NCBI GenBank assembly: GCA_003551845.1
Contig: PUNQ01000032.1
Coordinates: forward strand, 23,414-87,413
Source: Candidatus Nealsonbacteria bacterium
GTDB lineage: Bacteria > Patescibacteriota > Minisyncoccia > Minisyncoccales > PWPS01
DNA length: 64,000 bases
Direction of reading: 5' to 3'
Part shown: positions 1 to 64,000 of the stretch, piece after piece
How the letters are laid out: each line of letters begins with the position of its first letter
How positions within the stretch are numbered: position 1 is the first letter of the stretch
The notes under the pieces: model-generated
Seen by the model: the letters and a program-made list of their open reading frames with translations, nothing else
What the model was told of the DNA's origin: nothing
The model's database searches: none
Position numbers and translations under genes: made by a program

Positions 1-1287
1 CATCCCGATTTCAGACTAATCGGGATTACGAATTATATGGATTACAGAAGAGTTATAGAAAAAAATCAATCCATAAACTCACATCTCAGAAAAGTGGAAA
101 TATCAGAAGCTACCCAGGAAGACACGGTAAGGCTTTGCGAAATGATAACCGGGAGTCTTGAAAACAAATACGGTGTATTTATTTCTTATCAGGCGATAAA
201 AGCCGTAGTTGAACTGAGTGAAAGATTTTTATCAGCCGATCCTTTTCCCGAAAAAGCGATGGATCTTCTTGAGGAAGCGGTAACTTCGGCAAGCCAAGAA
301 GGGAAAAATGTGTTAACTAAAGAAGATGTCGCCGAAATTCTTTCAGAAAAAGCCGAAGTTCCCGTCGGTGAAGCCGCCGGTGAAGAAAAAAAGGTGTTGC
401 TCAATCTTGAAGAAGAGGTTCACAAGCGGATCATAAATCAAGAAAAGGCGGTTTCTCAAATATCAAGAAGTTTGAGAAGGTCGAGAACGGACATAGATAC
501 CAGGACCGGCTTGATAGGATCCTTTTTATTTCTGGGTCCTACGGGAGTGGGAAAGACGGAAACGGCAAAAGCGATTTCCGATATATATTTCGGTTCGGTT
601 AAAAAAATGATTAGAATCGATATGTCCGAATATCAAAATATTTCCGATATTTCCAGGTTGATCGGTTCGGAGGAGGTGGGGGGAATTCTGACTGAACAAG
701 TTATTGAAGATCCGTTTTCATTAATATTACTTGATGAACTGGAGAAGGCGCATAAAAATATATTGAATCTTTTTCTTCAAATTTTGGATGAAGGACATGT
801 AACGGATGGTGTGGGAAGAAAGATTGATTTTAAAAATTCGATGATTATAGCGACAAGTAATGCCGGCTATCAATTGATAATGGACTCGGTCAAAAAGGGG
901 ATAGACCCGGATACTATAAAAGAAAAAATACTTGATCATCTTTTTAAAAAGAGTATTTTTAGACCGGAATTCGTCAACAGGTTTGACGGCACCGTAATTT
1001 TTAAACCTCTCTCCGAAGAAAATTTAATTGATATTGCCGAACTTCAACTTCAAAAAATGCGGGAAAGCTTGAAAGAAAAACATATAAGTTTTAGAATAAC
1101 CGAGGAGCTGAAAAAAAAGATAGTTGATTCAAGCTACGATCCGGTATTCGGGGCCAGGGAGATGCAAAGATTCATTCAAAATGAAATAGGAGATACGTTG
1201 GCAACGGCGATACTTTCGGATGAGATTAATCCCGGTGATGAAATTTTGATAAACCCCGAAGATTTTTCATTTAAAAAAATAAATTGA
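1..1287 (+). CDS. Clp/Hsp100 ATPase (ClpB/ClpC-like), C-terminal portion. The frame is open to the window start, so the gene is 5'-truncated by the window.
   Basis: The frame has no stop from position 1, and positions 1-36 read HPDFRLIGITNY, matching the Clp D1-D2 linker. A D2 Walker A (GPTGVGKTE), a sensor region (LLDELEKAH) and ATSNAG are present. Confidence 0.75.
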   Translation, partial: HPDFRLIGITNYMDYRRVIEKNQSINSHLRKVEISEATQEDTVRLCEMITGSLENKYGVFISYQAIKAVVELSERFLSADPFPEKAMDLLEEAVTSASQEGKNVLTKEDVAEILSEKAEVPVGEAAGEEKKVLLNLEEEVHKRIINQEKAVSQISRSLRRSRTDIDTRTGLIGSFLFLGPTGVGKTETAKAISDIYFGSVKKMIRIDMSEYQNISDISRLIGSEEVGGILTEQVIEDPFSLILLDELEKAHKNILNLFLQILDEGHVTDGVGRKIDFKNSMIIATSNAGYQLIMDSVKKGIDPDTIKEKILDHLFKKSIFRPEFVNRFDGTVIFKPLSEENLIDIAELQLQKMRESLKEKHISFRITEELKKKIVDSSYDPVFGAREMQRFIQNEIGDTLATAILSDEINPGDEILINPEDFSFKKIN

Positions 1288-1293
1288 TAAGTA

Positions 1294-2070
1294 ATGAGTA
1301 AAAGCAATAAAAAATCATTAATAAAATTTTTGGTATTAACGATCCTGATACTGGGAGTCTATTTTTCGATGCAGGTGGAGCCGGTCGAGCGAAAGCGTGC
1401 CGAAGCAGCTCTGAATAATTTTAACAATTTTTCAGCTGCCGAGTTCGAAATTGATGGAAGCTTAACTAAAGACGACGGTGAGAGTTATCTTTTTGAAATT
1501 AAAGGATATATGGAAAGAGGTGATAAAAGCAAGGGTGGTGGAACTTTTAACCTGAATACGGAAAATGGCTCAGAACAGGAGATGAAAGGGGATTTTGTTT
1601 TTGAAAGACCTTATCTCTATTTTACGGTTGATGAGTCAACTTCTTCGGATGGAGCGCTTCTCAACAATCTTCCTTCGGAGATCTTTGAAGAGGAGAATCA
1701 ACAGTGGGTAAAAATGGAAATACCGGAAGAATATTTTAAAAAAAGGATTTCTTTAAAAAATGAAGAAATCGAAGTTATTTCGGAGGAAGAGGAGTTAAAT
1801 GAAAAAGAGATGTTTCATTATAAAATAATGGCGAATCTGAATGATTTTTTCAAAGAGGATTTCGAGGCGGAAATCTTTACCGGGACGGAAGACCTTAATA
1901 TCTATAAGCTTTTTATCGAAAGCCGACTGGAGTTGACTGAAGATTTAAATTTCGATCCCTTATTTGAACTTTTATCGGAATCAAAATTCGAATTGGATTT
2001 AAAAGCCGAATTTTTTAACTTTGATGAAGTTCAGTCCATTTCCACTCCGGAGAACTTTTTAGAGCTCTGA
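1294..2070 (+). CDS. Hypothetical protein with an N-terminal TM anchor and an acidic body.
   Basis: ORF with an N-terminal hydrophobic helix; the remainder is rich in E and D. Confidence 0.4.
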   Translation: MSKSNKKSLIKFLVLTILILGVYFSMQVEPVERKRAEAALNNFNNFSAAEFEIDGSLTKDDGESYLFEIKGYMERGDKSKGGGTFNLNTENGSEQEMKGDFVFERPYLYFTVDESTSSDGALLNNLPSEIFEEENQQWVKMEIPEEYFKKRISLKNEEIEVISEEEELNEKEMFHYKIMANLNDFFKEDFEAEIFTGTEDLNIYKLFIESRLELTEDLNFDPLFELLSESKFELDLKAEFFNFDEVQSISTPENFLEL

Positions 2071-2085
2071 TTTTTTAAAATTTAT

Positions 2086-2118
2086 CTCCTCCTCCTTGAA
2101 AAAGGAGGAGGTTTTTTA
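2086..2118 (+). terminator. Rho-independent terminator hairpin (CTCCTCCTCC...GGAGGAGG followed by a T-run).
   Basis: Perfect inverted repeat followed by TTTTTT. Confidence 0.6.
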
Positions 2119-2136
2119 TTTAAAAGCGGGTCAAGT

Positions 2137-2165
2137 GTTGACAAGATATTTTTTGTGGGATAGAA
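2137..2165 (+). promoter_or_regulatory. Sigma70-type consensus promoter (TTGACA, 17-bp spacer, TAGAAT) upstream of mraZ.
   Basis: TTGACA at 2137-2142, a 17-nt spacer, TAGAAT at 2160-2165. Confidence 0.6.
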
Positions 2166-2200
2166 TGGAAGTGATGTGGAGGATTGTGGAAAAAAGTGGG
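2154..2200 (+). promoter_or_regulatory. Putative MraZ operator: GTGG(G/A) direct repeats at 10-bp spacing.
   Basis: GTGG appears at 2154, 2175, 2185 and 2195, with a 10-bp periodicity for the last three. This resembles the MraZ box direct repeats described upstream of mraZ in other bacteria. Confidence 0.45.
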
Positions 2201-2227
2201 GAAAACCCCTGAAAACTGTGGAAAACT

Positions 2228-2660
2228 GATGTTCATAGGAGAATACAATTATAAAATCGATGCAAAAAAGAGGCTGGCGGTTCCTTCGAATTTTCGTAAT
2301 GAATTGGATAAAAAAGTTGTTGTTACCAGAGGCTTGGACGGTTGTCTTTTTCTCTATCCTTTGGATCAGTGGCAGCAGTTAGCTGAAAAGATAAGCAGTT
2401 TGCCATTGGCTCAATCCGACGCCAGAAGTTTTGCCAGAGTCATGCTTGCAGGAGCAATGGAGGTTGAAATTGACGGATCGGGACGAATACTGATCCCGGA
2501 TTACTTGAAGGAATATGCCGGACTGGAAAAAGAAGTTACGATTGCGGGAGTTTATAATAGAATGGAAATTTGGGACAAGAAAAAATGGGATGAATATAAA
2601 ACCCAAACAGAAGGTGAGGTAGGGGATATCGCTGAAAGATTGAAAGAGTTGGGGGTTTAA
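2228..2660 (+). CDS. mraZ: Transcriptional regulator MraZ.
   Basis: The N-terminus reads MFIGEYNYKIDAKKRLAVPSNFR, with two MraZ/SpoVT-AbrB-like repeats, and the gene sits first before rsmH. The start is set at the internal ATG at 2228 rather than the ORF-track start at 2184. Confidence 0.8.
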
Positions 2661-2662
2661 AA

Positions 2663-3532
2663 ATGGATAAAGTCCACAGAACAGTTTTAAAAAAAGAAGC
2701 AGTAGATCTTTTAAATGTAAAAAATAATCGCCATTTTGTAGATTGCACCGTCGGTGAAGGTGGGCATACGGAAGAAATATTGAAAAGAAACGGACCCCGA
2801 GGAAAGGTTTTGGGGTTCGAATGGGATAAGAGAATGTATGAGCGAGTAAGAAATAGAAATCTGGAAAGATTGGATTTGGTAAATGAATCCTATGTTTTTT
2901 TAAAGAAAACCGTGGAAGAAAAGGGGTTCGGTCCCATATCCGGGATTTTACTCGATTTGGGCATGTCGACCTGGCATATCAAGAAGTCAAAGAAAGGATT
3001 CAGTTTTCAAGGAGATGAGCCGTTGGATATGAGATACAACACGGATTCACTTCTAACTGCTCGGGAAATAGTGAACGAATGGAAGAAAGAAAATCTGATC
3101 AAATTGATAAAAAATTATAGTAATGAACGTTATGCCGAAAAAATAGTTAACCGGATAATAAAGTCAAGACCCCTGAAAAGCACAAAAGAATTGGTCGAGG
3201 CGATAAAAAAGTCGGTTCCCGATAATTACGAGAAGGGGAGAATTCATCCGGCTACCAGAACTTTTCAAGCTTTGCGAATAGCGGTTAACGCAGAAGTTCA
3301 AAACTTGAAAGAAGTCCTTCCTCAGGCTTTTGAGGTTTTAAAGCCGGGAGGAAAAATCGTGGTCATTTCTTTTCACCATTTGGAAGGTGAGGAGGTAGAG
3401 AATTTTTTTAAAAAAGAGGAAGGACTTCTATCGGTAGCCGAGGTCACCCCTTCAAAAGAAGAAATTAAAAAAAATCCCTCAGCGAGGTCGGCGGTATTGA
3501 GGGTTGCTGAAAAAATATCAAAACATAATTAA
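2663..3532 (+). CDS. rsmH: 16S rRNA (cytosine1402-N4)-methyltransferase RsmH (MraW).
   Basis: The N-terminus contains HRTVLKKEAVDLL followed by DCTVGEGGHTEEIL, and the gene follows mraZ in the dcw cluster. Confidence 0.85.
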   Translation: MDKVHRTVLKKEAVDLLNVKNNRHFVDCTVGEGGHTEEILKRNGPRGKVLGFEWDKRMYERVRNRNLERLDLVNESYVFLKKTVEEKGFGPISGILLDLGMSTWHIKKSKKGFSFQGDEPLDMRYNTDSLLTAREIVNEWKKENLIKLIKNYSNERYAEKIVNRIIKSRPLKSTKELVEAIKKSVPDNYEKGRIHPATRTFQALRIAVNAEVQNLKEVLPQAFEVLKPGGKIVVISFHHLEGEEVENFFKKEEGLLSVAEVTPSKEEIKKNPSARSAVLRVAEKISKHN

Positions 3533-3537
3533 AACAG

Positions 3538-3828
3538 ATGAAAGACACACAAACAAAACTAATATATATATCTTCCGTATTTTTTCTTTTAGCTTTAATG
3601 TCTCTTTACGTTTTTCAAATTTACGGACTCACAAAGGAGACGTATCTGGTTGAAAAATATCAGAAAAAAATTGATGCTTATACTCAAGAAAGCAATAATT
3701 TGGAATATCGTTTCCTGCAAAACAATTCTTTTCATGAGATTGAAACCCTCGCTTCCGAATTTGATTTTAAGCAGGCTGAAAGAATAAGCTATATAGAGGT
3801 TTTGGGTAGTGAAGTGGTAGTGAAATAA
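3538..3828 (+). CDS. FtsL-like small bitopic cell-division protein.
   Basis: A 96-aa protein with a single TM helix, positioned between rsmH and ftsI. Confidence 0.4.
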   Translation: MKDTQTKLIYISSVFFLLALMSLYVFQIYGLTKETYLVEKYQKKIDAYTQESNNLEYRFLQNNSFHEIETLASEFDFKQAERISYIEVLGSEVVVK

Positions 3829-3850
3829 TTTGAAGGTTTTAAAATCATAA

Positions 3851-5551
3851 TTGAATACACAAGAGACAAACATGAGCAAAACAAGATTGAACATACTTCT
3901 TGTTTTCTTTCTCATCTTGAGTACCACTCTTATTTTCCGACTTTATCAGTTACAAATTGTTGAGGCTGATCACTGGGTCGATCAGGCGGAAAAACAACAA
4001 AGAATAAGTGGAGAAGTCGAAGGTGACAGAGGTAGTATTTTAGTACAGGATAGAAATGGAAACTTCATTCCTCTTGCAATAAACAGGACCTGGCAAAAGG
4101 TCTATTTGTCTCCCAGGGAAATAATAAGGGAAGACGTTGACAAGAAAAAATTAACTGATGCACTCAGTGATATTTTGAATATTGAGGAGAGCTCCATAAG
4201 AGAGCGACTGAAAAGGGAAAATAGTTCCTTTGAGGTTTTAAAAAGACAATTGTCGGATGAAGAGGTGGAAAAAATTGAGAAATTGGAATTCAGAGGCGTC
4301 TATCTACGTGATGAAGAAAAGAGACTCTATCCCCAAGAGAATCTCGCAGCCCATGTCAGTGGTTTTGTCGGAGGTTTAAATAGCGGACAATATGGAATAG
4401 AAGGATATTATGAAGATCTGCTTCGGGGAACTCCCGGAAGAAGAGAGGGGTGGAGAAAAAATTCCTTGGGAACAATTATAATGGAGGACACGGCTCAGCC
4501 CGGAGAAAGTATTCGTTTGACCATAGATTACAATATTCAATTTATGACAGAACGGATTCTTGAAGAAGCGGTTGAAGATTTGAATGCCGTTTCGGGAACT
4601 GTTATAGTCGGAAATCCGAATACAGGAAAAATTTTAGCAATGGCTAACTATCCTTCATACAATCCGAACGAATATCGTTCTTACAGGATGGAAAATTTTA
4701 AAAATAAAGCTATTCAGGACGCTTTTGAGGCCGGATCGGTTTTCAAACCGATAGTTTTAGCTATGGGCCTGGAAGAGGATGTAGTTGATTTGCGGGATAC
4801 TTATTATGATCGGGGTTATGAAGTCGTCAGTGGCCATACTTTAAGGAATTATGGACAAAGACAATGGGGAGAAGTCGATATGACGACCATAATAAAACAA
4901 TCGATAAATACCGGCATGGTCCATGTCCAGAGACAAATGGATAATGAAGTTTTTATATCTTATTTGGAGAGATTCGGCTTTTTTGAAAAAACCGGAATAG
5001 ATCTTCAGGGAGAGGTTGTTTCCGCGAATACGGGATTCAAGGAAGGTTATGATGTTAATTTTGCAAATGCCTCTTTCGGCCAAGGAATAGAAATCACTCC
5101 CATCCAGCTTTTTACCGCTTTTTCGGTATTGGCAAACGGAGGGGAGTTGGTCGAGCCGTATGTGGCTGAAAATTTTCGTGTTGATCCGGTTAGAAAAAGA
5201 AGAGTTTTATCTTCCGGAACAGCTTCAAAAATAACCTCCGTTTTGATAGATACGGTTAATGACGGGACGGCAAGAAGGGCTCAGATACCGGGATATCATA
5301 TAGCCGGAAAGACGGGAACCGGGCAGATACCTTGGTCCGCTTTGGGCCAAAGCAGAAGAGGATATTCGGACCAGACGACTCAAACTTTCGTGGGTTATGG
5401 ACCTCTCAACGCCGAATTTGTAATATTGGTAAAAATGGATCGACCGGATGCTCCGACTGCGGAGGTTTCCGCCGTTCCAGTTTTCAGAGAAATTGCAAAA
5501 TATATAATAGATTATAAACAAATCCCTCCGGATTACGTAAGAGAAGATTAA
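3851..5551 (+). CDS. ftsI: Penicillin-binding protein 2 / FtsI (peptidoglycan D,D-transpeptidase).
   Basis: SxxK (GSVFKP), SxN (SIN) and KTGT motifs are present, with an N-terminal TM anchor and dcw-cluster context. Confidence 0.85.
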   Translation: MNTQETNMSKTRLNILLVFFLILSTTLIFRLYQLQIVEADHWVDQAEKQQRISGEVEGDRGSILVQDRNGNFIPLAINRTWQKVYLSPREIIREDVDKKKLTDALSDILNIEESSIRERLKRENSSFEVLKRQLSDEEVEKIEKLEFRGVYLRDEEKRLYPQENLAAHVSGFVGGLNSGQYGIEGYYEDLLRGTPGRREGWRKNSLGTIIMEDTAQPGESIRLTIDYNIQFMTERILEEAVEDLNAVSGTVIVGNPNTGKILAMANYPSYNPNEYRSYRMENFKNKAIQDAFEAGSVFKPIVLAMGLEEDVVDLRDTYYDRGYEVVSGHTLRNYGQRQWGEVDMTTIIKQSINTGMVHVQRQMDNEVFISYLERFGFFEKTGIDLQGEVVSANTGFKEGYDVNFANASFGQGIEITPIQLFTAFSVLANGGELVEPYVAENFRVDPVRKRRVLSSGTASKITSVLIDTVNDGTARRAQIPGYHIAGKTGTGQIPWSALGQSRRGYSDQTTQTFVGYGPLNAEFVILVKMDRPDAPTAEVSAVPVFREIAKYIIDYKQIPPDYVRED

Positions 5552-5552
5552 A

Positions 5553-6149
5553 ATGGTATTGGATAAATTTTTAAGGTGGAAAAAAATAAAATTGGTTTTG
5601 ATTATCGGTCAGGATGATTCGGGAATGACCGATTTTATCTTCAGTTTGGTTAGTGATGATAGGAAAACGATTAAACTGAAAAAACCGCTAAAGGGATTTA
5701 AAAAAATATCGATAATATCATCGGAAGTTGTTATTTTGAAAGATGATAACTTTTCTGTCACGGAACTGGAAAGCTTTTTTTCAATTTTTGATGAAGTCAT
5801 AGTTGTTTTTAAAAAATCAAAGAAGATGAAAAATGAAAGAAAGATAATAAGTTTATTAACGGAAAAGGACACTCTTCTTGCCTCCGATGACTTAATGGAG
5901 AAGTTATCGAAGAAAAAATTAAAGAAAAGAGTGAGTTTCGGATTTAAGAGAGAAGCTGATTTTTATATGAGTGATTTGAATTTGGGAGACAAGATTAATT
6001 TTAAAATCAATTACAACGGTAGCAGTATACCGGTTTGGTATCGCGGAGAAGGTAAAAAAGAGGATGCTTTAAAAATTACCGGAGCACTGGCTGTCGGATC
6101 ATTGTTAAACCTTAACCTTGTTGATTTAACAAGGAGGATAAAGAATTGA
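5553..6149 (+). CDS. Degenerate Mur ligase-like remnant (MurE/MurF central-domain fragment with a decayed P-loop).
   Basis: KIKLVLIIGQDDSGMTD aligns to the Mur ligase GTNGKTT P-loop region with the catalytic Lys lost. A later stretch, KRVSFGFKREADFYMSDLNL...ALKITGALAVGSLLNL, resembles the Mur ligase fG....aD...G.HNv.NalaA region. The protein has no C-terminal domain and sits where murE or murF would normally follow ftsI. Confidence 0.35.
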   Translation: MVLDKFLRWKKIKLVLIIGQDDSGMTDFIFSLVSDDRKTIKLKKPLKGFKKISIISSEVVILKDDNFSVTELESFFSIFDEVIVVFKKSKKMKNERKIISLLTEKDTLLASDDLMEKLSKKKLKKRVSFGFKREADFYMSDLNLGDKINFKINYNGSSIPVWYRGEGKKEDALKITGALAVGSLLNLNLVDLTRRIKN

Positions 6150-6194
6150 TTTTTATTTCTATTTTTTTATAATAAGCTCATATTGAATTCGAAT

Positions 6195-6269
6195 GGCCCC
6201 GTCGTCTAGCCCGGTCCAGGACGCCAGGTTCTCATCCTGGTAACAGGGGTTCAAATCCCCTCGGGGTCA
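6195..6269 (+). tRNA. tRNA-Glu (anticodon CTC).
   Basis: A 75-nt cloverleaf was folded by hand. The acceptor is GGCCCCG/CGGGGTC, the anticodon stem CCAGG/CCTGG with loop TTCTCAT, and the T-arm AGGGG-TTCAAAT-CCCCT. No CCA is encoded. Confidence 0.75.
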
Positions 6270-6281
6270 CATTACTTATGC

Positions 6282-6308
6282 TAAAACACTCCTTAAGGGG
6301 TGTTTTTT
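6282..6308 (+). terminator. Terminator-like hairpin after tRNA-Glu.
   Basis: ACACTCCTTAAGGGGTGT is followed by a T-run. Confidence 0.4.
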
Positions 6309-6360
6309 AGTATATAAGAAGATTAGGGAATGTAAGGAGAGAGAGGGGATTTGAACCGTA

Positions 6361-6399
6361 CCCCCCGTTTTTACACCTACGAGGTGTAAAAAGAGGGGG
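6361..6399. repeat. Palindromic element (copy 1 of 2), core CCGTTTTTACACCTACGAGGTGTAAAAA.
   Basis: The same 28-nt core recurs at 38600-38627. This copy sits beside an inverted copy of the tRNA-Glu T-arm (6344-6358). Confidence 0.5.
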
Positions 6400-6482
6400 T
6401 GGTTCCGGGTTTTAAATATTCTTTTTTTATTGTAAGATTATATAAGTTATTTATCCTCAGTTTGATAATAAGAAAATAGGAT

Positions 6483-7610
6483 ATGAAATTTTTTTATGCC
6501 GTCTCGATTCTCGCCGGTACGATGATAGGTGCCGGGCTCTTCGCTTTACCTTATATAACCACTCGAGTGGGTATGTGGGTAATCCTTTTTTACTTTTTAA
6601 TTATAGGATTAATTTCGACCGCCATTCATCATTTTTTCGGTGATTTGGCTCTGAAGACAGAAGACAACCTTCGCCTTCCGAGCTTTGCCGAAATTCACTT
6701 GGGCTCATGGGCGAAAAAGTTGACAACTTGCACGGGGATAATCGGTCTTTCGGGATCGATTTTGGCTTACATTATTTTAGGCGGAGAGTTCTTATCCGGA
6801 CTTTTCGAACCGGTTTTCGGAGGTGGTGCTTTTGAATATTCTTTATTGTATTGGGCCGTCGGAGCCGCTTTGATATTTTTCGGAATAAAAGCTATCGAAA
6901 AGATAGAGCTTTTGGGAATCCTCGGCTTCGTAATGGTTTTGATATTGATTCTTTTCAGGGGCTGGAGTGAGATGGATGCCGGCACACTTTTGCAAATAGG
7001 GGAAGGCTTTGAGGGGGATCTCTTTTTGCCGTACGGAGCAATACTTTTTTCTCTTTGGGGAGCGGCTTTAATTCCGGAAGTTGAAGAAAAATTAACCGGT
7101 GAAAAAGAAAAGCTGAAGTGGGTAGCGCCGGCCGGGGTCGGGTTCGCAATTTTAATTTATCTGTTTTTTATATTTTCAATTGTAAGTATTACCGGCACGG
7201 AGACTTCGCAAGAAGGGATCTTGGGGCTTATGGGACATATGGATAACGGCGTGATAGGACTGGCATTAATTTTCGGAATATTGGCAACATTCACTTCCTT
7301 TATCACCCTGGGACTTACGTTGAAAAAGATTCTTTGGTATGATCTGGGTTTCAATGAAAAAATTTCCTGGGGCGTAGTCGCCTTTGCGCCGATAAGTGCT
7401 TTTTTAATAGGAATCGACAGCTATATCCATGTAATATCTTTCGTCGGGGCCATGCTTTTAGCGGTAGATGCAATACTTATTACCGTAATGTATCAAAAAT
7501 ACAAACCGGCAAAATACAAAATTTTCACTTATCCGATAATCTGCGTTTTTATTCTGGGAATAATTTACAATATCATTTATAATAAGGACATAATAATCGG
7601 TCTGCTTTGA
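6483..7610 (+). CDS. Amino-acid permease, HAAAP / aromatic amino acid (Tyr/Trp) permease-like.
   Basis: The N-terminal motif is ILAGTMIGAGLFALPY, and the protein is polytopic (~11 TM). Confidence 0.6.
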   Translation: MKFFYAVSILAGTMIGAGLFALPYITTRVGMWVILFYFLIIGLISTAIHHFFGDLALKTEDNLRLPSFAEIHLGSWAKKLTTCTGIIGLSGSILAYIILGGEFLSGLFEPVFGGGAFEYSLLYWAVGAALIFFGIKAIEKIELLGILGFVMVLILILFRGWSEMDAGTLLQIGEGFEGDLFLPYGAILFSLWGAALIPEVEEKLTGEKEKLKWVAPAGVGFAILIYLFFIFSIVSITGTETSQEGILGLMGHMDNGVIGLALIFGILATFTSFITLGLTLKKILWYDLGFNEKISWGVVAFAPISAFLIGIDSYIHVISFVGAMLLAVDAILITVMYQKYKPAKYKIFTYPIICVFILGIIYNIIYNKDIIIGLL

Positions 7611-8575
7611 TGCCATTTTTTGAGATATCCATCTTTATACTTTCCTGTTTGGCGATTATAGTTTCCAGTAAGTGGGTGATAAGTTCTTTGTCCAAATTGG
7701 CCAGATCTTTGGGCTGGAAAGAATTCGTGGTCGCTTTTTTTACGATTTCTTTGGGGGCGGTTTTGCCGGAGCTAACCATCGGTGTCAGGGCGGCGATCGA
7801 CGGGATTCCCGAGCTTTCTCTGGGAAATATAATCGGACAAAATATAATACTTTTGACTTTTGCGGTTGCCGTTTGTAGCTTGGTCGTCAAGGGGATAGTG
7901 GTTCAATCCAGAACCGTCCGTGCGGGAACCACTTTTGCCGCCTTGGCGGTAACACTGCCTTTCATTTTGCTCCACGACGGAAAATTATCCAGAATTGACG
8001 GATTGATTTTAATATCGGTTTTTATCGTTTATGTTCTTTGGATTTTTAGCAAAGAAGATCGCTTTGTAAAAAGCTATATTGAGAAAGGTGACGAAATAAA
8101 AACCGGCAAAGGTTATTTGAAATATTTTTTCATTTTTTTAGGAAGCTTCTTATTGGTTGTTTTTTCCGCGGAAGGAATAGTCTTTTCGGCTAAAGAGTTC
8201 GCCTTGATATTGGATGTTCCGGAGGGTCTGATAGGCATTTTGCTCGTCGGTGCGGGAGTTGCTCTTCCGGAGATATATTTTTCGGTTAAATTAGCCACCA
8301 AGGGAAGATCATGGATGATTTTGGGCGGATTAACGGGAGCGGTAGCGATGTCATCCACTTTGGTTTTGGGAATTGTGGTCTTGATTAATCCGATAACGAT
8401 CGTTGATTTTTCTCCTTATTTGATCAGCAGACTCTTTTTGGTGTTCGCCGGTGTGATACTGTGGTTTTTCGTTCGAACGAATAACAGATTGACAAAAAAA
8501 GAAGCCCTTATCCTATTTGCGGTTTATTTCGGATTTTTATTCACTGAATTATTTTTTGGCCAATTATTCATATGA
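7607..8575 (+). CDS. CaCA-family cation/Ca2+ exchanger (YrbG-like).
   Basis: Two alpha-repeats are present: LPELTIGVRAAIDG...GNIIGQNII and GAGVALPEIYFSVKLATKG. The protein is polytopic. Confidence 0.7.
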   Translation: MMPFFEISIFILSCLAIIVSSKWVISSLSKLARSLGWKEFVVAFFTISLGAVLPELTIGVRAAIDGIPELSLGNIIGQNIILLTFAVAVCSLVVKGIVVQSRTVRAGTTFAALAVTLPFILLHDGKLSRIDGLILISVFIVYVLWIFSKEDRFVKSYIEKGDEIKTGKGYLKYFFIFLGSFLLVVFSAEGIVFSAKEFALILDVPEGLIGILLVGAGVALPEIYFSVKLATKGRSWMILGGLTGAVAMSSTLVLGIVVLINPITIVDFSPYLISRLFLVFAGVILWFFVRTNNRLTKKEALILFAVYFGFLFTELFFGQLFI

Positions 8576-9561
8576 GTTTGGAAATAATACTTATCTTAAT
8601 AATAGTTTTCGGAATAGTTTTCGGAATCATTTGGAATAAAAAAACAAAGGAAGAGATAGAAAAGGAAAGAAGGGTCAGAGAATTGGAAGATCGCTTGACC
8701 GACTTGATAAGTGAACAATTGAAGGAGGTCAGAGGGACCGTTGACGGAACCTCGAAAGTAATGCACAGCCAGATCAAGTCCTTTACCAAAGAGACGGAAA
8801 AGTTAAGAAGCGAGATAAAGGATATTCAGAAAGCGATGGAGTCGGTAAGTTCTTTTCAAGAATTTTTTCGGTCTCCCAAAGCGAGAGGCGAGTGGGGAGA
8901 GACGAGTTTGGAGCATATTTTAAAAGAATATTTTCCGGCTGACTTTTACACCTCACAACATATGTTCGAATCGGGGGAGCAAGTCGATGCGGTTTTAAAG
9001 CTCCCGAATGACAAACTTTTGCCGATTGATTCCAAATTTCCATTCGATAACTACAGGAAGATGGTAGCTACGGATGACCAAGAAAAAAAGAAAAAACTCA
9101 GAAAAAAGTTTTTGAAAGATGCAAAAAAACAGATTACGGAAATAGCCAATAAATATATTCTGCCTTCGGAGGGAACAGTTGAGTTCGCGGTAATGTACAT
9201 ACCGGCGGAGGCGGTTTATTATGAGATAAATATGAACAGGGATATAGATGTTGTTGAGTATGCCAGGCAAAAAAAAGTGGTATTGGCTTCTCCGAACACG
9301 ATATTTTTAACTTTGAAAGCGATAGAGCACTGGTTCAGGGATACGCAGATATCTCGAAAAACACAAGAAATAATCAAAAGCATATCCAAAATCCAAAAGG
9401 ATTCCAAAAAATTGAAAGAAGACTTCAGAAAGCTCGGCAGCCATCTTGACAATGCTCGATCCGCGTATGAGAGATCGGATAAAAGATTGGGAATTTTTGA
9501 AGACAAAGTTGAAAAATTAACGGAAAATAATTTAAAGGAGCTGGAGGAGGGTAGTGATTGA
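8572..9561 (+). CDS. rmuC: DNA recombination protein RmuC.
   Basis: An N-terminal TM helix precedes a coiled coil. The conserved RmuC region contains DAVLKLPNDKLLPIDSKFP and VLASPNTIFLTLKAIE. Confidence 0.7.
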   Translation: MSLEIILILIIVFGIVFGIIWNKKTKEEIEKERRVRELEDRLTDLISEQLKEVRGTVDGTSKVMHSQIKSFTKETEKLRSEIKDIQKAMESVSSFQEFFRSPKARGEWGETSLEHILKEYFPADFYTSQHMFESGEQVDAVLKLPNDKLLPIDSKFPFDNYRKMVATDDQEKKKKLRKKFLKDAKKQITEIANKYILPSEGTVEFAVMYIPAEAVYYEINMNRDIDVVEYARQKKVVLASPNTIFLTLKAIEHWFRDTQISRKTQEIIKSISKIQKDSKKLKEDFRKLGSHLDNARSAYERSDKRLGIFEDKVEKLTENNLKELEEGSD

Positions 9562-9635
9562 TCAATAACCGGATAACTTGCTCAAAAGTTAATTTTCTGT
9601 TACAATAATCAGGACGATAATTAATTAATAAAAAT

Positions 9636-9947
9636 ATGTTCGCAGTAATCAAAACCGGTGGAAAACAATATAAGGTCTCCGAAGGAGATGTCATCGATAT
9701 TGAAAAAATTAACGGAGAAGAAGGTGAAAAGGTCGTTTTTGACCAGGTTTTACTGGTAAAAGACAAGGACCTCGAAGTAGGGAAGCCCAATCTTAAAGAT
9801 TTCAAAGTGACCGGCAAAATCTTGAAGCAGGGAAGAGAGGGAAAGAAAATTGTTTATAAGTACAAGCCGAAAAAAAGACAAAGAAAGAAGAAGGGACACA
9901 GGCAACCCTTTTCCAGAGTTGAAATTAAAGAAATAGTCACCAAATAA
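9636..9947 (+). CDS. rplU: 50S ribosomal protein L21.
   Basis: MFAVIKTGGKQYKVSEGDVIDIEKI is the typical bL21 N-terminus, followed by a basic C-terminus. Confidence 0.85.
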   Translation: MFAVIKTGGKQYKVSEGDVIDIEKINGEEGEKVVFDQVLLVKDKDLEVGKPNLKDFKVTGKILKQGREGKKIVYKYKPKKRQRKKKGHRQPFSRVEIKEIVTK

Positions 9948-9973
9948 AGACTATTGCCTACAAAGCATTGATA

Positions 9974-9997
9974 AAACCGCCCCTTGGGCGGTTTTTT
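9974..9997 (+). terminator. Rho-independent terminator after rplU.
   Basis: CCGCCCC-TT-GGGCGG is followed by TTTTTT. Confidence 0.6.
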
Positions 9998-10044
9998 GAT
10001 TTAGGAATGACTAAAGAGAATGCGGTAATGACGAGTAAAGTTAG

Positions 10045-10653
10045 TTATTTCCTTCCTTCCAGCGCCGATGACAGGGTCTCTTCATCAGCATATTCAAGCT
10101 CTCCGCCCATCGGTAATCCTTTGGCAAGCTTCGTTATTTTTATGTTGAGATCTTTGAGGTTTCGTTCCAAAAAGAGGCCCGTAGCCTCTCCTTCAGTAGT
10201 AGGGTTAGTAGCGATAATAACCTCTTCAATTTTTTTCGGGCCGAATTTTTCCGGTTTTTCGATCCTTTCCTTCAATTCCCTTATTCTTATCTTTTTTAAG
10301 TTCTTCTTTTTTAATGGACTGACATTTCCTCCCAGAATGAAGTAATAGCCTTTGTATTTATTGGTTTTTTCAAGCGATATCAGATCAGTTTCTCTTTCGA
10401 CAACGGCTAAGATCGGTTCTCTGGAATTATCACTACATACGGAGCAGAGCTTTTTATCTTTTTCCAAACTTCTGTAACAAAAGTTACAAGTATGAACCGA
10501 TGTTTTTAATTTTTCAAGACCGGCAATCAGTTGATCTATCTCTTCCGAAGAAGAGCTTAAAAGATAAAGTGAAAAACGGGTAGCCGTTTTTTTTCCCACC
10601 GTAGGGAAACGTAAAAAAATATTTATTAAGTTTTTTATCGGTTCGGGATACAT
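10045..10653 (-). CDS. recR: Recombination protein RecR.
   Basis: Features include a C4 zinc finger (CNFCYRS...CSVC), a Toprim domain (IIATNPTTEGEATG) and a GLPMGGELEY C-terminus. The start is set at the internal Met (MYPEPIKNLINIF), which avoids overlap with dnaB. Confidence 0.8.
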   Translation of the reverse strand: MYPEPIKNLINIFLRFPTVGKKTATRFSLYLLSSSSEEIDQLIAGLEKLKTSVHTCNFCYRSLEKDKKLCSVCSDNSREPILAVVERETDLISLEKTNKYKGYYFILGGNVSPLKKKNLKKIRIRELKERIEKPEKFGPKKIEEVIIATNPTTEGEATGLFLERNLKDLNIKITKLAKGLPMGGELEYADEETLSSALEGRK

Positions 10654-10663
10654 TGTGGAAATA

Positions 10664-12025
10664 TTATTCTTCGGAATATCTTTTATCGAGAGGTCGGAAA
10701 GAGGTGGTTTCTTCATCCCAATAGAGCTCAATTTTTCCGGTGGGACCGTTACGGTGTTTGGCGATTATTACGTCGGCTATATTTTTTCTCTCCGTGTCGT
10801 CACGATAATAATCTTCTCTGTAAAGAAGCATAACCACGTCGGCATCTTGTTCCAAGGCACCGGTTTCGCGCAGATCCGACAAGCGAGGAATCTTGGGAGT
10901 TCTTTTTTCAACAGCCCTGGAAAGTTGTGAAAGTGCTATGACCGGCACACTTAATTCTCTGGCCAGAGATTTTAAGGATCTCGATATTTCAGTCATCTGC
11001 TGAACCATCGATTCCGATCTCGATCCCGGTTGAATAAGTTGAAGGTAATCGATAATTACGAGTCCCAAACCTTTTTCCGCTTGCAGTCTTCTGGCCATTG
11101 CTCTCATGTGCATGATATTGAAAGAGCTTTTGTCTTCAACGTATATCGGTGCATCCGAAAGCTTATCCATCGCTTCTTGAAGCTTTGTGAAGTCATCCCG
11201 CTCTCCTTTTCCCGATAATTTTCCATTTCTTATCTTCCATAGACCGACTCCCGAAGTTGAAGAGAGAAGTTTGTCGATTATCTGATCTTTGGACATCTCC
11301 AGACTGAATATGCCGACGGGAATGTTATTTTCAACCGCTACATTTTGAGCAATATTGAAGGCCAAAGAAGATTTTCCCATACTCGGTCTGGCAGCCAATA
11401 GGATCAAGTCCGATTTTTGAAATCCGGAAAGTAACCCGTCTATTTTGGGAAATCCACTGGGAACACCACGAGTATCTTGTTCTTGTCTTGAGAGTTTATC
11501 TATTCTTTCAAATGCTTCTTCTAACGCTTCTCCTATGCGTAAAAATTGGTTTCTTAAAGAATTTTTACTGATGTTGAATATCTTTTGTTCCGCCTCGTCC
11601 AAAACTTCTTCGACGTCCCGATCTTCGTTGTAACCTTCCAAACTGATTTCTTGTCCCGCTTTTATCATTTCTCTCAAAATTCTCTTTTTTTGGACTATTT
11701 TTGCACATTCCGCAACATGACTGGAGGTCGGAACCGAATTGACCAGCTCGGTAAGATAACTGTTTCCACCTATTTTTTTAAGCAACTTTTGTTCTTTAAG
11801 ACGATTTCCGACGGAAAGAATATCCACCGATCCCGACTGATTAACGATATCGGTCATCGCTTCGTATATTTTTTGGTGACCGTTGTCATAGAAGTCTTTG
11901 GATTGAAGAAAATCGATTACCTTATATATTGAATCCTTGTCCATCATCAGACCGCCGAGCAATGATTTTTCCGCATCTATGTTTCGAGGAGGTAATTTAT
12001 CCGGTAGGTCTTGGTTTTTAGCCAT
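10664..12025 (-). CDS. dnaB: Replicative DNA helicase DnaB.
   Basis: An N-terminal DnaB domain precedes a Walker A (ARPSMGKSSLAFNIAQN) and the RecA-like helicase motifs. Confidence 0.9.
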   Translation of the reverse strand: MAKNQDLPDKLPPRNIDAEKSLLGGLMMDKDSIYKVIDFLQSKDFYDNGHQKIYEAMTDIVNQSGSVDILSVGNRLKEQKLLKKIGGNSYLTELVNSVPTSSHVAECAKIVQKKRILREMIKAGQEISLEGYNEDRDVEEVLDEAEQKIFNISKNSLRNQFLRIGEALEEAFERIDKLSRQEQDTRGVPSGFPKIDGLLSGFQKSDLILLAARPSMGKSSLAFNIAQNVAVENNIPVGIFSLEMSKDQIIDKLLSSTSGVGLWKIRNGKLSGKGERDDFTKLQEAMDKLSDAPIYVEDKSSFNIMHMRAMARRLQAEKGLGLVIIDYLQLIQPGSRSESMVQQMTEISRSLKSLARELSVPVIALSQLSRAVEKRTPKIPRLSDLRETGALEQDADVVMLLYREDYYRDDTERKNIADVIIAKHRNGPTGKIELYWDEETTSFRPLDKRYSEE

Positions 12026-12028
12026 CTT

Positions 12029-13384
12029 TTATATTTTTTTTAATTTGTAACCATCTTTTACGTCTTCTATTTTATACCCCGATTCATTTATCTTCTTCCT
12101 CATCTCGTCAGCCTTTTCATATTGACCGTTTTCTCTGAATTTTTTTCTTTTTTCTGCTAAATATTCAATTTCTTTCGGTATATTTTGTTCCTTATTCAAT
12201 TCAAGACCCAAAACCCGATCAAAATCAAGAATGGTCTCTTTTTTATCTTCCGGATCGATTGAATTATCCTTAATCAAGGTCCAAACCACCTCCAAAGCCC
12301 GGGGGCTGTTCAAATCATCGTTCAGAACTGATAAGAATTTTTTCTTATAATCTTCATCTATTCGTCCTTTTTTATCATAACTCAAATTTTGAACTCTTTC
12401 GCGCATCTTCCGGAGGGAATTTTCCGCTCCTTGCATCGCTTTCTCTGAAAAATTCATTTTTGAGCGATAATGAGAATTCAGTACCAGATATCTGTAAGCG
12501 AGAGGCGAGTGGGTTTCAGTTATATCTTTCAAAGTGTAGAAATTATCTTTGGATTTGGACATTTTTTCTCCTTCTACGGTTAAGAATTCACCGTGCATCC
12601 AAAAGTTAGCGGGGTTTTTACCGAATGCAGCTTCGGATTGAGCAATTTCATTGGGATGATGTATCTCAATATGATCAATTCCTCCACAATGAATGTCGAA
12701 CGGTATGCTCAAATACTTTTCAGCCATGACCACACATTCGGTATGCCATCCCGGGAAACCGACTCCCCAAGGAGACTCCCATTCCATTTGCCGCTTTTCT
12801 TTCGGATCGGAGAATTTCCAAAGAGCAAAATCGGTCGGATTCTTTTTTCCTTTTACGGACACTCTTTTTCCGGCCTCGATTTCGTCCAAATTAGCCATTT
12901 CTCCGTAACTTTCCAATTTGGACGTGTCAAAATAGACACCGTCCTCTATTTGATAGGTAAACCCCTTGTCTTCCAGTATTTTTATCAGATTGATCTGCTC
13001 GTCTATAGTGTCGGTTGCCTTTACGAAGATATCCGGATTTTTAATGTTTAATTTTTTTATATCTTTCTTGAATTCTTTCGTATAGTATTCGGCTATCTCC
13101 CAAGCTGTTTTCCCTTCTTCACGAGCTTTCTTTTCCACCTTATCTTCACCCGAGTCATCATCCGAAACCAGGTGTCCGACATCGGTAATGTTCATTACGT
13201 GTTTTACCTCATATCCGTTGTAGAGGAGTGTTCGTTTCAAAAGATCTTCGAAGATGTATGTTTTCAGGTTTCCGATATGAGCATAATCGTAAACGGTCGG
13301 CCCACAAGTATAAAGACGAACCTTTTCTTCCAAGGGTTCGAATAATTCTTTTTTTCTAATTTTACTGTTGTAAAGCTTGATCAT
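12029..13384 (-). CDS. cysS: Cysteine--tRNA ligase.
   Basis: The class I motifs HIGN and KMSKS are present, and the CGPTVYDYAHIGN region is typical of CysRS. Confidence 0.9.
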   Translation of the reverse strand: MIKLYNSKIRKKELFEPLEEKVRLYTCGPTVYDYAHIGNLKTYIFEDLLKRTLLYNGYEVKHVMNITDVGHLVSDDDSGEDKVEKKAREEGKTAWEIAEYYTKEFKKDIKKLNIKNPDIFVKATDTIDEQINLIKILEDKGFTYQIEDGVYFDTSKLESYGEMANLDEIEAGKRVSVKGKKNPTDFALWKFSDPKEKRQMEWESPWGVGFPGWHTECVVMAEKYLSIPFDIHCGGIDHIEIHHPNEIAQSEAAFGKNPANFWMHGEFLTVEGEKMSKSKDNFYTLKDITETHSPLAYRYLVLNSHYRSKMNFSEKAMQGAENSLRKMRERVQNLSYDKKGRIDEDYKKKFLSVLNDDLNSPRALEVVWTLIKDNSIDPEDKKETILDFDRVLGLELNKEQNIPKEIEYLAEKRKKFRENGQYEKADEMRKKINESGYKIEDVKDGYKLKKI

Positions 13385-13412
13385 GCTGTTTTCATGTTAA
13401 CACAAAAACGAC

Positions 13413-13440
13413 TTTGATTCCATCCCGATTTGTTGTAGAA
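13413..13440 (+). promoter_or_regulatory. Putative sigma70 promoter (TTGATT, 16-bp spacer, TAGAAT).
   Basis: Hexamers were matched by eye in the divergent intergenic region between cysS and the 13451 gene. Confidence 0.35.
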
Positions 13441-13450
13441 TCATTATGAT

Positions 13451-14014
13451 ATGCCATTGGAAACTTTTCCCGAAATACAAGCGTTCCTGGTCTCGATTTT
13501 ACCCATAGCGGGCATCAGGGTGTCAATTCCTTTTGCAGTTACGGTGCTTGAATTGAGTTGGCAGAGCGCCTTTTTAATCTCAATAGCCGGAGGTGTCTTT
13601 GCGATGTTTATGATTTTTACTTTTTTGGAATGGGTTACCGAGTTTTTGAGAAAATACTTTAGGATTTTTGAAATTATCATTGATTATATTTTTGAAAAGA
13701 CAAGAAGAGAAAAGAAGGAAAGTGTTGAAAAATACGGATATTTCGCTTTGGCCGGATTTACCGCGGTTCCACTTCCTTTCAGTGGAGTTTGGACAGCCTC
13801 TCTGGTTGCTTATCTTTTCGGCTTGAATTACAGAAAATCGGTTTTGTCGATTTTTTTCGGAGCATTGGTTTCGGCAATTATTGTCACGGCGGTAACCGTT
13901 ACGGGAGAAACGATAACCACTAACGGAGGATTAAGACTGGTGGGACTTTTTTTCTTGATTGCAATTTTTTACTACTATCTATTTTTTAATAAAAAAGAAG
14001 AAAAACATGAATAA
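13451..14014 (+). CDS. Small polytopic membrane protein (function unknown).
   Basis: About 5 predicted TM helices; its stop overlaps the dnaX start. Confidence 0.4.
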   Translation: MPLETFPEIQAFLVSILPIAGIRVSIPFAVTVLELSWQSAFLISIAGGVFAMFMIFTFLEWVTEFLRKYFRIFEIIIDYIFEKTRREKKESVEKYGYFALAGFTAVPLPFSGVWTASLVAYLFGLNYRKSVLSIFFGALVSAIIVTAVTVTGETITTNGGLRLVGLFFLIAIFYYYLFFNKKEEKHE

Positions 14015-15125
14015 TTTGGTTTTATACAGAAAATACAGACCCAAGAAATTTTCGGACGTAATCGGTCAGGATCACGTCGTTAAAACATTGAAAAATGCGA
14101 TTGAAAATAAGAATATATCCCACGCATATCTTTTTGCCGGCCCACGTGGAACGGGAAAAACTACGATGGCTCGTCTTTTGGCGAAAGCGGTAAATTGTCT
14201 TGAGGAATCAACCGGCGCGGAGCCTTGTAATGAATGTGTGGCTTGTCAGTCGATAAATAAAGGGAACGCCGTTGATCTGGTTGAAATAGATGCCGCTTCA
14301 CATCGGGGAATAGATGAGATCAGGGAACTCAGGGAGGGGATAAAGTTTTCACCCACCAGCCTGAAGTACAAAGTATACATTATCGATGAAAGCCATCAAT
14401 TGACCAAGGGAGCGGCCAACGCTTTGCTTAAAACTTTGGAAGAGGCTCCGGATCATGCAATATTCGTATTGGCAACTACGGAACCACAGAAATTGATCCC
14501 GACCATAATATCCCGGTGTCAACGGTTTGATTTTAAAAAATTGAATTTGGAAGAGATAGTTGAAAAGTTGAAGATAATTTTAAAAAAAGAAGAGGTTAAA
14601 GCCGATCGGAGGTCTTTGGAAATAATCGCTACGGCTGCCGCCGGATCTTTTCGGGATGCGGAAAGCCTTCTGGATCAGGTTTTGACTTTCACCGGAAAGA
14701 AGATACGGGAAGAAGAGGTTAAAAATCTACTCGGTTTGGTGGAAACGGAATATGTTTCATCTTTTGTTGATTTACTCATTGAAAAAAAAGATTCGAAAGC
14801 CATAAAATTTTTGAGGAAACTTTATGAAGAGGGGGTAAATTTGGAAGAGTTTCACAATCTACTTTTGGAGTATTTGAGACATCTCCTGATTGTCGGATTG
14901 TCCGGAATCGATTTGGAAAAAGATGAAAGCTCGGTAGTGGCGAGCTTGAAGATAAGCTTTACCGGTGAGGAGATGGAAAAGATAAAAAAGCAGACGGAGA
15001 AAATAAAAACCGAAGAGACAACCGAAATGCTACGGATATTTTTAGAAGCGGGCAAGCAAATGGATCACTCTCCCATACTTCAACTTCCATTGGAGATGGC
15101 AATCGTGGAGTTTTGTATCGATTGA
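14007..15125 (+). CDS. dnaX: DNA polymerase III subunit gamma/tau.
   Basis: YRPKKFSDVIGQDH, a Walker A (GPRGTGKTT), a zinc module (CNECVACQSINKG) and an SRC motif are present. The start is at the ATG at 14007. Confidence 0.85.
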   Translation: MNNLVLYRKYRPKKFSDVIGQDHVVKTLKNAIENKNISHAYLFAGPRGTGKTTMARLLAKAVNCLEESTGAEPCNECVACQSINKGNAVDLVEIDAASHRGIDEIRELREGIKFSPTSLKYKVYIIDESHQLTKGAANALLKTLEEAPDHAIFVLATTEPQKLIPTIISRCQRFDFKKLNLEEIVEKLKIILKKEEVKADRRSLEIIATAAAGSFRDAESLLDQVLTFTGKKIREEEVKNLLGLVETEYVSSFVDLLIEKKDSKAIKFLRKLYEEGVNLEEFHNLLLEYLRHLLIVGLSGIDLEKDESSVVASLKISFTGEEMEKIKKQTEKIKTEETTEMLRIFLEAGKQMDHSPILQLPLEMAIVEFCID

Positions 15126-15136
15126 TTAGAAATATT

Positions 15137-15207
15137 TGCGGGATGGTGTAATGGTAACACGCCGGGTTCTGGTCCCGGTAATCCAGGTTCGAGTCCCGGT
15201 CCCGCAG
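15137..15207 (+). tRNA. tRNA-Gln (anticodon CTG).
   Basis: Cloverleaf with a U1-A72 acceptor (TGCGGGA/TCCCGCA), anticodon stem CCGGG/CCCGG with loop TTCTGGT, and T-loop TTCGAGT with one A.C mismatch in the T-stem. Confidence 0.7.
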
Positions 15208-15266
15208 CAAAGCTGTAAAATTAATTTCAGAATTCAACTCTTGAATAAGATAAAACAAGTTTTCAT

Positions 15267-16328
15267 ATGGCATTACCGAGTTATTCATTTTTGCTGAAAT
15301 ATTTATTATCCAAAAAAGTGAGAGCTCCGATCTACTTGATTTTTGAGCCGACTGCAAGGTGCAATTCAAATTGTTCTTTTTGCTACAACAAGGAGAAGTT
15401 AAACGAATCCGAAGAAATGAAAGCGGAGGAGATAGATCTTTTTACGAGAAAGATGGACAAATTGCTCACCCTGGCACTTAGTGGTGGAGAACCTTTTTTA
15501 AGAGAAGATCTGTCGGAAGTGGTTGAAATATTTTCAAAAAATGTGGATATGGAATACTTGATCATACCCACGAACGGATTATTACCCGATCTGATTAAGG
15601 AAAAAACTTTACGAATAATCGACAAATATGAAAAAAAATTGATAGTGACTCTTTCTCTTGACGGCTTGCATCAAAAACATGATGAAATAAGGGGGGTTGA
15701 AGGAAATTTTGAAAGACTCTTGGAAACTTATGATAACTTGTCGGCGATCGATGAGGATAATTTGGAGATATCGGTTAACACCTGCCTGAATTCGTCGAAT
15801 AAAGAAGAATTCGTTGAAATTCGTGAATTTGTAAGAAAAAGAATGCCGAAAACAAAAGCTCATAACTTTTCTTTCATGAGAGGGAGTTTTCCGGATAGCG
15901 ATTTGAAGGAAGTTGATCTCGATTTCGTAAAAAAGAATAAAGAGGAATTGCAAAAAACGGCAATTGGAAGCAGGGAGTTTTCATTTGATCCTTACGGGTC
16001 GTTTTTGAAAGCGATAAGAGCGGAATATTACTCCGTTTATGAAAATAATCAAGGTAATGAGCGAAACTGGGATTGTTATGCGGGCAACTTGGCTTGTTAC
16101 ATCGACTTTAAAGGCAATCTTTATCCCTGTGAATCACTTCCTCCAATCGGCAATTTGGAGGATTACGATTATCAATTTGAAGATTTGTGGTTTTCGGAAG
16201 TCGCCTCCGGAGTCAGGAAAGGGATAAAGGATGGAAAATGCAATTGTAATCATGGCTGCTTCGTTAAGCTCAGTTTAATGTTCAATCTCAAAATTTACCC
16301 CAAATTAATTAGGCATGTCGGAAAATAA
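15267..16328 (+). CDS. Radical SAM protein with a C-terminal SPASM/twitch-type Cys-rich domain.
   Basis: A CxxxCxxC motif (CNSNCSFC) follows a GGEP motif. The C-terminal cysteines are CYAGNLAC...C...CNCNHGC. Confidence 0.65.
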   Translation: MALPSYSFLLKYLLSKKVRAPIYLIFEPTARCNSNCSFCYNKEKLNESEEMKAEEIDLFTRKMDKLLTLALSGGEPFLREDLSEVVEIFSKNVDMEYLIIPTNGLLPDLIKEKTLRIIDKYEKKLIVTLSLDGLHQKHDEIRGVEGNFERLLETYDNLSAIDEDNLEISVNTCLNSSNKEEFVEIREFVRKRMPKTKAHNFSFMRGSFPDSDLKEVDLDFVKKNKEELQKTAIGSREFSFDPYGSFLKAIRAEYYSVYENNQGNERNWDCYAGNLACYIDFKGNLYPCESLPPIGNLEDYDYQFEDLWFSEVASGVRKGIKDGKCNCNHGCFVKLSLMFNLKIYPKLIRHVGK

Positions 16329-17307
16329 ACCGAAGGTTAAAATTGTGGTACCGCTCGTAGAAATTGATGATTATGCGATTGAGTGCATCAAAAAAATAGG
16401 TAAAATCGATTATGATAATTGGGATCTAATTTTGATTACGGATAAGCGGATAAAAGAAAGCTTTGAAAAAACCGAAATTATCGTCAGTGGTAATTTGACC
16501 ATAGGAGCAAAAAGAAATCTGGCCATTGAAAAATACAAGGAGGATGCGGACTTTTTTGCTTTTATCGATTCCGATGCATTTCCGGAAAAGTCCTGGATTA
16601 CTGAAGCTATCGGAAAGTTTATCGGTGAAGATCTTGACCCGGCAGCAGTCGGAGGACCCAATTTATTGCCTCCGGATTCCGGTTGGAGAGAAGTTTGCGC
16701 GTCCAATGCCATAAGCTCCCCGGTTATTTCCGGATTCAACTCCTTCTATTACAAAAAAGAAAAGAGCAGGCATGTCGACAAATTACCGACTTGCAATTTG
16801 ATCGTCAAAGCTTCGGTTTTTGATCAAGTGGGTCTTTTCAATGAAAGCTTGGTAACGGGTGAGGACAAAGAATTTTGTCAACGAATCGTTGAAAATCAAA
16901 AGAAAATTCTATATTCACAAGACGTAATTGTTTATCATCACAGAAGAAAGCTCTGGATGCCGTTTTTTAAGCAGAGATTCGTTTATGGATCGGGAATAGT
17001 TGAAAAGATCGGGCTCGGGTTGAATGAAGATAAGGCTCATTTAATTATTCCTCCACTCACAACTCTTTATTTTCCGGCGGGTTTTTGGATTAGCCGGGTT
17101 TCGGATACGGGAAGACTTTTTTTCATCATCACTGTTTTAGTTCTTTTAATCGTTTTTATTTTTGAAGCGGCAAGAAATTCAAAAAAAATTATTCATATTC
17201 CACCGACTTTTTTTGCAATACTCATCTCTTTTTTCATGCCCGGACTCGGCTTTTACTTTAGATTAATCGGGGGTTTTGATTTTAAAAAATTATATCGAAG
17301 ACGATAG
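16315..17307 (+). CDS. Family 2 glycosyltransferase with C-terminal TM helices.
   Basis: A GT-A fold is indicated by ILITDKR and FIDSDAF (DxD-like). The start overlaps the stop of the radical SAM gene. Confidence 0.6.
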   Translation: MSENKPKVKIVVPLVEIDDYAIECIKKIGKIDYDNWDLILITDKRIKESFEKTEIIVSGNLTIGAKRNLAIEKYKEDADFFAFIDSDAFPEKSWITEAIGKFIGEDLDPAAVGGPNLLPPDSGWREVCASNAISSPVISGFNSFYYKKEKSRHVDKLPTCNLIVKASVFDQVGLFNESLVTGEDKEFCQRIVENQKKILYSQDVIVYHHRRKLWMPFFKQRFVYGSGIVEKIGLGLNEDKAHLIIPPLTTLYFPAGFWISRVSDTGRLFFIITVLVLLIVFIFEAARNSKKIIHIPPTFFAILISFFMPGLGFYFRLIGGFDFKKLYRRR

Positions 17308-17390
17308 AGGATGCAACTTTTCTTTTTTGTCGAGAGGCAAGAAGTGGTGATTTGATTTTTAATTAATAGTAGTTATAATAATTAAGCTTT

Positions 17391-17461
17391 TGCGGGATGG
17401 TGTAATGGTAACACGCCTGGTTTTGGTCCAGGTAATCCAGGTTCGAGTCCTGGTCCCGCAG
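17391..17461 (+). tRNA. tRNA-Gln (anticodon TTG).
   Basis: Near-identical to the 15137 copy, with compensatory changes in the anticodon stem (CCTGG/CCAGG), loop TTTTGGT, and a perfect T-stem (CCAGG/CCTGG). Confidence 0.75.
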
Positions 17462-17470
17462 CATAAAAAG

Positions 17471-17499
17471 AAAAACTCCGTGAGGAGTTTTTCTTTTTA
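17471..17499 (+). terminator. Rho-independent terminator after tRNA-Gln(TTG).
   Basis: AAAAACTCC-GTGA-GGAGTTTTT is followed by a T-run. Confidence 0.55.
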
Positions 17500-17681
17500 T
17501 TGGTGGGTTGTGAGGAGAAGCGAACTACCGAATTGCGACGACCCGAGCTTTGCGAGGGGAGGACGGCAATGCCTTCGGGCAACTCATTCGAGTCCGGTAA
17601 GTTGTATTGAAAAATTTTCAGTAACAGGATTTTTATTTATATGGTTTTTCGGATATAATAAAACATCAAATCAATGGTAAT

Positions 17682-17936
17682 ATGAAAAAAAGATTCAAAG
17701 AAAAAGTGTTACAAATCGTTTCCGGAATACCGAAGGGAGGGGCTATGACTTACAAGCAGGTCGCCTCTGAAGCCGGCCGCCGGAAGGCATACAGGGCGGT
17801 CGGTAATATTTTAAAAAACAACGAAGATCAAAAGATTCCTTGCCACAGGGTAATTCGTTCCGATGAATCCATCGGCGGATACAACAAAGGAAAGGAGAAG
17901 AAAAAGGCATTACTTGAAAAAGAGGGGTTTTTATGA
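17682..17936 (+). CDS. Methylated-DNA--protein-cysteine methyltransferase DNA-binding domain protein (C-terminal domain only).
   Basis: The PCHRV active-site motif is present and the HTH is MTYKQVASEAGRRKAYRAVGN. The protein is only 84 aa. Confidence 0.7.
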   Translation: MKKRFKEKVLQIVSGIPKGGAMTYKQVASEAGRRKAYRAVGNILKNNEDQKIPCHRVIRSDESIGGYNKGKEKKKALLEKEGFL

Positions 17937-18118
17937 ATTGCCGGTTGAGATTTCTATTATAAAATTACCGAGCCGGAAGATCTTTTAATTTTTTTTGAGT
18001 ATTACACTTAATTGATTCAAATCTTGTTGATTAAAAAAATAAATTGAATAATTCGAGCTTTTATTATTTTTAAATCGTATATTTTGAAATTAATATTCAA
18101 TTTCAAAAAACCGAAGAT

Positions 18119-19315
18119 ATGAAAAAAAGACCTGAACTTATGAGTCCGATTAAAAACAGGGCCGGATTCGAAGCCTGCAAGGATTATGCCGATGCGGTTT
18201 ATTTCGGTGTGTCGGAATTTAATCTTCGATCCAACTCCAAAGGAATAGATGTAGATGAATTGAAGGACTTTATGAAGCTTTGCCATCGTAATCGGGTCAA
18301 AGGTTATTTGACGGTTAATTCGAGTCTTTACAATTATGAGTTGAGTGCAGTTGAAGATTTGATGAAAAGGGCTCAAAAGGCAAAAGTGGATGCGGTTATA
18401 GTTTGGGATCCGGCGGCGATACGAACAGCCAAAAGGCTTGGCTTAAAATTTTTCATATCCACGCAAGCCAATGTCTCAAATTGGAAAGCGGCTAAGTTTT
18501 ATGAAGATCTCGGAGCAAAGCGGGTGATATTGTCTCGAGAAATGAGTCTGGAACAGATATCCCAAGTAAAGAAAAAAACCGCACTGGAGGTAGAGGCCTT
18601 TATTCACGGAGCAATGTGTATCGCTATTTCCGGAAGATGTCTTTTGTCCGCTTTTTATGAAAATAAATCGGCGAACAAAGGCGCCTGCAATCAGCTCTGC
18701 AGGAGAAAGTGGTGGCTTACGGATGAGGAGGGAAAAAAATTGAAAATCGATGGAAAGTATTTTTTAAGCCCCAAAGACATATGTATGATCGAGTATCTAC
18801 CGGAAATGATCGATGCGGGGATAGATTCTTTTAAAATAGAAGGAAGGCAAAGGGATGCAAGATACGTAAGGGAAACGGCTAAATATTACAGAAAAGCGAT
18901 AGATGCCCATTGTGAAGGTGATTTTAATCGGAAAAAAGCGAAAAAATGGAAGAAAGAATTGAAAAAGGTTTACAATCGTAATTTTACAACCGGATTTTAT
19001 TTTGGAGAGCCGGGTGGGGAAGGAATTAATTTTGAATTCTCCGGGAGCGCGGCTACACAAAAAAAGATTCAGGTCGGAAAAGTTACCAATTTTTATTCAC
19101 GGATAAAAGTGGCATCGGTTGAGCTTTTGCACAGAGGCTTGGAAGTTGGAGACAAAATTTTAATAGAAGGGGAAACCACTTATTGTCAAGTGGAAATAAG
19201 CTCCTTACAGATAAACGGCAAAGAAGTTACAAGGGCTGAAAAAGGAGAGGAGGTCGGAATTAAATTAAGCACGAAAGCGAGAAAAAAAGACAAGGTTTTC
19301 ATACTGGTGGAGTAA
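18119..19315 (+). CDS. Peptidase U32 family protein.
   Basis: The N-terminus contains ELMSP and DAVYFGV. A Cys cluster (CNQLC) and a C-terminal beta domain match the U32 collagenase-like family. Confidence 0.7.
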   Translation: MKKRPELMSPIKNRAGFEACKDYADAVYFGVSEFNLRSNSKGIDVDELKDFMKLCHRNRVKGYLTVNSSLYNYELSAVEDLMKRAQKAKVDAVIVWDPAAIRTAKRLGLKFFISTQANVSNWKAAKFYEDLGAKRVILSREMSLEQISQVKKKTALEVEAFIHGAMCIAISGRCLLSAFYENKSANKGACNQLCRRKWWLTDEEGKKLKIDGKYFLSPKDICMIEYLPEMIDAGIDSFKIEGRQRDARYVRETAKYYRKAIDAHCEGDFNRKKAKKWKKELKKVYNRNFTTGFYFGEPGGEGINFEFSGSAATQKKIQVGKVTNFYSRIKVASVELLHRGLEVGDKILIEGETTYCQVEISSLQINGKEVTRAEKGEEVGIKLSTKARKKDKVFILVE

Positions 19316-19349
19316 TTGTTTTTTTATAAAAATTTGCTATACTCAAACA

Positions 19350-20129
19350 ATGGACGAAAAAAGGAAAAAGTCAGCTTTGATATTGTTATTGGTAGTTGTT
19401 TTCATCGTCGGAGCCGTATTTTTTTATGAAGAGGATCGGACTGAAGACGAGGAAACGGAAGAAACGGATGAAGTCAGTATAACGGGAAATCTGGCTTGCA
19501 GAGAAGATGATGATGAGCGTCGGTGGTACTTGCGTCAAAAAGAAGGTGATGATGATTCAATGACAAGATTGGTGATCGGCGAAGATATCTGTAAAAAAGA
19601 TAATCAGGAATGCCTTTATTTTCTGGAAAAAGAGTGTCGGTTATCCGGGAACAAAATAGAGGTTGTCGGAAAAAGAGAGGATGGATTTTTAAAAATTTCG
19701 GATATCGATTTTCTTGACGATTTCGATTGTAGTTTTGAATTCTCCGATTTTTCAACTCAAGAAGAATATGAGATTGAAAATGTTTTTGTTAATTTTGAAA
19801 CTCGTCCGGAAGCGGAAGAATTTCGAACTCGAATAAAGGAAACGGCGGAAGAGGGCCCGAACTTTGCAGGTAAATTTTCATATGCGGAATGGGGGTGCGG
19901 CACTTATTGTGGAGCCGGCTCGATAACGGATTTGACCACCGGAGAGATAGTTGAGTTCGGTTTAATAAATTCCCACGGTGTAAACTTCGAAAAGGGTAGC
20001 CGTTTGTTAATTATAGATCCCCCCGAAAAATTGGACTACATACAAGAGGGAGATCTTTTGGAAAACATAAAGAGCGAATATTATCTAATAAATGAGAAGG
20101 GTGAACTTTTTCTTCTTTGTCGTCATTAA
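19350..20129 (+). CDS. Hypothetical Cys-rich exported or membrane-anchored protein.
   Basis: An N-terminal TM helix and about 10 Cys; overlaps the downstream histidine kinase by 13 nt. Confidence 0.35.
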   Translation: MDEKRKKSALILLLVVVFIVGAVFFYEEDRTEDEETEETDEVSITGNLACREDDDERRWYLRQKEGDDDSMTRLVIGEDICKKDNQECLYFLEKECRLSGNKIEVVGKREDGFLKISDIDFLDDFDCSFEFSDFSTQEEYEIENVFVNFETRPEAEEFRTRIKETAEEGPNFAGKFSYAEWGCGTYCGAGSITDLTTGEIVEFGLINSHGVNFEKGSRLLIIDPPEKLDYIQEGDLLENIKSEYYLINEKGELFLLCRH

Positions 20130-21070
20130 TCTTGAAGATGAAAGATAAAAAAATAGCCGAAGAATTGAATATTCTAAAGCAATGTGAAGACTACGGAGTT
20201 CCACTTACCAAGTGTCCGCAGTTTCTATTCCTGGCGATGGGTGTGGTCATTATCGCCACCATGTTGGCAACTAATTTTTTCGGCGATATTTTTTTTGACG
20301 ATCCGGTTTTGGTTTTATTGATTATTATTGGAGAAACGGTAATTCTATTCATAGTCGGTTATGCCGTTATCGGCGGATTCGAAAAGATGGCCGAAGCGAA
20401 CAAGATGAAGTCCGATTTTATTGACCTGGTAACGCATCAACTGCGGTCTCCACTTACCAATTTAAAATGGGGATTTCAAGATTTGCAAGAAGAAGAAAAA
20501 GGGAAAAATGAGGAGCTTCTAAATACTCTACAAAGTAATGTCGACAAGATGTCGGAAATGGTTGACAATTTGCTTATCGTTTCTAAAATGGAACAAGAGG
20601 GATTTGATTTTGAAAAAGACAGCTTCTCGATTAAAGATGTCGTCGAGGAGCTTTTGAATGAATACGGGACGGCTGAAAAGGAAGGTGTCAATTTAATTTA
20701 TAAGCCGGGTGACGTGCCCGAAGTGATAAGTGACCCATCACAACTTAAGATCGTGATGGATAATTTTATTTCCAATGCGATAAAGTATACGAAAGAGGGT
20801 GGTGAGGTGAAGATCAGATTGAAGAGAAAAGATAACTTTGTGGTTTTCGAAGTTGAAGATGAAGGGATAGGAATACCGGAAGCGGATCGTAAAAAAGTTT
20901 TTTCCAAATTTGAAAGAGCCGGAAATGTCGAGAAGGTTAAAAAATCCGGTTCCGGATTGGGTCTGTTTTTGTCCAAAGAGATAATTGAAAATTTAGGAGG
21001 GGAAATCGGTTTTGAAAGTGTGGAAGATGAAGGTTCTACATTTTGGTTTAAAATTCCGGTTGCTATTTAA
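20117..21070 (+). CDS. Sensor histidine kinase (HisKA + HATPase_c) with 2 TM helices.
   Basis: The H-box is HQLRSPL. N, G1 and G2 boxes (GSGLGLFLSKEII) are present. Confidence 0.75.
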   Translation: MSSLILKMKDKKIAEELNILKQCEDYGVPLTKCPQFLFLAMGVVIIATMLATNFFGDIFFDDPVLVLLIIIGETVILFIVGYAVIGGFEKMAEANKMKSDFIDLVTHQLRSPLTNLKWGFQDLQEEEKGKNEELLNTLQSNVDKMSEMVDNLLIVSKMEQEGFDFEKDSFSIKDVVEELLNEYGTAEKEGVNLIYKPGDVPEVISDPSQLKIVMDNFISNAIKYTKEGGEVKIRLKRKDNFVVFEVEDEGIGIPEADRKKVFSKFERAGNVEKVKKSGSGLGLFLSKEIIENLGGEIGFESVEDEGSTFWFKIPVAI

Positions 21071-21108
21071 AATTTTATAAATATTAATTTTAAGGAGGAT
21101 ATAAATAG

Positions 21109-22314
21109 ATGGAGAATATTAAAGTTTTAATGTTCGGTTGGGAGCTGCCACCTGAAAACAGCGGTGGGCTGGGGGTCGCCTGTTTGGGACTATCCAAAAA
21201 ACTGAACCAAAAAGGAGTTGATATTACATTCGTGGTTCCGCGAAAAACCGAAGCAATGAAGAATAATTTTTTCAATTTGCTTTCCGCGGATATAAATTAT
21301 AAGGAGATTGAAGTAAAATCATCTCTTTCTCCCTATCTTTCGCCTCAAAAATATAAAAGTATTCTCAGAGAAGAAAAAGATATATACGGAAAAACTCTTT
21401 TTGAGGAAGTTTCCAGGTATAGAAAATGTGCTCGAAAAATAGCGCTTTTTGAAAATTTCGACGTTATTCATGCCCATGATTGGCTCTCCTTCGGTGCGGG
21501 AGTGGAGGCCAAGAAGATAACCGGAAAGCCGTTGATAGCGCATGTCCATGCCACCGAATTCGATCGTGGGGGAGGGACTGGCGTGGATGAACGGGTCTAT
21601 CGGCGTGAAAAAGAAGGTTTGGAGATGGCGGATAAGATAATTGCGGTCAGTAATTACACCAAAAACATAATCGTTGAAAAATACGGAATTCCGGAAACCA
21701 AGGTAGAAGTTGCTTATAACGGAGTAGATTTAAAAGAAAAGCCGGCCGGAAAAAAGATTTTGGAAGCATTTCAGGAAGCGGGCTACAAGATTGTTCTCTT
21801 TGTCGGCAGATTAACCATACAGAAGGGCCCCGATTATTTTTTGCAAGCGGCTCGAAAAGTTTTGGATCACAGTGATGATGTTATATTCGTGGTCGCGGGA
21901 TCCGGTGATATGGAAGAGCAGATTATAAGACAGGCCTCGGAACTCGGAATTTCCGACAAAGTTTTATTTCCGGGATTCATAAGAGGAAAAGATCTTCACA
22001 GCTTATATAAATCGGCCGATTTATTTATAATGCCCTCGGTTTCCGAACCCTTCGGCCTTACGCCCTTGGAGTCTCTGATAAATGGAACACCGGTTCTGGT
22101 TTCCAAACAATCGGGAGTTTCCGAAGTGTTGACACACGCTTTGAAAGTTGATTTTTGGGATGTTGAAGAGATGGCCAATAAGATATTATCCACTTTGAAT
22201 CATGATTGCTTGAAGACGTGTCTTTCGGAAAACGGAAAAAAAGAAGTCGGTGGCATAACTTGGGATTTTGCCGCTGACAAATGCATTTCAGTTTACAAAT
22301 CATTAATGAAATAA
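21109..22314 (+). CDS. Family 4 glycosyltransferase (alpha-glucan/glycogen synthase-like).
   Basis: A GT-B fold is indicated by EPFGLTPLESLINGTPVL (an EX7E-like region), preceded by an AGGAGG ribosome-binding site. Confidence 0.6.
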   Translation: MENIKVLMFGWELPPENSGGLGVACLGLSKKLNQKGVDITFVVPRKTEAMKNNFFNLLSADINYKEIEVKSSLSPYLSPQKYKSILREEKDIYGKTLFEEVSRYRKCARKIALFENFDVIHAHDWLSFGAGVEAKKITGKPLIAHVHATEFDRGGGTGVDERVYRREKEGLEMADKIIAVSNYTKNIIVEKYGIPETKVEVAYNGVDLKEKPAGKKILEAFQEAGYKIVLFVGRLTIQKGPDYFLQAARKVLDHSDDVIFVVAGSGDMEEQIIRQASELGISDKVLFPGFIRGKDLHSLYKSADLFIMPSVSEPFGLTPLESLINGTPVLVSKQSGVSEVLTHALKVDFWDVEEMANKILSTLNHDCLKTCLSENGKKEVGGITWDFAADKCISVYKSLMK

Positions 22315-22318
22315 AAAA

Positions 22319-23530
22319 ATGCCTTCGGTTTGTTTCTATTTTCAAGTTCATCAACCCTTCAGAGTGAAAAAATACAGATATTTCGATATAGGAAAGGATC
22401 ATGACTACTTCAATGAAAAAGGAGACAATGATTTGAACAATGAAAAAATCATGAAGAAGGTGGCTCGGAAATCATATTTACCCACCAATCAAGTTTTATT
22501 GGATCTTTTAGAAGAAGAACCCGAATTCAAGATAAGCTTTTCTTTCTCCGGAGTGGCTCTGGAGCAGATGGAAAAGTATGCTCCGGAAGTGATAGACTCT
22601 TTTCAAAAGCTGGTGGATACCGGAAGAGTGGAGATTTTAGCCGAAACCTATTATCATTCATTGGCGTTTCTTTATTCCAAAGAAGAGTTCAGAAAACAGG
22701 TTGAACTTCATGAGAAAAAAATAAATGAAATTTTTGACTATCAGCCCAAAATTTTTCGGGGAACGGAACTTTCTTACAGCAATGATCTGGCCGAAGAGGT
22801 TGAAGATATGGGTTATGAAGGAATTTTAACCGAAGGAGTAGACAGGATTTTGGGTTGGCGTAGCCCCAATTTCTTGTATTCTCCAAAGGGCTCCGATATA
22901 GCGCTTTTTTTAAAAAACTATAAGCTTTCGGACGATATAGCGTTTCGATTTTCAAGCAAGGGATGGAAGGAGCATCCTCTTACGGCTCCAAAGTTTGCTC
23001 GGTGGGTGTCCGCAATAAACGGCAACGGAGAAGTTGTTAATCTTTTCATGGATTATGAAACTTTCGGAGAACATCAATGGGAATCGACCGGTATATTCAA
23101 TTTTTTAAGATCCTTGCCGTCTGAAATTCTAAAGCATCCGGACAATAATTTTTTAACTCTGAGAGAAGCTGTCGAAAGGTATGATCGAGTTGCCGAGTTG
23201 GATATTCCTTACTTTATTTCTTGGGCTGACAGCGAACGGGATTTATCCGCTTGGATCGGTAACCCGATGCAAAGAGATATGTTGAATAAATTGTATGATC
23301 TCGAGGAAGATGTTTTGCGAACGGGAGATGAAAAGCTTATCGATAAGTGGAGAAAATTACAAACTTCGGATCATTTTTATTATATTTGCACAAAGACTCT
23401 TTCTGACGGGACGGTTCATAATTATTTCAGTCCGTACGAGTCTCCGTATGAGGCGTTTATATCTTATGCAAATGCGTTGAATGATTTTAGATTGGAAATT
23501 AAAAATAAAGCAAAAAAGGCCGAAGCATAA
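22319..23530 (+). CDS. Glycoside hydrolase family 57 protein.
   Basis: The N-terminus FYFQVHQPFR carries the GH57 signature HQP, with a TIM-like catalytic region. Confidence 0.65.
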   Translation: MPSVCFYFQVHQPFRVKKYRYFDIGKDHDYFNEKGDNDLNNEKIMKKVARKSYLPTNQVLLDLLEEEPEFKISFSFSGVALEQMEKYAPEVIDSFQKLVDTGRVEILAETYYHSLAFLYSKEEFRKQVELHEKKINEIFDYQPKIFRGTELSYSNDLAEEVEDMGYEGILTEGVDRILGWRSPNFLYSPKGSDIALFLKNYKLSDDIAFRFSSKGWKEHPLTAPKFARWVSAINGNGEVVNLFMDYETFGEHQWESTGIFNFLRSLPSEILKHPDNNFLTLREAVERYDRVAELDIPYFISWADSERDLSAWIGNPMQRDMLNKLYDLEEDVLRTGDEKLIDKWRKLQTSDHFYYICTKTLSDGTVHNYFSPYESPYEAFISYANALNDFRLEIKNKAKKAEA

Positions 23531-23535
23531 AATAA

Positions 23536-25356
23536 GTGCTCGGATCAAAAAAAATGGAAAAGGAAAAAGTTAAAGCGGATTATCTCTTCGAGGTTTCTTA
23601 TGAAATCTGCAATAAGGTGGGTGGGATATACAGAGTTTTGGAATCCAAGGCAGACAATATGATTGAGAGATACGGAATCGATAATTACTTTTTGATAGGC
23701 CCTTATTATTTGGAAAGCTCAAAAGGGGAGTTTAAAAAAGAAACTCCGAACGGGAAGTTAAGACAGGCTTTTGATGAGTTGGAAAAAGATGTAATTCATT
23801 GCCATTATGGAAAATGGATGGTCAAGGGAAGACCTAAAACGATTTTGGTTGATTTCAGGGATTTTTTTGCCCAAAAGAATAACATCAAAAAGAATTTGTG
23901 GGAAAACTACGGAATCGATTCTTTGAATGCGGGAATTACCTTTGAAGAGCCGGTTGTCTGGTCTTGGGCGGTCGGAAAGGTGATTGAAAAAGTGGGAGAA
24001 ACAATTTCCGATGACAAGGAAAAGATGGTTGCTCATTTTCATGAGTGGCTTTCGGGAGCGGGATTGCTTTACTTAAATCAAAGTGAGCTTGACATAGGAA
24101 CGGTTTTTACCACCCATGCTACGAGCTTGGGGAGGTCGTTGGCATATAACAATATCGATTTTTACAATCAGTTTGAAGGAATAAATTCTTCGGAAGCGGC
24201 TTATGAAAACGGTGTTCACCCCAAACATCAGATGGAAAAAAGAGTCGCCCTGAATGCGGACGTATTTACCACGGTCAGTGAAATAACCGCCCTGGAAGCG
24301 GAAAAGTTTTTAGATCGCCGACCGGATATTATTTTACCCAACGGATTGGATTTGGAAAAATTTTTAACTTTTGAAGAAATTGTAATTAAGCACAGATTGC
24401 AAAGAAGGAGGTTGAGAGAATTCGTAATATCCTTCTTTTTTCCTTATTATCGATTCGATATCGAAGACACTCTTTTCTATTTCATAATCGGTCGTAATGA
24501 ATACAAAGCTAAAGGCGTCGATATATTTATAAAGTCTTTGGCCGAATTGAATCGAAGAATGAAAGAAAACGGCACTGAAAAAACGATAGTAGCCTTTTTC
24601 TGGATTCCGACCGAAGTTCGATCCGTAAAAAGTGAGATGGTGGAAAACAGAGAATTATTCCAAGATATTAAAGATTCTTTATCCGAAGCGATGCCGGAAA
24701 TTGAAGAGAAGATTCTTTACAATTTACTTTATGAAGACGACCTTGCAACTGAAAAGATAATAAGTGAAAATTATCTTTTTGAAATTGAAAGAAAATTGTT
24801 ATCCTTAAACAAGGAAAGCGAAAACCCGCCCATTTCCACACACGAATTAATGGATCAAGATGATAAAATTTTGAAAACGATCAGGGATTATGGGCTAAAT
24901 AATAAAAAAGAGGACAGAGTAAAGGTAATTTACTATCCGATCTATTTGACCGGCCATGACGGACTTTCCAACCTTGACTACCAAGAAGCCTTGGAGGCTT
25001 GTCATCTGGGTGTTTTCCCCAGCTTTTATGAGCCTTGGGGGTATACTCCTTTGGAAGCGGCGGCTCTGGGAGTCGCCTCGGTTACCACCGATTTGGCAGG
25101 ATTCGGCAGATTCAGGCAAGATATGGAAAAGAAAGATGGAAAAGAGGGGGTATACGTATTGGAAAGATATAAGCGGAAAGATGAAAAAATAGTTTCCGAT
25201 TTGTCGGAACTGATGTATAATTTTTCCAAATTCAATAGAAAAGAAAGGGTCGATAACAAGATTGAAGCGAGAAAGATAGCCGCAAAGGCGGATTGGAAAG
25301 ATTTCGTCAACCATTACGTGAAGGCTCAAAACGAATCAATTCAAAATGAAAGTTAA
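23536..25356 (+). CDS. Glycogen (starch) synthase, GT3 eukaryotic-type family.
   Basis: The N-terminus LFEVSYEICNKVGGIYRVLESKA matches the GT3 glycogen synthase signature (FEvaWEVaNKVGGIYTVl). The true start may be at 23554. Confidence 0.6.
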   Translation: MLGSKKMEKEKVKADYLFEVSYEICNKVGGIYRVLESKADNMIERYGIDNYFLIGPYYLESSKGEFKKETPNGKLRQAFDELEKDVIHCHYGKWMVKGRPKTILVDFRDFFAQKNNIKKNLWENYGIDSLNAGITFEEPVVWSWAVGKVIEKVGETISDDKEKMVAHFHEWLSGAGLLYLNQSELDIGTVFTTHATSLGRSLAYNNIDFYNQFEGINSSEAAYENGVHPKHQMEKRVALNADVFTTVSEITALEAEKFLDRRPDIILPNGLDLEKFLTFEEIVIKHRLQRRRLREFVISFFFPYYRFDIEDTLFYFIIGRNEYKAKGVDIFIKSLAELNRRMKENGTEKTIVAFFWIPTEVRSVKSEMVENRELFQDIKDSLSEAMPEIEEKILYNLLYEDDLATEKIISENYLFEIERKLLSLNKESENPPISTHELMDQDDKILKTIRDYGLNNKKEDRVKVIYYPIYLTGHDGLSNLDYQEALEACHLGVFPSFYEPWGYTPLEAAALGVASVTTDLAGFGRFRQDMEKKDGKEGVYVLERYKRKDEKIVSDLSELMYNFSKFNRKERVDNKIEARKIAAKADWKDFVNHYVKAQNESIQNES

Positions 25357-27043
25357 ACATATATTAAAAAACAATCAATGGGTGAAAGAAGTGGATGAGA
25401 GAACCTCCTTTCTTTTGGGAAATAAAATCGGTGATTATCTTTGGCTTTCCGATAATCCGGAGAGCAGATATCAGGGGTGGTTCGTAACACCGCCGAATCA
25501 GAATGGGGGTGAGATATACAAAGTTATCGAGGATATACGTCCGGTGGGAAGAAATAGAATTGAAACGGTGGAAAATTATTTTTCAAAAGTCAGAAGAAAA
25601 GGTGATGGATTCGAAGAGACTTTCATCGTTTCCGAAAATGAACACAAAATGAGGTATCAGCTGAAAGAGGATTCGGAAGTTGAATTGATTTTGGACATGC
25701 GACACTCTTACAGCAATGCTTATCCGGAATACATAATAGAGTGGATTGACGACAAGCTGCTGATAAAAACCGGGGGAGAAGACGATTTCTTTTTAGCGAT
25801 CAAGGGGTTCGAATCGGTTGATTTAATCAGAGAGCGGTTCGTGCGACATTATTCGATTGATAAAAAGAGAAACTCTCCTCCTTTTGAAAAAGCTGTTTTT
25901 AAAGCTTTAAGTATGAGAGGTAAAGACTTCTTTTTTTCCGCATCCGAAAACAGGGAAGAGGCTTTAAATCAATTGGACACAAAAACAGAAGCAAATTTAC
26001 CCGAAGAAGAAAAAGAGCCGGTTGATTTTGTGGCGGCAAAAAAAGGATTGTCCGATTTGTCGGTTAACGGCAGGGGGATATATGCGGGATATCCTTGGTT
26101 TTTCCAATTTTGGAAGAGAGATGAAGCAATTTCTCTGAGAGGGCTTAGAATAATCGATCCGGAAAAAGCGGAAAAATTATTTTGGTCTCTTTTGGAAGAA
26201 GACAAAAGTTGCCCTGCGGGAAAGGCGTTTGACGGAGTAGGCTGGACTTTCAAGAGAGCATTTCTTTTTCTGAATGATTTTAATCAAGAAGAAGAAAAAG
26301 CCTTGGCTGATTTTCTGCGAAAGGAAGTTGATTTTGAGAAATCCGACGAATTAACCGTTAACGGCAATAAAGAAACATGGATGGACTCAATTCCGAGAGA
26401 AGGGGCCAGGATAGAAATTCAGGCCTTAAAGCTGAATATGTATAAATTGGGTAGGCTGATCGATCCGGAAAAGCAGGATAAATATCAATCGATGGAGTCC
26501 GAATTAAAGAAAAAAGTAAGAAGCATTTTTTGGGACGGCAATATTTTGGCGGACGGTTATTTTCCGAAAAAAGGAGTGGTGGACAAAACCGTCAGGCCCA
26601 ATATCTTTTTAGCTTATTATATATATCCGGATCTTTTGAGTGAAAAAGAATGGGTGACTTGCTTCAGAAGAGCTCTTTATGAATTATGGCTCGATTGGGG
26701 TGGATTGGCAAGCATCAGCAAAGAGAGCCCTCGCTTCAACAGTCGGCATACCGGAGAGAATCCTCAAAGCTATCATCAAGGAGACAGCTGGTTTTTTGTG
26801 AATAATTTAGCCGCAATATCAATGAACAGGTTGGATGATGGAAAATTTTCATATGAGATTAAAAAAATACTTGAAGCGAGTCGAGAAAATTTAATGTGGA
26901 AAGGAGCTGTGGGCCATCATAGTGAGATAAGCTCGGCCGAAATACTGAAATCGGAAGGTGCGGTCAGTCAGGCTTGGAGCTTCGCAACCTATTTGGAAGC
27001 ACTTTATGAAATATTTAAAATAAATAATTTCAGCTGGAGTTAA
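25346..27043 (+). CDS. Amylo-alpha-1,6-glucosidase (glycogen debranching enzyme C-terminal domain, GH133-like).
   Basis: GYPWFFQFWKRDEAISLRG corresponds to the GDE catalytic region GlPWF..WGRD. It shares a glucan cluster with GT3, GH57 and GT4. Confidence 0.6.
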   Translation: MKVKHILKNNQWVKEVDERTSFLLGNKIGDYLWLSDNPESRYQGWFVTPPNQNGGEIYKVIEDIRPVGRNRIETVENYFSKVRRKGDGFEETFIVSENEHKMRYQLKEDSEVELILDMRHSYSNAYPEYIIEWIDDKLLIKTGGEDDFFLAIKGFESVDLIRERFVRHYSIDKKRNSPPFEKAVFKALSMRGKDFFFSASENREEALNQLDTKTEANLPEEEKEPVDFVAAKKGLSDLSVNGRGIYAGYPWFFQFWKRDEAISLRGLRIIDPEKAEKLFWSLLEEDKSCPAGKAFDGVGWTFKRAFLFLNDFNQEEEKALADFLRKEVDFEKSDELTVNGNKETWMDSIPREGARIEIQALKLNMYKLGRLIDPEKQDKYQSMESELKKKVRSIFWDGNILADGYFPKKGVVDKTVRPNIFLAYYIYPDLLSEKEWVTCFRRALYELWLDWGGLASISKESPRFNSRHTGENPQSYHQGDSWFFVNNLAAISMNRLDDGKFSYEIKKILEASRENLMWKGAVGHHSEISSAEILKSEGAVSQAWSFATYLEALYEIFKINNFSWS

Positions 27044-28293
27044 AGAGTTTCTACAATTCTTTTAATGCCGGACATAAGGGAAGAATCATATTCTTCTCGT
27101 TTTATTTTTTGAGCAGCGTACAAGGCGTTAAGGGGTTTGGTTTCTTTTTTCTGGTATTTTTGAGGATAATTTTCTTCCAGGCAGCCGTTCAATACGAATA
27201 TTTTTTCGGATTTTAAAAGTTCTTTTTTCTTTTTTTTGCTCGCCTCTTTGTTTTTAAACTTTTTATTCCAATAACGATCAATTCCGTCTTCATCAATCAT
27301 TACTATATAGGGCATATTGAATATTTTACAAATCTCTTCATAAAGATCGATATTGCCGATTCCTCCGCAATAAACCACTTTTATGTCCGTAGTTTTGTTA
27401 TGAAATCTGTCAATTAGACCTCTGAGCAAGATACTGTCGGAGACACCCTCTACGAGAACCACCTTGTCGGCAAAAAGCATTGCCGAATTATCATCGTTTA
27501 TCTCTTGAACCAAGCGATCTTTTGGAATCGAGCGACCCTTCTGAAAACTACAAACGGAAGTGCTGTTATTTTTATTTCTGGATACTCGCCAAACCTTATC
27601 CAAGAGTTTGGCCTGGACAAAAGTGGGGTGATGGGTGGTAAGAAAGATTTGGTTTTCCGGATTTCTATTTTGCAATATTTTTAAAAATTTTTTTATCACC
27701 GAAGGATGAAGATGTAATTCCGGTTCGTCTATAAGGATTATCTCGTAGTCGGGATTGTAAATATAAAAAAGAATCACAAAAAGCCTTTTGAAGCCGTCTC
27801 CCATTCTGTTTAGCGCTTTTTCTTTTTCGGAGCTCATTTCCGCCTCGAAGAGCTTTTCATCGATCTGAATGTTCTGAAAATATTTTTTTATGGTTTTAAC
27901 AAAATCCCGATATGCTTCATTATGCTCTCGCTTGAAGAGGTCTAAATTTTCAGCTAAGATTTTTTTTAAAGCGGGAGAGTGACTGATTCGTATTACTTTC
28001 TCTTTCATCTTTTCATATTTTTTTTTGGAAAATTGATAGTCGAGGGTCTTGCCGGAATAGTGGAGGCTACACTTTTCGGATTCATGAGTCAGGTTCAATC
28101 TGAGATTAAATTCACCCTCGCTCCTTTTTAATTTTTCATTATCGGGATTGAAAAATATTTCAATCGAATCCAGTAAATTGGTTTTTCCGGCGTTGTTGGG
28201 ACCGACCAAAATATGGAGATCGGAAAAATTATCCATTTCAATCGACTCAATAACGCTTTTATAATTTTTAATCTGAATTTTTTTTATTTTCAT
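27040..28293 (-). CDS. OLD-family ATP-dependent endonuclease (N-terminal ABC-type ATPase fused to a C-terminal Toprim), class 1 standalone.
   Basis: A Walker A (GPNNAGKTNL) and DEPELHLHP (Walker B plus the LHP signature of the AAA_15/OLD family) sit in the N-terminal half. The C-terminal Toprim reads VLVEGVSDSILL...IDEDG. The start is set at MKIKKIQIKNYKSV (ATG at 28293). Confidence 0.7.
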   Translation of the reverse strand: MKIKKIQIKNYKSVIESIEMDNFSDLHILVGPNNAGKTNLLDSIEIFFNPDNEKLKRSEGEFNLRLNLTHESEKCSLHYSGKTLDYQFSKKKYEKMKEKVIRISHSPALKKILAENLDLFKREHNEAYRDFVKTIKKYFQNIQIDEKLFEAEMSSEKEKALNRMGDGFKRLFVILFYIYNPDYEIILIDEPELHLHPSVIKKFLKILQNRNPENQIFLTTHHPTFVQAKLLDKVWRVSRNKNNSTSVCSFQKGRSIPKDRLVQEINDDNSAMLFADKVVLVEGVSDSILLRGLIDRFHNKTTDIKVVYCGGIGNIDLYEEICKIFNMPYIVMIDEDGIDRYWNKKFKNKEASKKKKKELLKSEKIFVLNGCLEENYPQKYQKKETKPLNALYAAQKIKREEYDSSLMSGIKRIVETL

Positions 28294-28300
28294 TTGATCA

Positions 28301-28351
28301 TTATAGCATTTGGAATGATTATTTGACAAAATTTTTTTTTAAACTTATAAT
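28301..28351. promoter_or_regulatory. Back-to-back divergent promoters sharing a -35 region.
   Basis: On the plus strand, TTGACA (28323-28328), a 17-nt spacer and TATAAT (28346-28351) precede the 28385 gene. On the minus strand, TTGTCA (the complement of 28324-28329), a 17-nt spacer and TATAAT (the complement of 28301-28306) sit only ~8 nt from the OLD start codon, which hints at a leaderless mRNA. Confidence 0.45.
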
Positions 28352-28384
28352 AGCGGCGAAAAGGAAAAGAGGGGGTGAACAAAA

Positions 28385-28867
28385 ATGCAAATTAAAAATT
28401 TATCGGTCGCGGAGAAGTCTTCAAATGAAGTGGGGGCGCTCAATTTTTATTATCGGGGAGAAAAGATAGTTAATTTGTCTGAAACGGTCAGGCCTCTGGA
28501 TACGTTCATTACGGCCGTTCCTCTTTATATAAAGGGGACTGACTCAGTAGTAATCGACATTAAAAAGTACGATCAGGTGATAGTTTCCAATGGCGAAGAA
28601 TTCACCTCGAAGGCTTATGTTATCGGAATGGCTCCACATGAAGGGGAGATTATTGAAAGAAGAATTTCTCTTTCCGAAGCCAAATCGGTAAAAATATTCT
28701 TAGCTCAGCTGAGCAAGAACAAAGATAAAGAAGATATCGGCTTGCGCATTATCGGATTCGGAGTCTTTCATTTGGTTTTATATTATAAAAAAGAAGCGAG
28801 CATGAATTTACAGCGACCGGATTACATGAAAAAAAAGAGGCATTGCTTTAATCGTGACAGCCTATAA
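28385..28867 (+). CDS. Hypothetical protein (160 aa) divergent from the OLD nuclease.
   Basis: ORF with a strong GGGGGTGA Shine-Dalgarno sequence and a consensus promoter; no recognisable domain. Confidence 0.45.
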   Translation: MQIKNLSVAEKSSNEVGALNFYYRGEKIVNLSETVRPLDTFITAVPLYIKGTDSVVIDIKKYDQVIVSNGEEFTSKAYVIGMAPHEGEIIERRISLSEAKSVKIFLAQLSKNKDKEDIGLRIIGFGVFHLVLYYKKEASMNLQRPDYMKKKRHCFNRDSL

Positions 28868-28888
28868 TGGTGGCACCCTCTAAAAATT

Positions 28889-28911
28889 TGCGCCCGGAAG
28901 GGCGCTTTTTC
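28889..28911 (+). terminator. Rho-independent terminator.
   Basis: GCGCCC-GGAA-GGGCGC is followed by TTTTT. Confidence 0.6.
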
Positions 28912-29030
28912 TTATTTTTCCAATTTGCAAAATCAATTTAATTTTTATATACTTACAAGCGAACAGTTGTTAAAATCAAATCAACAAATCAAATAAAATA
29001 AAAGGTCGAATAAATTAAGAAATCGATAAA

Positions 29031-29345
29031 ATGGATAAAAAAACAGTTCTCATAGTGGTCGTATTGGTGATAGCTTTAATTGCTATTTTGGCGGTAGTTT
29101 TCAGTGAACAGGTTGAGGATCCCGAAGATATCGACCCCGATCTCAATGATATAGAAGATCCCTTCGACGACGAAGACTTGGAAGATCCCTTCGACGACGA
29201 AGACTTGGAAGATCCCTTCGACGACGAAGACTTGGAAGATCCCTTAGAGGAGGAGGAAGAAGAGGAAGAAGATGAAGAAGAAGAGGAAGAAGAAGAGGAG
29301 GAAGATGAAGAAGATGAAGAAGAAGAGGAAGAGCTTGAGTACTAA
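29031..29345 (+). CDS. Membrane-anchored, highly acidic repeat protein (EDPFDDEDL x3 plus a poly-Glu tail).
   Basis: An N-terminal TM helix, a 27-bp perfect tandem repeat and a GAA/GAG-rich tail. Confidence 0.5.
   Translation: MDKKTVLIVVVLVIALIAILAVVFSEQVEDPEDIDPDLNDIEDPFDDEDLEDPFDDEDLEDPFDDEDLEDPLEEEEEEEEDEEEEEEEEEEDEEDEEEEEELEY
29145..29237 (+). repeat. Perfect 27-bp tandem repeat (~3.4 copies) within a coding sequence.
   Basis: GAAGATCCCTTCGACGACGAAGACTTG is repeated identically three times with a partial fourth copy, and is followed by a GAA/GAG microsatellite-like tract (29238-29330). Confidence 0.85.
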
Positions 29346-29385
29346 AGAAGCTCAAGGCTTAAATTTGAAAATTTAAAGCACGGTT

Positions 29386-29410
29386 AAACCCCCGTTTCGC
29401 GGGGGTTTTA
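29386..29410 (+). terminator. Rho-independent terminator.
   Basis: AAACCCCCG-TTTC-GCGGGGGTTT. Confidence 0.6.
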
Positions 29411-29497
29411 CTTTGAGTCTATTATGGTATAATAATTAAGAAAAATCATTAAATTATTACGACACAATAATAAAGGTCGCAAAAAAATTACAAAACT

Positions 29498-30274
29498 ATG
29501 AACAACAAAATATTAATAGGAGTCTTGATAATTATTTTGGTTCTTCTCGGAATTTATTTCTTGGCGGAAATTGAAGATGAAGAATTTACGGCGGAAGATG
29601 CACAAAGAATCGCTGAAGAGTGGATTGTTGAAAATGCTGCCACTTATACCGAAAGGGGAGGACGGGATTTGGAATATGGAGATGCGGAAGAAGTAGAGGA
29701 AGGAGTTTATGACGTTTATTTTTCTTTCATGTCCGCCTTCGCCGGGTTCGGCGAGGTTGATGAGGAAGAAGCTTACGCTCAAGTAGAAACTCCTCACGAT
29801 ATCAGGGTTCGAGTCGATTCCGGCGAAGTTACAGAAGCGGTAACCGATGAAATTTTCGATGAAATTTCCGGAGAAATGATTGAAGAAGACGATGAAGATT
29901 TAACTTCGGCTACGGTCGGTCTTTTCTTCGTCGAAGTTGTCGATGATTTGGAGCAAGTTACAGCAGTGGAAAGAGATATTGAACTGATTAACGGAGTTGA
30001 AGAATCCGCGCTGGTTTCTCTTTTGGTAGGAGTTACGGACGAAGAAGAGGGGGCCGGCTATAGTAGCGCAATTCCGGAAGGAACGGAGCTTCTCTCTCTT
30101 GATATCGATGAAGGTTTGGCAACTGCGGATTTCAGTTCGGAAATTGATCCCGGTGGAGGATCGGCTTGGATTATGACCATTCAAGAGCAGGTTGAAAGAA
30201 CACTTCTTCAATTCGAAGAAGTGGAAGAAGTTTTAATTTTGGTGGAAGGTCAAGAAGATCGCCTCCAACCGTAA
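29498..30274 (+). CDS. Hypothetical acidic membrane-anchored protein.
   Basis: An N-terminal TM helix; the rest is E/D-rich. Confidence 0.4.
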   Translation: MNNKILIGVLIIILVLLGIYFLAEIEDEEFTAEDAQRIAEEWIVENAATYTERGGRDLEYGDAEEVEEGVYDVYFSFMSAFAGFGEVDEEEAYAQVETPHDIRVRVDSGEVTEAVTDEIFDEISGEMIEEDDEDLTSATVGLFFVEVVDDLEQVTAVERDIELINGVEESALVSLLVGVTDEEEGAGYSSAIPEGTELLSLDIDEGLATADFSSEIDPGGGSAWIMTIQEQVERTLLQFEEVEEVLILVEGQEDRLQP

Positions 30275-30391
30275 TTATAGCTAATATACGACTCGGAAAA
30301 GAAGGCGAGCCACTTTAATAGTGGCTTGTCTTTGTTTTTCAATATGATAGAATTTCATAATATTCGGAAAAAAAATTTTTTAATAAACACT

Positions 30392-31150
30392 ATGAAAAAC
30401 ACAAAAAAATACTTGTATTTTACGGGAATTTTTTTAATGATTTCTTTAATTTTACTTACTCTTTCGGTTACCATGAATCAGTTGAGCAGGAGGAGTCATG
30501 CGGGACTGGAAAACACTCGATCAATCCAGGTTTCTGCCGAAGATGTAATTTATGAAGTTCCGGACGAGGCGGAAATCGTTTTCACCGTAGTTACCCGGGA
30601 AGAAAGCTATACTGAGGCTACTCGGGAAAACAGTTCTCGGATGGAATCGGTTATTCAACACTTGAAGGAAGAAGGACTGAAAGAAGAAGATTTGAAAACC
30701 GAAAACTTCAGCGTATCTCCGAGATATGAAGAAGTGGAAGAAGGTAGGAGAGTTACTCGGGAAGTGGTCGGATACGAGGTAGAGAATAATTTAAGAGTTA
30801 CCGTTAGAGAGTTGAGTTTGATCGACGGCATCATCGGGGGCGCGATTGATGCCGGAGCCAACAAAGTTTACGGACTTCAATTTTTGGTCAGTAATGAAGA
30901 AGAATTAAAAAAAGAAGTTAGAAGTTCGGCGATAGCCAAAGCCAAAAGTGAGGCCGAAGAGGTGGCCCGAGATTTGGGAGTCGGCTTGGGAAGGGTCTTA
31001 AGCTTTTCCGAATCACAAAGATTTTACCCCCAAAGGGATATTTCTCGAGAGATGGGAATGGAGGTGGCGGAAGAAGCACCGGAAGTTCCCATTGAACCCG
31101 GAGAAACCGAAATAGTAAGTTCGGTAACCGTTACTTTCGAAATTAGATAA
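30392..31150 (+). CDS. SIMPL/DUF541 family protein (periplasmic or membrane-anchored).
   Basis: An N-terminal TM helix precedes a body with the SIMPL-like pattern (ENFSVSPRYEE...GYEVENNLRVTVREL...GANKVYGLQF). The start is at the ATG at 30392. Confidence 0.55.
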   Translation: MKNTKKYLYFTGIFLMISLILLTLSVTMNQLSRRSHAGLENTRSIQVSAEDVIYEVPDEAEIVFTVVTREESYTEATRENSSRMESVIQHLKEEGLKEEDLKTENFSVSPRYEEVEEGRRVTREVVGYEVENNLRVTVRELSLIDGIIGGAIDAGANKVYGLQFLVSNEEELKKEVRSSAIAKAKSEAEEVARDLGVGLGRVLSFSESQRFYPQRDISREMGMEVAEEAPEVPIEPGETEIVSSVTVTFEIR

Positions 31151-32112
31151 TGATTTTAAAAAAAATAAAAGAAGCTTCTCTGATCGGACGTAGTGGAAGC
31201 AGATTTCCGGTTCATGACAAATGGGAATCGTTTTTAAAAAACGGAGGTAGGGGTTATCTGATTTGTAATGCCGCTGAAGGAGAGCCGGGTGCTTTTAAGG
31301 ATAAATTTTTATTGAAGAATGAAATTGATAGAGTTTTTGAGGGGATCGATGTTGTAAATAATTTCTTTCAAATCGAAGATACCTTTTTTTACGTTAAAAA
31401 AAAGTATTACAAACTGTTTAAAGCGGAACTACTTGAGAGATCCAAAAAGAGAGGGGTTAAAATCAAGCTGAAGGAGGATCGATATGTAGCGGGGGAAGAG
31501 ACGGCGGCGATAAGCTCAATTGAAGGAAAGAGAGCGGACCCGAAGGGGAAGCCGCCTTATCCGACCGGGATCGGCTTATGGGGTAAGCCGACCATAGTGC
31601 ATAATCTGGAGACTTTTTATGCTATTTCCGAGATTGCGAAGGATAATTATAACGGAGAAAGATTTTTTTGCATAACGGGAGATGTTTCGAGAGAGGGAGT
31701 TTTTAAACTCAAAGAAGAATTGAGCATAAAAGAGGTTCTTCAAAAGACCGGTAATTATCCCGATTTTGAATTTTTAGTTCAAGCCGGAGGTGGGGCGGGG
31801 GGAATTTTCATCTCGGAAATGAATATCGATCAACCTTGCAACGGGTTGGCGGTTATCGAGGTTTATAAAAAAAATGACTTTGATAAAAATAAAAAGATGA
31901 TTGAGATTTCCAATTTCTTGATGTATGGAAATTGTGACAAGTGTACTCCTTGCAGAGAGGGAATTTATAGAATTAACGAAATGCTAAAAAAAGGATTCGA
32001 CGAAAAAATATTTAACGAATTGCTTTCGGTATTGGAGAAAAGCTCTTATTGTCCTTTGGGAAAAAACGCTTCAAAAGTTTTTAAATCATTGATATCGGTT
32101 GATGAAAATTAA
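31150..32112 (+). CDS. NuoF-like NADH-binding flavoprotein / 4Fe-4S subunit (HydB/HndC-like, short form).
   Basis: An FMN/NADH site (GRSGSRFPVHDKW...CNAAEGEPGAFKDK) and a C-terminal 4Fe-4S site (CDKCTPCREG). At 320 aa it lacks the N-terminal thioredoxin-like domain. Its stop overlaps the hydA start. Confidence 0.6.
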   Translation: MILKKIKEASLIGRSGSRFPVHDKWESFLKNGGRGYLICNAAEGEPGAFKDKFLLKNEIDRVFEGIDVVNNFFQIEDTFFYVKKKYYKLFKAELLERSKKRGVKIKLKEDRYVAGEETAAISSIEGKRADPKGKPPYPTGIGLWGKPTIVHNLETFYAISEIAKDNYNGERFFCITGDVSREGVFKLKEELSIKEVLQKTGNYPDFEFLVQAGGGAGGIFISEMNIDQPCNGLAVIEVYKKNDFDKNKKMIEISNFLMYGNCDKCTPCREGIYRINEMLKKGFDEKIFNELLSVLEKSSYCPLGKNASKVFKSLISVDEN

Positions 32113-33814
32113 ATTAGACGGAAAAACAATTGAGGTCGTCGGAAAAAAGACCATTCTGGAAATCGCCAAAGAGCACGGAGTGGATATTCCTTTTTTATGC
32201 AATCATCCGGATATTTGCGTTACCGGAAGTTGTAGAATTTGTGTAGTGAGAATCAACAATGAAAACCGGTGCAGGTCGGCTTGCGATACGGTAGCGGTGG
32301 AGGGAATGGATATAATCACCTCGGATCCCGAAATCGAAAAAATAAGAAAAACAAATTTGGAACTTCTTTTTTCACAGCACAGAGAGGAATGCGAGGATTG
32401 TGTATGGAATCCGGGATGTAAACTTCTGGAGTTGGCTGAAAAGTATGAAGTCAAAATAAATAAGTACGTGGACAGAAAGGATCACTACCCCGAAATCGGA
32501 TTCGGTGGGATTGTGGAATTCGATTCCTCAAAGTGTATCGATTGCAGAAATTGTATCGAAATTTGTAAAAAACAAAATGTTTCTTTTTTGGAAATGGAAG
32601 GAAAAGGACATCTTTTCGAGGTTGTTCCGGCAAAAGATAGAGCTTGCGTTTATTGTGGCCAATGCATAATTCATTGTCCGGCGGGCTCGTTTGAGAGTGT
32701 CGGTGAATTCGAAGGTGTAGAAGACGCCTTCAAAGGTAGCGGTGATGAAAATATCGTTTTTCAAATAGCTCCCGCTGCCAGAGTGAGTATAAGTGAAGAA
32801 TTCGGACTTGATCCGGGAACCGTTTCAACAGGAAAATTAATCAGCGGATTAAAAAAAGTGGGCGCAGACAAAGTTTTTGATGTATCTTTCGGAGCTGATT
32901 TTACCACCATTGAGGAAGCTAAAGAATTCTTGGAAAAATTCAAAGATGATGATCTGCCACTTTTTACTTCTTGTTGTCCTTCTTGGGTCAGGTTCGTCGA
33001 GTTTTATTATCCACGCTTCGTAGATAATTTGACCACGGTCAGATCTCCTCACATTATTTCGGGAGCAATAATTAAAAGTTTGGCCTCGGATCCCGAAAAA
33101 ACCACGGTTGTTTCCGTCATGCCCTGTGTTTCCAAAAAATATGAAATAAGGCGCGAAGAACTTAAAGTCAACGGGTTGAATCCGGTTGATTACGTTTTAA
33201 CCGTCCGGGAGGTGGGAAGGCTTTTCAGAAATAAAGATATCGATTTTGAAAAATTACCGGATTCTTCTTTTGATGATCCTTTCGGATCGGCTTCCGGTGA
33301 TGCCGTAAGTTACGGAGTTGCGGGAGGGGTGATGGAAGCCGCTTTAAGGCAGGCTTTTTTCATGAAGACCGGAAAAAAAATAAAGGAAAAAAACCTTAAG
33401 GAGCGATCCGATTTCTCTTTTGAATTGGAAGGAAAAGAAATTAAAACTAAAAAAATAAGTGGACTTTCTCAAGCGGTGAAAGTTCTGGAAGGTCTGAAAA
33501 AATATCCGAAACTTTTTGATTATTTGGAATTCATGTCTTGTCCCGGTGGGTGTATCGGTGGTGGTGGTCAACCGATGCCGACAAATGAAGACATAAGAAA
33601 AAAGAGAAGAAAAGGACTGATCAGCACCGGCACAGATAAAAAATGGAAATCAGCTTTTGAAAACGATTCCGTGAGTGAGATTTATAAACAACTCAAATCC
33701 AAAAAAGATATTTTTCACACCTCTTTTCGAGCTGAAAGGAACCCGGAAAATATCAATAAGAAATGGCCGATAAAGAACCGGCTGAAAAGTAAAACCGATG
33801 GTCTGAAAATTTAA
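32099..33814 (+). CDS. hydA: [FeFe]-hydrogenase catalytic subunit HydA.
   Basis: An N-terminal 2Fe-2S ferredoxin domain (CNHPDICVTGSCRIC) and 4Fe-4S ferredoxin motifs precede the H-cluster signatures L1 (TSCCPSW), L2 (MPCVSKKYE) and L3 (EFMSCPGGCIGGGGQP). Confidence 0.85.
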   Translation: MMKIKLDGKTIEVVGKKTILEIAKEHGVDIPFLCNHPDICVTGSCRICVVRINNENRCRSACDTVAVEGMDIITSDPEIEKIRKTNLELLFSQHREECEDCVWNPGCKLLELAEKYEVKINKYVDRKDHYPEIGFGGIVEFDSSKCIDCRNCIEICKKQNVSFLEMEGKGHLFEVVPAKDRACVYCGQCIIHCPAGSFESVGEFEGVEDAFKGSGDENIVFQIAPAARVSISEEFGLDPGTVSTGKLISGLKKVGADKVFDVSFGADFTTIEEAKEFLEKFKDDDLPLFTSCCPSWVRFVEFYYPRFVDNLTTVRSPHIISGAIIKSLASDPEKTTVVSVMPCVSKKYEIRREELKVNGLNPVDYVLTVREVGRLFRNKDIDFEKLPDSSFDDPFGSASGDAVSYGVAGGVMEAALRQAFFMKTGKKIKEKNLKERSDFSFELEGKEIKTKKISGLSQAVKVLEGLKKYPKLFDYLEFMSCPGGCIGGGGQPMPTNEDIRKKRRKGLISTGTDKKWKSAFENDSVSEIYKQLKSKKDIFHTSFRAERNPENINKKWPIKNRLKSKTDGLKI

Positions 33815-33843
33815 AATTCAGCGTCTAATAAAGCGGTTGGTTT

Positions 33844-33867
33844 GGGAGGGCGCTCCTCCCTTTTTTT
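33844..33867 (+). terminator. Rho-independent terminator after hydA.
   Basis: GGGAGG-GCGCT-CCTCCC is followed by TTTTTTT. Confidence 0.6.
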
Positions 33868-33896
33868 ATTAGTTTTATTTTTGCTATAATCAAGCA

Positions 33897-34223
33897 ATGG
33901 TAATGCGATTCAAAGAAATAATTAAAGAAATAGGGGAGGCCGGAAAAAGAACGGAAACGGTTAAGATTTATTATTCGGAAACCGAAACGAAAAAAGAGGG
34001 ATGGAGAGAAGTAGAGCCTTACAGTTTGTCAACGGATATCCCTCCCGACGGTGAATTTTTGGTGTACGGAAAAGATCACATAAGACCGGGGCACATCTTG
34101 AATGCTTATAATGTGGGCTCCGGCGACAAAACGGCCCACTCTTTCATTCTGGGAAAGATAAGAAAAGCTAAGAGAACGGGAAAAAGTTTTGAAGGAAGGG
34201 AAAAGTGGCCGGTTAAATTTTGA
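33897..34223 (+). CDS. Small WYL-like (Sm-fold ligand-binding) domain protein (tentative).
   Basis: The pattern VKIYYSE...GWREVEPYSL...EFLVYGKDH...HSFILGKIRKA resembles the WYL-domain consensus (..Y.s..g..R.veP..l...wyl.a.d...r.Frl.RI). It has its own TATAAT at 33883 and is first in a coupled three-gene unit. Confidence 0.35.
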   Translation: MVMRFKEIIKEIGEAGKRTETVKIYYSETETKKEGWREVEPYSLSTDIPPDGEFLVYGKDHIRPGHILNAYNVGSGDKTAHSFILGKIRKAKRTGKSFEGREKWPVKF

Positions 34224-34227
34224 AAAT

Positions 34228-34914
34228 ATGGATTATGATACAAAAAAACCGGAGGAGGTTGAAGAATTAACTGAAAAAGAAGATAAGAGCTTATTTACCA
34301 AAGTCGGAAAGGCCGTCGTTGCTTTGGTTTTGGCGCTGACTTTAATTTATTTTTCCGGTTTGAGAGAATACTTCTTTTTTGATAGAACCTCTCCGGATTT
34401 GGAGGTCGCCGAGATTGAATCGGCTTTTGAATTGGAAGTCGTGGAGATACCGATTAATGTTCTGATAATACGTGAGCCGGTCTCCGGATCTCAGAGAGAT
34501 TCGGAAGAAGTTGAGATTTTGATCCAAAATACTTCCAATTTGTTAAATCAAGCGGATTTGGAATTAAAAAAAACGAATTTTTATGAGGAGGAGCTCGAAA
34601 GGGAAGAAGTTTCGGAGATCTTAAGTGGCAATTTCCTTTTTTTGGAAAAATTAAGCAATAGGGAAATAAATTTAATTTTAGTGAGGACTTTGAGGGGCCT
34701 CAACGGAGTTGCATACCCGAGCAGAAACACTATCATAATTCCTGACTATACGGCGGGTAGAGATTACAGAACTTTTGCACATGAAGTCGGGCACATTCTG
34801 GGTCTCGGACATGTCGATGATCCGAGATACGTAATGAGTCAGGGAGAGAGAGGAGTTTTGTTTTCGGAAGAAGAAATCATAAAGATGAGACAAATTGCGG
34901 ATGAAAAATTTTAA
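34228..34914 (+). CDS. Membrane-anchored metzincin-type zinc metallopeptidase.
   Basis: HEVGHILGLGH (HExxHxxGxxH) with a downstream Met-turn (YVMS), and an N-terminal TM helix. The gene is 4 nt after the WYL-like gene and overlaps the helicase start by 14 nt. Confidence 0.6.
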   Translation: MDYDTKKPEEVEELTEKEDKSLFTKVGKAVVALVLALTLIYFSGLREYFFFDRTSPDLEVAEIESAFELEVVEIPINVLIIREPVSGSQRDSEEVEILIQNTSNLLNQADLELKKTNFYEEELEREEVSEILSGNFLFLEKLSNREINLILVRTLRGLNGVAYPSRNTIIIPDYTAGRDYRTFAHEVGHILGLGHVDDPRYVMSQGERGVLFSEEEIIKMRQIADEKF

Positions 34915-37900
34915 AAATAGCTATTCCAGACTCAATGAAGAGCAAAAAAGGGCCGTTGACAAGATTGACGGACCTTTAATGGTGGTTGCCGGGCCGGGTT
35001 CGGGGAAAACGGAGCTTTTGGCCGTCAGAGCGGCCAATATAATGAAAAAGAAGGATATTCCGGCCGGGAGCCTGCTTTGCTTAACTTTTACTGATGCAGC
35101 CGCTCTGAACATGAAGGAGAGATTAGCGGATATGATAGGGGACGAAGGCTATAGAGTTCAGGTTTTTACTTTTCACGGTTTTTGTAAAGAGATTATCAAC
35201 AACAACCCGGAATATTTTTATAAGGGAGCTGATTTTGATTTGGCTGATGAAATTGTCAAAACTGAAATTTTGGAAGAAATTTTAGCGGACCTGGATTATG
35301 ACGATCCTTTGAGTGGTCGACATCCTTCTTTGGGGTATGTTTATTTAAAACCTTTGAAAAGAATTATTCCCGAACTTAAGAAAGAAGGAATTACTCCCGT
35401 AGAGATGGAGAGAGCTCTTGAAGCCAATGAAAAAATCATAAAGAAAATAAATCCGCTTATTAGTGATGTCTTCAGTCAAAGAGTGTCCGACTCAATCAGG
35501 ATGGATATAAAAAAGCTGATAGATCAGTTAAAGGATATTGATGCTGATTTTCCGCTGGATCGATATGACCCGTTGAGCAAAGTGATCATCAAATCTTTGG
35601 AAAGAGCGCTTGATGGAGAAAAAACAAAGAAGATAACGGCATGGAAAAATAATTGGACCAAAAAGAAAAACGAAAAGAGAATTTTGAAGGATAATTATTA
35701 TCTGGATAAGCATAAGAGCTTGGCTCGGGTATATGCGAAGTATGAAAAAAAGAAATATGAAAGAGGACTTTATGATTTTTCCGATATGGTTTTGGATGTC
35801 ATAAAGGTTTTGGAGAAAAACGAAAGCCTACGTTACGATCTTCAGGAGAAATATCTATACATAATGGTGGATGAATTCCAAGACACAAGTGGAGTTCAAA
35901 TGAGGCTTATTAAAAATTTAACCGTAGACGAGCCACACGGAAAGCCGAATATTTGTGTGGTAGGCGATGACGACCAAGCCATTTACAGGTTTCAAGGAGC
36001 TGAAATTTCGAACATATTGAATTTCAAAACATCATATGAAGATGTTGAGGTGATTACTTTGAAGAAAAATTACAGGTCGGGACAAAGAATTTTGGATTCG
36101 GCTAAAAAAGTTATCACCCGGGGAGAAGAAAGACTTGAGGCGATATTGGAAGAAGTGGACAAAGATTTGATATCGATGAAAAGCGATGAAGAAGAAACGA
36201 TAGAAGCGAAAAGCTTTAAAACCAAGGAGGAGGAATATTCTCATGTTGCCCGAAAGGTAAAGTCGTTGATTGAAAAGGGAACAGATCCCCGGGAGATAGC
36301 GGTTATGGGCAGAAAGCATAAGATATTGAAAGAGATAGCTCCTTATTTTGCCGATCTTTCGATTCCGGTTTATGCGGAAAGAAAAGTAAACGTATTGGAA
36401 AATGAAGTGGTTCGACAGGTGGTTCGGATAATTCGTTTTGCGGATTATCTTTTAACCGGCGACAAAGATAAGGCGGATGAACTTTTACCTGAAATTTTAA
36501 GTTATCCTTTTTGGGGTTTGGAAAGGAAAAAGGTTTGGAAATTGGCTCGACGATCATATAAAAAAAGAAATTCTTGGTTTGAAGAGATGAAAGGTGACGA
36601 AGATCTTGAGAGGATTCAACTTTTTTTATCCGATTTAGCCCAAAAATCAAAATATAAAACTGCTCGGGAGATGATTGATTTGGTTGTAGGGAATAAAAGT
36701 GGATCTATTCGCAGCCCCCTAAAAAAATATTATTTCGGGGAAGAAAAATTGAAAAAAAATACAGCTGAATATTTTAAATTTTTATCCGCATTGAAAAGAT
36801 TTACCAACGCTCTGGAAAATTACAAAGAAGGCGAATTTTTGAAAGCGGATGATCTGTTGGATTTTTTTGACAGACATTTGGAAAACAATATACCGATAAA
36901 CGATACCAATCCTTTAATTACCGATTCGGAATCCGTTTCTTTAATGACTGCACATAGTGGAAAGGGGAGAGAGTTCGAAGCGGTTTTTATTTTGAGTTGC
37001 CAGCAAGAAATTTGGGCACGGGGAGGTAGAGGTAGAAGATTACCTTTTCCGTCCAACATACCACTTAAAATTTCGGAAACCGAAGATGATCACTTACGAC
37101 TTTTTTATGTAGCTTTGACCAGGGCAAAAAGCTTTCTTTCGATTACTTCTCATCGAAAAAAGCAGAACGGTAGAGGATATTCGTCCCTCGAATTTATCAG
37201 CCATTTCGATTCGGAGGATTCTTCCGCTGAAATAGGGTATGAAGAGATGGAATCTTCAAGAAAAGATTATTATTCTCCACCATTCGAGGTTACCGAAAGG
37301 CAGGTATTGATGCCGCTTGTTTCCGATTACATGCTCAGTCCGACCGGATTGAATAAATATCTTAATGTTGCCGATGAAGGACCGGAAGCTTTTTTGAAAG
37401 ATACCTTACTCAGATTTCCGGCTAAAAAGCATCCGGGTGCAGCCAACGGGACGGCGGTCCACCAAACGATAAGTTGGATCTACAATGAAGTTAAGTCAAA
37501 AGAAAAACCACCCGAAACAGGGGAAGTTTTAGAAATTTTTGAGAAATTTTTGAGAAAGCAGAGGCTGTCTGAAGATAATTTTGAAAAATATCTTAAAAAA
37601 AGCAAAAAAGCTTTGGAAAACTTTTATGAAGAAAGAAAGGAAAGCTTCGATTCGGATCATTTGATTGAAAAGGGGTTTAAAAATCAAGGAGTGGTAATTT
37701 CAGGTCAAAAAATCACCGGAAAGATAGATAAAATAGAGATGGACGGGTCGATTTTGGAGGTGACCGATTTTAAGACGGGTAGCCCGATTGAAAGCTGGAA
37801 TCCCTCCGGCACATATAGTAAAATAAAAGCATGGAAATATAAAAATCAATTGATATTTTATAAGCTACTTATAGAAAACTCCGCTGATTTTAAAGGAGCT

Positions 37901-38122
37901 GAAGTAAAAAAGGGATGGCTGGAATTTATTGAACCCACCGATGACGATAAACGGATAAGATTATCTCTTGAGATAAAAAAAGAAGACGTAGAGAGGCTGA
38001 AGCAATTGATAGAGATCGTCGGAAACAGAATAAAGAATCTTAATTTTTCGATTGATGACGACTATGAAAAAAAATCGGTGAAAGAAATTGAAAAGTTTGA
38101 AAAAAAATTATTAAAAACGTAA
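34901..38122 (+). CDS. UvrD/PcrA-family SF1 helicase fused to a C-terminal PD-(D/E)xK (RecB-like) nuclease domain.
   Basis: Helicase motifs I (GPGSGKTE), II (DEFQDTSG), III (VVGDDDQAIYRFQGA), V (HSGKGREFE) and VI (RLFYVALTRAK) are all present. The C-terminal GKIDKIEMDGSILEVTDFKTG...QLIFYKLL is a RecB/AddA-like nuclease motif. Confidence 0.75.
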   Translation: MKNFKNSYSRLNEEQKRAVDKIDGPLMVVAGPGSGKTELLAVRAANIMKKKDIPAGSLLCLTFTDAAALNMKERLADMIGDEGYRVQVFTFHGFCKEIINNNPEYFYKGADFDLADEIVKTEILEEILADLDYDDPLSGRHPSLGYVYLKPLKRIIPELKKEGITPVEMERALEANEKIIKKINPLISDVFSQRVSDSIRMDIKKLIDQLKDIDADFPLDRYDPLSKVIIKSLERALDGEKTKKITAWKNNWTKKKNEKRILKDNYYLDKHKSLARVYAKYEKKKYERGLYDFSDMVLDVIKVLEKNESLRYDLQEKYLYIMVDEFQDTSGVQMRLIKNLTVDEPHGKPNICVVGDDDQAIYRFQGAEISNILNFKTSYEDVEVITLKKNYRSGQRILDSAKKVITRGEERLEAILEEVDKDLISMKSDEEETIEAKSFKTKEEEYSHVARKVKSLIEKGTDPREIAVMGRKHKILKEIAPYFADLSIPVYAERKVNVLENEVVRQVVRIIRFADYLLTGDKDKADELLPEILSYPFWGLERKKVWKLARRSYKKRNSWFEEMKGDEDLERIQLFLSDLAQKSKYKTAREMIDLVVGNKSGSIRSPLKKYYFGEEKLKKNTAEYFKFLSALKRFTNALENYKEGEFLKADDLLDFFDRHLENNIPINDTNPLITDSESVSLMTAHSGKGREFEAVFILSCQQEIWARGGRGRRLPFPSNIPLKISETEDDHLRLFYVALTRAKSFLSITSHRKKQNGRGYSSLEFISHFDSEDSSAEIGYEEMESSRKDYYSPPFEVTERQVLMPLVSDYMLSPTGLNKYLNVADEGPEAFLKDTLLRFPAKKHPGAANGTAVHQTISWIYNEVKSKEKPPETGEVLEIFEKFLRKQRLSEDNFEKYLKKSKKALENFYEERKESFDSDHLIEKGFKNQGVVISGQKITGKIDKIEMDGSILEVTDFKTGSPIESWNPSGTYSKIKAWKYKNQLIFYKLLIENSADFKGAEVKKGWLEFIEPTDDDKRIRLSLEIKKEDVERLKQLIEIVGNRIKNLNFSIDDDYEKKSVKEIEKFEKKLLKT

Positions 38123-38126
38123 AAAT

Positions 38127-38597
38127 ATGAAAATAAAACCCAACTATTTCATAATTCCGCTCATTACCGTCTCAGTGGCAATTTTCGGAAATTATTTTAC
38201 TTCTCAAGGAATAAACGGATGGTATGATGAACTTGCAAAGCCGGAATGGACCCCTTCCGGATCTTTCATAGGAGCGATGTGGACTTTTCTTTACGCATTG
38301 GTTACCGCTACGGTTATATTTTTTTGGAATAAATTTAAAAAAACCGATCGGTTCCGCCTCATAATCGGTCTTTTCATAGCCAATGCCGTCTTGAATGCAA
38401 CCTGGTCGATGCTTTTTTTCGGCTTTAATTTGGTCGGAGTTTCTTTAGCGCATATCATGATTCTCAATTTAACAATCATCGCTTTGATTTTTTTATTGTG
38501 GCCGATTTCAAAAAAGCTCTCAATAGCTTTAATCCCTTATACCGGTTGGGTTTCGGTTGCCACTCTTTTGAATTACTTTATTTTGATTATGAATTAA
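38127..38597 (+). CDS. tspO: TspO/MBR family (tryptophan-rich sensory protein).
   Basis: A 5-TM, Trp-rich protein with W..ELAKPEWTP, WTFLYAL and LIPYTGWVSVATLLN motifs. Confidence 0.75.
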   Translation: MKIKPNYFIIPLITVSVAIFGNYFTSQGINGWYDELAKPEWTPSGSFIGAMWTFLYALVTATVIFFWNKFKKTDRFRLIIGLFIANAVLNATWSMLFFGFNLVGVSLAHIMILNLTIIALIFLLWPISKKLSIALIPYTGWVSVATLLNYFILIMN

Positions 38598-38631
38598 CCC
38601 GTTTTTACACCTACGAGGTGTAAAAACGGGG
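38598..38631. repeat. Palindromic element (copy 2 of 2), also a terminator-like hairpin after tspO.
   Basis: CCCGTTTTTACACC-TACGA-GGTGTAAAAACGGG is a perfect 14-bp stem. The same core occurs at 6361-6399. Confidence 0.55.
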
Positions 38632-38647
38632 ATCATTTTATTTTATT

Positions 38648-39700
38648 ATGGTGTTGCATTTGGATATGGATTACTTTTTCGCTCAAGTTGAAGAGCGGGA
38701 AAATCCTCGTTTCAAGGGTGTGCCTTTAGTGGTGGGAGCGGATCCGAAAAAAGGAAAAGGGAGGGGTGTGGTTTCTACCTGCAATTATGAGGCCAGAAAA
38801 TTCGGAATTCATTCCGGAATGGCAATATCCAAAGCGTATGAAGCCTGCCCGGAAGCGATATATTTACCGGTAAATATGGAGCTTTACTCGAGAGTTTCGG
38901 AAAATATTTTTCGAATTATCGAGAAAGTTTCCGAAAAATATGAAAAAGTATCTCTTGATGAGGCTTATATCGATCTTTCGGGTTTGGCTGAAAATTATAA
39001 ACAAGCGGAAAGAATCGGTTGTGACTTGAAAAAATTAATCTTCAAAAAAGAAAAGCTTACTTGCAGTGTCGGAATAGGGGAAAATAAAATGATTGCTAAA
39101 ATTGCCTCGGAAGAAGATAAGCCCGATGGATTAAAAGTGGTAAAAGCCGGTGACGCTCTTAAGTTTATTTCTCAAAAATCAATTAGAGAGATTCCCGGAA
39201 TAGGACCCAAAACGGAAAAGAAGTTGGAAATTATTTTGGAAAAATCGGGGTTAAAAATAAAAGATTTGCGGGCGATTTCGAAAAAGCAGTTGGTGGATGT
39301 GCTGGGAAAGAGAGGTGAAGAAATTTATAAAAATGTAAGAGGTGAAGACGATTCCGAAATAGATCTAAAAACAAAAACGAAATCAATCGGCAAAGAGATT
39401 ACTTTCGATCAAGACACTCTCGATCCCGAAAAGATAATTTCTACCTTTAAAAATCTTTCTCAAAGAGTTGCCGGAATGGCAAAAACGGAAGAAAGACCGA
39501 TAAAGACGGTGGTCGTAACTTGTAGATTCGAAAATTTTAACACTTACAGCCGACAAGTCTCCTTCAAGCCTCGAAAACCGACTAAAGGATTAATTTACAA
39601 GAAAGGAGCCAAGTTATTGCTTAAACTTTTGGCTAAAAAATTGAAGCCGGTTCGTCTTTTGGGGATCAGGGTAATTTTTGATGAATCCGATAAAGAATAA
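38648..39700 (+). CDS. dinB: DNA polymerase IV (Y-family, DinB).
   Basis: The N-terminus reads MVLHLDMDYFFAQVEER, followed by SIDEAYIDL, with the palm/fingers/little-finger architecture. Confidence 0.85.
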   Translation: MVLHLDMDYFFAQVEERENPRFKGVPLVVGADPKKGKGRGVVSTCNYEARKFGIHSGMAISKAYEACPEAIYLPVNMELYSRVSENIFRIIEKVSEKYEKVSLDEAYIDLSGLAENYKQAERIGCDLKKLIFKKEKLTCSVGIGENKMIAKIASEEDKPDGLKVVKAGDALKFISQKSIREIPGIGPKTEKKLEIILEKSGLKIKDLRAISKKQLVDVLGKRGEEIYKNVRGEDDSEIDLKTKTKSIGKEITFDQDTLDPEKIISTFKNLSQRVAGMAKTEERPIKTVVVTCRFENFNTYSRQVSFKPRKPTKGLIYKKGAKLLLKLLAKKLKPVRLLGIRVIFDESDKE

Positions 39701-39705
39701 TAAAT

Positions 39706-40172
39706 ATGAAAAAGATGATAACATATGCGTCGATAAGTCACGGAAAAACCGAAAAAATTGCAAAAGCGATTCATGATGAGCTGGGTGGGGAGTTGGTCCT
39801 TTTTTGGAGGTGACCGAGAAGATGGTTGTAGACGCCGATCTCGTGGGCTTCGGGTCGGGAATTTATATGGCTAATTTCCATAGAAAATTTTTATCTTTTT
39901 TAAAAGAGCTCCCGGAAGTGAGTGATAAAAAAGCTTTTATTTTTTCCACTTCGGGAGTAAAAAAGAATTTGATTTTGAACAGGGGGCATAAGACGGTGCG
40001 GAAGATTTTAAAAAACAAGGGATTTAAGGTCATCGGAGAGTTGGATTGCTTGGGTTATGATGACTACGGCCCGCTCAAATTAATCGGAGGAATAAACAAA
40101 GGACGTCCCGACGAAAAAGATAAAAAACGAGCCAAAGATTTCGCTGAAAAAATAAAAAAAGCAAGCAGTTGA
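39706..40172 (+). pseudogene. Flavodoxin-like protein gene interrupted by a frameshift in a T6 homopolymer (39800-39805).
   Basis: The N-terminal ORF 39706-39813 (MKKMITYASISHGKTEKIAKAIHDELGGELV) and the ORF 39804-40172 (VVDADLVGFGSGIYMANF...IFSTSG) are contiguous parts of one flavodoxin fold, in different frames. Confidence 0.55.
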
Positions 40173-41791
40173 AAAAATCGGATTCCATAAATACTCCCAT
40201 TCATCAAATCGATTATCTTCAAGACATCTATAAGCCGATAAGATCGATGAATACTCTATTTTTTGATAAGGGGGCGTCCAAACAGCTTTTTTTTTGATTA
40301 TTCTTTTTATTTGAGAAAGATAGTAGTCCGAATAACTCAAAAAATCAGGATTTTTTGAAAAGAGGCCGTTAAATAAATCAATTATAAAAAGAAAAGGATT
40401 AAAAACAGTTACAGGAGTCTTTTCAACGATATCCGGCCTAATTTTTTTTCTTATAAAATCAGGTAAAACGGGTATCATTCTAAATGCCAGTTGATGCTTT
40501 CGATATATTTTATTTTTATTTTTGTTATCCGATCGTCGATGTAAATAGTATTTTTTGCCGAGATTTATCTCTTCAAGCTCCTTGTCCGACAACTTTCCTT
40601 TTCGGTATTCTTTTTTAACAAGGGCTGTTCCCGGTAAATAAGTAGTCCAAAAAGTTTGGATTCGGTCCGGAGTCATTTTTTTGTAGAATTCAAGAGCTTT
40701 TTTTTGAGCGGTTATCGGCTCATCCGGAAGAGCCAGCATATGATCCAACTGAAGTTTTATTTCATTTTCTTTCATCAGCTTTATTGCCGAAACTATTTGC
40801 TTTTTAGTTTCGTGTCGGTTGAGCTTATTTTTTTTGTATTCCGAATCGAGTGTTTGTACTCCCATTTGAACCCATTTACAACCGGATTCTTTTAGTTGAT
40901 AAGCTATTTCTTTATCCATATATTTGGAATCCACCAAACACCTGAAGGGAAGATCTATCAACCGTTTATATTTTTGAAGAAATTTTTTCAGCCATTCTTT
41001 TTTTACCGTAAACGAATCGTCAATGAAATCGATGTATTTTATATCGTGTTTATTTTTTACTTGCAATAGTTCATTGATAACATTGTCAACACTCCTGAAT
41101 CGTAAATAATTTGTCGGATTTTCAGGAATTTCGGAATAAAAATTATTAAAGCAGTAAGTGCATTTATTGGGACAACCTCTTGAAACAGCGATCGAGTAAA
41201 ACTTATAAGGATTCAAGTATTCTTTCCATATCTCGTGATCGTAAAATGGAAAAGAGTCCAAATTCTGACAAAAATTAACTCCGGGTCCTTTTATAACTTT
41301 CCCGGTTTCGGATTTGTAAAAGGTGTTCGGGATTCTATTTTTAAATTCTTTTTTTTTATTTTCTATTCTTTTTAAAATTTCAACAAATGCTTCTTCTCCC
41401 TCTCCGAATACTGCGAAATCTATAGCTTGCTCATTGATAACCAAATTCGGAACGGCCGATACGTGAACACCTCCGAAAATTATTTTTATTTTCGGATTGT
41501 TTTTTTAGCTTTTTTAGCCACTTCCAATGACCACTGATAAGTTGCAGTTAGGGGTGAGAAGGCGAGCACGTTCGGATTTATTGAATCTATTTTTTTTAAA
41601 ACATCATCCGTCTCATCAATAAATTTTCCGAGAAGAGAGTTGTTGAAGTTGAATCTATCATTGAACAGGGAAGCATTATAGGCTAAAAAAGTTTTATGTC
41701 CGTTTTCTTTCGCTATGGAAGAAAGAGCGCTGATCGAAAGCTGCATAGCTCCTATTCCGACGAAACATATTTTTAGTCCGGAATTTTTCAT
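40080..41791 (-). pseudogene. B12-binding-domain radical SAM enzyme interrupted by a frameshift in an A7/T7 homopolymer (41500-41506).
   Basis: The upstream ORF 41486-41791 encodes the start of the B12-binding domain. The reading continues in another frame (KNNPKIKIIFGGVHVSAVP, then VINEQAIDFAVFGEGEE) into a radical SAM core carrying CPNKCTYC. Confidence 0.55.
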
Positions 41792-41951
41792 AAAGACTTA
41801 TATCGTGTATAAATTAACGGCTCCGAGCTGATCGATTCATTACATTTTATCACTTAAATAAAAAAATAAAAATAATTTAATTAGCTTTTTTTAAATGAGG
41901 TATCATGCTAAACTTCGTAAAAGGTTTCAAAAGAAATATAATCAAATAAAA

Positions 41952-42359
41952 ATGACCGAATTAAAACAAATTTACAAATGCGAAATTTGCGGAAACGTAG
42001 TGGAAGTAGTTCATTCCGGAATAGGTGAATTGGTTTGTTGTGGAAAAGCAATGGAGCTCGTTGAGTCGAAAAAAGAAGATGAGGGCGAAGAGAAACATGT
42101 TCCGGTAATAGAAGAGCTTCCCGCTCAAGTCTGTAATGGGAAAGACGGGTTCAAAGTCAAAGTGGGGGAGGTTGCCCATCCGATGGAAAAAGATCACTTT
42201 ATAGAATGGATAGAGATAAATCCCGTTGACGGTAAATCGGGTAAAAAATTTTTAAGTCCGGGAGATATGCCGGAGGTAGAGTTCCATACCCGAAAAGAAA
42301 TTGAAAGTGTTCGAGCTTATTGCAATGTGCACGGATTATGGGTTTTAGAGCTTGATTAA
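41952..42359 (+). CDS. dfx: Desulfoferrodoxin (2Fe superoxide reductase).
   Basis: The N-terminal desulforedoxin domain (CEICGN...CCG) and the SOR domain with EKHVPV...H...CNVHGLW are both present. Confidence 0.8.
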   Translation: MTELKQIYKCEICGNVVEVVHSGIGELVCCGKAMELVESKKEDEGEEKHVPVIEELPAQVCNGKDGFKVKVGEVAHPMEKDHFIEWIEINPVDGKSGKKFLSPGDMPEVEFHTRKEIESVRAYCNVHGLWVLELD

Positions 42360-42368
42360 TGATTTAAG

Positions 42369-43685
42369 CTAAAATTGCATCTTATTCAATTCTTCGGCAA
42401 CCACTTTCCTGTCATCCCAGGGTATCGTTTTTCCATCTACGGTTATCGATTGCTCCGCTCCTTTGCCGGTTATCAAAACGACATCTCCCTTTTTCGCCAG
42501 AGAAAGAGATTTTTTGATTCCCGCTCTCCTGTCCGCTATCGTAAAGAGATCGACTCCTTTTTGTTTTCCGTTTTCTTCGGCGGCAAAGGCTATTTCTTCT
42601 ATAATTTTTTCCGGATCATCTTCGTAGGGGTCGACATTACTGACAATTACATAATCGGCTTTTTCTGCGGCAATTTTGCCCATGAGTGATCTTTTTGATT
42701 TATCCCTTCCACCACCTTCAGCTCCCAAAAGAAGTATGGTTTTGCCATCACCGGCTATTTTCTTCAAAGTACTCAAAGCATTTTTCATGCTTTTTTGTTC
42801 ATGAGCATAATCAACTATGACCCGGAAAGGTTGACCCATTTCGATCTCCTCCATTCTTCCGGGTATCTTTTTTAGATTTTTGATTCCCGAAAATGTCGAT
42901 TCATTACTTATCTTGAATTTATCCGCTATGATTATTGCCGGAAGTGCGTTATAGATGTTGAATTTTCCTAAAATTTCAATTTCAAATTTTTTCCCGTTAA
43001 CTTCAAATTCAACACCGTTATCTTTTTCTCGTATCTTTTCGGCAACATAGTCCGCCTCCACGTTCTGCAAACCGAAAGTTATCTTTAGGTCACTTTCAAA
43101 ATCGAGATAATAGTCGGCATGATCGTCATCCAGATTGGCTAAGATCATCTTTTCTATGGATCGTCCATCAATCATCTTTTTTCGCTTTGAAAGAATTTCA
43201 AACATCTTACCTTTGGCTTTTTTGTAATTTTCAAAGCTATGGTTATGAGAAGGGAGATGTTCCGGAGAAAGGTTGGTAAAAATTCCGATGTCGTAATTGA
43301 TGCCGTTAGCTCTGTGTTGCTTTAATCCTTCGGATGTGGTTTCGATTATACAAAAGTCACAATTTTTTACGGCCATTTTTTTAATAATTTTTTGAGCCTG
43401 AAATCTTCCGAGCATGGTCATGTGATAGTCATTCAATCTTTCTTCTTTGCCGATTCGGATATTGGCGGAGCTTATCAATCCGACTTTATAGCCTCCGGCA
43501 GTAAGGACCGACCAGATGAAATTTACGGTTGATGTTTTTCCCTTGGTTCCGGTAACGCCGATTACGATCATATCATCGGAAGGGTAGCGGTAATAGAAAG
43601 CAGCAAGGCCGGTTATAACCCGGTGATAAAGCAAAATCACCTTTTCCGGAAGAATTTTCTTTATTGTTTTTTTTATTGAATTCAT
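42369..43685 (-). CDS. Mur ligase family protein (MurE-like; N-terminal domain reduced; the DNPR motif is replaced by VDPY).
   Basis: A P-loop (GVTGTKGKTST), the Mur ligase central domain and a C-terminal domain are present. It is divergently paired with ddl. Confidence 0.55.
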   Translation of the reverse strand: MNSIKKTIKKILPEKVILLYHRVITGLAAFYYRYPSDDMIVIGVTGTKGKTSTVNFIWSVLTAGGYKVGLISSANIRIGKEERLNDYHMTMLGRFQAQKIIKKMAVKNCDFCIIETTSEGLKQHRANGINYDIGIFTNLSPEHLPSHNHSFENYKKAKGKMFEILSKRKKMIDGRSIEKMILANLDDDHADYYLDFESDLKITFGLQNVEADYVAEKIREKDNGVEFEVNGKKFEIEILGKFNIYNALPAIIIADKFKISNESTFSGIKNLKKIPGRMEEIEMGQPFRVIVDYAHEQKSMKNALSTLKKIAGDGKTILLLGAEGGGRDKSKRSLMGKIAAEKADYVIVSNVDPYEDDPEKIIEEIAFAAEENGKQKGVDLFTIADRRAGIKKSLSLAKKGDVVLITGKGAEQSITVDGKTIPWDDRKVVAEELNKMQF

Positions 43686-43794
43686 CTTCTTAATTTTAAA
43701 AGATTTTTGTTAAAAAGGCAAAATAAAAAGTTTTTTCTCCGATTATTTTAAAATCGATCAAGGGCCCGAAACGACGGTTTTAAAAAAAATTAAA

Positions 43795-44850
43795 TTGGAC
43801 TATAATGATAAAAGTATGAAAGTAGCAATAATCTTCGGAGGAAAATCAGCTGAACATGAAGTTTCCGTAACCTCAGCTAAAAATATTCTGAAAGCTTTGG
43901 ATCGGGACAAGTTCGACCCCGTTCTCATCGGGATTTCCAAATCGGGTAAATGGTTTTTGTGTGATAAAATACCGGAGAGGGAAGTGGAAGAGGAATCCGA
44001 TGCTTTAAAGATGGAAATAGGGGCCGGAAAGCGGGCTCTGATTTCAAGAGGAGATCGGTTGGAAATCGATGTCGCCTTCCCCGTACTTCACGGAACCAAC
44101 GGGGAGGACGGAACAATTCAAGGATTTTTAAAAATAATGAATATTCCTTTCGTGGGTTGCGGAGTTTTGTCCTCATCGGTAGCAATGGACAAGGAGATCA
44201 GTAAAATTCTACTTAAGAGTAAGGGGATCGATGTTGCCGACTGGATAGTAGTAAGAAAAACAGAGGATCTCGATTCGGTTGAAGAAAGGTTCGGTTATCC
44301 GGTTTTCGTTAAACCCGCCAATCTGGGATCTTCAGTCGGAGTCTCGAAAGCTCAAAATGGAAAAGAGCTGAAAGAGGCTTTTTTGAAAGCAGCTCGTTAT
44401 GACGAAAAGGTTTTGGTGGAAGAGTGTATAGACGGGAGAGAATTGGAATGTTCCGTTTTGGGAAATGAAAATCCGAAAGCCTCAAAGGTGGGAGAGGTGA
44501 TTCCCGTGAACTTTTATTCTTATGAAGAAAAATATGCCGAGGATAGCAAGGCCGAGCTCAAAATTCCGGCGAAAATGGATAAGTCGCTTGAAGAAGAAAT
44601 TAGAAAAATAGCTGTTGAGGCCTTTAAGGCCAATGCCTGTTCCGGAATGGCCAGAGTTGATTTTTTAGTGACCGAAGAGAGGATATACGTCAATGAATTG
44701 AATACGATTCCGGGATTCACGAAGATAAGCATGTATCCCAAGCTTTGGGAGGTATCGGGTCTTGAATATTCCGATTTGATTACCGAACTGATTGAGTTGG
44801 CTGTTGAGAGAGATAAAAAAAAGAAGGGGTTAAAATATTCTTATCGATAA
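43795..44850 (+). CDS. ddl: D-alanine--D-alanine ligase.
   Basis: The N-terminus MKVAIIFGGKSAEHEVS and an ATP-grasp region (ELNTIPGFT) are present; the protein is 351 aa. Confidence 0.85.
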   Translation: MDYNDKSMKVAIIFGGKSAEHEVSVTSAKNILKALDRDKFDPVLIGISKSGKWFLCDKIPEREVEEESDALKMEIGAGKRALISRGDRLEIDVAFPVLHGTNGEDGTIQGFLKIMNIPFVGCGVLSSSVAMDKEISKILLKSKGIDVADWIVVRKTEDLDSVEERFGYPVFVKPANLGSSVGVSKAQNGKELKEAFLKAARYDEKVLVEECIDGRELECSVLGNENPKASKVGEVIPVNFYSYEEKYAEDSKAELKIPAKMDKSLEEEIRKIAVEAFKANACSGMARVDFLVTEERIYVNELNTIPGFTKISMYPKLWEVSGLEYSDLITELIELAVERDKKKKGLKYSYR

Positions 44851-44855
44851 AAAAA

Positions 44856-44880
44856 AGAGAGCTGTCGCAGCTCTCTTTTC
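44856..44880 (+). terminator. Rho-independent terminator after ddl.
   Basis: GAGAGCTG-TCG-CAGCTCTC is followed by TTTT. Confidence 0.6.
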
Positions 44881-45057
44881 AGGAAAAGTCCTCCCTTTTA
44901 TGACGATTGGCCGTTATCTCTTCTTGCCGTGATTTTTTGCTCATCTTCCTGTTAAAAACTTCCCTGCAGGGCTTTTCCGGAATTATGTCGATTATATTCT
45001 TTCCTTTTTTTCTAACTTGCAAGAAAGTCACCTCCTTGCTAAATATTAACAAAAATT

Positions 45058-45384
45058 ATGAAATTTAAAAGTTACCAAGAAAAAAGCCGAGAGACGGCCA
45101 TATATCCGGAAGAAGATGGATTTGCATACCTTTCTTTGGGTTTGTCGGGAGAAACGGGTGAAGTTGCCGATAAGTTTAAAAAAATAATCAGAGATAAACA
45201 AAAAAAGATAACCGACAAGGATCGGGAAGAAGTGGAGAAAGAATTGGGTGATGTGCTTTGGTATATTGCTCAAATATGTAACGAATTGAATATCTCGATG
45301 GAAGGTGTCGCAAAAAAAAATCTAAAAAAACTTTCTTCCAGAAAAAAGCGTAAAAAACTGAAAGGTGAAGGGGATAACAGATAA
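45058..45384 (+). CDS. MazG-like nucleotide pyrophosphohydrolase (small all-alpha NTP-PPase).
   Basis: ETGEVADKFKK...ELGDVLWYIAQ is the characteristic EExxE/D metal-binding helix pair. Confidence 0.6.
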   Translation: MKFKSYQEKSRETAIYPEEDGFAYLSLGLSGETGEVADKFKKIIRDKQKKITDKDREEVEKELGDVLWYIAQICNELNISMEGVAKKNLKKLSSRKKRKKLKGEGDNR

Positions 45385-46618
45385 AATGAGTTTTTTAAAA
45401 GAGATACAAAAAAATGTAGAAAATGCCGCTAATGAGATTTCCGCTCCCGATTTTTTGGTTAAAGATTTGAAAAATCCGGATAGATTTTTGGAGTTCAAAA
45501 TAAAAGTTGATAATGAAATCTTTACCGGGTACAGATCGCAACACAACAATTTATCGGGCCCTTACAAGGGAGGGGTTCGTTTTCACAAAAATGTGTCCGC
45601 TGATGAAGTGAAAGCGCTTTCGATTCTGATGACCTTGAAATGTGCTTTGGTCGGGGTTCCTTTCGGAGGCGCTAAAGGAGGAGTTAAAATCGACACCAAA
45701 AAATACGATAAGAGCAAGCTTCAATCGGTTGCCAGGCAGTATGTTCAAAAGGCTTTTCCGATTATCGGTCCCGAGGTTGACATTCCGGCACCGGATATTA
45801 ATATCGACCCCGAGCTGATCTCAATAATGGTTGACGAGTATTCCAAGATTGCCGGAAAGCCAAGCCCCGCCTCTTTTACCGGCAAAAAGCTCCGAGACGG
45901 TGGAATTGACGGAAGAGTTGAAGCGACCGGTTACGGAGGTTTTGTCATTTTGACTGAATTGATGAAATCGATCAACAAGGATCCGGAAGAAGTGGTGGTT
46001 GCCATTCAGGGGTTCGGCAATGTCGGCTATCATTTCGGTTACTTTGCAAAAAGAAGAGGATTCAAAGTAGTGGCCGCATCGGAAAGTGCCGGGGGAGTGC
46101 TGATTAAAGAGGGTATCGATATAGTTAAAACGAAAAAATGTGCGAACGAAAAAGGAACGATATTGGATTGTTTTTGTGCAAACGGAAGCTGTGGACATGA
46201 AAAAGGGGAGAGGATCAAAAATGAAGAACTGCTTACGCTCGATGTTGATGTTTTGGTTCCCGCTGCAGTCGAAGACGTAATAACGAAGAAAAATGCGAAC
46301 AAAATAAAAGCCGACCACGTTCTTTGCCTGGCCAACAATCCGGTTACTTCCGGTGCCGAAGATATCTTGACCGCAAAAGGAGTGGAGGTGATTCCGGACA
46401 TTTTAACCAATTCCGGTGGGGTCATAGCATCTTATTTCGAGTGGAAAAAAGGGTTGAAAGGAGAAGAAATTTCAAAGGAAGAAGTTTTTTCCGGAATAGA
46501 AAAATTTTTACGTCCCGCTTTTGCAAATCTTCGGGAAAAACGAAGATGTGGAAGCAGTATGAGGATGAGCGCTTATAAATTGGCAATTGAAAATTTAATG
46601 AAAAAACATAATGAATAA
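45365..46618 (+). CDS. gdhA: Glutamate dehydrogenase (Glu/Leu/Phe/Val dehydrogenase family).
   Basis: GPYKGGVRFH, a catalytic Lys region (VPFGGAKGG) and an NAD(P) Rossmann fold (GFGNVG) are present. Confidence 0.85.
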   Translation: MKGITDKMSFLKEIQKNVENAANEISAPDFLVKDLKNPDRFLEFKIKVDNEIFTGYRSQHNNLSGPYKGGVRFHKNVSADEVKALSILMTLKCALVGVPFGGAKGGVKIDTKKYDKSKLQSVARQYVQKAFPIIGPEVDIPAPDINIDPELISIMVDEYSKIAGKPSPASFTGKKLRDGGIDGRVEATGYGGFVILTELMKSINKDPEEVVVAIQGFGNVGYHFGYFAKRRGFKVVAASESAGGVLIKEGIDIVKTKKCANEKGTILDCFCANGSCGHEKGERIKNEELLTLDVDVLVPAAVEDVITKKNANKIKADHVLCLANNPVTSGAEDILTAKGVEVIPDILTNSGGVIASYFEWKKGLKGEEISKEEVFSGIEKFLRPAFANLREKRRCGSSMRMSAYKLAIENLMKKHNE

Positions 46619-47426
46619 TTTGATTTTAATCGATTTGGAAACTACGGGAACCGACCCCGACTTTCATGAAATAATTGAGATCGGAGGTATAAAGATTAAA
46701 AATATGAACCCGGTTGATGAGTTTTGCACTTTTGTCAATCCGAAAAGAAAGCTGAGCCCCGAAATAGTCGATATAACCGGAATAAGGGATGATGATTTAA
46801 AAAATGCACCTGAAAAAGAAGAGGCAATAGATAACTTCAAAAATTTTATAGGTGACACGCCTCTTCTGGCTCACAACATGGATTTTGACCGTTCCTTCAT
46901 AGAAAAAGAGGGAATAAAGGGTCCTTTTTTGGACAGTCTGGATTTATCCTGTATGCTTTTTCCGATAGAAAAAAAACATACCCAGGAGTATCTGCTTAAA
47001 AAAATTTGCGGGGTCAGCTATGAAGCCCACAGAGCACTTGAGGATGCGAAAAATCTTTTTACACTTTATAAAAGACTTTTGGATAGGGCGAAGAAAATGG
47101 ATGAAAGAGTAAAAAAAGAGATTCGTAATGCACTCAAGAGAACCGATTGGGAATTTAAGGAGATTTTCAGTTTTGATTCGAGTGAAGATGATTATTTGAC
47201 CGAAAAAGCGGAAAAAGCTAAATTTTGCCCAAAAAATTTGCCCGAAAACGCGGAAGGAATTCCCATGGCTCATCTGATGTCTTGGCTTTTTTATACCGAA
47301 ACGGGGAACTTGTCCGAGATTTCATACTGGGTAAGAAGAAAATACGAAAGCTTTTTTAAAAGAGTGAGTATAAAAAAGTGTAAGGGAAAGTGTAATTACT
47401 TTAATAACAATGGGCGATTATTCTAA
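46611..47426 (+). CDS. DnaQ-like 3'-5' exonuclease (DEDDh, epsilon-subunit-like).
   Basis: Exo I (LIDLETTG), a later HN.DFD motif and H..ALEDA (Exo III) are present. Confidence 0.7.
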   Translation: MNNLILIDLETTGTDPDFHEIIEIGGIKIKNMNPVDEFCTFVNPKRKLSPEIVDITGIRDDDLKNAPEKEEAIDNFKNFIGDTPLLAHNMDFDRSFIEKEGIKGPFLDSLDLSCMLFPIEKKHTQEYLLKKICGVSYEAHRALEDAKNLFTLYKRLLDRAKKMDERVKKEIRNALKRTDWEFKEIFSFDSSEDDYLTEKAEKAKFCPKNLPENAEGIPMAHLMSWLFYTETGNLSEISYWVRRKYESFFKRVSIKKCKGKCNYFNNNGRLF

Positions 47427-48786
47427 AAAATTCGCTACGAAATTAAAACCCTTCTTGACCGACAAGACTTTTACCGTCTCCGAATTCATAGATTTTATCA
47501 ACGGATTACTTGAGCCCCTCAAGCTCTGTAAGGTAATGATAAGGGGAGAGATAGGTGAAGACATATATGTTAACGAAAAAAACGGGTGGGTTATATTCAA
47601 TCTGATTGATCAAGAAAAATCCGAATTGGGGTGTTTCGGGTTGTCATACGTGGTTGACAGGATGGGTGTCGAGATAAGACCCGGCCTGGAAGTAAAAATT
47701 ACCGGCTATCCGCAACTGAGAAAAAAGAAGGGAAGATTCAGTTTTCAGGTTGAAAGAATAAATCCGGTAGGTGAGGGTGATTTAAAAAAGCAATTTGAAA
47801 TTTTAAAAAAAAGACTTGATGAAGAAGGATTTTTCGATCCGAAAAAGAAGAAGTCGATTCCTCAACTGATAAAAAGAGTAGGGCTCATTACTTCAAAAGG
47901 AAGTGATGCGGAAAAGGATTTTCTTACTCATCTGAAGGATTACGGATTTGAAGTTTTTAAATATTCGAGCAGGGTGGAGGGAGATGCGGCCGTTGACGGC
48001 ATCACCGAGGGGATAAAAATTCTTAATCGGAATTATTCCGATTTGGAAGCACTCGTTATTACGAGAGGAGGAGGAAGTTGGGAATCTTTACAAGCTTTTA
48101 ACAGTGAGGAGTTGGTCAAGGCCGCCTTTGCCTCCAGAATTCCGGTTATTTCCGCAATCGGTCATGAAAACGACGTTACTCTTCTTGATATGGTAGCGGA
48201 TAAAAGAGTTTCCACCCCGACGGATGCGGGTAAATTTTTATCCGAGTCATGGGAAGAAGCGGAAAGAAGGATTAACGATTCGGAAAAAAACTTATCCGCC
48301 TCAATAAAAAAAATAGTTTCTCAAATGGAAAAAAGATTTCTGGAGCAAGCTGCTTTTTTTGAAAGAAGAATCAAAAGAATATTGTCCGAGAAAGAAAAGG
48401 ATATGAATTACTTTTTAAATGCTTTAACCGATAAGATAGAACGAAAGATAGACAAATTCCATTCTTTGGAGAAAGAGTTCGAATCACAAAGTTACAAAAT
48501 TAAAATCGAAATAAAAAAGAAAAAAGAAAAGGTCATTAATTTTTATAAAGATTTACAAAAAAATAAATTACGCTGGGAGAAGACAATTGAAAAATATCTT
48601 TTAAAGGAGGACGAAAAGTTAAATCTTTCGAGTCCCGATTTAAAACTAAAACAAGGATATTCAATCACCAAACTGCAGGGAAAGATTTTAAAGTCGGTTA
48701 ATGATTTGTCTGCCGGGGAGGTTATCGAAACCACCTTGGTGGATGGAGTTGTCGAATCCCGGGTAAAAGAAAATGAGCAAAAATAA
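47410..48786 (+). CDS. xseA: Exodeoxyribonuclease VII large subunit.
   Basis: An N-terminal OB fold precedes the catalytic core (ITSKGSDAEKDF...VITRGGGS). The gene is followed by xseB. Confidence 0.8.
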   Translation: MGDYSKKFATKLKPFLTDKTFTVSEFIDFINGLLEPLKLCKVMIRGEIGEDIYVNEKNGWVIFNLIDQEKSELGCFGLSYVVDRMGVEIRPGLEVKITGYPQLRKKKGRFSFQVERINPVGEGDLKKQFEILKKRLDEEGFFDPKKKKSIPQLIKRVGLITSKGSDAEKDFLTHLKDYGFEVFKYSSRVEGDAAVDGITEGIKILNRNYSDLEALVITRGGGSWESLQAFNSEELVKAAFASRIPVISAIGHENDVTLLDMVADKRVSTPTDAGKFLSESWEEAERRINDSEKNLSASIKKIVSQMEKRFLEQAAFFERRIKRILSEKEKDMNYFLNALTDKIERKIDKFHSLEKEFESQSYKIKIEIKKKKEKVINFYKDLQKNKLRWEKTIEKYLLKEDEKLNLSSPDLKLKQGYSITKLQGKILKSVNDLSAGEVIETTLVDGVVESRVKENEQK

Positions 48787-48979
48787 CTTCGATTTCACGA
48801 AAGCGTACAAAGAAATAGAAGAAATAAACGAATGGTTTCAGAAAGAGGAAATAGACCTGGAAGAAGCTTTGGAAAAATATGAACGAGGTATGGAGCTGAT
48901 AAAAAAATGCAGGGAAAGATTGGAAAAGTCAAAAAATAAATTCAAAGAAATAAAAGATAAATATAAAAATGATGAATAA
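48773..48979 (+). CDS. xseB: Exodeoxyribonuclease VII small subunit.
   Basis: A 68-aa helical protein (FTKAYKEIEEINEWFQKEEIDLEEALEKYERGMELIKKCRERL) that overlaps the xseA stop. Confidence 0.75.
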   Translation: MSKNNFDFTKAYKEIEEINEWFQKEEIDLEEALEKYERGMELIKKCRERLEKSKNKFKEIKDKYKNDE

Positions 48980-48984
48980 ATAAA

Positions 48985-50076
48985 ATGACTCCGGAAGAAT
49001 CAATAAAAAAATTAAAAGAAGGCAAATCTTCGGATGAACTAAAAGAAGCGAAAAGAGAATTAAAGAGAGCTTTCAAGGATGAAATTGAAAAAAAAGCGGC
49101 TTTCAGAAAAATAGTCAATGATTTGGATCAATTTTCGCTCATTGACCGAGAAAAGAATAAAATAGCTTTTATTTACGGATTAAAATTGGCAGCCGGAGAG
49201 AATGGCAAAGAACACTTTCCCTTGTTCAGTAGATTCATCATAAGCAACATACAGGATGATTCCGGAAATGTTCGCAAGGCAATAATCGAATTGGCCGACT
49301 CGTTGATATCATCCATGCTTTTGAAAAGCGATGAATTGTCTAAAGAGGATAAAGAAATTTTCAGTCGATTTATCGATGAAATACTAATTTTACTTGAAAA
49401 TTATTATGATTCCGAATATGACAAATATGTGAATCTGCAAGACTTACCTCCCTCCAAATATAAAAGTTTGGAGATGCTTCTCGGCAGGATAATGAATCCG
49501 GGCAAAAAAGATTTTTTTTCTTACGACAAAAAGGCGGGAATGCCGGAGTGGATGGATTGCACTTGGCGCAGAAATCCTTGCATGAAAAAAGAGTGCCCCA
49601 TTTGTTCTCGGATTAGAAATATCGAAGAAGCGACGGATCTTTTTGACAGGGGAGAGTTCTTTATCGAAATAGCGGAAGAAGAAGAGGACAAAAGAGAAGA
49701 TCTTCCCGAGCCGGAAGAATTTCCCTTTTATATTGAAGTCAGGGATTGGATCGATCGGGTTGTAGATATTTCCGAAAAATCACGTCAGGGAGGTGAATTT
49801 TGGATATTCACTGAAGAAGCAGCCGATCTTTTTTGGTATATCAACGTTCTCAGCGCCAAGCTTTATCGTCAATTATGTAACAGGTATATGATGGAAAATT
49901 CGGATGATCGTAATTTTATCGATTACAGGTATACCAAATATGTTTTAACGGAATCCATAAAGAAAATTAAAAAAGCGCTAAAAGAGATTTTAAAGTCGAA
50001 ACCCGATCAAAGAGAAGAAATAAATCTCGCTTTTGAAAAAATTGCGGATCTCGAAGAGAGGGTGTTGAACATATAG
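48985..50076 (+). CDS. Hypothetical protein (363 aa).
   Basis: ORF only; no recognised motifs except CPICS. Confidence 0.35.
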   Translation: MTPEESIKKLKEGKSSDELKEAKRELKRAFKDEIEKKAAFRKIVNDLDQFSLIDREKNKIAFIYGLKLAAGENGKEHFPLFSRFIISNIQDDSGNVRKAIIELADSLISSMLLKSDELSKEDKEIFSRFIDEILILLENYYDSEYDKYVNLQDLPPSKYKSLEMLLGRIMNPGKKDFFSYDKKAGMPEWMDCTWRRNPCMKKECPICSRIRNIEEATDLFDRGEFFIEIAEEEEDKREDLPEPEEFPFYIEVRDWIDRVVDISEKSRQGGEFWIFTEEAADLFWYINVLSAKLYRQLCNRYMMENSDDRNFIDYRYTKYVLTESIKKIKKALKEILKSKPDQREEINLAFEKIADLEERVLNI

Positions 50077-50117
50077 CTACTCCGTCTTGAACGAGATTAT
50101 TAATTTTCACTAAAAAT

Positions 50118-50627
50118 ATGATTATCAAAGTTAATAAGGACGACGAAAAAATAGGGGAAATTGAAAAAATGAAAGCTCATCAAGAAGGAGTTTTGCACAG
50201 AGCATTTTCTATTTTCATATTGAACGACAAGGGAGAGATGCTTTTACAGAAGCGAGCCGGTGGAAAGTATCACGGTGGAGGGCTTTGGTCCAATACCTGT
50301 TGCAGCCATCCGACAAGGCAAGAGGGCTTGAAAAAGCAAGCGGAAAAAAGACTCAAAGAGGAGGTGGGCTTTACTACGAAAATAAAGAAAATAGGAGAGA
50401 TTAAATATAACTTAAAAGTGGGAAACTTGATTGAACATGAATATGACCATCTATTTATGGGTAATTACAACGGAAAGGTGAACCCCGATCCGAAAGAAGT
50501 TTCGGATTATAAATGGGTTTCTTTAGAAAAATTGGAAAAAGATTTAAAAGAGAATCCGAACATATACACTCCCTGGTTTAAGCTTTTATACTTTGAATTT
50601 TCGAACAGTTTCAAAATCAATGGTTGA
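50118..50627 (+). CDS. idi: Isopentenyl-diphosphate delta-isomerase, type 1 (Nudix).
   Basis: GVLHRAFSIFILN...LQKRA..K..GGLWSNTCCSHP is the IDI-1 signature, and a conserved EYDHLF region follows. Confidence 0.8.
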   Translation: MIIKVNKDDEKIGEIEKMKAHQEGVLHRAFSIFILNDKGEMLLQKRAGGKYHGGGLWSNTCCSHPTRQEGLKKQAEKRLKEEVGFTTKIKKIGEIKYNLKVGNLIEHEYDHLFMGNYNGKVNPDPKEVSDYKWVSLEKLEKDLKENPNIYTPWFKLLYFEFSNSFKING

Positions 50628-50684
50628 CATGGTAATTCAGCTTGATAATATTAAAATAAGTATTAGTAATAATTATTAATAATT

Positions 50685-51440
50685 ATGAAAAAAATAATAA
50701 TTATTTCAATAATCGCTATTTTTGTTGCCGGGGTGTTTCTAATTTTGGAAACTCCGGAAGAGATAGAGAACGGAGAAGAGGTATTGCCTGAGAGAGAGGT
50801 GGAATTCGTAGCGGAAGGGGATCAGGAAGCACAAGAAATCAGAGTCTCGGAAGAAGGAGAAGAAGTTTTTTCGATTAACATCGATGAGTTGAATCAATGG
50901 ACAATCGACAACTGGGACTATTTTGATGAACCTCCACAAGTTGCAATGAGGGATGTCGAACCGGGCAGTTTCGGATTTTTTGACAGAGCGGCGAGCATTT
51001 CTCCGGACAATCAAAAATTGATATTTTCAGTTAGTGATTACGCTGCGGCGACCACCACATCGATTTTAATCGTTATCGATTTGGAAACGGAAGAAATGGA
51101 GATGATGGCGACTCCGGCAAGAGGAACGGTTGAAGATTACGTCTGGGACGAAGATTCTTCTCGGGTAGCCTACACACTGGGAACCGCGAGAGCCGCCGGA
51201 GATTTTTTGAGAGTGGATGATTTGAGTGCCATGGATATCGTTTTCGAACTTACCGAAGAAGATCTTTTGGAGATTATCGATCCGGACCAAGAAGTGATTG
51301 AGATGGGGCAATTCATGCCCGTTTTTGATGATCTTAATTGGGAGGCGGAAAGATTAAGCTTTACGACGGAAAGTCTCGATTCCGATGATAGGACTTCTTG
51401 GGTTATCGATCAAGACGGGAATAATTTGGAGCTGGAATAA
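50685..51440 (+). CDS. Hypothetical acidic membrane-anchored protein.
   Basis: An N-terminal TM helix, an E/D-rich body, and a terminator at 51461-51491. Confidence 0.4.
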   Translation: MKKIIIISIIAIFVAGVFLILETPEEIENGEEVLPEREVEFVAEGDQEAQEIRVSEEGEEVFSINIDELNQWTIDNWDYFDEPPQVAMRDVEPGSFGFFDRAASISPDNQKLIFSVSDYAAATTTSILIVIDLETEEMEMMATPARGTVEDYVWDEDSSRVAYTLGTARAAGDFLRVDDLSAMDIVFELTEEDLLEIIDPDQEVIEMGQFMPVFDDLNWEAERLSFTTESLDSDDRTSWVIDQDGNNLELE

Positions 51441-51460
51441 AGACGTAAAAGTATTCTTGA

Positions 51461-51491
51461 AGAGCAACCTCTGCGGGTTGCTCTTTTTTTA
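51461..51491 (+). terminator. Rho-independent terminator.
   Basis: AGAGCAACC-TCTGCG-GGTTGCTCT is followed by TTTTTTT. Confidence 0.6.
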
Positions 51492-51511
51492 CTTTAATTG
51501 AAGTGATATAA

Positions 51512-51940
51512 TTGAATATATCTTTAATTAAAATCGATAATATGAGTTGGACTATTTACCTTACGGCAATATCCATTTTTTTACTCATTGATGCTTTTTG
51601 GCTCGGCTTTATAGCAAAGAGGTTTTATAGAAAAGAAATAGGATTCTTGCTGAGTTCGAACGTAAATTGGGTAGCTGCCGGACTATTCTACATTCTTTTT
51701 GTTTTCGGGCTCGTTTTTTTTGTGATAGAGCCGGCAATAAAAGGTGGAGCATGGATTGATGCTCTGTTTTCGGGTTCACTTTTCGGGTTGATAGCTTACG
51801 CAACTTATGATTTAACCAACCTGGCAACGATTGAGGGTTGGCCCTTGAAAGTTACCATAATCGATCTTATTTGGGGGGTTTTTATCGGTGGAAGCGTTTC
51901 CACAATCACTTACCTGGTGGCAATAGAATTAATAATATGA
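51512..51940 (+). CDS. Small membrane protein (DUF2177-like, 4 TM).
   Basis: Hydrophobic ORF; its stop overlaps the next start (ATGA). Confidence 0.4.
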   Translation: MNISLIKIDNMSWTIYLTAISIFLLIDAFWLGFIAKRFYRKEIGFLLSSNVNWVAAGLFYILFVFGLVFFVIEPAIKGGAWIDALFSGSLFGLIAYATYDLTNLATIEGWPLKVTIIDLIWGVFIGGSVSTITYLVAIELII

Positions 51941-52707
51941 ACTATTTTATCCTTTTGGCTATCATCCTGCTCATCTACATGAGTTTTTGGTTTATCGTTT
52001 CCCTGATTAAAAAGAGGAATGATTTGGCGGATACTGCCTGGGGGCTGGGATTTGTTCTTTTGGCGCTTGTTTCTTTTTATATCAATTATCAAAATTATGG
52101 ATTTTCTCCAAGGCCGATTTTAGTCACGGGAATGATTGTTTTGTGGGGTATTAGGCTCGCTTTGCATATCCATTTTAGAAACAGGGGAGGTGAGGAGGAT
52201 TACAGATATAAAAAGTGGAGAGAAGAATGGAAGTATTTTAAAATAAGATCCTTCTTTCAGGTTTATCTATTGCAGGGATTTTTGCTTTTTATCATCTCCT
52301 TGCCGGTCTTAATGATTAACCGAGTTCCCGCTTCAAATCTGCAAATAATTGATTTTATCGGTCTTTCGGTTTGGATAATCGGATTTTTATTTGAAGTGAT
52401 AGGAGATTATCAGTTAAAGAAATTCATAGAAGATCCGGAGAAGGAAGGAATAATGCAGTCGGGTCTTTGGAAATGGAGCAGGCATCCGAATTATTTCGGA
52501 GAAGTTGTCGGGTGGTGGGGCATTTGGATAATATCTTTGTCCGGAACGTCTTCTTTTCTCGGGATAGTCGCTCCGCTGACGATCACTTTTCTAATTTTAA
52601 AGGTGTCGGGAATTCCTCCGTTGGAGAAAAGAATGTCCGGAAAGCCGGGTTTTGAGGATTACAGAAAGAAAACGAGCCTATTTTTTCCACTCCCTCCCAA
52701 AAAATAG
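51937..52707 (+). CDS. DUF1295 / steroid 5-alpha-reductase-ICMT-like membrane protein.
   Basis: WKWSRHPNYFGEVVGWWG and 6-7 TM helices. The start is set at MNYFILL (51937). Confidence 0.6.
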   Translation: MNYFILLAIILLIYMSFWFIVSLIKKRNDLADTAWGLGFVLLALVSFYINYQNYGFSPRPILVTGMIVLWGIRLALHIHFRNRGGEEDYRYKKWREEWKYFKIRSFFQVYLLQGFLLFIISLPVLMINRVPASNLQIIDFIGLSVWIIGFLFEVIGDYQLKKFIEDPEKEGIMQSGLWKWSRHPNYFGEVVGWWGIWIISLSGTSSFLGIVAPLTITFLILKVSGIPPLEKRMSGKPGFEDYRKKTSLFFPLPPKK

Positions 52708-52780
52708 TGCTTTCTCGAGACTATTTATCGGCTTTCCTTTTTATGTTATGGTTATAAACAGTCTATTTTAATCACATACC

Positions 52781-53539
52781 ATGAGAGCGAGCCCGGAAAA
52801 TATTTTACTTGTCTATTTTATCTTCACCATTGTCGGATGGTTTTTGGAACTCTGTTACAGGTCTTTGAAAGCCAAAAAAGTAACCAATCCCGGGTTTTTA
52901 AGCGGTCCCTACCTTCCCATACACGGCTTCGGTGGTCTCGTTGCTTATTTTATTTCAGTCTATTCGGAGGAATTATCCCTGATTGGCTCCGCCCTCTTTT
53001 TTTTATTCGCCATTTTTCTCTTGGAATTTTCTACGGGAATCTTTTTCAAGAAAATCTTCAAAATAAGACTTTGGGATTATTCGGACAGAAGACTCAATAT
53101 TAACGGGTATGTTTGTCCGACATTTCTATTTTATTGGCTGCTTTTGGGAGCACTTTTCAGATATTTTCTTTTTCCTTATTTTGATTACTTGATTCGGGAA
53201 ATTGCACTTTCGGGAACACAGATATTTTTTCTGGGATTCTTTTACGGTATTTTTTTGATAGACACGATACAATCTTTCGATTTGGCATATAAAGTTAGAG
53301 AAACGATGAATCAATTCAGCCAAGATCATATCTCCGGAAGAGTTTTCGCTTTGAAAAATTTGTATGGAGAAGTAAACTTCAAATTGAATGAAAAAATTAA
53401 TTTATCCAAAAAAGCGACGGGAATCAAGCAGGTAGTCCTTTATTTTGTTAATTATTTCAGATTAGCCGGCGGAGTCAGAAAAGAATTGGAAGAAACCGTT
53501 AGAAGGAAAATCAGGAATGTGTCGAATAATAAAGATTAA
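52781..53539 (+). CDS. Hypothetical polytopic membrane protein.
   Basis: ORF with about 6 TM helices. Confidence 0.35.
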   Translation: MRASPENILLVYFIFTIVGWFLELCYRSLKAKKVTNPGFLSGPYLPIHGFGGLVAYFISVYSEELSLIGSALFFLFAIFLLEFSTGIFFKKIFKIRLWDYSDRRLNINGYVCPTFLFYWLLLGALFRYFLFPYFDYLIREIALSGTQIFFLGFFYGIFLIDTIQSFDLAYKVRETMNQFSQDHISGRVFALKNLYGEVNFKLNEKINLSKKATGIKQVVLYFVNYFRLAGGVRKELEETVRRKIRNVSNNKD

Positions 53540-53559
53540 TAAATATTAAAATTAAATTA

Positions 53560-54111
53560 ATGTGGACTAAAAAAGAACAGCAAGCATTGGAGTTTTCCTT
53601 TCAGGCGCATAAAGGGCAAAAACGAAAAGGGTCCGGTGTGGATTATATTGCTCATCCGATGACGGTGGCCCTTATTTTGGCCAAAATCGGAGTTGAAGAA
53701 GAAGTTTTGATTGCCGGTATCTTACACGACATCATTGAAGACACGGATTTCGAGAAAAAAGATATAAAAGAGCAATTCGGTCCGGTTGTCGCTAAGCTGG
53801 TGGAAGAAGTTTCGGAAGACAAAAAACTGCCTTATGAAACCAGAAAAAGGATGGCCTTTGAGAAAATTTCCAAAATAAGTCGAGAGGCGACCTTGATTAA
53901 AGCTGCCGATACTTTAGCTAATCTTACCGATCTGACTCGGCATTTGAGCAAAGAAGGGGAAGAGGCTTTCGATATTTTCAATACCGACAAAGGGAGAAAA
54001 ATAGAGCAAATTAAAAAAAACGTATCGGAAATAAAAAAAAGAATTAAAAATGAAGACTTGAGGGCAAAGCTGACAAAAAGACTTGAAGAGATAAAAGAAT
54101 ATGAAGATTAA
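53560..54111 (+). CDS. HD-domain (p)ppGpp hydrolase (SpoT/RelA-type hydrolase domain only; small alarmone hydrolase-like).
   Basis: FSFQAHKGQKRKGSGVDYIAHPMTVALILA...ILHDIIEDTD matches the RelA/SpoT HD hydrolase domain. Confidence 0.7.
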   Translation: MWTKKEQQALEFSFQAHKGQKRKGSGVDYIAHPMTVALILAKIGVEEEVLIAGILHDIIEDTDFEKKDIKEQFGPVVAKLVEEVSEDKKLPYETRKRMAFEKISKISREATLIKAADTLANLTDLTRHLSKEGEEAFDIFNTDKGRKIEQIKKNVSEIKKRIKNEDLRAKLTKRLEEIKEYED

Positions 54112-56008
54112 TTATGAAAAATTATTGAACTCCGAACAGCTGGAAGTCGTTGAAAACGGTGAGGGGTACTGTTTGGTTCTGAGTGGGCCGGGGTCCGGGA
54201 AAACGAGGACATTGACATTCAGGGTGGCCTACCTTTTGGAGAAAGGAATCGATCCGGAAAGGATATTGCTTTTGACCTTTACCAAAAAAGCGGCTAAAGA
54301 GATGTTGAGAAGAATCAGGGGGCTGGTCGGTCACGAAGCCGACAGAGTTTTAGGAGGAACTTTTCACCACGTGGGGAATTTTTATTTAAGAAAATATTCC
54401 GATCTCTTGGGATATGAAAGACACTATACGATCCTGGATCAAGAGGACAGTAAAAACGTTATCCAGCTGGCTATTGAAGAAATGGAAGAGGTAAAAAGCT
54501 TGCCGAAAGCCAAGTCAATTCAAAAATTTATCTCTTTAGCCGTCAATTCCAACAAGTCACTTTCCGAAACGATTGATGATGAAAAAATTCCCGCAAACAA
54601 GCTTGATTATCTCGAAGAGGTCAAGAGAATATATGAAAAAAGGAAGAAGGAAAAGAATATGATGGATTACGATGATTTGTTGATAAATTGGTTAAAGCTC
54701 TTGAAAAAAAGCGATCTTAAGGACGAAATTGCCGACAGGTTTAAGTATATTTTAGTCGACGAGTATCAAGACACCAATGTTATTCAGGATAAAATTTTGG
54801 GAAAACTGTCTTCAAAGCATGAAAATTTGATGGTTGTCGGCGATGACTCGCAAAGTATTTATTCTTTCAGGGCGGCAGAAATTAAAAATATATTGAATTT
54901 TACGGAAAAATATCCGGCAAAAATTTTTAAACTTGAAACCAATTATAGAAGCACTCCGGAAATATTGAAGTTGGCCAACTGCATAATCAAAAATAATAAT
55001 TCAAAACTAAATAAAAGTCTTAAAAGTGTCAAAAAGGAAGGTGCGAAGCCGGTAATAGCTTGCTTGACCTCGCCGAGAGAGCAATCCCGTTTCATAGTCA
55101 GGACTCTCGAAGAAAAGAAGATTTCCGAAAGTGCGGTTTTGTTTCGAGCTCATTACCATGCGGCGGGATTGGAATTGGAGCTGGCCAAAGAAGGAATTCC
55201 CTATGTAGTAAGGGGAGGGACTCGATTTTTTGAAAAAGCACATATAAAAGATGTTTCTTCATTTTTGAAGCTTTTAATCAATCCCAAAGATGAGTCTTCC
55301 TGGATTAGAGTTTTAAAAATGCAGGAAGGAATAGGAGATGCTTACGCTCAAAGGATGACTAAAAAAGTGACTCTCCAACCGGAAATAACTTTTAAAAACA
55401 AGGATTTCGGAGATCAATTTCCGGAAAAGGTGGCAACCGGAATCGAAGAGATATTGAATTTAATCGAAGCGATAAAGAAGATTGACGAACCGGAAAAAAA
55501 GATAGAATACTTTTTGGAAAATTGGTACTTCGAAAAAGCCGAGGAAGGATTTGATAACCCGGAAGAGAGAAAAGAGGACTTGACTCAACTCATCTCCTTA
55601 TCCAAAGAATATGACGATTTGGAGAGCATGTTGTCCGATTTCGCTTTAAATGAGGATTTTGAAGTGAGTGAGAGCAATTTTCAAGGAGCACTAACCCTGA
55701 GCACCATTCATCAAGCAAAGGGATTGGAGTGGAAAAATGTTTTTATAATCGGGTTGAAAGAAGGGAAATTCCCCCACAAAAAAGCTCTCGATGAAGACTT
55801 GATCGAAGAAGAGCGTCGTCTATTCTATGTGGCCGTTACCAGATGTAAAACCGATCTTTATTTGACTTATCCTCTTTTTGAAAAGAACGGCTCAACGAAT
55901 CCCTCCAGATTTTTACGGGAAGTTGAAGATTATTCGATAGAGGAATGGGAAAGTGACGACGAAGAAGAGATTGAACTTATCGATGAGGACGACTTTGACT
56001 TTTTTTAA
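54101..56008 (+). CDS. UvrD/PcrA/Rep-family DNA helicase.
   Basis: Motifs I (GPGSGKTRT), II (DEYQDTN), III (VVGDDSQSIYSFRAA), V (IHQAKGLEW) and VI (RRLFYVAVTR) are present. The start overlaps the HD-domain gene by 11 nt. Confidence 0.8.
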   Translation: MKINYEKLLNSEQLEVVENGEGYCLVLSGPGSGKTRTLTFRVAYLLEKGIDPERILLLTFTKKAAKEMLRRIRGLVGHEADRVLGGTFHHVGNFYLRKYSDLLGYERHYTILDQEDSKNVIQLAIEEMEEVKSLPKAKSIQKFISLAVNSNKSLSETIDDEKIPANKLDYLEEVKRIYEKRKKEKNMMDYDDLLINWLKLLKKSDLKDEIADRFKYILVDEYQDTNVIQDKILGKLSSKHENLMVVGDDSQSIYSFRAAEIKNILNFTEKYPAKIFKLETNYRSTPEILKLANCIIKNNNSKLNKSLKSVKKEGAKPVIACLTSPREQSRFIVRTLEEKKISESAVLFRAHYHAAGLELELAKEGIPYVVRGGTRFFEKAHIKDVSSFLKLLINPKDESSWIRVLKMQEGIGDAYAQRMTKKVTLQPEITFKNKDFGDQFPEKVATGIEEILNLIEAIKKIDEPEKKIEYFLENWYFEKAEEGFDNPEERKEDLTQLISLSKEYDDLESMLSDFALNEDFEVSESNFQGALTLSTIHQAKGLEWKNVFIIGLKEGKFPHKKALDEDLIEEERRLFYVAVTRCKTDLYLTYPLFEKNGSTNPSRFLREVEDYSIEEWESDDEEEIELIDEDDFDFF

Positions 56009-56023
56009 ATAATTTCAAAATTC

Positions 56024-56260
56024 ATGATTGAGAATAAGAAATTAATAAGAGTAAAAGTAAAAACGGGACAAAAAAAGGAAAAAGTAACTCGGAAAAGCGA
56101 TCAATTAATTTTAAAATTAAAAGAAGAAGCAAAGAGAGGGGAGGCGAATCGTCGCATCTTTAAAATTCTTTCTTTGATTTTTCCGGAAAAACGTATAGAA
56201 TTAGTCAAAGGTTCGAAAAGTAAAAATAAAATTTTTAAAATCTATGACAAAAAGAATTGA
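56024..56260 (+). CDS. DUF167 (YggU-like) protein.
   Basis: VKVKTGQKKEKV...GEANRRIFKILSLIF...VKGSKSKNKIFKI fits the DUF167 pattern. Confidence 0.5.
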   Translation: MIENKKLIRVKVKTGQKKEKVTRKSDQLILKLKEEAKRGEANRRIFKILSLIFPEKRIELVKGSKSKNKIFKIYDKKN

Positions 56261-56522
56261 AAAACCGTTTTTAGTGGTAGTTATGATTGTCTCGATGATC
56301 GCAGCCGGGCTTCATTTCATCAGATTGAGCTTGGGCTGGGACTTCATAATTCACGACTGGGACGTTCCCACTTTGGTGAGCAGTTTCATAATCGTGATTA
56401 CCATATTTATTACTTACTGGGCGTGGATAATTTTAACTTATGAAGAAAGTGAAAAGAGTGATAAGAAGAAAAGTGAAAAAGAAGAATTCCCTGAAGAAGG
56501 AGATGAAAATTTTGATGGCTGA
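56244..56522 (+). CDS. Small membrane protein (2 TM), hypothetical.
   Basis: Hydrophobic ORF. Confidence 0.3.
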   Translation: MTKRIEKPFLVVVMIVSMIAAGLHFIRLSLGWDFIIHDWDVPTLVSSFIIVITIFITYWAWIILTYEESEKSDKKKSEKEEFPEEGDENFDG

Positions 56523-57270
56523 ACTGAAGAGCCAAGAGGAAATCTTCAGTAATATTAATTCGATTCTGATAAAGCCGAACTTCAACACCGCCGATCCGTT
56601 TCCATCTTCAACGGATACGGAATTTCTTACAGCTGTAGTTGATTTTTTTGAGGATAAAAAAGTTAAAAAAATAATAATCGGAGAATCTTCAACTTTTTAC
56701 AAGAGCACTGAAAAAGTTATCGAGCGAAAAAATCTTGACTTTTTAAGAAACGAGAGAAGGGTTGAAATTATTAATTTTAATCGAGTGGAACGAGTTGAGG
56801 TTCGAATTCCGGACGGTAAATATCTTCAATCGGTTTCGATTCCGAAGGTTGTTGGAGAAACTGATATGTTGGTTTATTTGCCCTGCTTGAAAACTCATTT
56901 TCTATCGGGTTTCAGCGCATCCTTGAAGCTTTCGGTCGGATTTTTAAATAGGAAAGAAAAGCTTTTTCTGCATGCCGGAAATCTTGAAGAAAAAATTGTC
57001 GAATTGAATAAGATTTTAACTCCCGATTTGATAATTGCCGATGGAAGAAAATGCTTTATAACCGGAGGCCCGGTAAAAGGAAAAGTTGAAGCCCCGGGAA
57101 TTTTGCTCGCTTCCACGGATTCGGTGGCGATGGACTTGGAAGCGGTTAAGACGATAATGAAATTTCCGGACAATGATTTGGAAGGAAAAGACCCCGGTGA
57201 ACTGATTCAAATCAAAAGAGCCGGCGAACTCGGCTTGGGGGCGATTAACTATCAACTCATCGATGTCTGA
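56503..57270 (+). CDS. DUF362 domain protein.
   Basis: ILIKPNFNTADPFPSSTDTEFLTAVVDFF is the DUF362 N-terminal signature. The start is uncertain (ORF-track 56440; the internal Mets at 56503 or 56515 are more likely). Confidence 0.5.
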   Translation: MKILMAELKSQEEIFSNINSILIKPNFNTADPFPSSTDTEFLTAVVDFFEDKKVKKIIIGESSTFYKSTEKVIERKNLDFLRNERRVEIINFNRVERVEVRIPDGKYLQSVSIPKVVGETDMLVYLPCLKTHFLSGFSASLKLSVGFLNRKEKLFLHAGNLEEKIVELNKILTPDLIIADGRKCFITGGPVKGKVEAPGILLASTDSVAMDLEAVKTIMKFPDNDLEGKDPGELIQIKRAGELGLGAINYQLIDV

Positions 57271-57934
57271 GAAATTAAATATATACGTGTCGCCTCATCC
57301 GGATGATGCAGTTTTGTCATGCGGAGGTAGGATCTTGAAAGAAAAAGAAAGCGGTGTGAAGCAGGTGGTAATCAATGTATTTTCAGGATATTACGACGGG
57401 TTGACCCGATGGGATAAAAAGTGCGGATTAATAAAAAAGCCGATGGAGACGAGGATAGCTGAAGATAAAAAAATTTTATCCGGCATGGGAGTGGAAGCGA
57501 TATATCTTGATTTTTATGACCGAGCGGTTTACAGAGATATAATGAAGAGGCCCAGGCCCAAAAGAGAAAGAAAAGAGATAAGGAAGCTACTTTTTAAGAC
57601 CATTGATCAATTTTCGGGAAAAAAAAGCATCTTTTTTCCGGGAGGAATAGCTCATAAAGATCATAAACTTTTAAGAAAAATCGGCCTGCAAGAAGGAAGA
57701 GAAGAGATATGCTTTTACGAAGACATTCCTTATGCTTTGAAAAACAGATTTTTGACAAATAATCGTTATCGAATTGGAAAAAGGATTGATCGAAAAATAG
57801 AGATGATCACCTCTTATCAAAGTCAGATGGAGGGGCTTCTCGGACTGATGAAGATCTCGACAGCGGAAGAATTTATGATTAAGCTGAAAATGCTTCATTT
57901 TGAAGACGGTGATTATTACGAAAGATTCATTTGA
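57263..57934 (+). CDS. PIG-L/LmbE family deacetylase.
   Basis: IYVSPHPDDAVLSCGG is the signature of zinc-dependent N-acetylglucosaminyl deacetylases. Confidence 0.7.
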   Translation: MSEKLNIYVSPHPDDAVLSCGGRILKEKESGVKQVVINVFSGYYDGLTRWDKKCGLIKKPMETRIAEDKKILSGMGVEAIYLDFYDRAVYRDIMKRPRPKRERKEIRKLLFKTIDQFSGKKSIFFPGGIAHKDHKLLRKIGLQEGREEICFYEDIPYALKNRFLTNNRYRIGKRIDRKIEMITSYQSQMEGLLGLMKISTAEEFMIKLKMLHFEDGDYYERFI

Positions 57935-58013
57935 AAATTTGATTGATATAAGATATAGTTAAAGTCAGTATTCCCGAAAGGGAAAGATTACAAGTTATAA
58001 GTTAAAAATATAA

Positions 58014-58886
58014 ATGGACAATTTATTTGAAAAAAGTTGGTTTTGGATTATTTTTGTCGGTGTGGTCGTTGCCGGTTTGATTTTGGTTATAGGGATCGGA
58101 GATGATCCGATCGATGAAGATGCGGCGATAAGAGTCAATGGTCAAGTAATAAGTCAGCAGGAATTGGATCAATACGTCAGTCAGGTATCTCAAGAATTCC
58201 AGATGTACGGAATGCAAGTCGGAGAAGAAGAGGCAAAAAGAGAAGCGGTTCAAAGAGCCATACAGGAAGCTCTATTGAGAGATTATTTGGATGAAAGGGA
58301 TTTCGAAATAGACGAGGAAGAAGTTGATCGTCAATACGAAGAATTAATGACCATGTACGGAGCGCAAACAGAAGAAGAGTTTTTGGCCCAGATGGAGATG
58401 CAAGGACTCAGCACCCGTTCCGAAATTGAAGATATTTTGAGATTCGAATTAAAAATTGAGAAATTAATTGATTCTTATGAAGAAGAAGTGGATGAAGTGA
58501 CGGATGACGAATTGCAAGAAGCTTATGATGATTATGCTGCTCGGATGGAGGCGATGGAAGGTTTTGAAGAGATGGATCAGGAAGTTCCCACTTTTGAAGA
58601 GATGGAGTCCGATTTAAGAGAAAACCTTCTTCAGCAAAGAATTACTCCTTTGATTCTTACAAGGCTCGATGACTTGGAAGAAGATGCGGATATAGAATTC
58701 TTCATCGATTTTGAATATGAAGATTTGGAGGTTGAAGAAGAGGGGATCGATCTCGATTTCGATGAAGATGATGCCGAAGATGTAATCGAACTTGAAGTGG
58801 AAGATGAAGAAATTGACATGGAGGTTGAAGACGAAGAGGTCGAGGACGCCATAGAGCTGGAAATAGATCCTGAAGACTTGGAATAA
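58014..58886 (+). CDS. Hypothetical membrane-anchored acidic protein (SurA-N-like helical region followed by an acidic tail).
   Basis: An N-terminal TM helix and an E/D-rich C-terminus. Confidence 0.35.
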   Translation: MDNLFEKSWFWIIFVGVVVAGLILVIGIGDDPIDEDAAIRVNGQVISQQELDQYVSQVSQEFQMYGMQVGEEEAKREAVQRAIQEALLRDYLDERDFEIDEEEVDRQYEELMTMYGAQTEEEFLAQMEMQGLSTRSEIEDILRFELKIEKLIDSYEEEVDEVTDDELQEAYDDYAARMEAMEGFEEMDQEVPTFEEMESDLRENLLQQRITPLILTRLDDLEEDADIEFFIDFEYEDLEVEEEGIDLDFDEDDAEDVIELEVEDEEIDMEVEDEEVEDAIELEIDPEDLE

Positions 58887-58908
58887 AATTCGGAAGGAGG
58901 GGCTGCAA

Positions 58909-59328
58909 TTGCAATTTATACTTTTTATTATTTTGTCCGGCTGGTCCGTTGCGATTATATTTCGGTCATTATTTTTACCCAAAATAATTGAAAATAAGAT
59001 TGAAAAAGGAGACTTGCTCGGCGCTTACGATCTTTCCGAATTCTATTACGACTTGAATCTTTTCGGCAATCTGATAAATAGCATAGAAGAGGAATATGAG
59101 ATCCTACGAAAATGTGAGACTTACAGATTGTCTCGAAATGAGTTGGTTGAGTTGATTAGCTATATGGGTATTTTGCAAAAACCGAGTTCTGATTTTTACC
59201 ATCTGATAATCGAAGCCAAAAAGAGAAAAGACCCATTTCTTTTAGAAAAGATCAGGGATAACCATACTTCCGCTTCGTGGAAGAAGCAGCTTGAAAAAGA
59301 GCTTGACAAGGTTGAAGATGCCGGGTAG
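58909..59328 (+). CDS. Hypothetical protein.
   Basis: ORF with an N-terminal TM helix. Confidence 0.3.
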   Translation: MQFILFIILSGWSVAIIFRSLFLPKIIENKIEKGDLLGAYDLSEFYYDLNLFGNLINSIEEEYEILRKCETYRLSRNELVELISYMGILQKPSSDFYHLIIEAKKRKDPFLLEKIRDNHTSASWKKQLEKELDKVEDAG

Positions 59329-59377
59329 ACCCCGGCATTTATTTTGCAACGCCGATTAAAAACGATAAAGTAAAAAA

Positions 59378-60421
59378 ATGTACAAAAGATTTCTTTGGAT
59401 TTCTCATTCGGCAATCAATGCTTTCGACAGATGTCCACAATCCTATTATTATCAATATCAATACAAAAATCCGGAAACCGGAAACCGGATTCAAATTGCA
59501 AACCCTTATTTTTCATTGGGGCTTTCCGTTCATCAGACCATTGAAGCTCTTTCAAAGGTTTCGGTCAAGGAGAGGGTTGAAATTTCTCTGGAAGATAGAT
59601 TTAATGAGATTTGGAATGAATTTTCCGGAAAAAGGGGTGGCTTTATTTCCGAAACACAAGAAAATAGATTCAAAAAAAGAGGCGAGAAGATGATCGAAAA
59701 GGTTGAAAAATCGGATTTTTTACAAAAGCCGTCGGTTGATATGAAGGAAGAGATACCCAATATCGATTTGATTCCGGAAGAAGACATAAAATTAGTCGGA
59801 AGCCTGGATTGGATTCAAATATTGCCGTCCGGTGGATTGCATATAATCGATTTCAAAACCGGTAAAAATAAGGAAAAAAATAATTCTTTACAATTGCCGA
59901 TTTATAAAATATTGGCCGATGATAAATTGGACGACAAAGTTGAAAAGTTCAGTTATTGGTATCTGGAAAGTGGAAATAAGCCCACTCCCAAAGAATTTGA
60001 TTCGATTGATCATAGTCTGAAAAAAATAAAAGAAAAGGCATTGGAGATAAAAAGTCACGTTGAAAGCTCCCGATACCCTTGTCATTATAACGGGAGATGT
60101 TTCGCTTGTGGTGATTTTAAGAGAATATTCGATGGAAAAGCTGATTTTTTGGGGACGGATTCATCGGGTAAGGATCTTTACTTTATTTACAAACCGGAAG
60201 ATATCATAAAAAAAGTTATTGATGAAAAAATTCTCGACATCAGGGAGGAAAAAGTTTTTGAAATGAGGATGGAGGGCATGAAATTGGATAAAATAGAAAA
60301 AGAGCTTAAAATTCCCAAAAAAAAGCTTAAAAAGATTACCGATTCGATAAAGAAAAAGTTGATCGAAGCCCTTTCAACCAAAGAATTGAAGATATTAATT
60401 GATGAAAAATTGAAAAAATAA
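59378..60421 (+). CDS. Cas4/AddB-like PD-(D/E)xK nuclease with a 4-Cys Fe-S cluster, fused to a C-terminal HTH (sigma70 region-4-like).
   Basis: The N-terminal Cys (RCPQSYYYQY), a nuclease core (LDWIQ...LHIIDFKTGK) and a C-terminal CHYNGRCFACGDF (CX5CX2C) are present. The tail reads EMRMEGMKLDKIEKELKIPKKKLKKI. Confidence 0.6.
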   Translation: MYKRFLWISHSAINAFDRCPQSYYYQYQYKNPETGNRIQIANPYFSLGLSVHQTIEALSKVSVKERVEISLEDRFNEIWNEFSGKRGGFISETQENRFKKRGEKMIEKVEKSDFLQKPSVDMKEEIPNIDLIPEEDIKLVGSLDWIQILPSGGLHIIDFKTGKNKEKNNSLQLPIYKILADDKLDDKVEKFSYWYLESGNKPTPKEFDSIDHSLKKIKEKALEIKSHVESSRYPCHYNGRCFACGDFKRIFDGKADFLGTDSSGKDLYFIYKPEDIIKKVIDEKILDIREEKVFEMRMEGMKLDKIEKELKIPKKKLKKITDSIKKKLIEALSTKELKILIDEKLKK

Positions 60422-60429
60422 ATTCAATT

Positions 60430-61029
60430 GTGCGAGTCTCGAAAAAAACCGAAAAATTAAAACGGATAAAGAATGAGATAATTTCGCTTGAGGAATCTCC
60501 ACTTTATGCATATAGGACGAAGAATAATTATTTTCCGGTCATAGGTGAAGGAAATCACGATGCCGACTTGATGCTCATCGGTGAAGCTCCCGGTAAAAAT
60601 GAAGCCGAAACCGGACGCCCTTTTTGTGGCAGGGCGGGAAAGATTTTGGATGAACTGCTTCGAAATGCCGGAATAGACAGGGAAGATATCTATATTACCA
60701 ACGTAATAAAAGACAGACCTCCCAAAAACAGAGACCCGCTTCCGGAAGAAATAGATGTTTATGCCTCATTTTTGGACAGACAAATTGAAATAATAGAGCC
60801 TTCGCTGATTGTCACTTTGGGTCGATTCGCTTCCAATTACATACTTCAAAAATACGGTTTCGGTGAAAAATTTGCAATATCTAAAATAAATGGTAAAATA
60901 TATAAAAAGGAGGGCTTGAACCTGAAAATAATTCCCGTGTTTCATCCGGCAGCCAGCATCTACAGCCCGGAAAGAAAAAAAGACCTGGTGACCGGCTTCA
61001 ATAAAATTTCAAGATTATTGAATAAATAG
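60430..61029 (+). CDS. Uracil-DNA glycosylase, family 4.
   Basis: GEAPGKNEAETGRPFCGRAGKILDELL and HPAA..Y are the family 4 UDG motifs. Confidence 0.8.
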   Translation: MRVSKKTEKLKRIKNEIISLEESPLYAYRTKNNYFPVIGEGNHDADLMLIGEAPGKNEAETGRPFCGRAGKILDELLRNAGIDREDIYITNVIKDRPPKNRDPLPEEIDVYASFLDRQIEIIEPSLIVTLGRFASNYILQKYGFGEKFAISKINGKIYKKEGLNLKIIPVFHPAASIYSPERKKDLVTGFNKISRLLNK

Positions 61030-61045
61030 GGGAGGTGAAAAGATA

Positions 61046-61510
61046 ATGGGATCCAAAGAGCTTCATGACAGGTATGTTGAGAAAACCGTTAGAGACCCCG
61101 AGATTTTGGGGATAAATAGTGAAAGAGTAATATACCGACAAAGTTCCCCCAAATTGAAAGACAAAAACAAGGAGACCGGTGACATTTTGATAGTCTGGAG
61201 AAGGAAACCGGAGCTCATTGAAATTTTGATTGCGGAGGTAACCACCGACAGCTCGATTTTCAAAAGAAAAATTGATAAAAGAAGGTTGAAGTTGTCGAAA
61301 GATTTCTTTTTGAAAAAAAGAGAAGAGGCTCTCGATTCAATTTGTGAGGTCATGAGCAAAGATATAAGAAAAATGGCGGAGAAGATTACTTTTAGAGGAG
61401 CAGCCATCTGTTTCGACAAAGCGACCTCCTTTTTTCATGAAGGTCCATCGAGAATAACTTATTATCCGGAAGCGGGAGGATACCTTATCTATGAGCAAAA
61501 GAGCGCCTGA
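61046..61510 (+). CDS. Hypothetical protein (possible restriction-endonuclease-like fold, speculative).
   Basis: GDILIVW...IEILIAEVTTD..K is D...E.K-like. It lies 16 nt after the UDG gene. Confidence 0.3.
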   Translation: MGSKELHDRYVEKTVRDPEILGINSERVIYRQSSPKLKDKNKETGDILIVWRRKPELIEILIAEVTTDSSIFKRKIDKRRLKLSKDFFLKKREEALDSICEVMSKDIRKMAEKITFRGAAICFDKATSFFHEGPSRITYYPEAGGYLIYEQKSA

Positions 61511-61521
61511 ATTTTAGGCGC
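61491..61521 (+). terminator. Rho-independent terminator.
   Basis: GAGCGCC...GGCGCTC is followed by TTTTTT. Confidence 0.55.
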
Positions 61522-61594
61522 TCATTTTTTATTGACAAATGCTTTAACGAGTATAAAATTAGTTAAAGGTTTATAAGTTTTATCAAAAAATAAT

Positions 61595-62338
61595 ATGGAT
61601 TATGGAATAGTAATATTGTTAATTTTAATCGTAATTCTTTTTTTGGTGGTAAAGATAGCCAAAGAATATGAGAGAGCGATTATTTTCAGATTGGGAAGAT
61701 TCTCCGGCATCAAAGGACCGGGACTTTTTTTAATGATCCCGATCGTGGATAAGATGGAGAGAGTCGATTTGAGAATTATAACTCAAGACGTCCCGCCTCA
61801 AGAGGTGATAACGAAAGATAATGTTCCGGTGAGAGTCGATGCAGTTGTCTATTACAAGATAATAGATCCGGAAAAGGCGATTATAGAAGTTGAAAATTTC
61901 AGAAAAGCGACTTCGGAAGTTTCTCAGACCACCTTGAGAGGAGTGGCGGGAGCATCCGAACTGGATGAGATATTGGCTGAGAGAGAAAAAATCAATGATA
62001 AACTCCATGAGGTAATAGACAAGGCCACGGATCCGTGGGGGATTAAAGTTACTTCGGTGGAGGTTAAGCACGTGGAGGTTCCGGAAAACATGCAGAGATC
62101 GATCGCCAGACAAGCGGAAGCGGAAAGAGCAAAGAGAGGAAAAATCATCTTGGCCGAAGGTGAATATCAAGCGGCACAAAAATTAAAAGAAGCGGGAGAG
62201 GTTTTGAATGCGGCCCCGATAACATTGAGATACCTGGAAACTCTTGCCGATGCGGCCAAGGAAGAAAATACCAGCATTCTTTTTCCGGTAGAGCTCTTGG
62301 ATATGTTCAAAAAAATTAATAAGAAAGATAAAGATTAA
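61595..62338 (+). CDS. SPFH/band-7 (stomatin/prohibitin-like) membrane protein.
   Basis: An N-terminal TM helix precedes EYERAIIFRLGRF...VDLRIITQDVPPQEVITKDNVPVRVDAVVYYKIIDP, an SPFH domain. Confidence 0.8.
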   Translation: MDYGIVILLILIVILFLVVKIAKEYERAIIFRLGRFSGIKGPGLFLMIPIVDKMERVDLRIITQDVPPQEVITKDNVPVRVDAVVYYKIIDPEKAIIEVENFRKATSEVSQTTLRGVAGASELDEILAEREKINDKLHEVIDKATDPWGIKVTSVEVKHVEVPENMQRSIARQAEAERAKRGKIILAEGEYQAAQKLKEAGEVLNAAPITLRYLETLADAAKEENTSILFPVELLDMFKKINKKDKD

Positions 62339-62377
62339 TCAAGATTCGGTCAGCGGATCAAATAGCCGGTTAGAAAA

Positions 62378-62408
62378 AAGCCTCGCTAAAATTCAGCGAG
62401 GCTTTTTG
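62378..62408. terminator. Bidirectional rho-independent terminator between convergent genes.
   Basis: AAGCCTCGCT-AAAATTC-AGCGAGGCTT is flanked by A- and T-runs. Confidence 0.6.
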
Positions 62409-62423
62409 AGATTTGCTCGTTTT

Positions 62424-63152
62424 CTACTCATTATCAATCTTGATGTGCTCGTATCTTTCGTTGATCTCAATTTCACTTTCTTCAAAGATCTTTTTCAATC
62501 TTTTTTCAAAAAGATCTTCCGTTTTCCTATCGATGAAAAATTCTTTTCCGTAGGGGTGTTTTAAAAATTCTTCTTTCCCCATATTTTCAACTTCCGGACC
62601 GAATCTTTCAATCGCTTCTTTGAATTTATCTTTTAGAAATTCTTTTGAAAATTTTTCTTCTCGGTATTTTCTTTCGGCGGTTTCTTCAATGTTTTTCATT
62701 ATTTTATTGTAGTGCATCTCTGTCCTTAAGTCCTGCTCCATCTCGGCGGGAGTCCTTTTTAAAAATTCGGCCATTCTTTCTATTATCTCCTTTGTAGTTG
62801 CATCCTTCCCCAATGGGTTGATATCAGGATGAGGTCCTAAAATTAAGGATTCGCTCCGACGCACACTTTTTCTGAAATCTTCATCGCTAAACTTCAAGCC
62901 GATTTCTTCCGTCATCAGGTTTAAAGCCCTTGCATTGACAAAGGCGGAGAAGACGGAATTTTTAATTTCTCTTTTTTGTTCTTCGTCTGCCGGCTCCTTA
63001 ATCTCAACTCTTCTTTCGAATTCCGTTATTTCAACCTTTTCTTCATTGAATCTGATTGCAAATTCTTGAGAGCTTGCTTGAGGACTTATTAAAAAGATGG
63101 AGCTTATAATAAAAATAAAAAGAGCTAATCTCTTCACTAAAATCACCTCCAT
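62424..63152 (-). CDS. Hypothetical exported protein (N-terminal signal/anchor).
   Basis: ORF with an N-terminal hydrophobic segment; charged and helical. Confidence 0.35.
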   Translation of the reverse strand: MEVILVKRLALFIFIISSIFLISPQASSQEFAIRFNEEKVEITEFERRVEIKEPADEEQKREIKNSVFSAFVNARALNLMTEEIGLKFSDEDFRKSVRRSESLILGPHPDINPLGKDATTKEIIERMAEFLKRTPAEMEQDLRTEMHYNKIMKNIEETAERKYREEKFSKEFLKDKFKEAIERFGPEVENMGKEEFLKHPYGKEFFIDRKTEDLFEKRLKKIFEESEIEINERYEHIKIDNE

Positions 63153-63221
63153 TTACATTATAAAATTAAAATTAGATTATGTCAAGTAGAAAGCCCCGTT
63201 AGTTTAACGGGGCGCTTTGAA

Positions 63222-63704
63222 TCAAGGTTCAAAGAGCCACTCCGGCCCTTTAAACTCAACTTCTTTTACCTTTTCGAATTGAAGGCTTGTTTTCACGAGT
63301 TTTTCTCTGAGTCTTCTGACTCTGTGACTACCCCCGTAAGTAAATTGTTGGGGGTCGCTGAGCTCTATGGTCAGTAAACCGCTTTGCAGATTCACTCCGA
63401 CAACCTTTACTCCATGATCCGAATCCCAATCGGACTCGAATCCCAAAGCTCTTTCATACAAATCCAGTTCCGGACTGATTGTGAGCCGAATGCTTCCGGT
63501 GATGGGGGTTTCCCTATCCACCGCTCTGTATACCGGAAAAAGATCATCCGGTGTACCGAGGTTTTCTGTGATTTGTTGGTTGCTCACAAAAATCGGAACC
63601 AATAACTTTGAATTCTCGGCTAAAGATTTTTCAGCGTAGACGGAAATTATCAAACAAATTACAATAACAATAACAATAAGTAAAAGAACATTTTTCATTT
63701 TCAT
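63222..63704 (-). CDS. Hypothetical exported protein (possible GerMN-like domain).
   Basis: ORF with an N-terminal TM or signal segment. Confidence 0.35.
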   Translation of the reverse strand: MKMKNVLLLIVIVIVICLIISVYAEKSLAENSKLLVPIFVSNQQITENLGTPDDLFPVYRAVDRETPITGSIRLTISPELDLYERALGFESDWDSDHGVKVVGVNLQSGLLTIELSDPQQFTYGGSHRVRRLREKLVKTSLQFEKVKEVEFKGPEWLFEP

Positions 63705-63798
63705 GATAATCCCTCCTTATACTTTTATTATAGTATATTAATTATAAAAAGTCAAAAAAGGTTGAAGATAAGTGTCTTAAGCATTATAATCATGAAAG

Positions 63799-64000
63799 AT
63801 GTCAGATATATTTAAAAATATTATGAACCCTGAAATTTTATCGATCACTTTTCTTGGAAACACACTTTTTGATTATCTCGTATTTCTTTTATCCTTATTG
63901 GTTCTTTTTTTGATTATAAAAGTGGGTGAGGGGGCCGTATTGAACAGGTTAAAAAAAAGAAGAGAAAAGCTGAAAAAGGGTAGCTTTCCGGCTGTTTTAA
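63799..64000 (+). CDS. Membrane protein, N-terminal fragment (MscS-like mechanosensitive channel N-terminus?), truncated by the window end.
   Basis: The ATG at 63799 opens a frame to the window end. MSDIFKNIMNPEILSITFLGNTLFDYLVFLLSLLVLFLII is a TM helix followed by a basic stretch. Confidence 0.3.
   Translation, partial: MSDIFKNIMNPEILSITFLGNTLFDYLVFLLSLLVLFLIIKVGEGAVLNRLKKRREKLKKGSFPAVL

Follow-up and report, generated by a model that had tools for sequence, protein, structure and literature searches.

Two near-identical tRNA-Gln genes in the window (the whole 64,000-nt stretch of DNA that was analysed) enclose a gene for a radical SAM enzyme and a gene for a GT2 glycosyltransferase, hereafter called the cassette. 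How did this arrangement arise? The original prediction had read it as an islet created by integration at a tRNA gene or by tandem tRNA duplication. Here, the locus was compared with about ten related metagenomic loci, which are referred to by L numbers.

A variable interval between dnaX and a U32 peptidase gene

The cassette and both tRNA genes lie between two conserved anchors (Table 1), dnaX, which is syntenic in L002, L007, L090, L094 and L100, and a U32 peptidase-family gene, which is syntenic in L091, L094, L099 and L100. At least six distinct architectures occupy the dnaX-to-U32 interval among the related loci, which is evidently a hypervariable locus centred on tRNA-Gln. A gene encoding a stand-alone MGMT/Ogt C-terminal domain protein is present at the locus in the window species only and absent from L091, L094, L099 and L100, and is therefore part of the variable content. 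In agreement with the prediction that the two cassette genes are the sole genes between the tRNAs, just two credible ORFs were identified there.

Table 1. Positions of the annotated features in the window.
Feature	Position	Strand	Evidence
dnaX (clamp-loader gamma/tau), conserved left anchor of variable interval	14007..15125	+	Pfam DNA_pol3_delta2 1.5e-48
tRNA-Gln(CUG)	15137..15208	+	ARAGORN (ctg); Rfam RF00005 60.0 bits
Radical SAM enzyme, C-terminal SPASM/twitch-like auxiliary-cluster domain, 353 aa, cargo gene 1	15267..16328	+	Pfam, NCBIfam
GT2 glycosyltransferase, 330 aa, DSD motif, two C-terminal hydrophobic helices, cargo gene 2	16315..17307	+	PF13641, PF00535
Sigma-70-like promoter TTGATT-16-TATAAT of tRNA-Gln(UUG)	17352..17379	+	Best promoter-like match in 14900-18200, 10/12 positions
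tRNA-Gln(UUG)	17391..17462	+	ARAGORN (ttg); Rfam RF00005 66.4 bits
Symmetric hairpin with U-runs on both strands, AAAAAGAAAAACTCC-GTGA-GGAGTTTTTCTTTTT	17464..17499	.	Sequence, hairpin alignments
GC-rich segment between terminator and partial tRNA	17500..17586	+	58% GC; matches no known RNA family
Truncated tRNA-Gln 3'-end copy TTCGAGTCC-GGT, att-type direct repeat	17587..17598	+	Alignment with L001, L091
Stand-alone 84-aa MGMT/Ogt C-terminal domain protein, PCHRV motif	17682..17936	+	Pfam DNA_binding_1 8.9e-28
U32 peptidase-family gene, conserved right anchor of variable interval	18119..19315	+	Pfam 4e-84

Contigs encoding identical radical SAM proteins fall into two types. Type W (L002, L090 and L092) has the arrangement of the window, whereas type L (L001, L003 and L004, three independent assemblies) is 99.9% identical to it over positions 15136-17598 only and differs in its left flank, which contains a gene X on the minus strand and a promoter. 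The right flank of type L completes the tRNA 3' end (...TTCGAGTCCGGT/CCCGCAGCAtcttcc). The left breakpoint is located at 15136/15137, BLAST homology with L001, L003 and L004 beginning at 15136, and the right breakpoint relative to these sister strains at 17598/17599.

Two relatives contain empty sites with a single tRNA-Gln(UUG) and neither the cassette nor the GC-rich segment. In L094, dnaX is followed by a homolog of X (63% identical), a promoter, the tRNA gene, a different terminator and the U32 gene, and in L100 by a promoter, the tRNA gene with its own terminator, other genes and the U32 gene. In the window, tRNA-Gln(CUG) starts 11 nt past the dnaX stop, i.e. at the resident position, and the stop codon TGA sits within a TTGATT hexamer (15122-15127); the same overlap recurs in L100, where the hexamer serves the tRNA promoter as its -35 element. 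Since X, promoter and tRNA adjoin in L094 and L001 and dnaX, TTGATT and tRNA in L100 and the window, the left tRNA would mark the resident site and, although now reading CUG, evidently occupies the position of the single tRNA-Gln of the relatives.

That the window retains a vertically inherited tandem pair of tRNA-Gln isoacceptors bracketing housekeeping genes, with no insertion history, is hardly credible. The cassette does match the genome in codon usage and in GC content (37.6%, compared with 38.4% for window and genome), and dnaX and the cassette are syntenic in L007 and L008. However, a tandem tRNA arrangement is found in no relative, and tandem tRNAs around housekeeping genes, named beforehand as an observation that would speak against an islet, did not turn up among the related loci. 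The reading is also at odds with the number of architectures in the same interval, and the empty sites of L094 and L100, together with the partial tRNA repeats described below, contradict it.

Two tRNA-Gln genes and a partial tRNA copy

Both tRNA-Gln genes passed the tRNA check that had been proposed, which was run with ARAGORN and Rfam (Table 1), and score above the RF00005 gathering score of 29. They form the core of a 75-nt repeat (15135-15209 and 17389-17463; 95% identical, 2254 nt start to start) and differ at four positions, comprising a T>C change in the anticodon, a compensatory T-A>G-C exchange in the anticodon stem and a T>C change in the T stem. The latter yields the predicted A.C mismatch in the CTG copy, where RF00005 marks one non-standard pair. 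A U1-A72 pair is readable in the tRNA-Gln sequence, and CAG accounts for 29% of the Gln codons. Both tRNAs look functional, as predicted, and probably act as isoacceptors.

No promoter-like site was found upstream of tRNA-Gln(CUG) in the window strain when positions 14900-18200 were scanned. Hexamers equivalent to those of the tRNA-Gln(UUG) promoter precede tRNA-Gln in L001, L091, L094 and L100. The window tRNA-Gln(UUG) is 97% identical to the L091 copy, from which it is one compensatory pair apart. Furthermore, both window tRNAs have in common a C-G pair that is missing in L091, L094 and L100; as a shared derived feature, this pair is in line with local duplication or gene conversion in the recent past. 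The promoter-plus-tRNA units of L001 (108 nt) are 89% identical to each other.

The hairpin directly downstream of tRNA-Gln(UUG) is read as its putative intrinsic terminator and is 95% common to L091, whereas L094, L100 and L099 carry different, native terminators. It is followed by the GC-rich segment noted in the original prediction, which proved to be real, contains GCC-UUCG-GGC and TTCGAGTCC, and alone deviates in composition (58% GC at 17500-17599, compared with 21-48% in adjoining windows and 38% overall). When aligned with L091, the 5' 25 nt of this segment are 74% identical and the 3' part (76 aligned positions) is 96% identical, which equals the tRNA (97%) and is far above the promoter spacer (68%) and the neighbouring intergenic DNA (43%). 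Promoter, tRNA, terminator and GC-rich segment together are 89% identical between the two loci, in contrast to U32 proteins with just 60% identity and adjoining intergenic DNA that cannot be aligned. This tRNA-side module evidently behaves as a unit.

The segment ends in a partial copy of the tRNA. In the window, TTCGAGTCC (17587-17595) followed by GGT aligns, allowing for a gap of 1 nt, with 12 nt from the 3' part of the tRNA; the 9-mer itself occurs five times in the window compared with 0.55 expected, two of these occurrences being unrelated coding matches. In L001, representing the sister strains, and in L091 the segment ends with 21 nt, TTCGAGTCC-GGTCCCGCAGC(A), of which the window retains only the 12 nt, and in L099 the copy matches the tRNA 3' end exactly over 23 nt and precedes a native-looking terminator. 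L001 contains three tRNA 3'-end copies, the partial one exactly matching the last 14 nt of the CUG gene. These longer copies bear out the suggestion of an att-like partial tRNA copy, and the repeat evidently is of the kind that would be left by a circular element recombining into the T-loop/3' part of a tRNA.

Alternatively, the segment, alone or together with the tRNA 3' fragment, could be a functional element, either a structured or tRNA-like RNA or the end of a miniature element. The strong conservation of its 3' part in lineages with divergent U32 proteins and its high GC content within an AT-rich genome argue for this reading. In addition, an AUUGC/GCAAU stem is kept in L099, with a GAA triloop in place of 29 nt, the sole indel that separates window and L091 within the well-conserved 3' part lies in a predicted hairpin loop, and according to the U32 tree the window, L099 and L091 have the segment, which the L094/L100 clade lacks. 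However, Rfam 15 returned nothing relevant for the segments of the window, L091 and L099 even at E<=10, fold z-scores ranged from -0.4 to -2.3 and were mostly non-significant, and the RNAalifold consensus (-3.35 kcal/mol) showed no covariation. The segment sits behind a terminator with no promoter of its own, the window copy lacks its last 9 nt, a half copy exists in L091, and the overlying ORF is not frame-conserved. The structured RNA put forward earlier as an alternative is therefore not supported; the missing covariation and Rfam match, which had been named as grounds for abandoning the idea, tell against the RNA reading only. Overall, we consider it improbable that the roughly 75-nt conserved core of the segment and the tRNA-Gln 3' fragment are a functional module rather than a scar. 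Such a module may be a small structured RNA with a tRNA-like 3' end, or it may be the conserved recombination end of a miniature element that lacks an integrase, targets tRNA-Gln, is mobilised in trans and spreads among co-occurring Paceibacteria, and the two variants share this low probability between them. If the latter were true, the element would carry tRNA-Gln(UUG) and a variable cargo, the radical SAM-GT2 pair or a DUF483 protein depending on the lineage.

The radical SAM and GT2 cassette

The first cassette gene encodes a radical SAM protein (PF04055, 2.8e-18) with the core motif CxxxCxxC (C32, C36, C39), which is invariant in 84 homologs. A C-terminus of the SPASM type with seven cysteines had been predicted; only five of them (C270, C288, C325, C327 and C331) are conserved in these homologs, the first four being invariant and C331 at least 90% conserved, whereas C277 is unconserved and the motif reads CxCx3C instead of Cx2Cx5Cx3C. 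The AF2 model of the protein (pLDDT 93) has SkfB, SuiB, BlsE and anSME as Foldseek neighbours. With the solved SPASM/twitch enzymes (SkfB, SuiB, anSME, BlsE, DesII and BtrN) it shares the CxxxCxxC core and a Cys-rich C-terminal auxiliary domain (Foldseek probability 1.0, TM 0.5-0.65) at 13-21% sequence identity and with five conserved C-terminal cysteines of its own. No single SPASM/twitch family is clearly closest, so the substrate class is not readable from the structure neighbours.

The GT2 protein contains a DSD sequence as DxD motif (residues 85-87) and, according to its hydropathy, two C-terminal hydrophobic segments (residues 261-289 and 292-318), in line with the predicted transmembrane helices. 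It scores marginally with PF13641 (27.6, cutoff 27), and its homologs in L005 and L028 score far higher on GT2 models. The HMM comparison proposed for the cassette gave further marginal matches for both proteins, PF13186 (SPASM) at 22.1 bits compared with a cutoff of 21.5 and PF00535 at 24.2 compared with 23.3. The two genes overlap by 14 nt, which agrees with the proposed translational coupling of the enzymes. In the wider radical SAM family, 53 of 80 loci have a GT2 as conserved partner and 21 of 80 an HpnJ/BchE-like B12 radical SAM enzyme.

The pairing resembles that of mycofactocin MftC (radical SAM/SPASM) with MftF (GT2), and also hopanoid HpnI (GT2) with HpnJ (B12 radical SAM), an HpnJ-like B12 radical SAM enzyme often adjoining distant homologs. 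Unlike these systems, the cassette scores far under the cutoffs and the other pathway genes are absent. To our knowledge, Patescibacteria are not known to make mycofactocin or hopanoid products. It is very improbable that the pair is a RiPP cluster for a glycosylated or cross-linked peptide, or a mycofactocin-like one. The best HMM and structure neighbours of the radical SAM protein do include the peptide maturases WgkB, PapB, SkfB, SuiB and CteB, and MftF is the best NCBIfam match of the GT2 protein. However, every NCBIfam score is far under its family cutoff (80.5 bits for GT2 against MftF, cutoff 280; 51.6 for the radical SAM protein against MftC, cutoff 265), and the sugar-modifying enzymes BlsE, DesII and BtrN are structurally just as close. 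Furthermore, MftA/B/D/E genes are missing, no RiPP recognition domain was noted, and the wider family has enzymes, not small peptides, as its conserved partners. The peptide-maturase reading also failed the proposed small-ORF check. No ORF of at least 20 aa fits 15208-15266, ORFs over 17308-17610 (including 17308-17390) are not frame-conserved in relatives, and no precursor peptide candidate was found in the window. A mycofactocin system as such was discarded, with MftC and MftF scores below cutoff and no mftA/B/D/E or other mft genes. The two enzymes may instead act on a membrane-associated glycan or glycolipid.

A more distant copy of the cassette (rSAM' and GT2', 50-53% identical) follows dnaX within 5-9 nt in L007 and L008, with no tRNA in between; the CysS of these loci is 82% and their DnaX 73-74% identical to those of the window. 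L100 is the closest relative of L007, with 81% identical DnaX, yet it lacks the cassette. Furthermore, an unrelated genome contains a copy (49% and 41% identical) as a block of 35% GC within DNA of 44-48% GC. Together with the empty sites, this distribution shows that the cassette is accessory and evidently horizontally exchangeable.

Proposed history of the islet and likeness to known mobile elements

Genomic islands and integrative elements such as P4-like islands and many ICEs and IMEs enter tRNA 3' ends via a tyrosine integrase (PMC5704250). Like such islands, the locus has an intact tRNA on one side and a partial 3' copy as direct repeat on the other, accessory cargo, presence/absence variation with empty sites in relatives and, in L099, a displaced native terminator. 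Unlike them, it comprises an interval of only 2.4 kb with native cargo composition, another complete tRNA-Gln served by a promoter of its own and, in the window, a right repeat shortened to 12 nt. Integrase, excisionase or mobility genes were not detected with Pfam, NCBIfam or PHROGs among all ORFs of 13451-20129 and 10 further window ORFs, nor were integrase or mobility genes seen in related loci, including L091, L099 and L100. IMG/VR, INPHARED phages and PLSDB plasmids yielded nothing resembling a matching attP; the few short exact hits fall by chance in unrelated coding DNA. No junction contig indicating excision as a circular form occurred among the contigs found by exact-protein look-up.

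CIMEs are cis-mobilizable, att-flanked remnants of integrative elements that lack recombination genes (PMC5704250, PMC7563491). In L001, the tRNA 3' end and the partial copy similarly flank integrase-free DNA, either the 130-nt terminator-plus-GC unit or a 2.4-kb stretch in type L. Unlike for CIMEs, no cognate integrase-bearing element was found in the collections searched and the host belongs to the Patescibacteria; the likeness is one of sequence. Dehalococcoides ssrA islands, which come with repeated copies of the 3' end of this gene, are reported to be horizontally acquired, integrated at the single-copy ssrA and site-specifically mobilised (PMC3146451). The parallels to that account are the reuse of the 3' end of a small-RNA gene as integration site, a reduced genome and accessory cargo, whereas the window keeps just a scar and a small cassette.

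Taken together, we hold, with about even confidence, that the dnaX-U32 interval is a recombination-prone locus around a resident tRNA-Gln and that the window contains an integrase-less islet that is no longer mobile. To the right of tRNA-Gln(CUG) follow the cassette, the complete tRNA-Gln(UUG) with promoter and terminator, the GC-rich segment and the partial tRNA 3' copy. At least one site-specific integration would have taken place at tRNA-Gln, in which a circular element recombined into the T-loop/3' part of the gene and displaced its original 3' end. We lean slightly towards the view that cassette, second tRNA and GC-rich segment entered as one island, bounded by the 3' end of tRNA-Gln(CUG) and the partial copy, with later loss of the integrase. 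In the window strain, a left deletion would then have taken out gene X together with the tRNA promoter and stopped precisely at the 5' end of the tRNA, and a right deletion would have shortened the partial tRNA by its last 9 nt. The islet, whose cargo is a pair of uncharacterised enzymes, would be a case of ordinary plasticity of the genome at a tRNA gene. It is unusual for an island to contain a whole second tRNA-Gln immediately within its right end, and this counts against the preferred history, as do the missing mobility genes and attP, the native GC content of the cassette and the derived C-G pair shared by both tRNAs.

As the cassette of L007 and L008 has no upstream tRNA, a single tRNA-targeted integration of the pair is only one of two live histories, and its position directly after dnaX means that the single-island model requires extra deletions. 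In the other history, which we regard as unlikely though worth serious consideration, the cassette is an old resident of the dnaX operon and tRNA-Gln(CUG) a recent local duplicate; a duplicated promoter and tRNA-Gln(UUG) unit would have landed upstream of the pair before its anticodon shifted, and the scar would be confined to the terminator and GC-rich segment, 130 nt in all, that separate tRNA-Gln(UUG) from the partial tRNA. The dnaX-cassette adjacency in L007 and L008, which are fairly close relatives, supports this account, as do the GC-rich segment and partial tRNA of L091 and L099 with no cassette visible on the short contig stretch upstream, the derived C-G pair, the similarity of the L001 promoter-plus-tRNA units and the native cassette composition. 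However, it needs more independent events, leaves the exact resident position of the left tRNA beside X or dnaX unaccounted for, and is difficult to reconcile with the absence of the cassette from L100 and its clear transfer between phyla. Of the predicted tRNA-targeted islet, the accessory cassette and the att-like repeat stand, whereas the absence of an integrase, the tRNA-free cassette of L007 and L008 and the segment without visible cassette in L091 and L099 do not fit.

In tRNA gene remolding, a tRNA gene is duplicated and the anticodon of a copy shifts between isoacceptors. The two window copies, which differ by the anticodon and a compensatory stem pair at 95% identity, resemble this process, and only UUG genes were seen at this locus in the relatives; unlike in remolding, they are separated by cargo genes rather than adjacent. 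Because no terminator separates dnaX, tRNA-Gln(CUG) and the two cassette genes, the latter three would be transcribed by read-through from the dnaX operon.

The tRNA-Gln genes and the cassette between them

Three tRNA genes were identified in the window by ARAGORN, two of which are tRNA-Gln genes with CTG and TTG anticodons (see table). Both genes are bona fide, scoring 60.0 bits (CTG copy) and 66.4 bits (TTG copy) against the Rfam tRNA model (gathering score 29), which marked a single T-stem pair of the CTG copy as non-standard. They lie within a direct repeat of 95% identity, and the four differences noted in the original prediction were recovered: the altered anticodon, a compensatory pair in a stem and the substitution behind an A.C mismatch. 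In 55 long ORFs, CAG accounts for 29% of the Gln codons, so a tRNA with a CUG anticodon would plausibly be of use. The locus suggests how a second Gln isoacceptor may arise in a reduced genome, with a spare tRNA-Gln at an insertion site taking on the CUG anticodon. A tRNA-Glu(CUC) gene is present both in the window and in L094, a 152-kb contig of a relative.

As proposed, the tRNA pair encloses two real genes, which overlap by 14 nt and encode a 353-aa radical SAM protein (PF04055, 2.8e-18) and a 330-aa GT2 glycosyltransferase with a DSD motif and two C-terminal hydrophobic helices. The predicted SPASM-type C-terminus with seven cysteines was retained in part: the SPASM match is marginal (22.1 bits vs a cutoff of 21.5), and conservation across 84 homologs (C32/36/39, C270, C288, C325 and C327 invariant, C331 conserved in at least 90%) reduces the number of conserved C-terminal cysteines to five. 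Function could not be assigned from PDB searches, which returned SkfB (3e-12) by sequence and only generic SPASM/twitch enzymes with peptide and sugar substrates (TM 0.5-0.65) as Foldseek neighbours of the confident AF2 model (pLDDT 93) of the radical SAM protein, and no sequence match for the GT2 protein. No precursor-sized ORF is present in the spacers flanking the cassette genes, so the suggested role in peptide maturation found no support. Based on the GT2 architecture and enzyme-only neighbourhoods, the substrate might be a membrane-associated glycan or glycolipid. The window also encodes a second, unrelated radical SAM protein of 454 aa.

Coordinates of features in the window and in compared loci
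Feature	Locus	Position (strand)
tRNA-Glu(CUC)	window	6195-6270
tRNA-Glu(CUC)	L094	19068-19143
dnaX	window	14007-15125
TTGATT hexamer	window	15122-15127
TTGATT hexamer	L100	2255-2260
Direct repeat, left and right copies	window	15135-15209 / 17389-17463
tRNA-Gln(ctg)	window	15137-15208
Radical SAM gene of cassette	window	15267-16328
GT2 gene	window	16315-17307
GT2 gene with shortened product	L001	2491-3441
tRNA-Gln(ttg)	window	17391-17462
36-aa ORF	window	17500-17610
84-aa Ogt-like gene	window	17682-17936
U32 peptidase gene	window	18119-19315
Glycogen-type cluster	window	21109-27043
OLD-family gene	window	27040-28329 (-)
Second radical SAM gene	window	40080-41444 (-)
Gene X	L001	1-1215 (-)
X homologs	L094	6570-8201, 10001-11548
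81-nt duplication	L091	948-1028 / 1132-1212
Low-GC block	L005	9050-12650

Strain types and architectures of the dnaX-U32 interval

The exact radical SAM protein is present on contigs of two strain types. Type W (L002, L090, L092) is collinear with the window, and type L (L001, L003, L004) is 99.92% identical to it, with the similarity confined to 15136-17598 and exact breakpoints at 15136/15137 and 17598/17599. Type L is not an assembly artefact, as its three independent assemblies agree at 99.9-100%. In one of them (L001), a 1-nt indel leaves a GT2 product of 316 aa, compared with the full 330 aa in L003 and L004.

On the left flank of type L, a minus-strand gene (X) is followed by a TTGATT...TATAGT promoter and the tRNA(CUG) gene. 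The X product is secreted, contains Asp-rich TSP3-like repeats and matches no Pfam family. Its homologs form only two clusters among 5.8 billion proteins, and the two in L094 both flank the exporter-dnaX pair, so this family is lineage-specific and variably present at the locus. On the right flank, the GC-rich segment continues ...TTCGAGTCCGGT|CCCGCAGCAtcttcc, which copies the 3' end of tRNA-Gln over 21 nt with one nucleotide deleted; the window departs from it after GGT. As this flank completes the partial copy, L001 carries three copies of the tRNA 3' end, and the partial copy matches the 3' end of the CUG gene exactly over 14 nt. The att-like partial tRNA that had been suspected was supported in outline, with the repeated 3'-end motif written TTCGAGTCC(N)GGTCCCGCAGCA. 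Further occurrences of TTCGAGTCC at window positions 48627 and 63432 are chance matches within coding DNA.

More distant relatives differ in the content of this interval. L094 (DnaX 68-69% and U32 60% identical to the window), whose arrangement recurs in two other sources, contains a minus-strand X homolog (63% identical to X), a promoter, tRNA-Gln(UUG) and a different terminator. L100 (DnaX 74-75%, U32 65%) contains a promoter, tRNA-Gln(UUG), its own terminator, a flavoprotein gene, ychF and a 151-aa ORF. Both are empty sites, lacking the cassette, the CUG tRNA and the GC-rich segment. In L007 (CysS 82%, DnaX 73-74%) and L008/L009, the cassette (radical SAM 50-53%, GT2 43-55%) begins 5-9 nt after dnaX with no intervening tRNA, and the contigs end at the end of the GT2 gene. 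L091 (U32 60%) contains a DUF483 gene, a promoter, tRNA-Gln(UUG), the same terminator as the window, the GC-rich segment and a full partial tRNA, followed by 'tcttc', an 81-nt repeat of half of the terminator/segment unit and a 151-aa ORF. The two copies of this direct duplication (99% identity, 184 nt apart) span the 3' half of the terminator and the 5' half of the segment. In L099 (U32 70%), the sister of the window in the U32 tree, a shorter sequence related to the segment (TGCGCTACCCGATTGCGA-AGCAAT...) is followed by an exact 23-nt tRNA 3' end and a terminator hairpin; the 326 nt that remain before the contig ends contain no full tRNA. Pairwise identity among the window, L091 and L094 U32 proteins is ~60% throughout, and U32 homologs are labelled Patescibacteria, Paceibacterota or Minisyncoccales by their sources.

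With empty sites and att-type scars counted, at least six architectures occur at this one locus. Loci of this kind are known, and the present one adds an example from a lineage with few described; it does not overturn current understanding. To our knowledge, tRNA-gene integration and strain-level islet turnover have seldom been described in Patescibacteria. In both the window and L100, the stop codon of dnaX falls within a TTGATT hexamer. This hexamer serves as the -35 element of the tRNA-Gln promoter in L100, and the window may keep a promoter remnant from which ~26 nt were deleted.

The GC-rich segment and the inferred insertion history

The segment stands out at 58% GC (17500-17599) from the whole window (38%). 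Between the window and L091, its 3' 76 aligned positions are 96% identical, close to tRNA-Gln(UUG) (97%) and the terminator hairpin (95%), compared with 68% for the promoter spacer and 43% for the intergenic DNA before U32. The segment core is thus conserved at the level of a tRNA. The proposed structured RNA was not supported: neither the window, L091 nor L099 version matched Rfam (tRNA model included, at E<=10), fold z-scores were mostly non-significant, RNAalifold found neither a consensus structure nor covariation, and the segment has no promoter of its own. A third tRNA, an intron-bearing tRNA or a tmRNA was likewise rejected, as ARAGORN with intron, tmRNA and lowered-score options returned nothing. 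The 36-aa ORF is in another frame in L091 and indels are not multiples of three, which argues against a small protein gene. A minus-strand anti-SD-like sRNA was dismissed on a weak ar14 match (19 bits vs a gathering score of 58.8) with no conserved promoter. Homology of L099 1-35 to the 5' part of the segment is not significant, its score being reached by 20 of 2000 shuffles and 7 of 377 windows.

The att-type partial tRNA repeats and the empty sites in relatives are directly observed, and we infer at least one site-specific integration into tRNA-Gln. The terminator after tRNA(UUG) is common only to loci with the segment; those of L094, L100 and L099 are unrelated to it, and that of L099 lies 3' of the partial tRNA. 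This pattern is the one expected from integration into the 3' end of a tRNA gene, where the rebuilt tRNA acquires a terminator from the element and the native one is carried away along with the partial copy. The 2.4 kb as a whole, from the cassette through tRNA-UUG and the terminator to the segment, could represent one decayed island to the right of a resident tRNA. This would explain why the left tRNA occupies the resident position, why the partial copy matches the 3' end of the CUG gene exactly over 14 nt, and why L091 has the module in common despite its different cargo. Alternatively, the cassette may be an older resident and the CUG gene a local duplicate, with only 130 nt being the scar; these two separate histories better fit L007/L008 and the derived stem pair common to both window tRNAs, although a single island is more economical for type L.

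No integrase was found at the locus, and an integrase-driven mechanism for the cassette is not supported. A corresponding attP, or the segment itself, was sought by five exact scans of IMG/VR and by blastn against phages (INPHARED) and plasmids (PLSDB), which returned nothing or chance matches in unrelated high-GC coding DNA.

Distribution of the cassette and neighbouring genes

L007 and L100 are mutually closest among the loci compared here (DnaX 81%), and only L007 carries the cassette. The cassette is accessory, as the empty sites in L094 and L100 also demonstrate, which agrees in outline with the predicted islet, and it is exchangeable. Furthermore, L005, a metabolically unrelated genome with AFOR and UbiD neighbours, contains a 3.6-kb block of 35% GC within DNA of 44-48% GC, which encodes a 199-aa ORF, radical SAM (49% identical) and GT2 (41%) proteins and a 108-aa ORF and indicates horizontal transfer of the cassette. 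No accompanying tRNA and no flanking or att-like repeats were found with it.

Among 80 species-representative genomes (L010-L089) with radical SAM homologs of 29-38% identity, an MftF/EpsD-like GT2 gene adjoins the radical SAM gene in 53 and an HpnJ/BchE-like B12 radical SAM gene is present in 21 loci, indicating a widespread, uncharacterised pair. It occurs in Acidobacteriota, Nitrospirota, Thermoanaerobaculia, Omnitrophota, Woesearchaeota and others, and with a distribution across many bacterial and archaeal phyla its chemistry is worth testing.

The islet is preceded by dnaB, cysS, a small exporter gene and dnaX, and followed by the Ogt-like gene, the U32 peptidase gene and the glycogen cluster. 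The Ogt-like product is a stand-alone MGMT/Ogt C-terminal domain in which the active-site motif PCHRV is retained. Its gene is restricted at this locus to the window species, and in L092 tblastn covers only its first 68 residues (93%). Look-ups of P0001 and of this 84-aa protein gave no match. The best NCBIfam match of the U32 protein is the tRNA U34 hydroxylase TrhP (220 bits vs a cutoff of 534), and its gene directly adjoins tRNA-Gln(UUG) in several relatives, which is probably a coincidence. An OLD-family ATPase/TOPRIM nuclease gene occupies the same position in L099 and L100, and the glycogen-type cluster, encoding GT4/GT5, GH57, glycogen synthase and GDE_C proteins, is syntenic in L094, L099 and L100.

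Follow-up and report, generated by a model that had tools for sequence, protein, structure and literature searches.

All functionally characterised bacterial OLD proteins (P2 Old, V. cholerae OLD, GajA, retron Eco8 and PARIS) act in phage defence. Class 1 OLDs, among them Thermus scotoductus OLD (PDB 6p74), phage P2 Old, Vibrio cholerae OLD and YbjD/OldB, are usually ~520-590 amino acids long and carry a four-helix dimerization domain in the ATPase. The class 2 system Gabija pairs GajA with the adjoining helicase GajB, the class 3 OLD of retron Eco8 is linked to a reverse transcriptase and the msr-msd non-coding RNA, and in PARIS (class 4) ATPase and Toprim are split into two proteins, AriA and AriB. 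The OLD Toprim nucleases of PARIS, retron Eco8 and P2 Old are able to target tRNA. YbjD of E. coli is a class 1 OLD of the core genome, and its knockout has no phage phenotype (PMC13261556). Cran1 of the Sulfolobales (class 5) is a lineage-conserved OLD without signs of horizontal transfer that serves cell-cycle progression and not defence (PMC12796447).

Here we analysed a 64,000 nt stretch of DNA from a Candidatus Nealsonbacteria bacterium (the window), which contains a gene for a 417 amino acid OLD protein. The gene is flanked downstream by a convergent glycogen debranching gene (GDE_C) and upstream by a divergent gene for a 160 amino acid protein. The features of the locus are, counted from the first letter of the window:

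27040 to 28293, minus strand: OLD gene, coding sequence for 417 amino acids (ORF from the ATG; Pfam, PADLOC, AF2, Foldseek)
27040 to 27043, no strand: TTAA that holds the stop codons of both convergent genes, GDE_C and OLD (ORFs, sequence)
27130 to 27477, minus strand: Toprim nuclease domain, residues 273-388 (PF20469, mapping to Ts OLD, invariance)
27703 to 27741, minus strand: Walker B and D-loop, residues 185-197 (IILIDEPELHLHP; IDEPELHLHP is 188-197; alignments of homologues and to 6p74)
27814 to 27978, minus strand: short variable helical insertion in the ATPase, residues ~106-160 (AF2, spacing, identity)
28180 to 28203, minus strand: Walker A/P-loop GPNNAGKT, residues 31-38 (motif GPNNAGKTN is 31-39; invariant in 32 homologues)
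28300 to 28329, minus strand: OLD promoter with -35 TTGTCA (28329-28324), 18-nt spacer, extended -10 TG-n and -10 TATAAT (28305-28300) (11/12 consensus matches)
28323 to 28351, plus strand: promoter of the 160-aa gene, TTGACA-17-TATAAT (12/12 consensus matches)
28369 to 28378, plus strand: Shine-Dalgarno sequence GAGGGGGTGA, 6 nt ahead of the ATG of the 160-aa gene (sequence)
28385 to 28867, plus strand: 160-aa gene (ORF), member of a very small, lineage-specific family; the protein is mostly beta
28890 to 28913, plus strand: GC-rich hairpin GCGCCCGGAAGGGCGC with a T-run, resembling an intrinsic terminator, 3′ of the 160-aa gene (sequence)

The longest OLD ORF starts at an upstream TTG at 28329, and the methionine of MKI.. 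is the start in all of the aligned homologues (31/31). At the junction of GDE_C and OLD, relatives show the same 4-bp overlap or a gap of 2-85 bp.

The gene encodes an intact, active-looking enzyme of the OLD family, in which an ABC ATPase head is fused to a Toprim two-metal nuclease. The initial annotation had assigned it to this family on account of an ATPase and a Toprim part, and Pfam profiles, the PADLOC Old model, the full residue set and the fold match to 6p74 all agree with this. The Pfam matches AAA_15 (1.3e-26), AAA_21 (7.6e-24) and OLD-like_TOPRIM (1.7e-14) are all above their gathering scores, PF20469 matches residues 273-336 with 54.5 bits (cut-off 23.2), and the top PADLOC model is Old (1.6e-34). 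The Walker A, DEPELHLHP and IDEDG motifs described earlier are present and conserved among the homologues. Pairwise alignment to 6p74 places K37 at K34 of the OLD protein of Thermus scotoductus (Ts OLD), where the exchange K34A abolishes ATPase activity; D189/E190 correspond to Ts E276/E277, H196 to Ts H283 and H221 to Ts H310. K37, D189/E190, H196 and H221 are invariant or nearly so in 32 homologues.

The Toprim motifs are VLVEGVSD (279-286) and IDEDG (333-337). Putative ligands of metal A are E282, D334 and D336 (Ts E377, D431 and D433), those of metal B are D286, C371 and E373 (Ts D381, S478 and E480). E282, D334, D336, D286 and E373 are invariant, and the position of C371 is occupied by S, T, D or C across the family. 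In Ts OLD the basic nuclease residue R487 (Bp K562) is located 7 residues past E480, in a loop preceding a helix. Candidates for this residue are K379 (K/R in ~26/32 sequences) and the invariant K386 just ahead of helix 386-396; K386-P387-L388 are invariant in the Toprim domain.

The AF2 model (pLDDT 88, pTM 0.87) finds 6p74 as top match in Foldseek (E = 2.8e-21); GajA and the OLD of retron Eco8 come next, and SMC/Rad50 heads rank lower. A truncation of the helical ATPase insertion accounts for the family being ~110 amino acids shorter than class 1 OLDs: the distance from K37 to D189 is 152 amino acids compared to 242 amino acids from K34 to E276 in Ts OLD, which makes the insertion ~90 residues smaller. 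It sits where class 1 OLDs have their dimerization domain and has a mean identity of only 27%. The AF2 model shows helices 109-123, 125-138 and 146-154 and a low-confidence loop (153-161). D336 and E373 are 37 amino acids apart (47 in Ts OLD), and 44 residues lie beyond E373. Residues 56-160, comprising the beta lobe and the helical insertion, show 17-27% identity, compared to 50-67% in the catalytic cores; this variability fits a fast-evolving sensor surface.

The 91 bp between the OLD gene and the 160-aa gene hold two back-to-back near-consensus sigma-70 promoters, as had been noted before; their -35 hexamers overlap by 5 bp. Perfect TTGACA-N16-18-TATAAT promoters occur twice in the window, while 0.04 are expected. 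The OLD TATAAT ends 6 nt ahead of the ATG, and the OLD gene lacks a Shine-Dalgarno sequence. The leaderless geometry suggested earlier for the OLD start is found and, judged from sequence, is a conserved property of the family: TATAAT is preferentially located 6-7 nt ahead of the ATG, recurring in many homologous loci. A leaderless-type promoter precedes 14 of 66 OLD genes compared to 11 of 648 other genes in the same loci (~15-fold enrichment; Fisher p = 2e-9). Transcription of OLD probably starts at a sigma-70 promoter of its own and yields a leaderless mRNA; in this way expression would be constitutive and low, with no Shine-Dalgarno sequence involved.

The Shine-Dalgarno sequence of the 160-aa gene is as strong as initially described, and strong motifs of this kind are rare within the window. 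The protein likewise has no recognisable domain: it has no match in Pfam, PADLOC or NCBIfam, and its AF2 model (pLDDT 77) has no fold match in the PDB. Only three matches were found among 1.84 billion representative proteins, and the family alignment comprises five members from only five lineages. Each of these lineages encodes the gene divergently beside an OLD gene; the OLD proteins are 52-58% identical. The gene is absent throughout beside OLDs of ≤48% identity, whether these lie next to GDE_C or in any other context examined. The 160-aa homologues are thus linked to OLD in the closest subclade and not across the family.

OLD lies tail-to-tail with GDE_C in 15 distinct lineages, which are only 44-58% identical (loci were gathered by OLD similarity, thus sister genomes with the glycogen cluster and without OLD are outside these counts). 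Relatives show synteny for the OLD-GDE_C junction, for the glycogen cluster and for the Germane, SIMPL, NuoF-like and FeFe-hydrogenase genes. Across the 15 lineages the pairwise identities of OLD correlate with those of GDE_C (r = 0.88) and glycogen synthase (r = 0.92), and in a Mantel permutation test 0 of 2000 permutations reached this co-divergence. Mean identities are 0.55 for OLD, 0.48 for GDE_C and 0.66 for glycogen synthase; OLD evolves more slowly than the adjoining GDE_C. The GC content of OLD follows that of its flanks (r = 0.95; 52 loci, 26-52% GC). More distant members are found in other housekeeping contexts that are likewise stable, OLD-mnmA-alaS (10 loci), metG-OLD-GT2 (3 loci) and DUF6938-OLD-EamA (8 loci).

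No relatives were found in IMG/VR, and 50,697 phage genomes yielded only partial matches with 26-31% identity. Defence, integrase or retron features are absent from the window, as are defence-island neighbours from every OLD context examined. The accessory pocket that the initial annotation had suspected here is thus ordinary core chromosome without defence neighbours, with syntenic genes around it and an OLD gene that co-diverges with them. These gene comparisons show a vertical inheritance of OLD among housekeeping genes, a mode of inheritance that defence genes do not typically show. Not all Patescibacteria carry the family, which comprises a few hundred clusters at 90% identity.

We consider the chances about even that the gene codes for a chromosomally fixed, resident, ATP-controlled OLD nuclease of reduced genomes and not for a mobile defence-island gene. 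ATP binding and hydrolysis by the head would control the Toprim nuclease, which would nick DNA or cut structured RNA, for example tRNA. Two roles are candidates: maintaining the genome or nucleic acids, as archaeal Cran1 does, or acting as a permanently retained innate nuclease. Since this short form is confined to Patescibacteria and inherited vertically among housekeeping genes, a resident cellular (non-defence or dual) role seems at least as likely as phage defence; we rate it slightly above phage defence alone.

The main competing explanation, which is possible although we hold it only tentatively, is a classical stand-alone class 1 OLD for abortive infection or phage defence, which would be kept at a low level and would nick DNA or cut tRNA upon a phage cue. 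The top profile and structure matches are defence OLDs, all catalytic residues are intact in a single gene without helicase, and low leaderless expression would suit a potentially toxic gene. The variable residues 56-160 could act as a sensor and count against a resident role, as do the defence roles of all characterised bacterial OLDs, the PADLOC Old model as best profile and the non-universal distribution, since a strictly essential housekeeping gene is expected to be more widespread. In addition, intense phage pressure has been reported for CPR genomes (PMC12259885), and induction of the core-genome YbjD leads to anti-phage phenotypes (PMC13261556). Against this stand the fixed synteny and co-divergence with metabolic neighbours across a deep divergence, the fully host-matched composition, the absence of defence-island neighbours from the contexts examined and of the gene from viral contigs, and an evolution slower than that of the adjoining GDE_C. 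The 160-aa protein might alternatively be an antitoxin, inhibitor or specificity partner in a two-gene system with OLD, coupled via the overlapping -35 hexamers, which could make the two promoters mutually exclusive. In all five known lineages (5/5) its gene is located divergently beside OLD, and it evolves fast, with 24-41% identity where OLD has 52-58%. However, the whole region is syntenic in these five lineages, therefore the adjacency is uninformative alone; the gene is missing beside the more distant OLDs, the catalytic and surface motifs of OLD are equally conserved with and without it, and the protein lacks a recognisable domain or fold. This makes a two-gene system improbable and does not sustain the earlier proposal of a partner or antitoxin. 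Probably, the 160-aa gene is a young neighbour of OLD that evolves fast, is specific to the lineage and uses the same promoter region, without being a required partner.

Two further explanations are contradicted by the data. That OLD belongs to a hidden Gabija-like (class 2) or retron (class 3) system with its partner elsewhere in the window is very improbable. Two UvrD-type helicases of the window match GajB profiles strongly, but these profiles match any UvrD-type helicase. The one closest to OLD (34895-38122) is 6.6 kb away, separated by seven unrelated genes and the divergent promoter, and is a 1075-aa UvrD + PD-(D/E)XK (AddA-like) protein. A helicase adjoins OLD in none of ~60 related loci, which extends the original observation that no UvrD helicase adjoins it here. 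For a retron, the Eco8 effector model NF038234 reaches only 82 bits (cut-off 250), the 64-kb window contains no reverse-transcriptase domain, and its Rfam matches are three tRNAs only. That the protein is no OLD at all and instead an ordinary ABC-transporter ATPase or an SMC/RecF/Rad50-type housekeeping ATPase is extremely improbable. The N-terminus matches SMC_N, RecF and ABC_tran weakly, and these matches and the SMC/Rad50 heads in the fold search point in this direction, but the profile matches span only the P-loop region and stay well short of the curated cut-offs: RecF reaches 32 bits (cut-off 172) and ABC_tran remains below its gathering score. Moreover, the C-terminal Toprim has an OLD-specific profile and the full set of metal ligands, and 6p74 matches over the full length.

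Compared to the known systems, the protein preferred here as a resident nuclease is closest to class 1, both by sequence and by fold (6p74). [quoted passage not shown] The initial designation as a class 1 stand-alone OLD holds in these respects; it does not hold for the four-helix dimerization domain and the class 1 length. The four-helix insertion is reduced to ~45 variable residues, modelled as only three short helices (109-154) with a disordered loop; the protein is ~110-170 amino acids shorter, and its structural alignment to Ts OLD shows only ~17% sequence identity. It carries a conserved signature-like R-M-G-x-G-F 22 amino acids ahead of Walker B, whereas the ABC signature of class 1 is degenerate. 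The compact clade (~400-445 aa) also differs in its vertical inheritance, fixed synteny and conserved leaderless-type start, and as far as sampled it is confined to Patescibacteria (Nealsonbacteria, Paceibacterota, Parcubacteria and Komeilibacteria). Like E. coli YbjD, the gene is convergent to an unrelated gene in the core chromosome. Gabija GajA shares the ATPase-Toprim architecture and an SG-x-G-like signature motif and is matched significantly by sequence and by fold, but here no helicase adjoins OLD. PARIS AriA/AriB and the retron Eco8 OLD are homologous in the ATPase core, with scores that stay far under the cut-offs of these families. AriA profiles match only the ATPase part, and in contrast to PARIS both parts are fused in one 417-aa chain.

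The likeness to Cran1 lies in a compact, lineage-conserved protein with no sign of horizontal transfer and with intact ATPase and nuclease sites, encoded outside defence systems. Going by its description, Cran1 is set apart as an archaeal protein with an alpha-helical Toprim insertion and a conserved membrane-protein operon; the window protein is bacterial and has a class 1-like Toprim and no conserved operon partner. We tentatively suggest, as a possibility with somewhat less than even chances, that the compact OLDs are a distinct, vertically inherited class with conserved leaderless expression, a bacterial counterpart of Cran1 that moved from defence to a cellular task in these reduced genomes. 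If so, they could nick DNA in the service of repair, replication or the cell cycle. Alternatively, the task could be tRNA processing or quality control, which is hinted at by the OLD-mnmA-alaS and metG-OLD arrays; the tRNA targeting by other OLDs is of interest because some members of the compact clade sit in such mnmA-alaS or metG arrays.

The OLD gene encodes a protein in which an ABC ATPase is joined to a Toprim nuclease of the OLD family. It is flanked by two genes, which are arranged as follows.
21109-27043, plus strand: glycogen cluster (GT4 glycosyltransferase, GH57 enzyme, glycogen synthase and GDE_C debranching enzyme), convergent with the OLD gene
27040-28293, minus strand: OLD gene, 417 aa from its ATG
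28385-28867, plus strand: 160-aa gene, divergent from the OLD gene

The longest mechanical reading frame begins at a TTG 12 codons upstream of this ATG; the MKI.. methionine is the start in 31/31 aligned homologues. The protein matches the Pfam models AAA_15 (1.3e-26), AAA_21 (7.6e-24) and, with residues 273-336, OLD-like_TOPRIM (PF20469, 1.7e-14), all above the curated thresholds. The top defence-protein profile is PADLOC 'Old' (1.6e-34), followed by the ATPase-Toprim, GajA and AriA models. NCBIfam gave sub-threshold matches only, for instance the retron Eco8 effector (82 bits, cut-off 250) and RecF (32 bits, cut-off 172). The best solved relative found with a profile of 32 homologues is the class 1 OLD of Thermus scotoductus (Ts OLD, PDB 6p74, E = 4e-26), ahead of GajA, retron-associated ATPases, PtuA and AriA, and a search with the single sequence ranks them identically. 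An AlphaFold2 model built on the 32-sequence alignment (pLDDT 88, pTM 0.87) was compared to the PDB with Foldseek, and again 6p74 was on top (E = 2.8e-21), followed by GajA and the retron Eco8 OLD.

Catalytic residues of Ts OLD and their equivalents in the window protein. Experimentally defined Ts OLD residues (PMC7049728) were carried over via sequence alignments. Columns: element; Ts OLD; window protein.
P-loop lysine; K34; K37
Walker B; E276/E277; D189/E190
D-loop; H283; H196
H-loop; H310; H221
Metal A; E377/D431/D433; E282/D334/D336
Metal B; D381/S478/E480; D286/C371/E373

The mapped residues are invariant or nearly so in the family, except for Walker B D189, which falls in neither the invariant nor the near-invariant class of the homologue alignment, and the S478-equivalent position, which is S, T, D or C. 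Candidates for the basic residue equivalent to Ts R487 are K379 (mostly K/R in the family) and the invariant K386. Judged by these alignments, the OLD architecture is preserved together with the full catalytic sets. Since all of its testable defining features are present, the protein is an OLD family member. The initial annotation had proposed this domain reading, with profile searches (HMM and PADLOC) and a structure comparison as checks on it; the above-threshold Pfam matches, the PADLOC ranking, the alignment of the catalytic set with 6p74 and the predicted fold all agree with it.

The window protein is 111 aa shorter than Ts OLD. Its Walker A to Walker B span is 152 aa compared to 242 aa in Ts OLD, which shows that the four-helix dimerization insertion of class 1 has shrunk; in the model, what is left of it is three short helices (109-154) plus a disordered loop. 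The Toprim domain is arranged as in class 1, with no large insertion separating the last glutamate from the DxD motif, and there is no C-terminal helical domain. Where the ABC signature would lie, 22 aa ahead of Walker B, there is a conserved R-M-G-x-G-F motif, which suggests head engagement as an ATP sandwich. The beta lobe and the helical insertion are the most variable parts (17-27% identity in the family versus 50-67% for the catalytic cores) and are therefore natural candidates for recognition of a substrate or signal.

Altogether, 679 matches to the protein were found among 5.8 billion clustered proteins. The best 120 of these are all full-length (about 386-449 aa) with 37-58% identity, and the few named sources among these 120 are Patescibacteria MAGs, for example Komeilibacteria. 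Among the matches listed for species-representative genomes, those with close relatives are titled Nealsonbacteria, Paceibacterota, Parcubacteria and Saccharibacteria. At least three MAG loci (L016, L018, L020) are labelled 'uncultured Gammaproteobacteria', a taxon taken from the record titles only, and share their neighbours with unlabelled metagenome loci. By its homologues, the window protein thus belongs to a discrete clade of compact OLDs and is not a truncated singleton. A literature search found no paper describing this clade. RefSeq was the source of the OLD phylogeny by which class 5 was defined (PMC12796447), and it may under-sample uncultivated Patescibacteria.

In relatives at 56-58% and 44-48% identity the OLD gene likewise lies tail-to-tail with GDE_C (amylo-1,6-glucosidase), which closes the GT4-GH57-glycogen synthase-GDE_C cluster; the junction is usually the same 4-bp stop overlap or a gap of 2-85 bp. 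Synteny also extends to the Germane, SIMPL, NuoF-like and FeFe-hydrogenase genes at the opposite end of the locus. The glycogen cluster itself (21109-27043, plus strand) is syntenic across Nealsonbacteria-like genomes from soda-lake sediment metagenomes, and its glycogen synthase is of the PF05693 family, which includes eukaryotic enzymes. At the junction in the window (27040-27098), a palindromic TTAA is common to the stop codons of GDE_C and OLD. A scan of 26800-29200 gave a single terminator-like hairpin for the glycogen operon (27078-27098, plus strand), inside the 3′ coding region of OLD, and no terminator-like site on the minus strand just past the OLD stop; the two convergent transcripts should therefore overlap.

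For 15 distinct lineages we compared pairwise protein identities with a Mantel permutation test. Identities in OLD track those in GDE_C (r = 0.88) and those in glycogen synthase (r = 0.92), as closely as GDE_C and glycogen synthase track each other (r = 0.90); the permutation test gave 0/2000. Mean identity is higher for OLD (0.55) than for GDE_C (0.48). The GC content of OLD follows that of its flanks with a constant offset of -2.4% (r = 0.95, 52 loci with 26-52% GC). This family-wide offset explains the 3-4% GC dip over OLD in the window, which is thus no sign of recent horizontal acquisition. Members at 31-45% identity are located in other contexts, which are stable per subclade and made of housekeeping genes.

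Other contexts of compact OLD genes in loci of relatives. Columns: gene order; loci.
Dual-specificity phosphatase, OLD, mnmA, alaS; 10 loci (L009, L130, L135-L138, L140, L147, L152, L154), gaps of -4 to 110 nt
DUF6938, OLD, EamA transporter; 8 loci
metG, OLD, GT2 glycosyltransferase; 3 loci (L151, L153, L155)
MacB/FtsX, OLD; a further context

In none of the contexts examined was a defence gene, integrase or helicase found next to OLD. A search of 2.9 million IMG/VR viral contigs gave no relative, and 50,697 phage genomes gave four partial matches only (26-31% identity). The window is ordinary core chromosome, with DnaB, CysRS, MraW, Ddl, a penicillin-binding protein, ExoVII, RmuC, DinB and ClpB. 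PADLOC profiles hit only UvrD-type helicases and a ClpB-like ATPase in the window, and Rfam finds three tRNAs and nothing else. Two tRNA-Gln genes (anticodons CTG and TTG) flank radical-SAM/SPASM and GT2 glycosyltransferase genes at 15137-17462. The locus had been described as a possible accessory pocket. That reading is not supported, since the context is syntenic and core, OLD diverges together with its neighbours at a composition matching the host, and signals of mobility or defence are missing.

OLD nucleases that nick or cleave DNA include Ts OLD, V. cholerae OLD, GajA and Cran1, and P2 Old and PARIS AriB cut tRNA (PMC7049728, PMC12392090, PMC12796447, PMC12445682, PMC12409363). By analogy with such characterised members, the ABC head of the window protein would bind and hydrolyse ATP and control a two-metal Toprim nuclease, the target of which would be DNA or tRNA. 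Gaps of -4 to 110 nt tie the compact OLD to genes for tRNA thiolation and aminoacylation in two other subclades. Since P2 Old and AriB cut tRNA, the OLD-mnmA-alaS and metG-OLD arrays are noteworthy and hint at a tRNA substrate, but this is a weak lead and they might have arisen by chance.

The intergenic region between OLD and the 160-aa gene is 91 bp long and contains two promoters, the -35 hexamers of which overlap by 5 bp.
28323-28351, plus strand: promoter of the 160-aa gene, TTGACA-17-TATAAT, 12/12 consensus matches
28329-28300, minus strand: promoter of the OLD gene, TTGTCA-18-(TG)-TATAAT, 11/12 consensus matches

Perfect consensus promoters occur twice in the 64-kb window (0.04 expected). 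Downstream of the plus-strand promoter come a strong Shine-Dalgarno sequence (GAGGGGGTGA), the 160-aa reading frame and a GC-rich hairpin with a T-run. On the minus strand, the TATAAT ends 6 nt before the ATG of OLD and there is no Shine-Dalgarno sequence, a geometry that is predicted to put the usual transcription start on the A of the ATG. Reading frames, motifs, back-to-back promoters and Shine-Dalgarno sequence thus hold in every detail as initially described. We inspected 75 nt upstream of each distinct OLD gene: in many loci of both context groups, TATAAT or TATACT ends exactly 6-7 nt before the ATG without a Shine-Dalgarno sequence, and the remaining upstream sequence shows no conservation. 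For counting, a perfect TATAAT ending 5-8 nt before the ATG was scored alike for all genes of the same loci.

Genes with a perfect TATAAT ending 5-8 nt before the ATG. Kinship among loci inflates the significance; the pattern still spans contexts and 31-58% protein identity. Columns: genes counted; OLD; other genes; odds ratio; Fisher p.
All genes; 14/66; 11/648; 15.6; 2e-9
Genes with an upstream gap of at least 40 nt; 12/39; 10/356; 15.4; 5e-8

The same geometry is found once more in the window, where a TATAAT-N6-ATG opens a 108-aa reading frame without Pfam match (33885-34223, plus strand; reading frame 33897-34223). Clear Shine-Dalgarno motifs are rare before the approximately 63 mechanically called reading frames of the window, that of the 160-aa gene being among the strongest. 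Because of this rarity, the similar start at 33897-34223 and the enrichment in the family, leaderless initiation seems to be available to the organism and to be used preferentially for OLD, which at the sequence level supports the leaderless transcript suggested for this gene. The only other perfect TTGACA-N17-TATAAT of the window (63157-63185, minus strand) has its TATAAT 4 nt before the ATG of a 242-aa reading frame (62424-63152, minus strand), which is therefore a further candidate for a very short or absent leader.

The 160-aa protein has no significant match in Pfam, PADLOC or NCBIfam; one match to ScpB (E = 0.004) is far below its cut-off and was rejected. Consensus promoter, Shine-Dalgarno sequence, terminator and in-frame homologues mark the reading frame as a real gene. 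A 97% identical copy was found elsewhere, as were full-length, frame-preserving homologues at 41% and 36% identity, and a profile search recognised two more members at approximately 24%. An exhaustive HMMER scan of 1.84 billion representative proteins gave three matches only, which argues for a tiny, fast-evolving family. The AlphaFold2 model is mostly beta (pLDDT 77, 2/5 models folded), and Foldseek found nothing in the PDB better than E = 0.07, with TM below 0.25. The gene is divergent from OLD in 5/5 lineages (one of these OLD genes is cut by the contig end), all of which belong to the closest OLD subclade, in which the whole region is syntenic. Beside OLDs of 48% identity or less, its position is held by an inositol monophosphatase gene, a 77-aa reading frame or an SNF transporter gene. 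The co-occurrence expected for a partner or antitoxin is therefore confined to five lineages: the 160-aa gene is a lineage-specific neighbour using the common promoter region and not a conserved partner, though it could still have an accessory regulatory role.

A 23-nt inverted repeat, 87% complementary (28263-28285 and 28378-28400), coincides with the 5′ ends of the coding sequences of OLD (..IQIKN) and of the small gene (MQIKN); homologues of the small protein too begin with M-x-I-K-N/K. The 5′ end of OLD might have undergone an inverted duplication long ago, or the repeat might be due to chance in AT-rich DNA; with 23 nt it is not convincing evidence of a duplication. A gene at 29031-29345 (plus strand) encodes a protein of 104 aa, with a hydrophobic helix at the N terminus and a tail that is extremely acidic and made of 27-nt tandem repeats (EDPFDDEDL, 3-4 copies) and then poly-Glu. 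In Pfam it matches a SpoIIIAH-like model only, weakly and below threshold.

OLD nucleases count as anti-phage genes in annotation pipelines and defence-finding tools. The compact OLD is inherited contrary to the usual pattern of defence genes: its position is fixed, it co-diverges with its neighbours, its composition matches the host, and it has neither mobile or viral copies nor defence neighbours. Such a clade, short, limited to one phylum of ultra-small bacteria, core-syntenic and co-evolving with metabolic genes, suggests either an innate nuclease that has become fixed in the long term, which is unusual for defence genes, or domestication for a cellular function. We see about an even chance that this OLD is a resident function, fixed in the chromosome, and serves a cellular or dual role. 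Rather less than an even prospect is given to a stand-alone OLD of the conventional anti-phage kind. In its favour are the defence role of every bacterial OLD characterised so far and the presence of the compact clade in only part of the phylum Patescibacteria; the inheritance pattern is atypical of such a gene and resembles that of two lineage-conserved or core OLDs, Cran1 with its cell-cycle role and YbjD, deletion of which has no phage phenotype.

The small remainder is shared by three readings. A two-gene system of OLD and the 160-aa protein would fit the divergent pairing in the closest subclade, but not the replacement of the small gene beside more distant OLDs. For a hidden Gabija system, the window does contain UvrD-type helicases; a 1075-aa AddA-like protein with UvrD-helicase and PD-(D/E)XK nuclease domains (34895-38122, plus strand) and a second UvrD-type helicase match PADLOC GajB as strongly as 2e-90. 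The reading was dropped because the helicase is distant and AddA-like, and GajB profiles alone over-call Gabija. A retron association was rejected as well: the Eco8 effector match is below the cut-off, and the window has no reverse-transcriptase match and only tRNAs in Rfam. That the protein is no OLD at all is likewise improbable, given its sub-threshold RecF match and the intact catalytic sets.

With either main outcome, 'defensome' counts in Patescibacteria could be interpreted more precisely. As a minimal OLD with the dimerization insertion nearly gone, the protein would be useful for studying how an ATPase head controls a Toprim nuclease. In a phylum about whose expression signals little is known, the conserved leaderless start gives a specific regulatory feature to test.

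As a type of enzyme the protein is familiar; what is unfamiliar is its compact architecture, the restriction to one phylum among the sources named, the strictly syntenic mode of inheritance and the conservation of the leaderless start. Class 1 is the nearest known type in sequence and predicted fold, and the earlier class 1 label stands in so far as the protein is standalone, without adjacent helicase, and has a similar Toprim layout; it does not extend to the length and the full four-helix dimerization domain, which are missing. The defining features of classes 2-5 are each absent. In its fixed inheritance the compact clade resembles Cran1, the monomeric archaeal class 5 OLD that was singled out for lineage conservation and is essential, cell-cycle-linked and not antiviral, and for which domestication for a cellular function was shown recently (PMC12796447). 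In its core-chromosome location it resembles E. coli YbjD, a class 1 OLD of the core chromosome that has a phage phenotype upon induced expression (PMC13261556).

Follow-up and report, generated by a model that had tools for sequence, protein, structure and literature searches.

Within the window, a 64,000-nucleotide (64-kb) stretch of a Candidatus Nealsonbacteria contig (PUNQ01000032.1), a compact forward-strand cluster encodes a small WYL-domain protein, a membrane-anchored metzincin, a helicase-nuclease and a TspO/MBR membrane protein, with the gene for a DinB-type polymerase adjoining it (Table 1). An initial reading made from the letters of this DNA (hereafter, the sequence-only reading) had described a three-gene unit ending at 38122; we find four genes instead, as TspO starts 4 nt 3' of the helicase-nuclease stop codon and a strong terminator appears only behind it. 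The four-gene transcription unit is flanked by terminators on both sides. The tight packing of the first three genes was confirmed, the small gene and the metzincin gene being 4 nt apart and the latter overlapping the helicase-nuclease gene by 14 nt. Since each of these three genes has conserved homologs, they are not chance ORFs. The database start of the small gene is the second ATG (106 aa), and alternative TTG starts at 34189 and 34895 give a metzincin of 241 aa and a helicase-nuclease of 1075 aa, respectively.

Table 1. Features of the locus, in window coordinates
Feature	Positions	Strand	Basis or remark
Terminator of the upstream Fe-hydrogenase-like gene (32099-33814)	33844..33867	+	GC-rich hairpin and T run
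Predicted extended -10, TGCTATAAT	33882..33890	+	6 nt 5' of the small-gene ATG
Stand-alone WYL-domain protein, 108 aa	33897..34223	+	ORF call, WYL fold and sequence membership
Membrane-anchored mini-metzincin, 228 aa	34228..34914	+	ORF call, metzincin fold and N-terminal TM helix
UvrD/PcrA-type helicase with RecB-type nuclease, 1073 aa from ATG	34901..38122	+	Pfam domains
TspO/MBR membrane protein	38127..38597	+	Pfam TspO_MBR, E = 2.1e-34
Strong hairpin, 15-bp stem, right behind TspO	38598..38630	+	Likely operon end
DinB-type Y-family translesion polymerase	38648..39700	+	Pfam IMS, E = 1.1e-51; IMS_C

The upstream intrinsic terminator contains a hairpin (33844-33860) with a 7-bp stem, including five GC pairs, and a TTTTTTTATT tail. 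The TATAAT that had been noted after this terminator is present, although it lies at 33885-33890 rather than at 33883, within the extended -10 TGCTATAAT, a predicted promoter element whose function we infer. Its close spacing to the ATG predicts a leaderless or near-leaderless mRNA. The order terminator, TGnTAtAAT, 5-8 nt and ATGGTnATG is seen again at other loci (L004, L013-L020, L022 and L053). Repair genes are abundant nearby (DinB, a DnaQ-like exonuclease, a plain UvrD, a solo Cas4-like nuclease and UDG).

The encoded proteins

The small protein had been likened to WYL domains, an assignment borne out by both its fold and its sequence membership. In it, a five-stranded Sm-like barrel follows a single N-terminal helix, neither an HTH nor a WCX domain is present, and its Pfam WYL score is 17.1 bits against a gathering cut-off of 21.8. 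It shares weak but consistent Pfam WYL matches, and a setting of DNA repair or nucleases, with the wHTH-WYL-WCX proteins DriD, PafBC, CapW and BrxR; in DriD, PafBC and CapW, the damage signal that the WYL domain binds is ssDNA (PMC9186387, PMC11804915, PMC11662680). However, at 108 aa and without the HTH, WCX or dimerization domain of these proteins, it is no transcription factor by itself; a long insertion of ~20 residues separates its strands 2 and 3, and its WYL triad is H-I-L, so that the phosphate-contacting Tyr of DriD (PMC9186387) is not conserved. A profile search with the protein against PDB sequences recovered no WYL protein. In BFVD, a phage WYL protein of 90 aa is its best match (TM-score 0.60 when query-normalized, 0.71 when target-normalized), and it agrees with such phage 'WYL domain containing proteins' (~90 aa) in size and single-domain architecture, although identity to these and to the YolD family is very low at 13-17% and those proteins are likewise uncharacterized. 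The small WYL-superfamily proteins of the YolD family belong to SOS operons that also contain Y-family polymerases (PMC4012209), and a polymerase neighbor is common to both, DinB being the gene after the operon here; none of the 44 members of the WYL-protein family matched Pfam YolD at E <= 0.1.

The second protein was correctly described as a membrane-anchored HExxHxxGxxH metzincin, having a metzincin fold and an N-terminal membrane helix, the motif H185-E-V-G-H-I-L-G-L-G-H195 and an invariant M203. In comparison with adamalysin/ADAM, pappalysin (ulilysin) and archaemetzincin, its catalytic domain is very small (~170 aa), cysteines and a pro-domain are lacking, and the anchor is a single N-terminal TM helix. 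Unlike known metzincins, it scores under every Pfam and NCBIfam cut-off, the Pfam matches for the motif being sub-threshold only. The family consists of only 16 protein clusters, confined to one CPR lineage.

Pfam domains (UvrD-helicase, E = 5.5e-66; UvrD_C, E = 3.2e-30; PDDEXK_1, E = 1.6e-14) and motifs agree with the earlier description of the third protein as a UvrD/PcrA helicase with a C-terminal RecB-type nuclease. Its helicase motifs (GPGSGKT, DEFQD, GDDDQ and VALTRAK) and nuclease motifs (H, GKIDKI, DFK and QLIFY) are kept in 19 orthologs. The nuclease domain contains no cysteine and, lacking those of an Fe-S cluster, is RecB/AddA-like rather than Cas4/AddB-like, while the nearest solved motor is PcrA (E = 4e-54, compared with 1e-11 for RecB). 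With more than 7000 homologs, this is a core gene across Paceibacteria, throughout which its orthologs share 42-46% identity and mostly lack both the WYL and the metzincin partner. UvrD-helicase, UvrD_C and PDDEXK_1 domains with intact motifs are shared with UvrD-Cas4-like (pfam12705) fusions, AddA, RecB and AdnAB. WYL-HTH genes occur in some loci of UvrD-Cas4-like fusions, and CPR genomes contain many solo-Cas4 genes (PMC5704561); in contrast to the fusions of Hudaiberdiev 2017 (PMC5704561), neither type III R-M nor Dcm-Vsr forms the setting here. The equivalog cut-offs for AddA and RecB are missed: the protein is not a canonical AddA, its NCBIfam AddA scores being 130 versus 861 and 118 versus 708 bits, and a further AddA/RecB model gave 114 bits against a cut-off of 696.

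Gene neighborhoods in other genomes

A Nealsonbacteria-type MAG matches the window, and the relatives are Nealsonbacteria/Paceibacteria MAGs. Among 46 WYL-bearing species, the triplet of WYL, metzincin and helicase-nuclease genes occurs in 10, in conserved chromosomal synteny every time, with TspO always downstream, DinB downstream in most and hydA upstream in most. In a sister lineage (L060, L142 and L143), a PAS histidine kinase gene occupies the metzincin position, indicating that the middle gene is replaceable; the WYL gene thus precedes the helicase-nuclease in two architectures. TspO and DinB are variably gained or lost among loci with both genes: TspO lies 3' of the helicase in L004, L013-L016, L019, L020, L042, L043 and L060, and is not present at L142 and L143, while DinB, a conserved downstream neighbor, is coupled straight to TspO in L060.

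In 36 of the 46 species, no helicase-nuclease gene lies within 7 kb of WYL. Many of its neighbors there are unrelated to DNA (including DUF362, SdpI, a trypsin-like peptidase, MgtE and ThrRS), a point against the reading that we prefer below. Elsewhere, the WYL gene overlaps or abuts genes for Mrr-like REases, solo PDDEXK_1 (Cas4-like), ExoIII-like and OLD-family nucleases, is joined to Mrr-like, Cas4-like and kinase genes by 4-nt start/stop overlaps, and is fused to MazG in some genomes. An unbiased Pfam count of genes near WYL yielded 14 of 128 in nuclease/recombinase families (PDDEXK_1, AF1548-like_C, Exo_endo_phos, integrase), a modest enrichment among species that are phylogenetically non-independent; among the 25 families listed for genes far from WYL, the sole such family was AF1548-like_C (3 members). 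A distant WYL-family homolog in a Crocinitomix MAG has a defense-island-like setting, with genes for an OLD-family nuclease and DUF2130 directly 3' of it. Adjacency says little about function in genomes as compact and syntenic as those of CPR bacteria.

Interpretation of the operon

The sequence-only reading had proposed a new sensor, protease and helicase-nuclease system. As a unit, this proposal is contradicted by the restriction of the triplet to one chromosomal neighborhood, by the kinase in the metzincin slot and by the wide occurrence of the helicase-nuclease without its partners; what survives is the link between the WYL protein and the helicase-nuclease. That the three genes form a new anti-phage defense system is very improbable. 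PADLOC detected no defense-system signature for the operon: neither the WYL protein nor the metzincin gave a match, and those of the helicase-nuclease were limited to generic UvrD/GajB models (252 bits, against 302 for the plain UvrD in the window). Its limitation to one lineage with conserved flanks rather than patchy or mobile spread, the near-universality of the helicase-nuclease in Paceibacteria, and housekeeping and repair genes as neighbors argue in the same direction, even though defense loci repeatedly contain WYL domains and UvrD-nuclease fusions (PMC4012209, PMC5704561), the Crocinitomix homolog has its defense-island-like neighbors, and the window has an OLD-family gene 5.6 kb upstream. 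We give similarly little credence to the helicase-nuclease being the AddA/RecB subunit of a canonical AddAB/RecBCD enzyme with its partner gene at another locus. In favor of this, the protein shares their architecture (SF1A motor and C-terminal RecB-type nuclease), AddA and RecB models match weakly, and the L061 ortholog is followed 3 nt downstream by a solo Fe-S PDDEXK_1 nuclease (37% identical to the product of window positions 59378-60421), a hint of an arrangement with two nucleases; yet the equivalog scores are far under the cut-offs, the motor is nearest to PcrA and UvrD, and, in accord with the earlier remark that no partner gene adjoins, neither the 64-kb window nor the ortholog loci examined contain an AddB/RecC-like gene, nor was a second AdnA-like subunit seen.

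It also appears improbable that the free WYL protein senses ssDNA and signals through the metzincin or PAS kinase to a LexA-independent damage response with the helicase-nuclease and DinB among its parts, as neither the operon nor its immediate flanks encode a repressor, an HTH protein or a response regulator, and the metzincin, whose catalytic domain may be extracytoplasmic, is adamalysin/ulilysin-like and membrane-anchored rather than an ImmA/IrrE-type cytosolic peptidase. Such signaling would have parallels in the protease/repressor modules CapP/CapH and IrrE/DdrO; moreover, the protease or kinase gene is directly 3' of WYL and apparently translationally coupled, and the window contains no LexA-like gene, an absence that covers 64 kb only. 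Further precedents are CapK/CapS, a DNA-damage-activated kinase/repressor module (PMC13373217), and ssDNA sensing by the WYL domains of DriD, PafBC and CapW (PMC9186387, PMC11804915, PMC11662680). Possible, though we doubt it, is that co-transcription merely serves economy, the CPR chromosome being streamlined and highly syntenic and the four products functionally unlinked. The triplet is found solely where the wider neighborhood is kept, the WYL gene has many unrelated settings, a role at DNA is not obvious for the two products (of four) that are membrane proteins, and the nuclease enrichment is modest and drawn from non-independent species. However, the WYL gene has stayed 5' of the helicase-nuclease through the swap of the middle gene and the loss of TspO and DinB, its 4-nt overlaps join it to Mrr-like, Cas4-like and kinase genes, and its pairings with nucleases and helicases echo known domain fusions (PMC4012209).

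Fusions of WYL domains to SF1 helicases, Mrr-like REases and Cas3 are known (PMC4012209), and the C-terminal WYL domain of Thermotoga elfii Pif1 is an accessory module that binds ssDNA with high affinity and couples ATP hydrolysis to unwinding (bioRxiv 10.1101/163188). The operon resembles these in pairing a WYL module with an SF1 helicase or nuclease; it differs in that WYL is a separate polypeptide, proposed to act in trans, and its partner is an SF1A UvrD-type helicase-nuclease rather than an SF1B Pif1.

The explanation that we favor, with about an even chance of being correct, is that the operon is a vertically inherited DNA-repair/stress unit in which a trans-acting WYL accessory serves the helicase-nuclease. 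The order of WYL, metzincin, helicase-nuclease and TspO genes, with DinB adjoining, in this Nealsonbacteria-type (Patescibacteria/Paceibacteria) genome looks like an inherited DNA-repair gene cluster and not a new mobile anti-phage system. The metzincin would be a lineage-specific filler of a replaceable slot, and the helicase-nuclease, by analogy with AddA, RecB, AdnAB and UvrD-Cas4-like fusions, would be the lineage's core single-chain DNA-end-processing enzyme. The WYL protein, judging from DriD, PafBC, CapW and the cis-acting WYL domain of Thermotoga Pif1, would most likely bind ssDNA or another nucleotide ligand, and may thereby recruit or tune the helicase-nuclease in trans, as well as other nucleases in other genomes.

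Layout of the operon and its surroundings

The three genes that the sequence-only reading had recognised, encoding a WYL protein, a metzincin and a helicase-nuclease, lie where it had placed them, with the 4-nt gap between the first two and the 14-nt overlap between the last two that it had described. The tight packing it had interpreted as a three-gene unit ending at 38122 is likewise present, but a TspO/MBR gene also belongs to the unit, which is thus one gene longer. Similarly, the TATAAT it had reported after the terminator of the upstream Fe-hydrogenase-like gene (hydA) exists, although at 33885-33890 rather than at 33883. The four genes form a unit that has a promoter-like element of its own and is flanked by terminators on both sides.

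Features of the operon, its flanks and the related loci (window positions, except for the sister-lineage loci)
Feature	Position	Strand	Evidence or remark
OLD-family ATPase + TOPRIM nuclease gene, 429 aa	27040-28329	-	Pfam AAA_15, AAA_21, OLD-like_TOPRIM; PADLOC Old 1e-34, GajA 5e-28
Terminator hairpin + T run	33844-33860	+	3' of the Fe-hydrogenase-like gene, which ends at 33814
Extended -10 TGCTATAAT	33882-33890	+	Contains the TATAAT; 6 nt 5' of the ATG
WYL gene	33897-34223	+	ORF, 108 aa
Metzincin gene	34228-34914	+	ORF, 228 aa; alternative TTG start 34189
Helicase-nuclease gene	34901-38122	+	ORF, 1073 aa from ATG 34901; alternative TTG 34895
TspO/MBR gene	38127-38597	+	Pfam E = 2e-34; starts 4 nt past the helicase-nuclease stop codon
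Strong terminator	38598-38630	+	Hairpin with 15-bp stem, directly after TspO
DinB-type polymerase gene	38648-39700	+	3' of the TspO terminator
Sister-lineage WYL/kinase/helicase-nuclease locus, L060	4265-9198		
Sister-lineage WYL/kinase/helicase-nuclease locus, L142	3266-8222		
Sister-lineage WYL/kinase/helicase-nuclease locus, L143	3271-8228		

The order terminator, TGnTAtAAT, 5-8 nt, ATGGTnATG is repeated before the orthologous WYL genes of the related loci L004, L013-L020, L022 and L053. As the extended -10 lies so close to the WYL ATG, a leaderless or near-leaderless mRNA is predicted, and given the conserved spacing, leaderless translation is predicted to begin at the first ATG and to yield a protein of 108 aa as opposed to the 106 aa given in databases.

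Proteins of the window are 99-100% identical to those of contig PWHH01000026.1 (GCA_003554795.1) and of soda-lake metagenome contigs, and nearly all relatives derive from MAGs of Candidatus Nealsonbacteria and other Paceibacteria. Most triplet-bearing relatives carry a 119-aa gene without Pfam match between hydA and the WYL gene (L004 9564-9923; equivalents in L013-L016 and L018-L020); this gene is missing from the window, where the WYL promoter comes directly after hydA. The stretch 3' of the operon (38648-48979) is rich in DNA-repair genes, among them the DinB gene, a DnaQ/RNase_T-like exonuclease gene (46611-47426) and those for the large and small subunits of ExoVII (47410-48786 and 48773-48979, assigned by synteny with L004). 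Elsewhere in the window, a 104-aa protein (29031-29345) combines an N-terminal hydrophobic helix with DPFDDEDLE repeats and a long poly-Glu tail; an antisense ORF overlapping its gene is probably spurious.

The encoded proteins

The Pfam WYL profile (PF13280) matches the 108-aa protein at 17.1 bits (E = 0.0056), over residues 8-44 only and under the gathering cut-off of 21.8. Of 44 family members, 37 match it at E <= 0.1 (best 2.7e-5), and two distant profile-linked relatives, P0078 (30.6 bits) and P0093 (23.6 bits), score above the cut-off with the full domain covered. [quoted passage not shown] This modelled fold and the family matches bear out the earlier assignment as WYL-like, and by the same evidence the protein is predicted to be a free-standing WYL domain. 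Helix and barrel make up the whole chain, which contains neither a wHTH nor a WCX/dimerisation domain; lacking HTH and WCX, the protein therefore stands outside the DriD/PafBC/CapW/BrxR regulator family, and its assignment as such a regulator was ruled out. The Trp-Tyr-Leu triad was not found at the third-strand position, which reads H66-I67-L68; this weighs little because the triad lacks strong conservation across the family (Makarova 2014, PMC4012209).

The WYL protein family is small and well conserved, with 46 clusters in a search of 5.8 billion proteins and just 32 representatives (E <= 1e-3) when 1.84 billion were searched by profile. Invariant in it are Y26, T29, W36, R37, D47, G65, I67, N69, S82, F83, I84, K87 and I88, and Y26, T29, R37, K87 and N69 are compatible with a putative phosphate-binding groove. 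A profile search of PDB sequences with the WYL alignment matched no WYL protein. The best BFVD fold matches are WYL-only proteins of ~90 aa annotated in phage genomes, and the YolD family, found in SOS operons, has been assigned to the WYL superfamily (PMC4012209). A WYL domain standing alone, though uncharacterised, is therefore not unprecedented. A literature search found the wording 'stand-alone WYL' in no paper.

The second protein is a membrane-anchored mini-metzincin, as had been proposed from its HExxHxxGxxH motif: across 18 sequences the zinc motif reads H185-E-x-G-H-x-x-G-L-G-H195, with H185, E186, H189, G192 and H195 invariant, and the AF2 model of the 228-aa protein has the catalytic-domain fold of metzincins (core pLDDT about 90) preceded by a long N-terminal helix (residues 20-50). 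M203 is likewise invariant across the 18 sequences, and residues 196-208 around the putative Met-turn have pLDDT < 50. The family comprises only 16 clusters; the Pfam and NCBIfam matches are motif-only and all under cut-off. Since the charges flanking the N-terminal helix leave its orientation undecided, the catalytic domain may face outward.

In the third protein, Pfam detects UvrD-helicase (E = 5.5e-66), UvrD_C (E = 3.2e-30) and, at residues 828-1054, PDDEXK_1 (E = 1.6e-14). The protein has helicase motifs I, II, III, V and VI together with H, GKIDKI, D-F-K and QLIFY of the nuclease, all of them conserved across 19 orthologues, and judged by these motifs the enzyme is predicted to be catalytically intact. 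It thus combines an SF1A motor with a C-terminal RecB-type nuclease (H / D / D-x-K / QxxxY), as AddA and RecB do. The nuclease domain contains no Cys (0-4, non-conserved, in orthologues) and so lacks the four-Cys Fe-S cluster of the Cas4 type, which makes it RecB/AddA-like as opposed to Fe-S Cas4/AddB-like. Its motor is closest to PcrA (PDB 1pjr, E = 4e-54, against 1e-11 for RecB). Canonical AddA was rejected because the NCBIfam equivalog scores fall far under their cut-offs (addA_alphas 129.9 of 860.75 bits, addA_Gpos 117.6 of 707.65, recB 113.7 of 696.05), with PcrA the best match. No AddB or RecC/RecD partner was found in the 64-kb window or next to the examined orthologue loci; both the AddA-like architecture and the missing neighbour claimed earlier are thus confirmed, with the qualification that the motor is nearest PcrA.

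The helicase-nuclease has > 7000 homologues, and full-length orthologues (42-46% identity) occur in Harrison-, Azam-, Taylor-, Colwell- and Magasanikbacteria and other groups, a spread that marks its gene as core to the Paceibacteria. The protein conforms to the 'UvrD-Cas4-like (pfam12705) fusion' class of Hudaiberdiev et al. 2017 (PMC5704561), some loci of which carry WYL-HTH genes; solo-Cas4 genes are abundant in CPR genomes (PMC5704561). The window also encodes a plain UvrD/PcrA helicase (635 aa, 54101-56008), so the helicase-nuclease is not the genome's only UvrD-family motor, as well as a solo PDDEXK_1/Cas4-like nuclease with four Cys, probably Fe-S (59378-60421), followed by UDG (60430-61029). 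In the related locus L061, a homologue of this solo nuclease (9387-10223, 37% identical) begins 3 nt past the helicase-nuclease orthologue.

Distribution of the triplet and of WYL gene pairings

A scan for the WYL family, with one genome per species, yielded 46 loci, of which 10 (L013-L020, L042 and L043, two of them cut by contig ends) contain the triplet. There TspO always follows, DinB mostly does, and hydA lies upstream in most. In the remaining 36 species, the 7 kb around the WYL gene contain neither metzincin nor helicase-nuclease, and helicase-nuclease orthologues occur without either partner in L059, L061, L063-L068 and L144. In a sister lineage (L060, L142, L143), the WYL gene (96-101 aa, HMM E = 1e-37 to 1e-45) shares an ATGA stop/start overlap with the next gene, which encodes a soluble PAS-PAS-HisKA-HATPase kinase; directly thereafter comes a helicase-nuclease 46-48% identical to that of the window, with TspO and DinB variably present. 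WYL is thus kept upstream of the helicase-nuclease while the middle gene is exchanged, and the adjacency of these two genes is recurrent. An apparent WYL match beside the helicase-nuclease in L073 (E = 9e-4) was rejected on reading the sequence. The protease is not a conserved component, and we regard it as a passenger, specific to its lineage, whose slot other genes can take; like TspO, it is a membrane protein, and neither of the two can be demonstrably linked to DNA.

These patterns leave the earlier proposal of a new sensor, protease and helicase-nuclease system only partly supported: its domain calls stand, but the unit does not, given the helicase-nuclease orthologues without partners and the exchanged middle gene. 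PADLOC finds no match for the WYL protein or the metzincin and only generic GajB for the helicase-nuclease; together with the limited co-occurrence and the partner-less orthologues, this argues that the triplet is not portable as a module, and there is no sign of a defence island around it. The GajB matches and the presence of an OLD-family gene in the window raised the possibility of Gabija, which we rejected, as the same models score the plain UvrD higher (302 bits against 252). The expected GajA-GajB adjacency is likewise missing: the OLD-family gene lies 5.6 kb off on the opposite strand at a conserved position, and since an OLD-family gene also lies upstream in L004 and L060, it looks chromosomal and not like part of a mobile Gabija system.

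Among the genes adjoining or overlapping WYL in the remaining species are those for an ATP-cone/Mrr-like REase, a solo PDDEXK_1/Cas4-like nuclease, an ExoIII-like nuclease and a Xer-type integrase, and in proteins of 223-228 aa (L045 355-1026, L051 2169-2855 and P0064) WYL is fused to a MazG NTP pyrophosphohydrolase; a separate MazG gene occurs in the window at 45058-45384. These pairings mirror known fusions of WYL domains with SF1 helicases, Mrr-like REases and Cas3 (PMC4012209). In a Crocinitomix MAG (Bacteroidota; L057 6950-10387), a distant WYL homologue (30% identity) lies 9 nt 5' of a 612-aa OLD-family ATPase-TOPRIM nuclease gene with DUF2130, and a 23S-rRNA-IVP four-helix-bundle gene lies upstream; unlike the CPR loci, this context looks like a defence island.

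In an unbiased Pfam count, 14 of 128 genes at +-1/+-2 of WYL encode nucleases or recombinases (PDDEXK_1 4, AF1548-like_C/Mrr 4, Exo_endo_phos 3, integrase 3), while among 128 genes at distance >= 4, AF1548-like_C accounts for 3 and the other three families are not among the 25 listed. Statistical support for this excess is modest, and the species are phylogenetically non-independent. A BLAST near-versus-far test with an odds ratio of 4-5 was discounted as ascertainment-biased because its query nucleases had been picked from near genes.

Possible roles of the WYL protein and the helicase-nuclease

By analogy with AddA, RecB and AdnAB, the helicase-nuclease would process DNA ends or damaged forks, and the gene order in L061 hints at a minimal AddAB-like partnership with a separate Fe-S nuclease in some lineages. 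On the most likely reading, the WYL protein would bind ssDNA or some other nucleotide ligand, like the WYL domains in DriD, PafBC and CapW (PMC9186387, PMC11804915, PMC11662680). It would then serve the helicase-nuclease in trans as an accessory; the parallel is Thermotoga Pif1, where a WYL domain in cis increases the affinity for ssDNA and links ATPase activity to unwinding (bioRxiv 10.1101/163188).

A more adventurous alternative makes WYL a detachable sensor feeding either the protease or the kinase. The CapK/CapS damage-sensing module (PMC13373217) would offer a parallel, but neither a repressor gene nor one for a response regulator lies nearby, and no response regulator was seen near the PAS histidine kinase in L060, L142 and L143. 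It is similarly improbable, in our estimate, that free WYL is a detachable ssDNA-sensing subunit with interchangeable partners (metzincin, PAS histidine kinase, helicase-nuclease, solo Cas4-like, Mrr-like or OLD nucleases, MazG), making a LexA-independent damage sensing and response circuit in reduced CPR genomes; this circuit would consist of separate polypeptides, whereas a single wHTH-WYL-WCX protein does the equivalent job in other bacteria.

A role as ssDNA sensors in non-SOS responses to DNA damage and in phage-defence regulation is emerging for WYL domains, which, to our knowledge, have been studied almost solely within HTH transcription factors. Here, ultra-small CPR bacteria repeatedly combine the gene for a conserved WYL-only protein of 100 aa with those for a helicase-nuclease and other nucleases, which makes the protein a minimal system for studying the function of an isolated WYL domain and its possible direct tuning of DNA-processing enzymes. 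The helicase-nuclease is near-universal in Paceibacteria and uncharacterised; as no AddB/RecC partner is seen nearby, it is a candidate single-chain end-resection machine. What is new is that, in CPR bacteria, a WYL-only protein shares an operon with a UvrD-RecB-nuclease fusion, the components being of known kinds. With its reading as a new defence system corrected, the finding provides mainly a minimal model for WYL function and a pointer to an apparently partner-less helicase-nuclease of the Paceibacteria.
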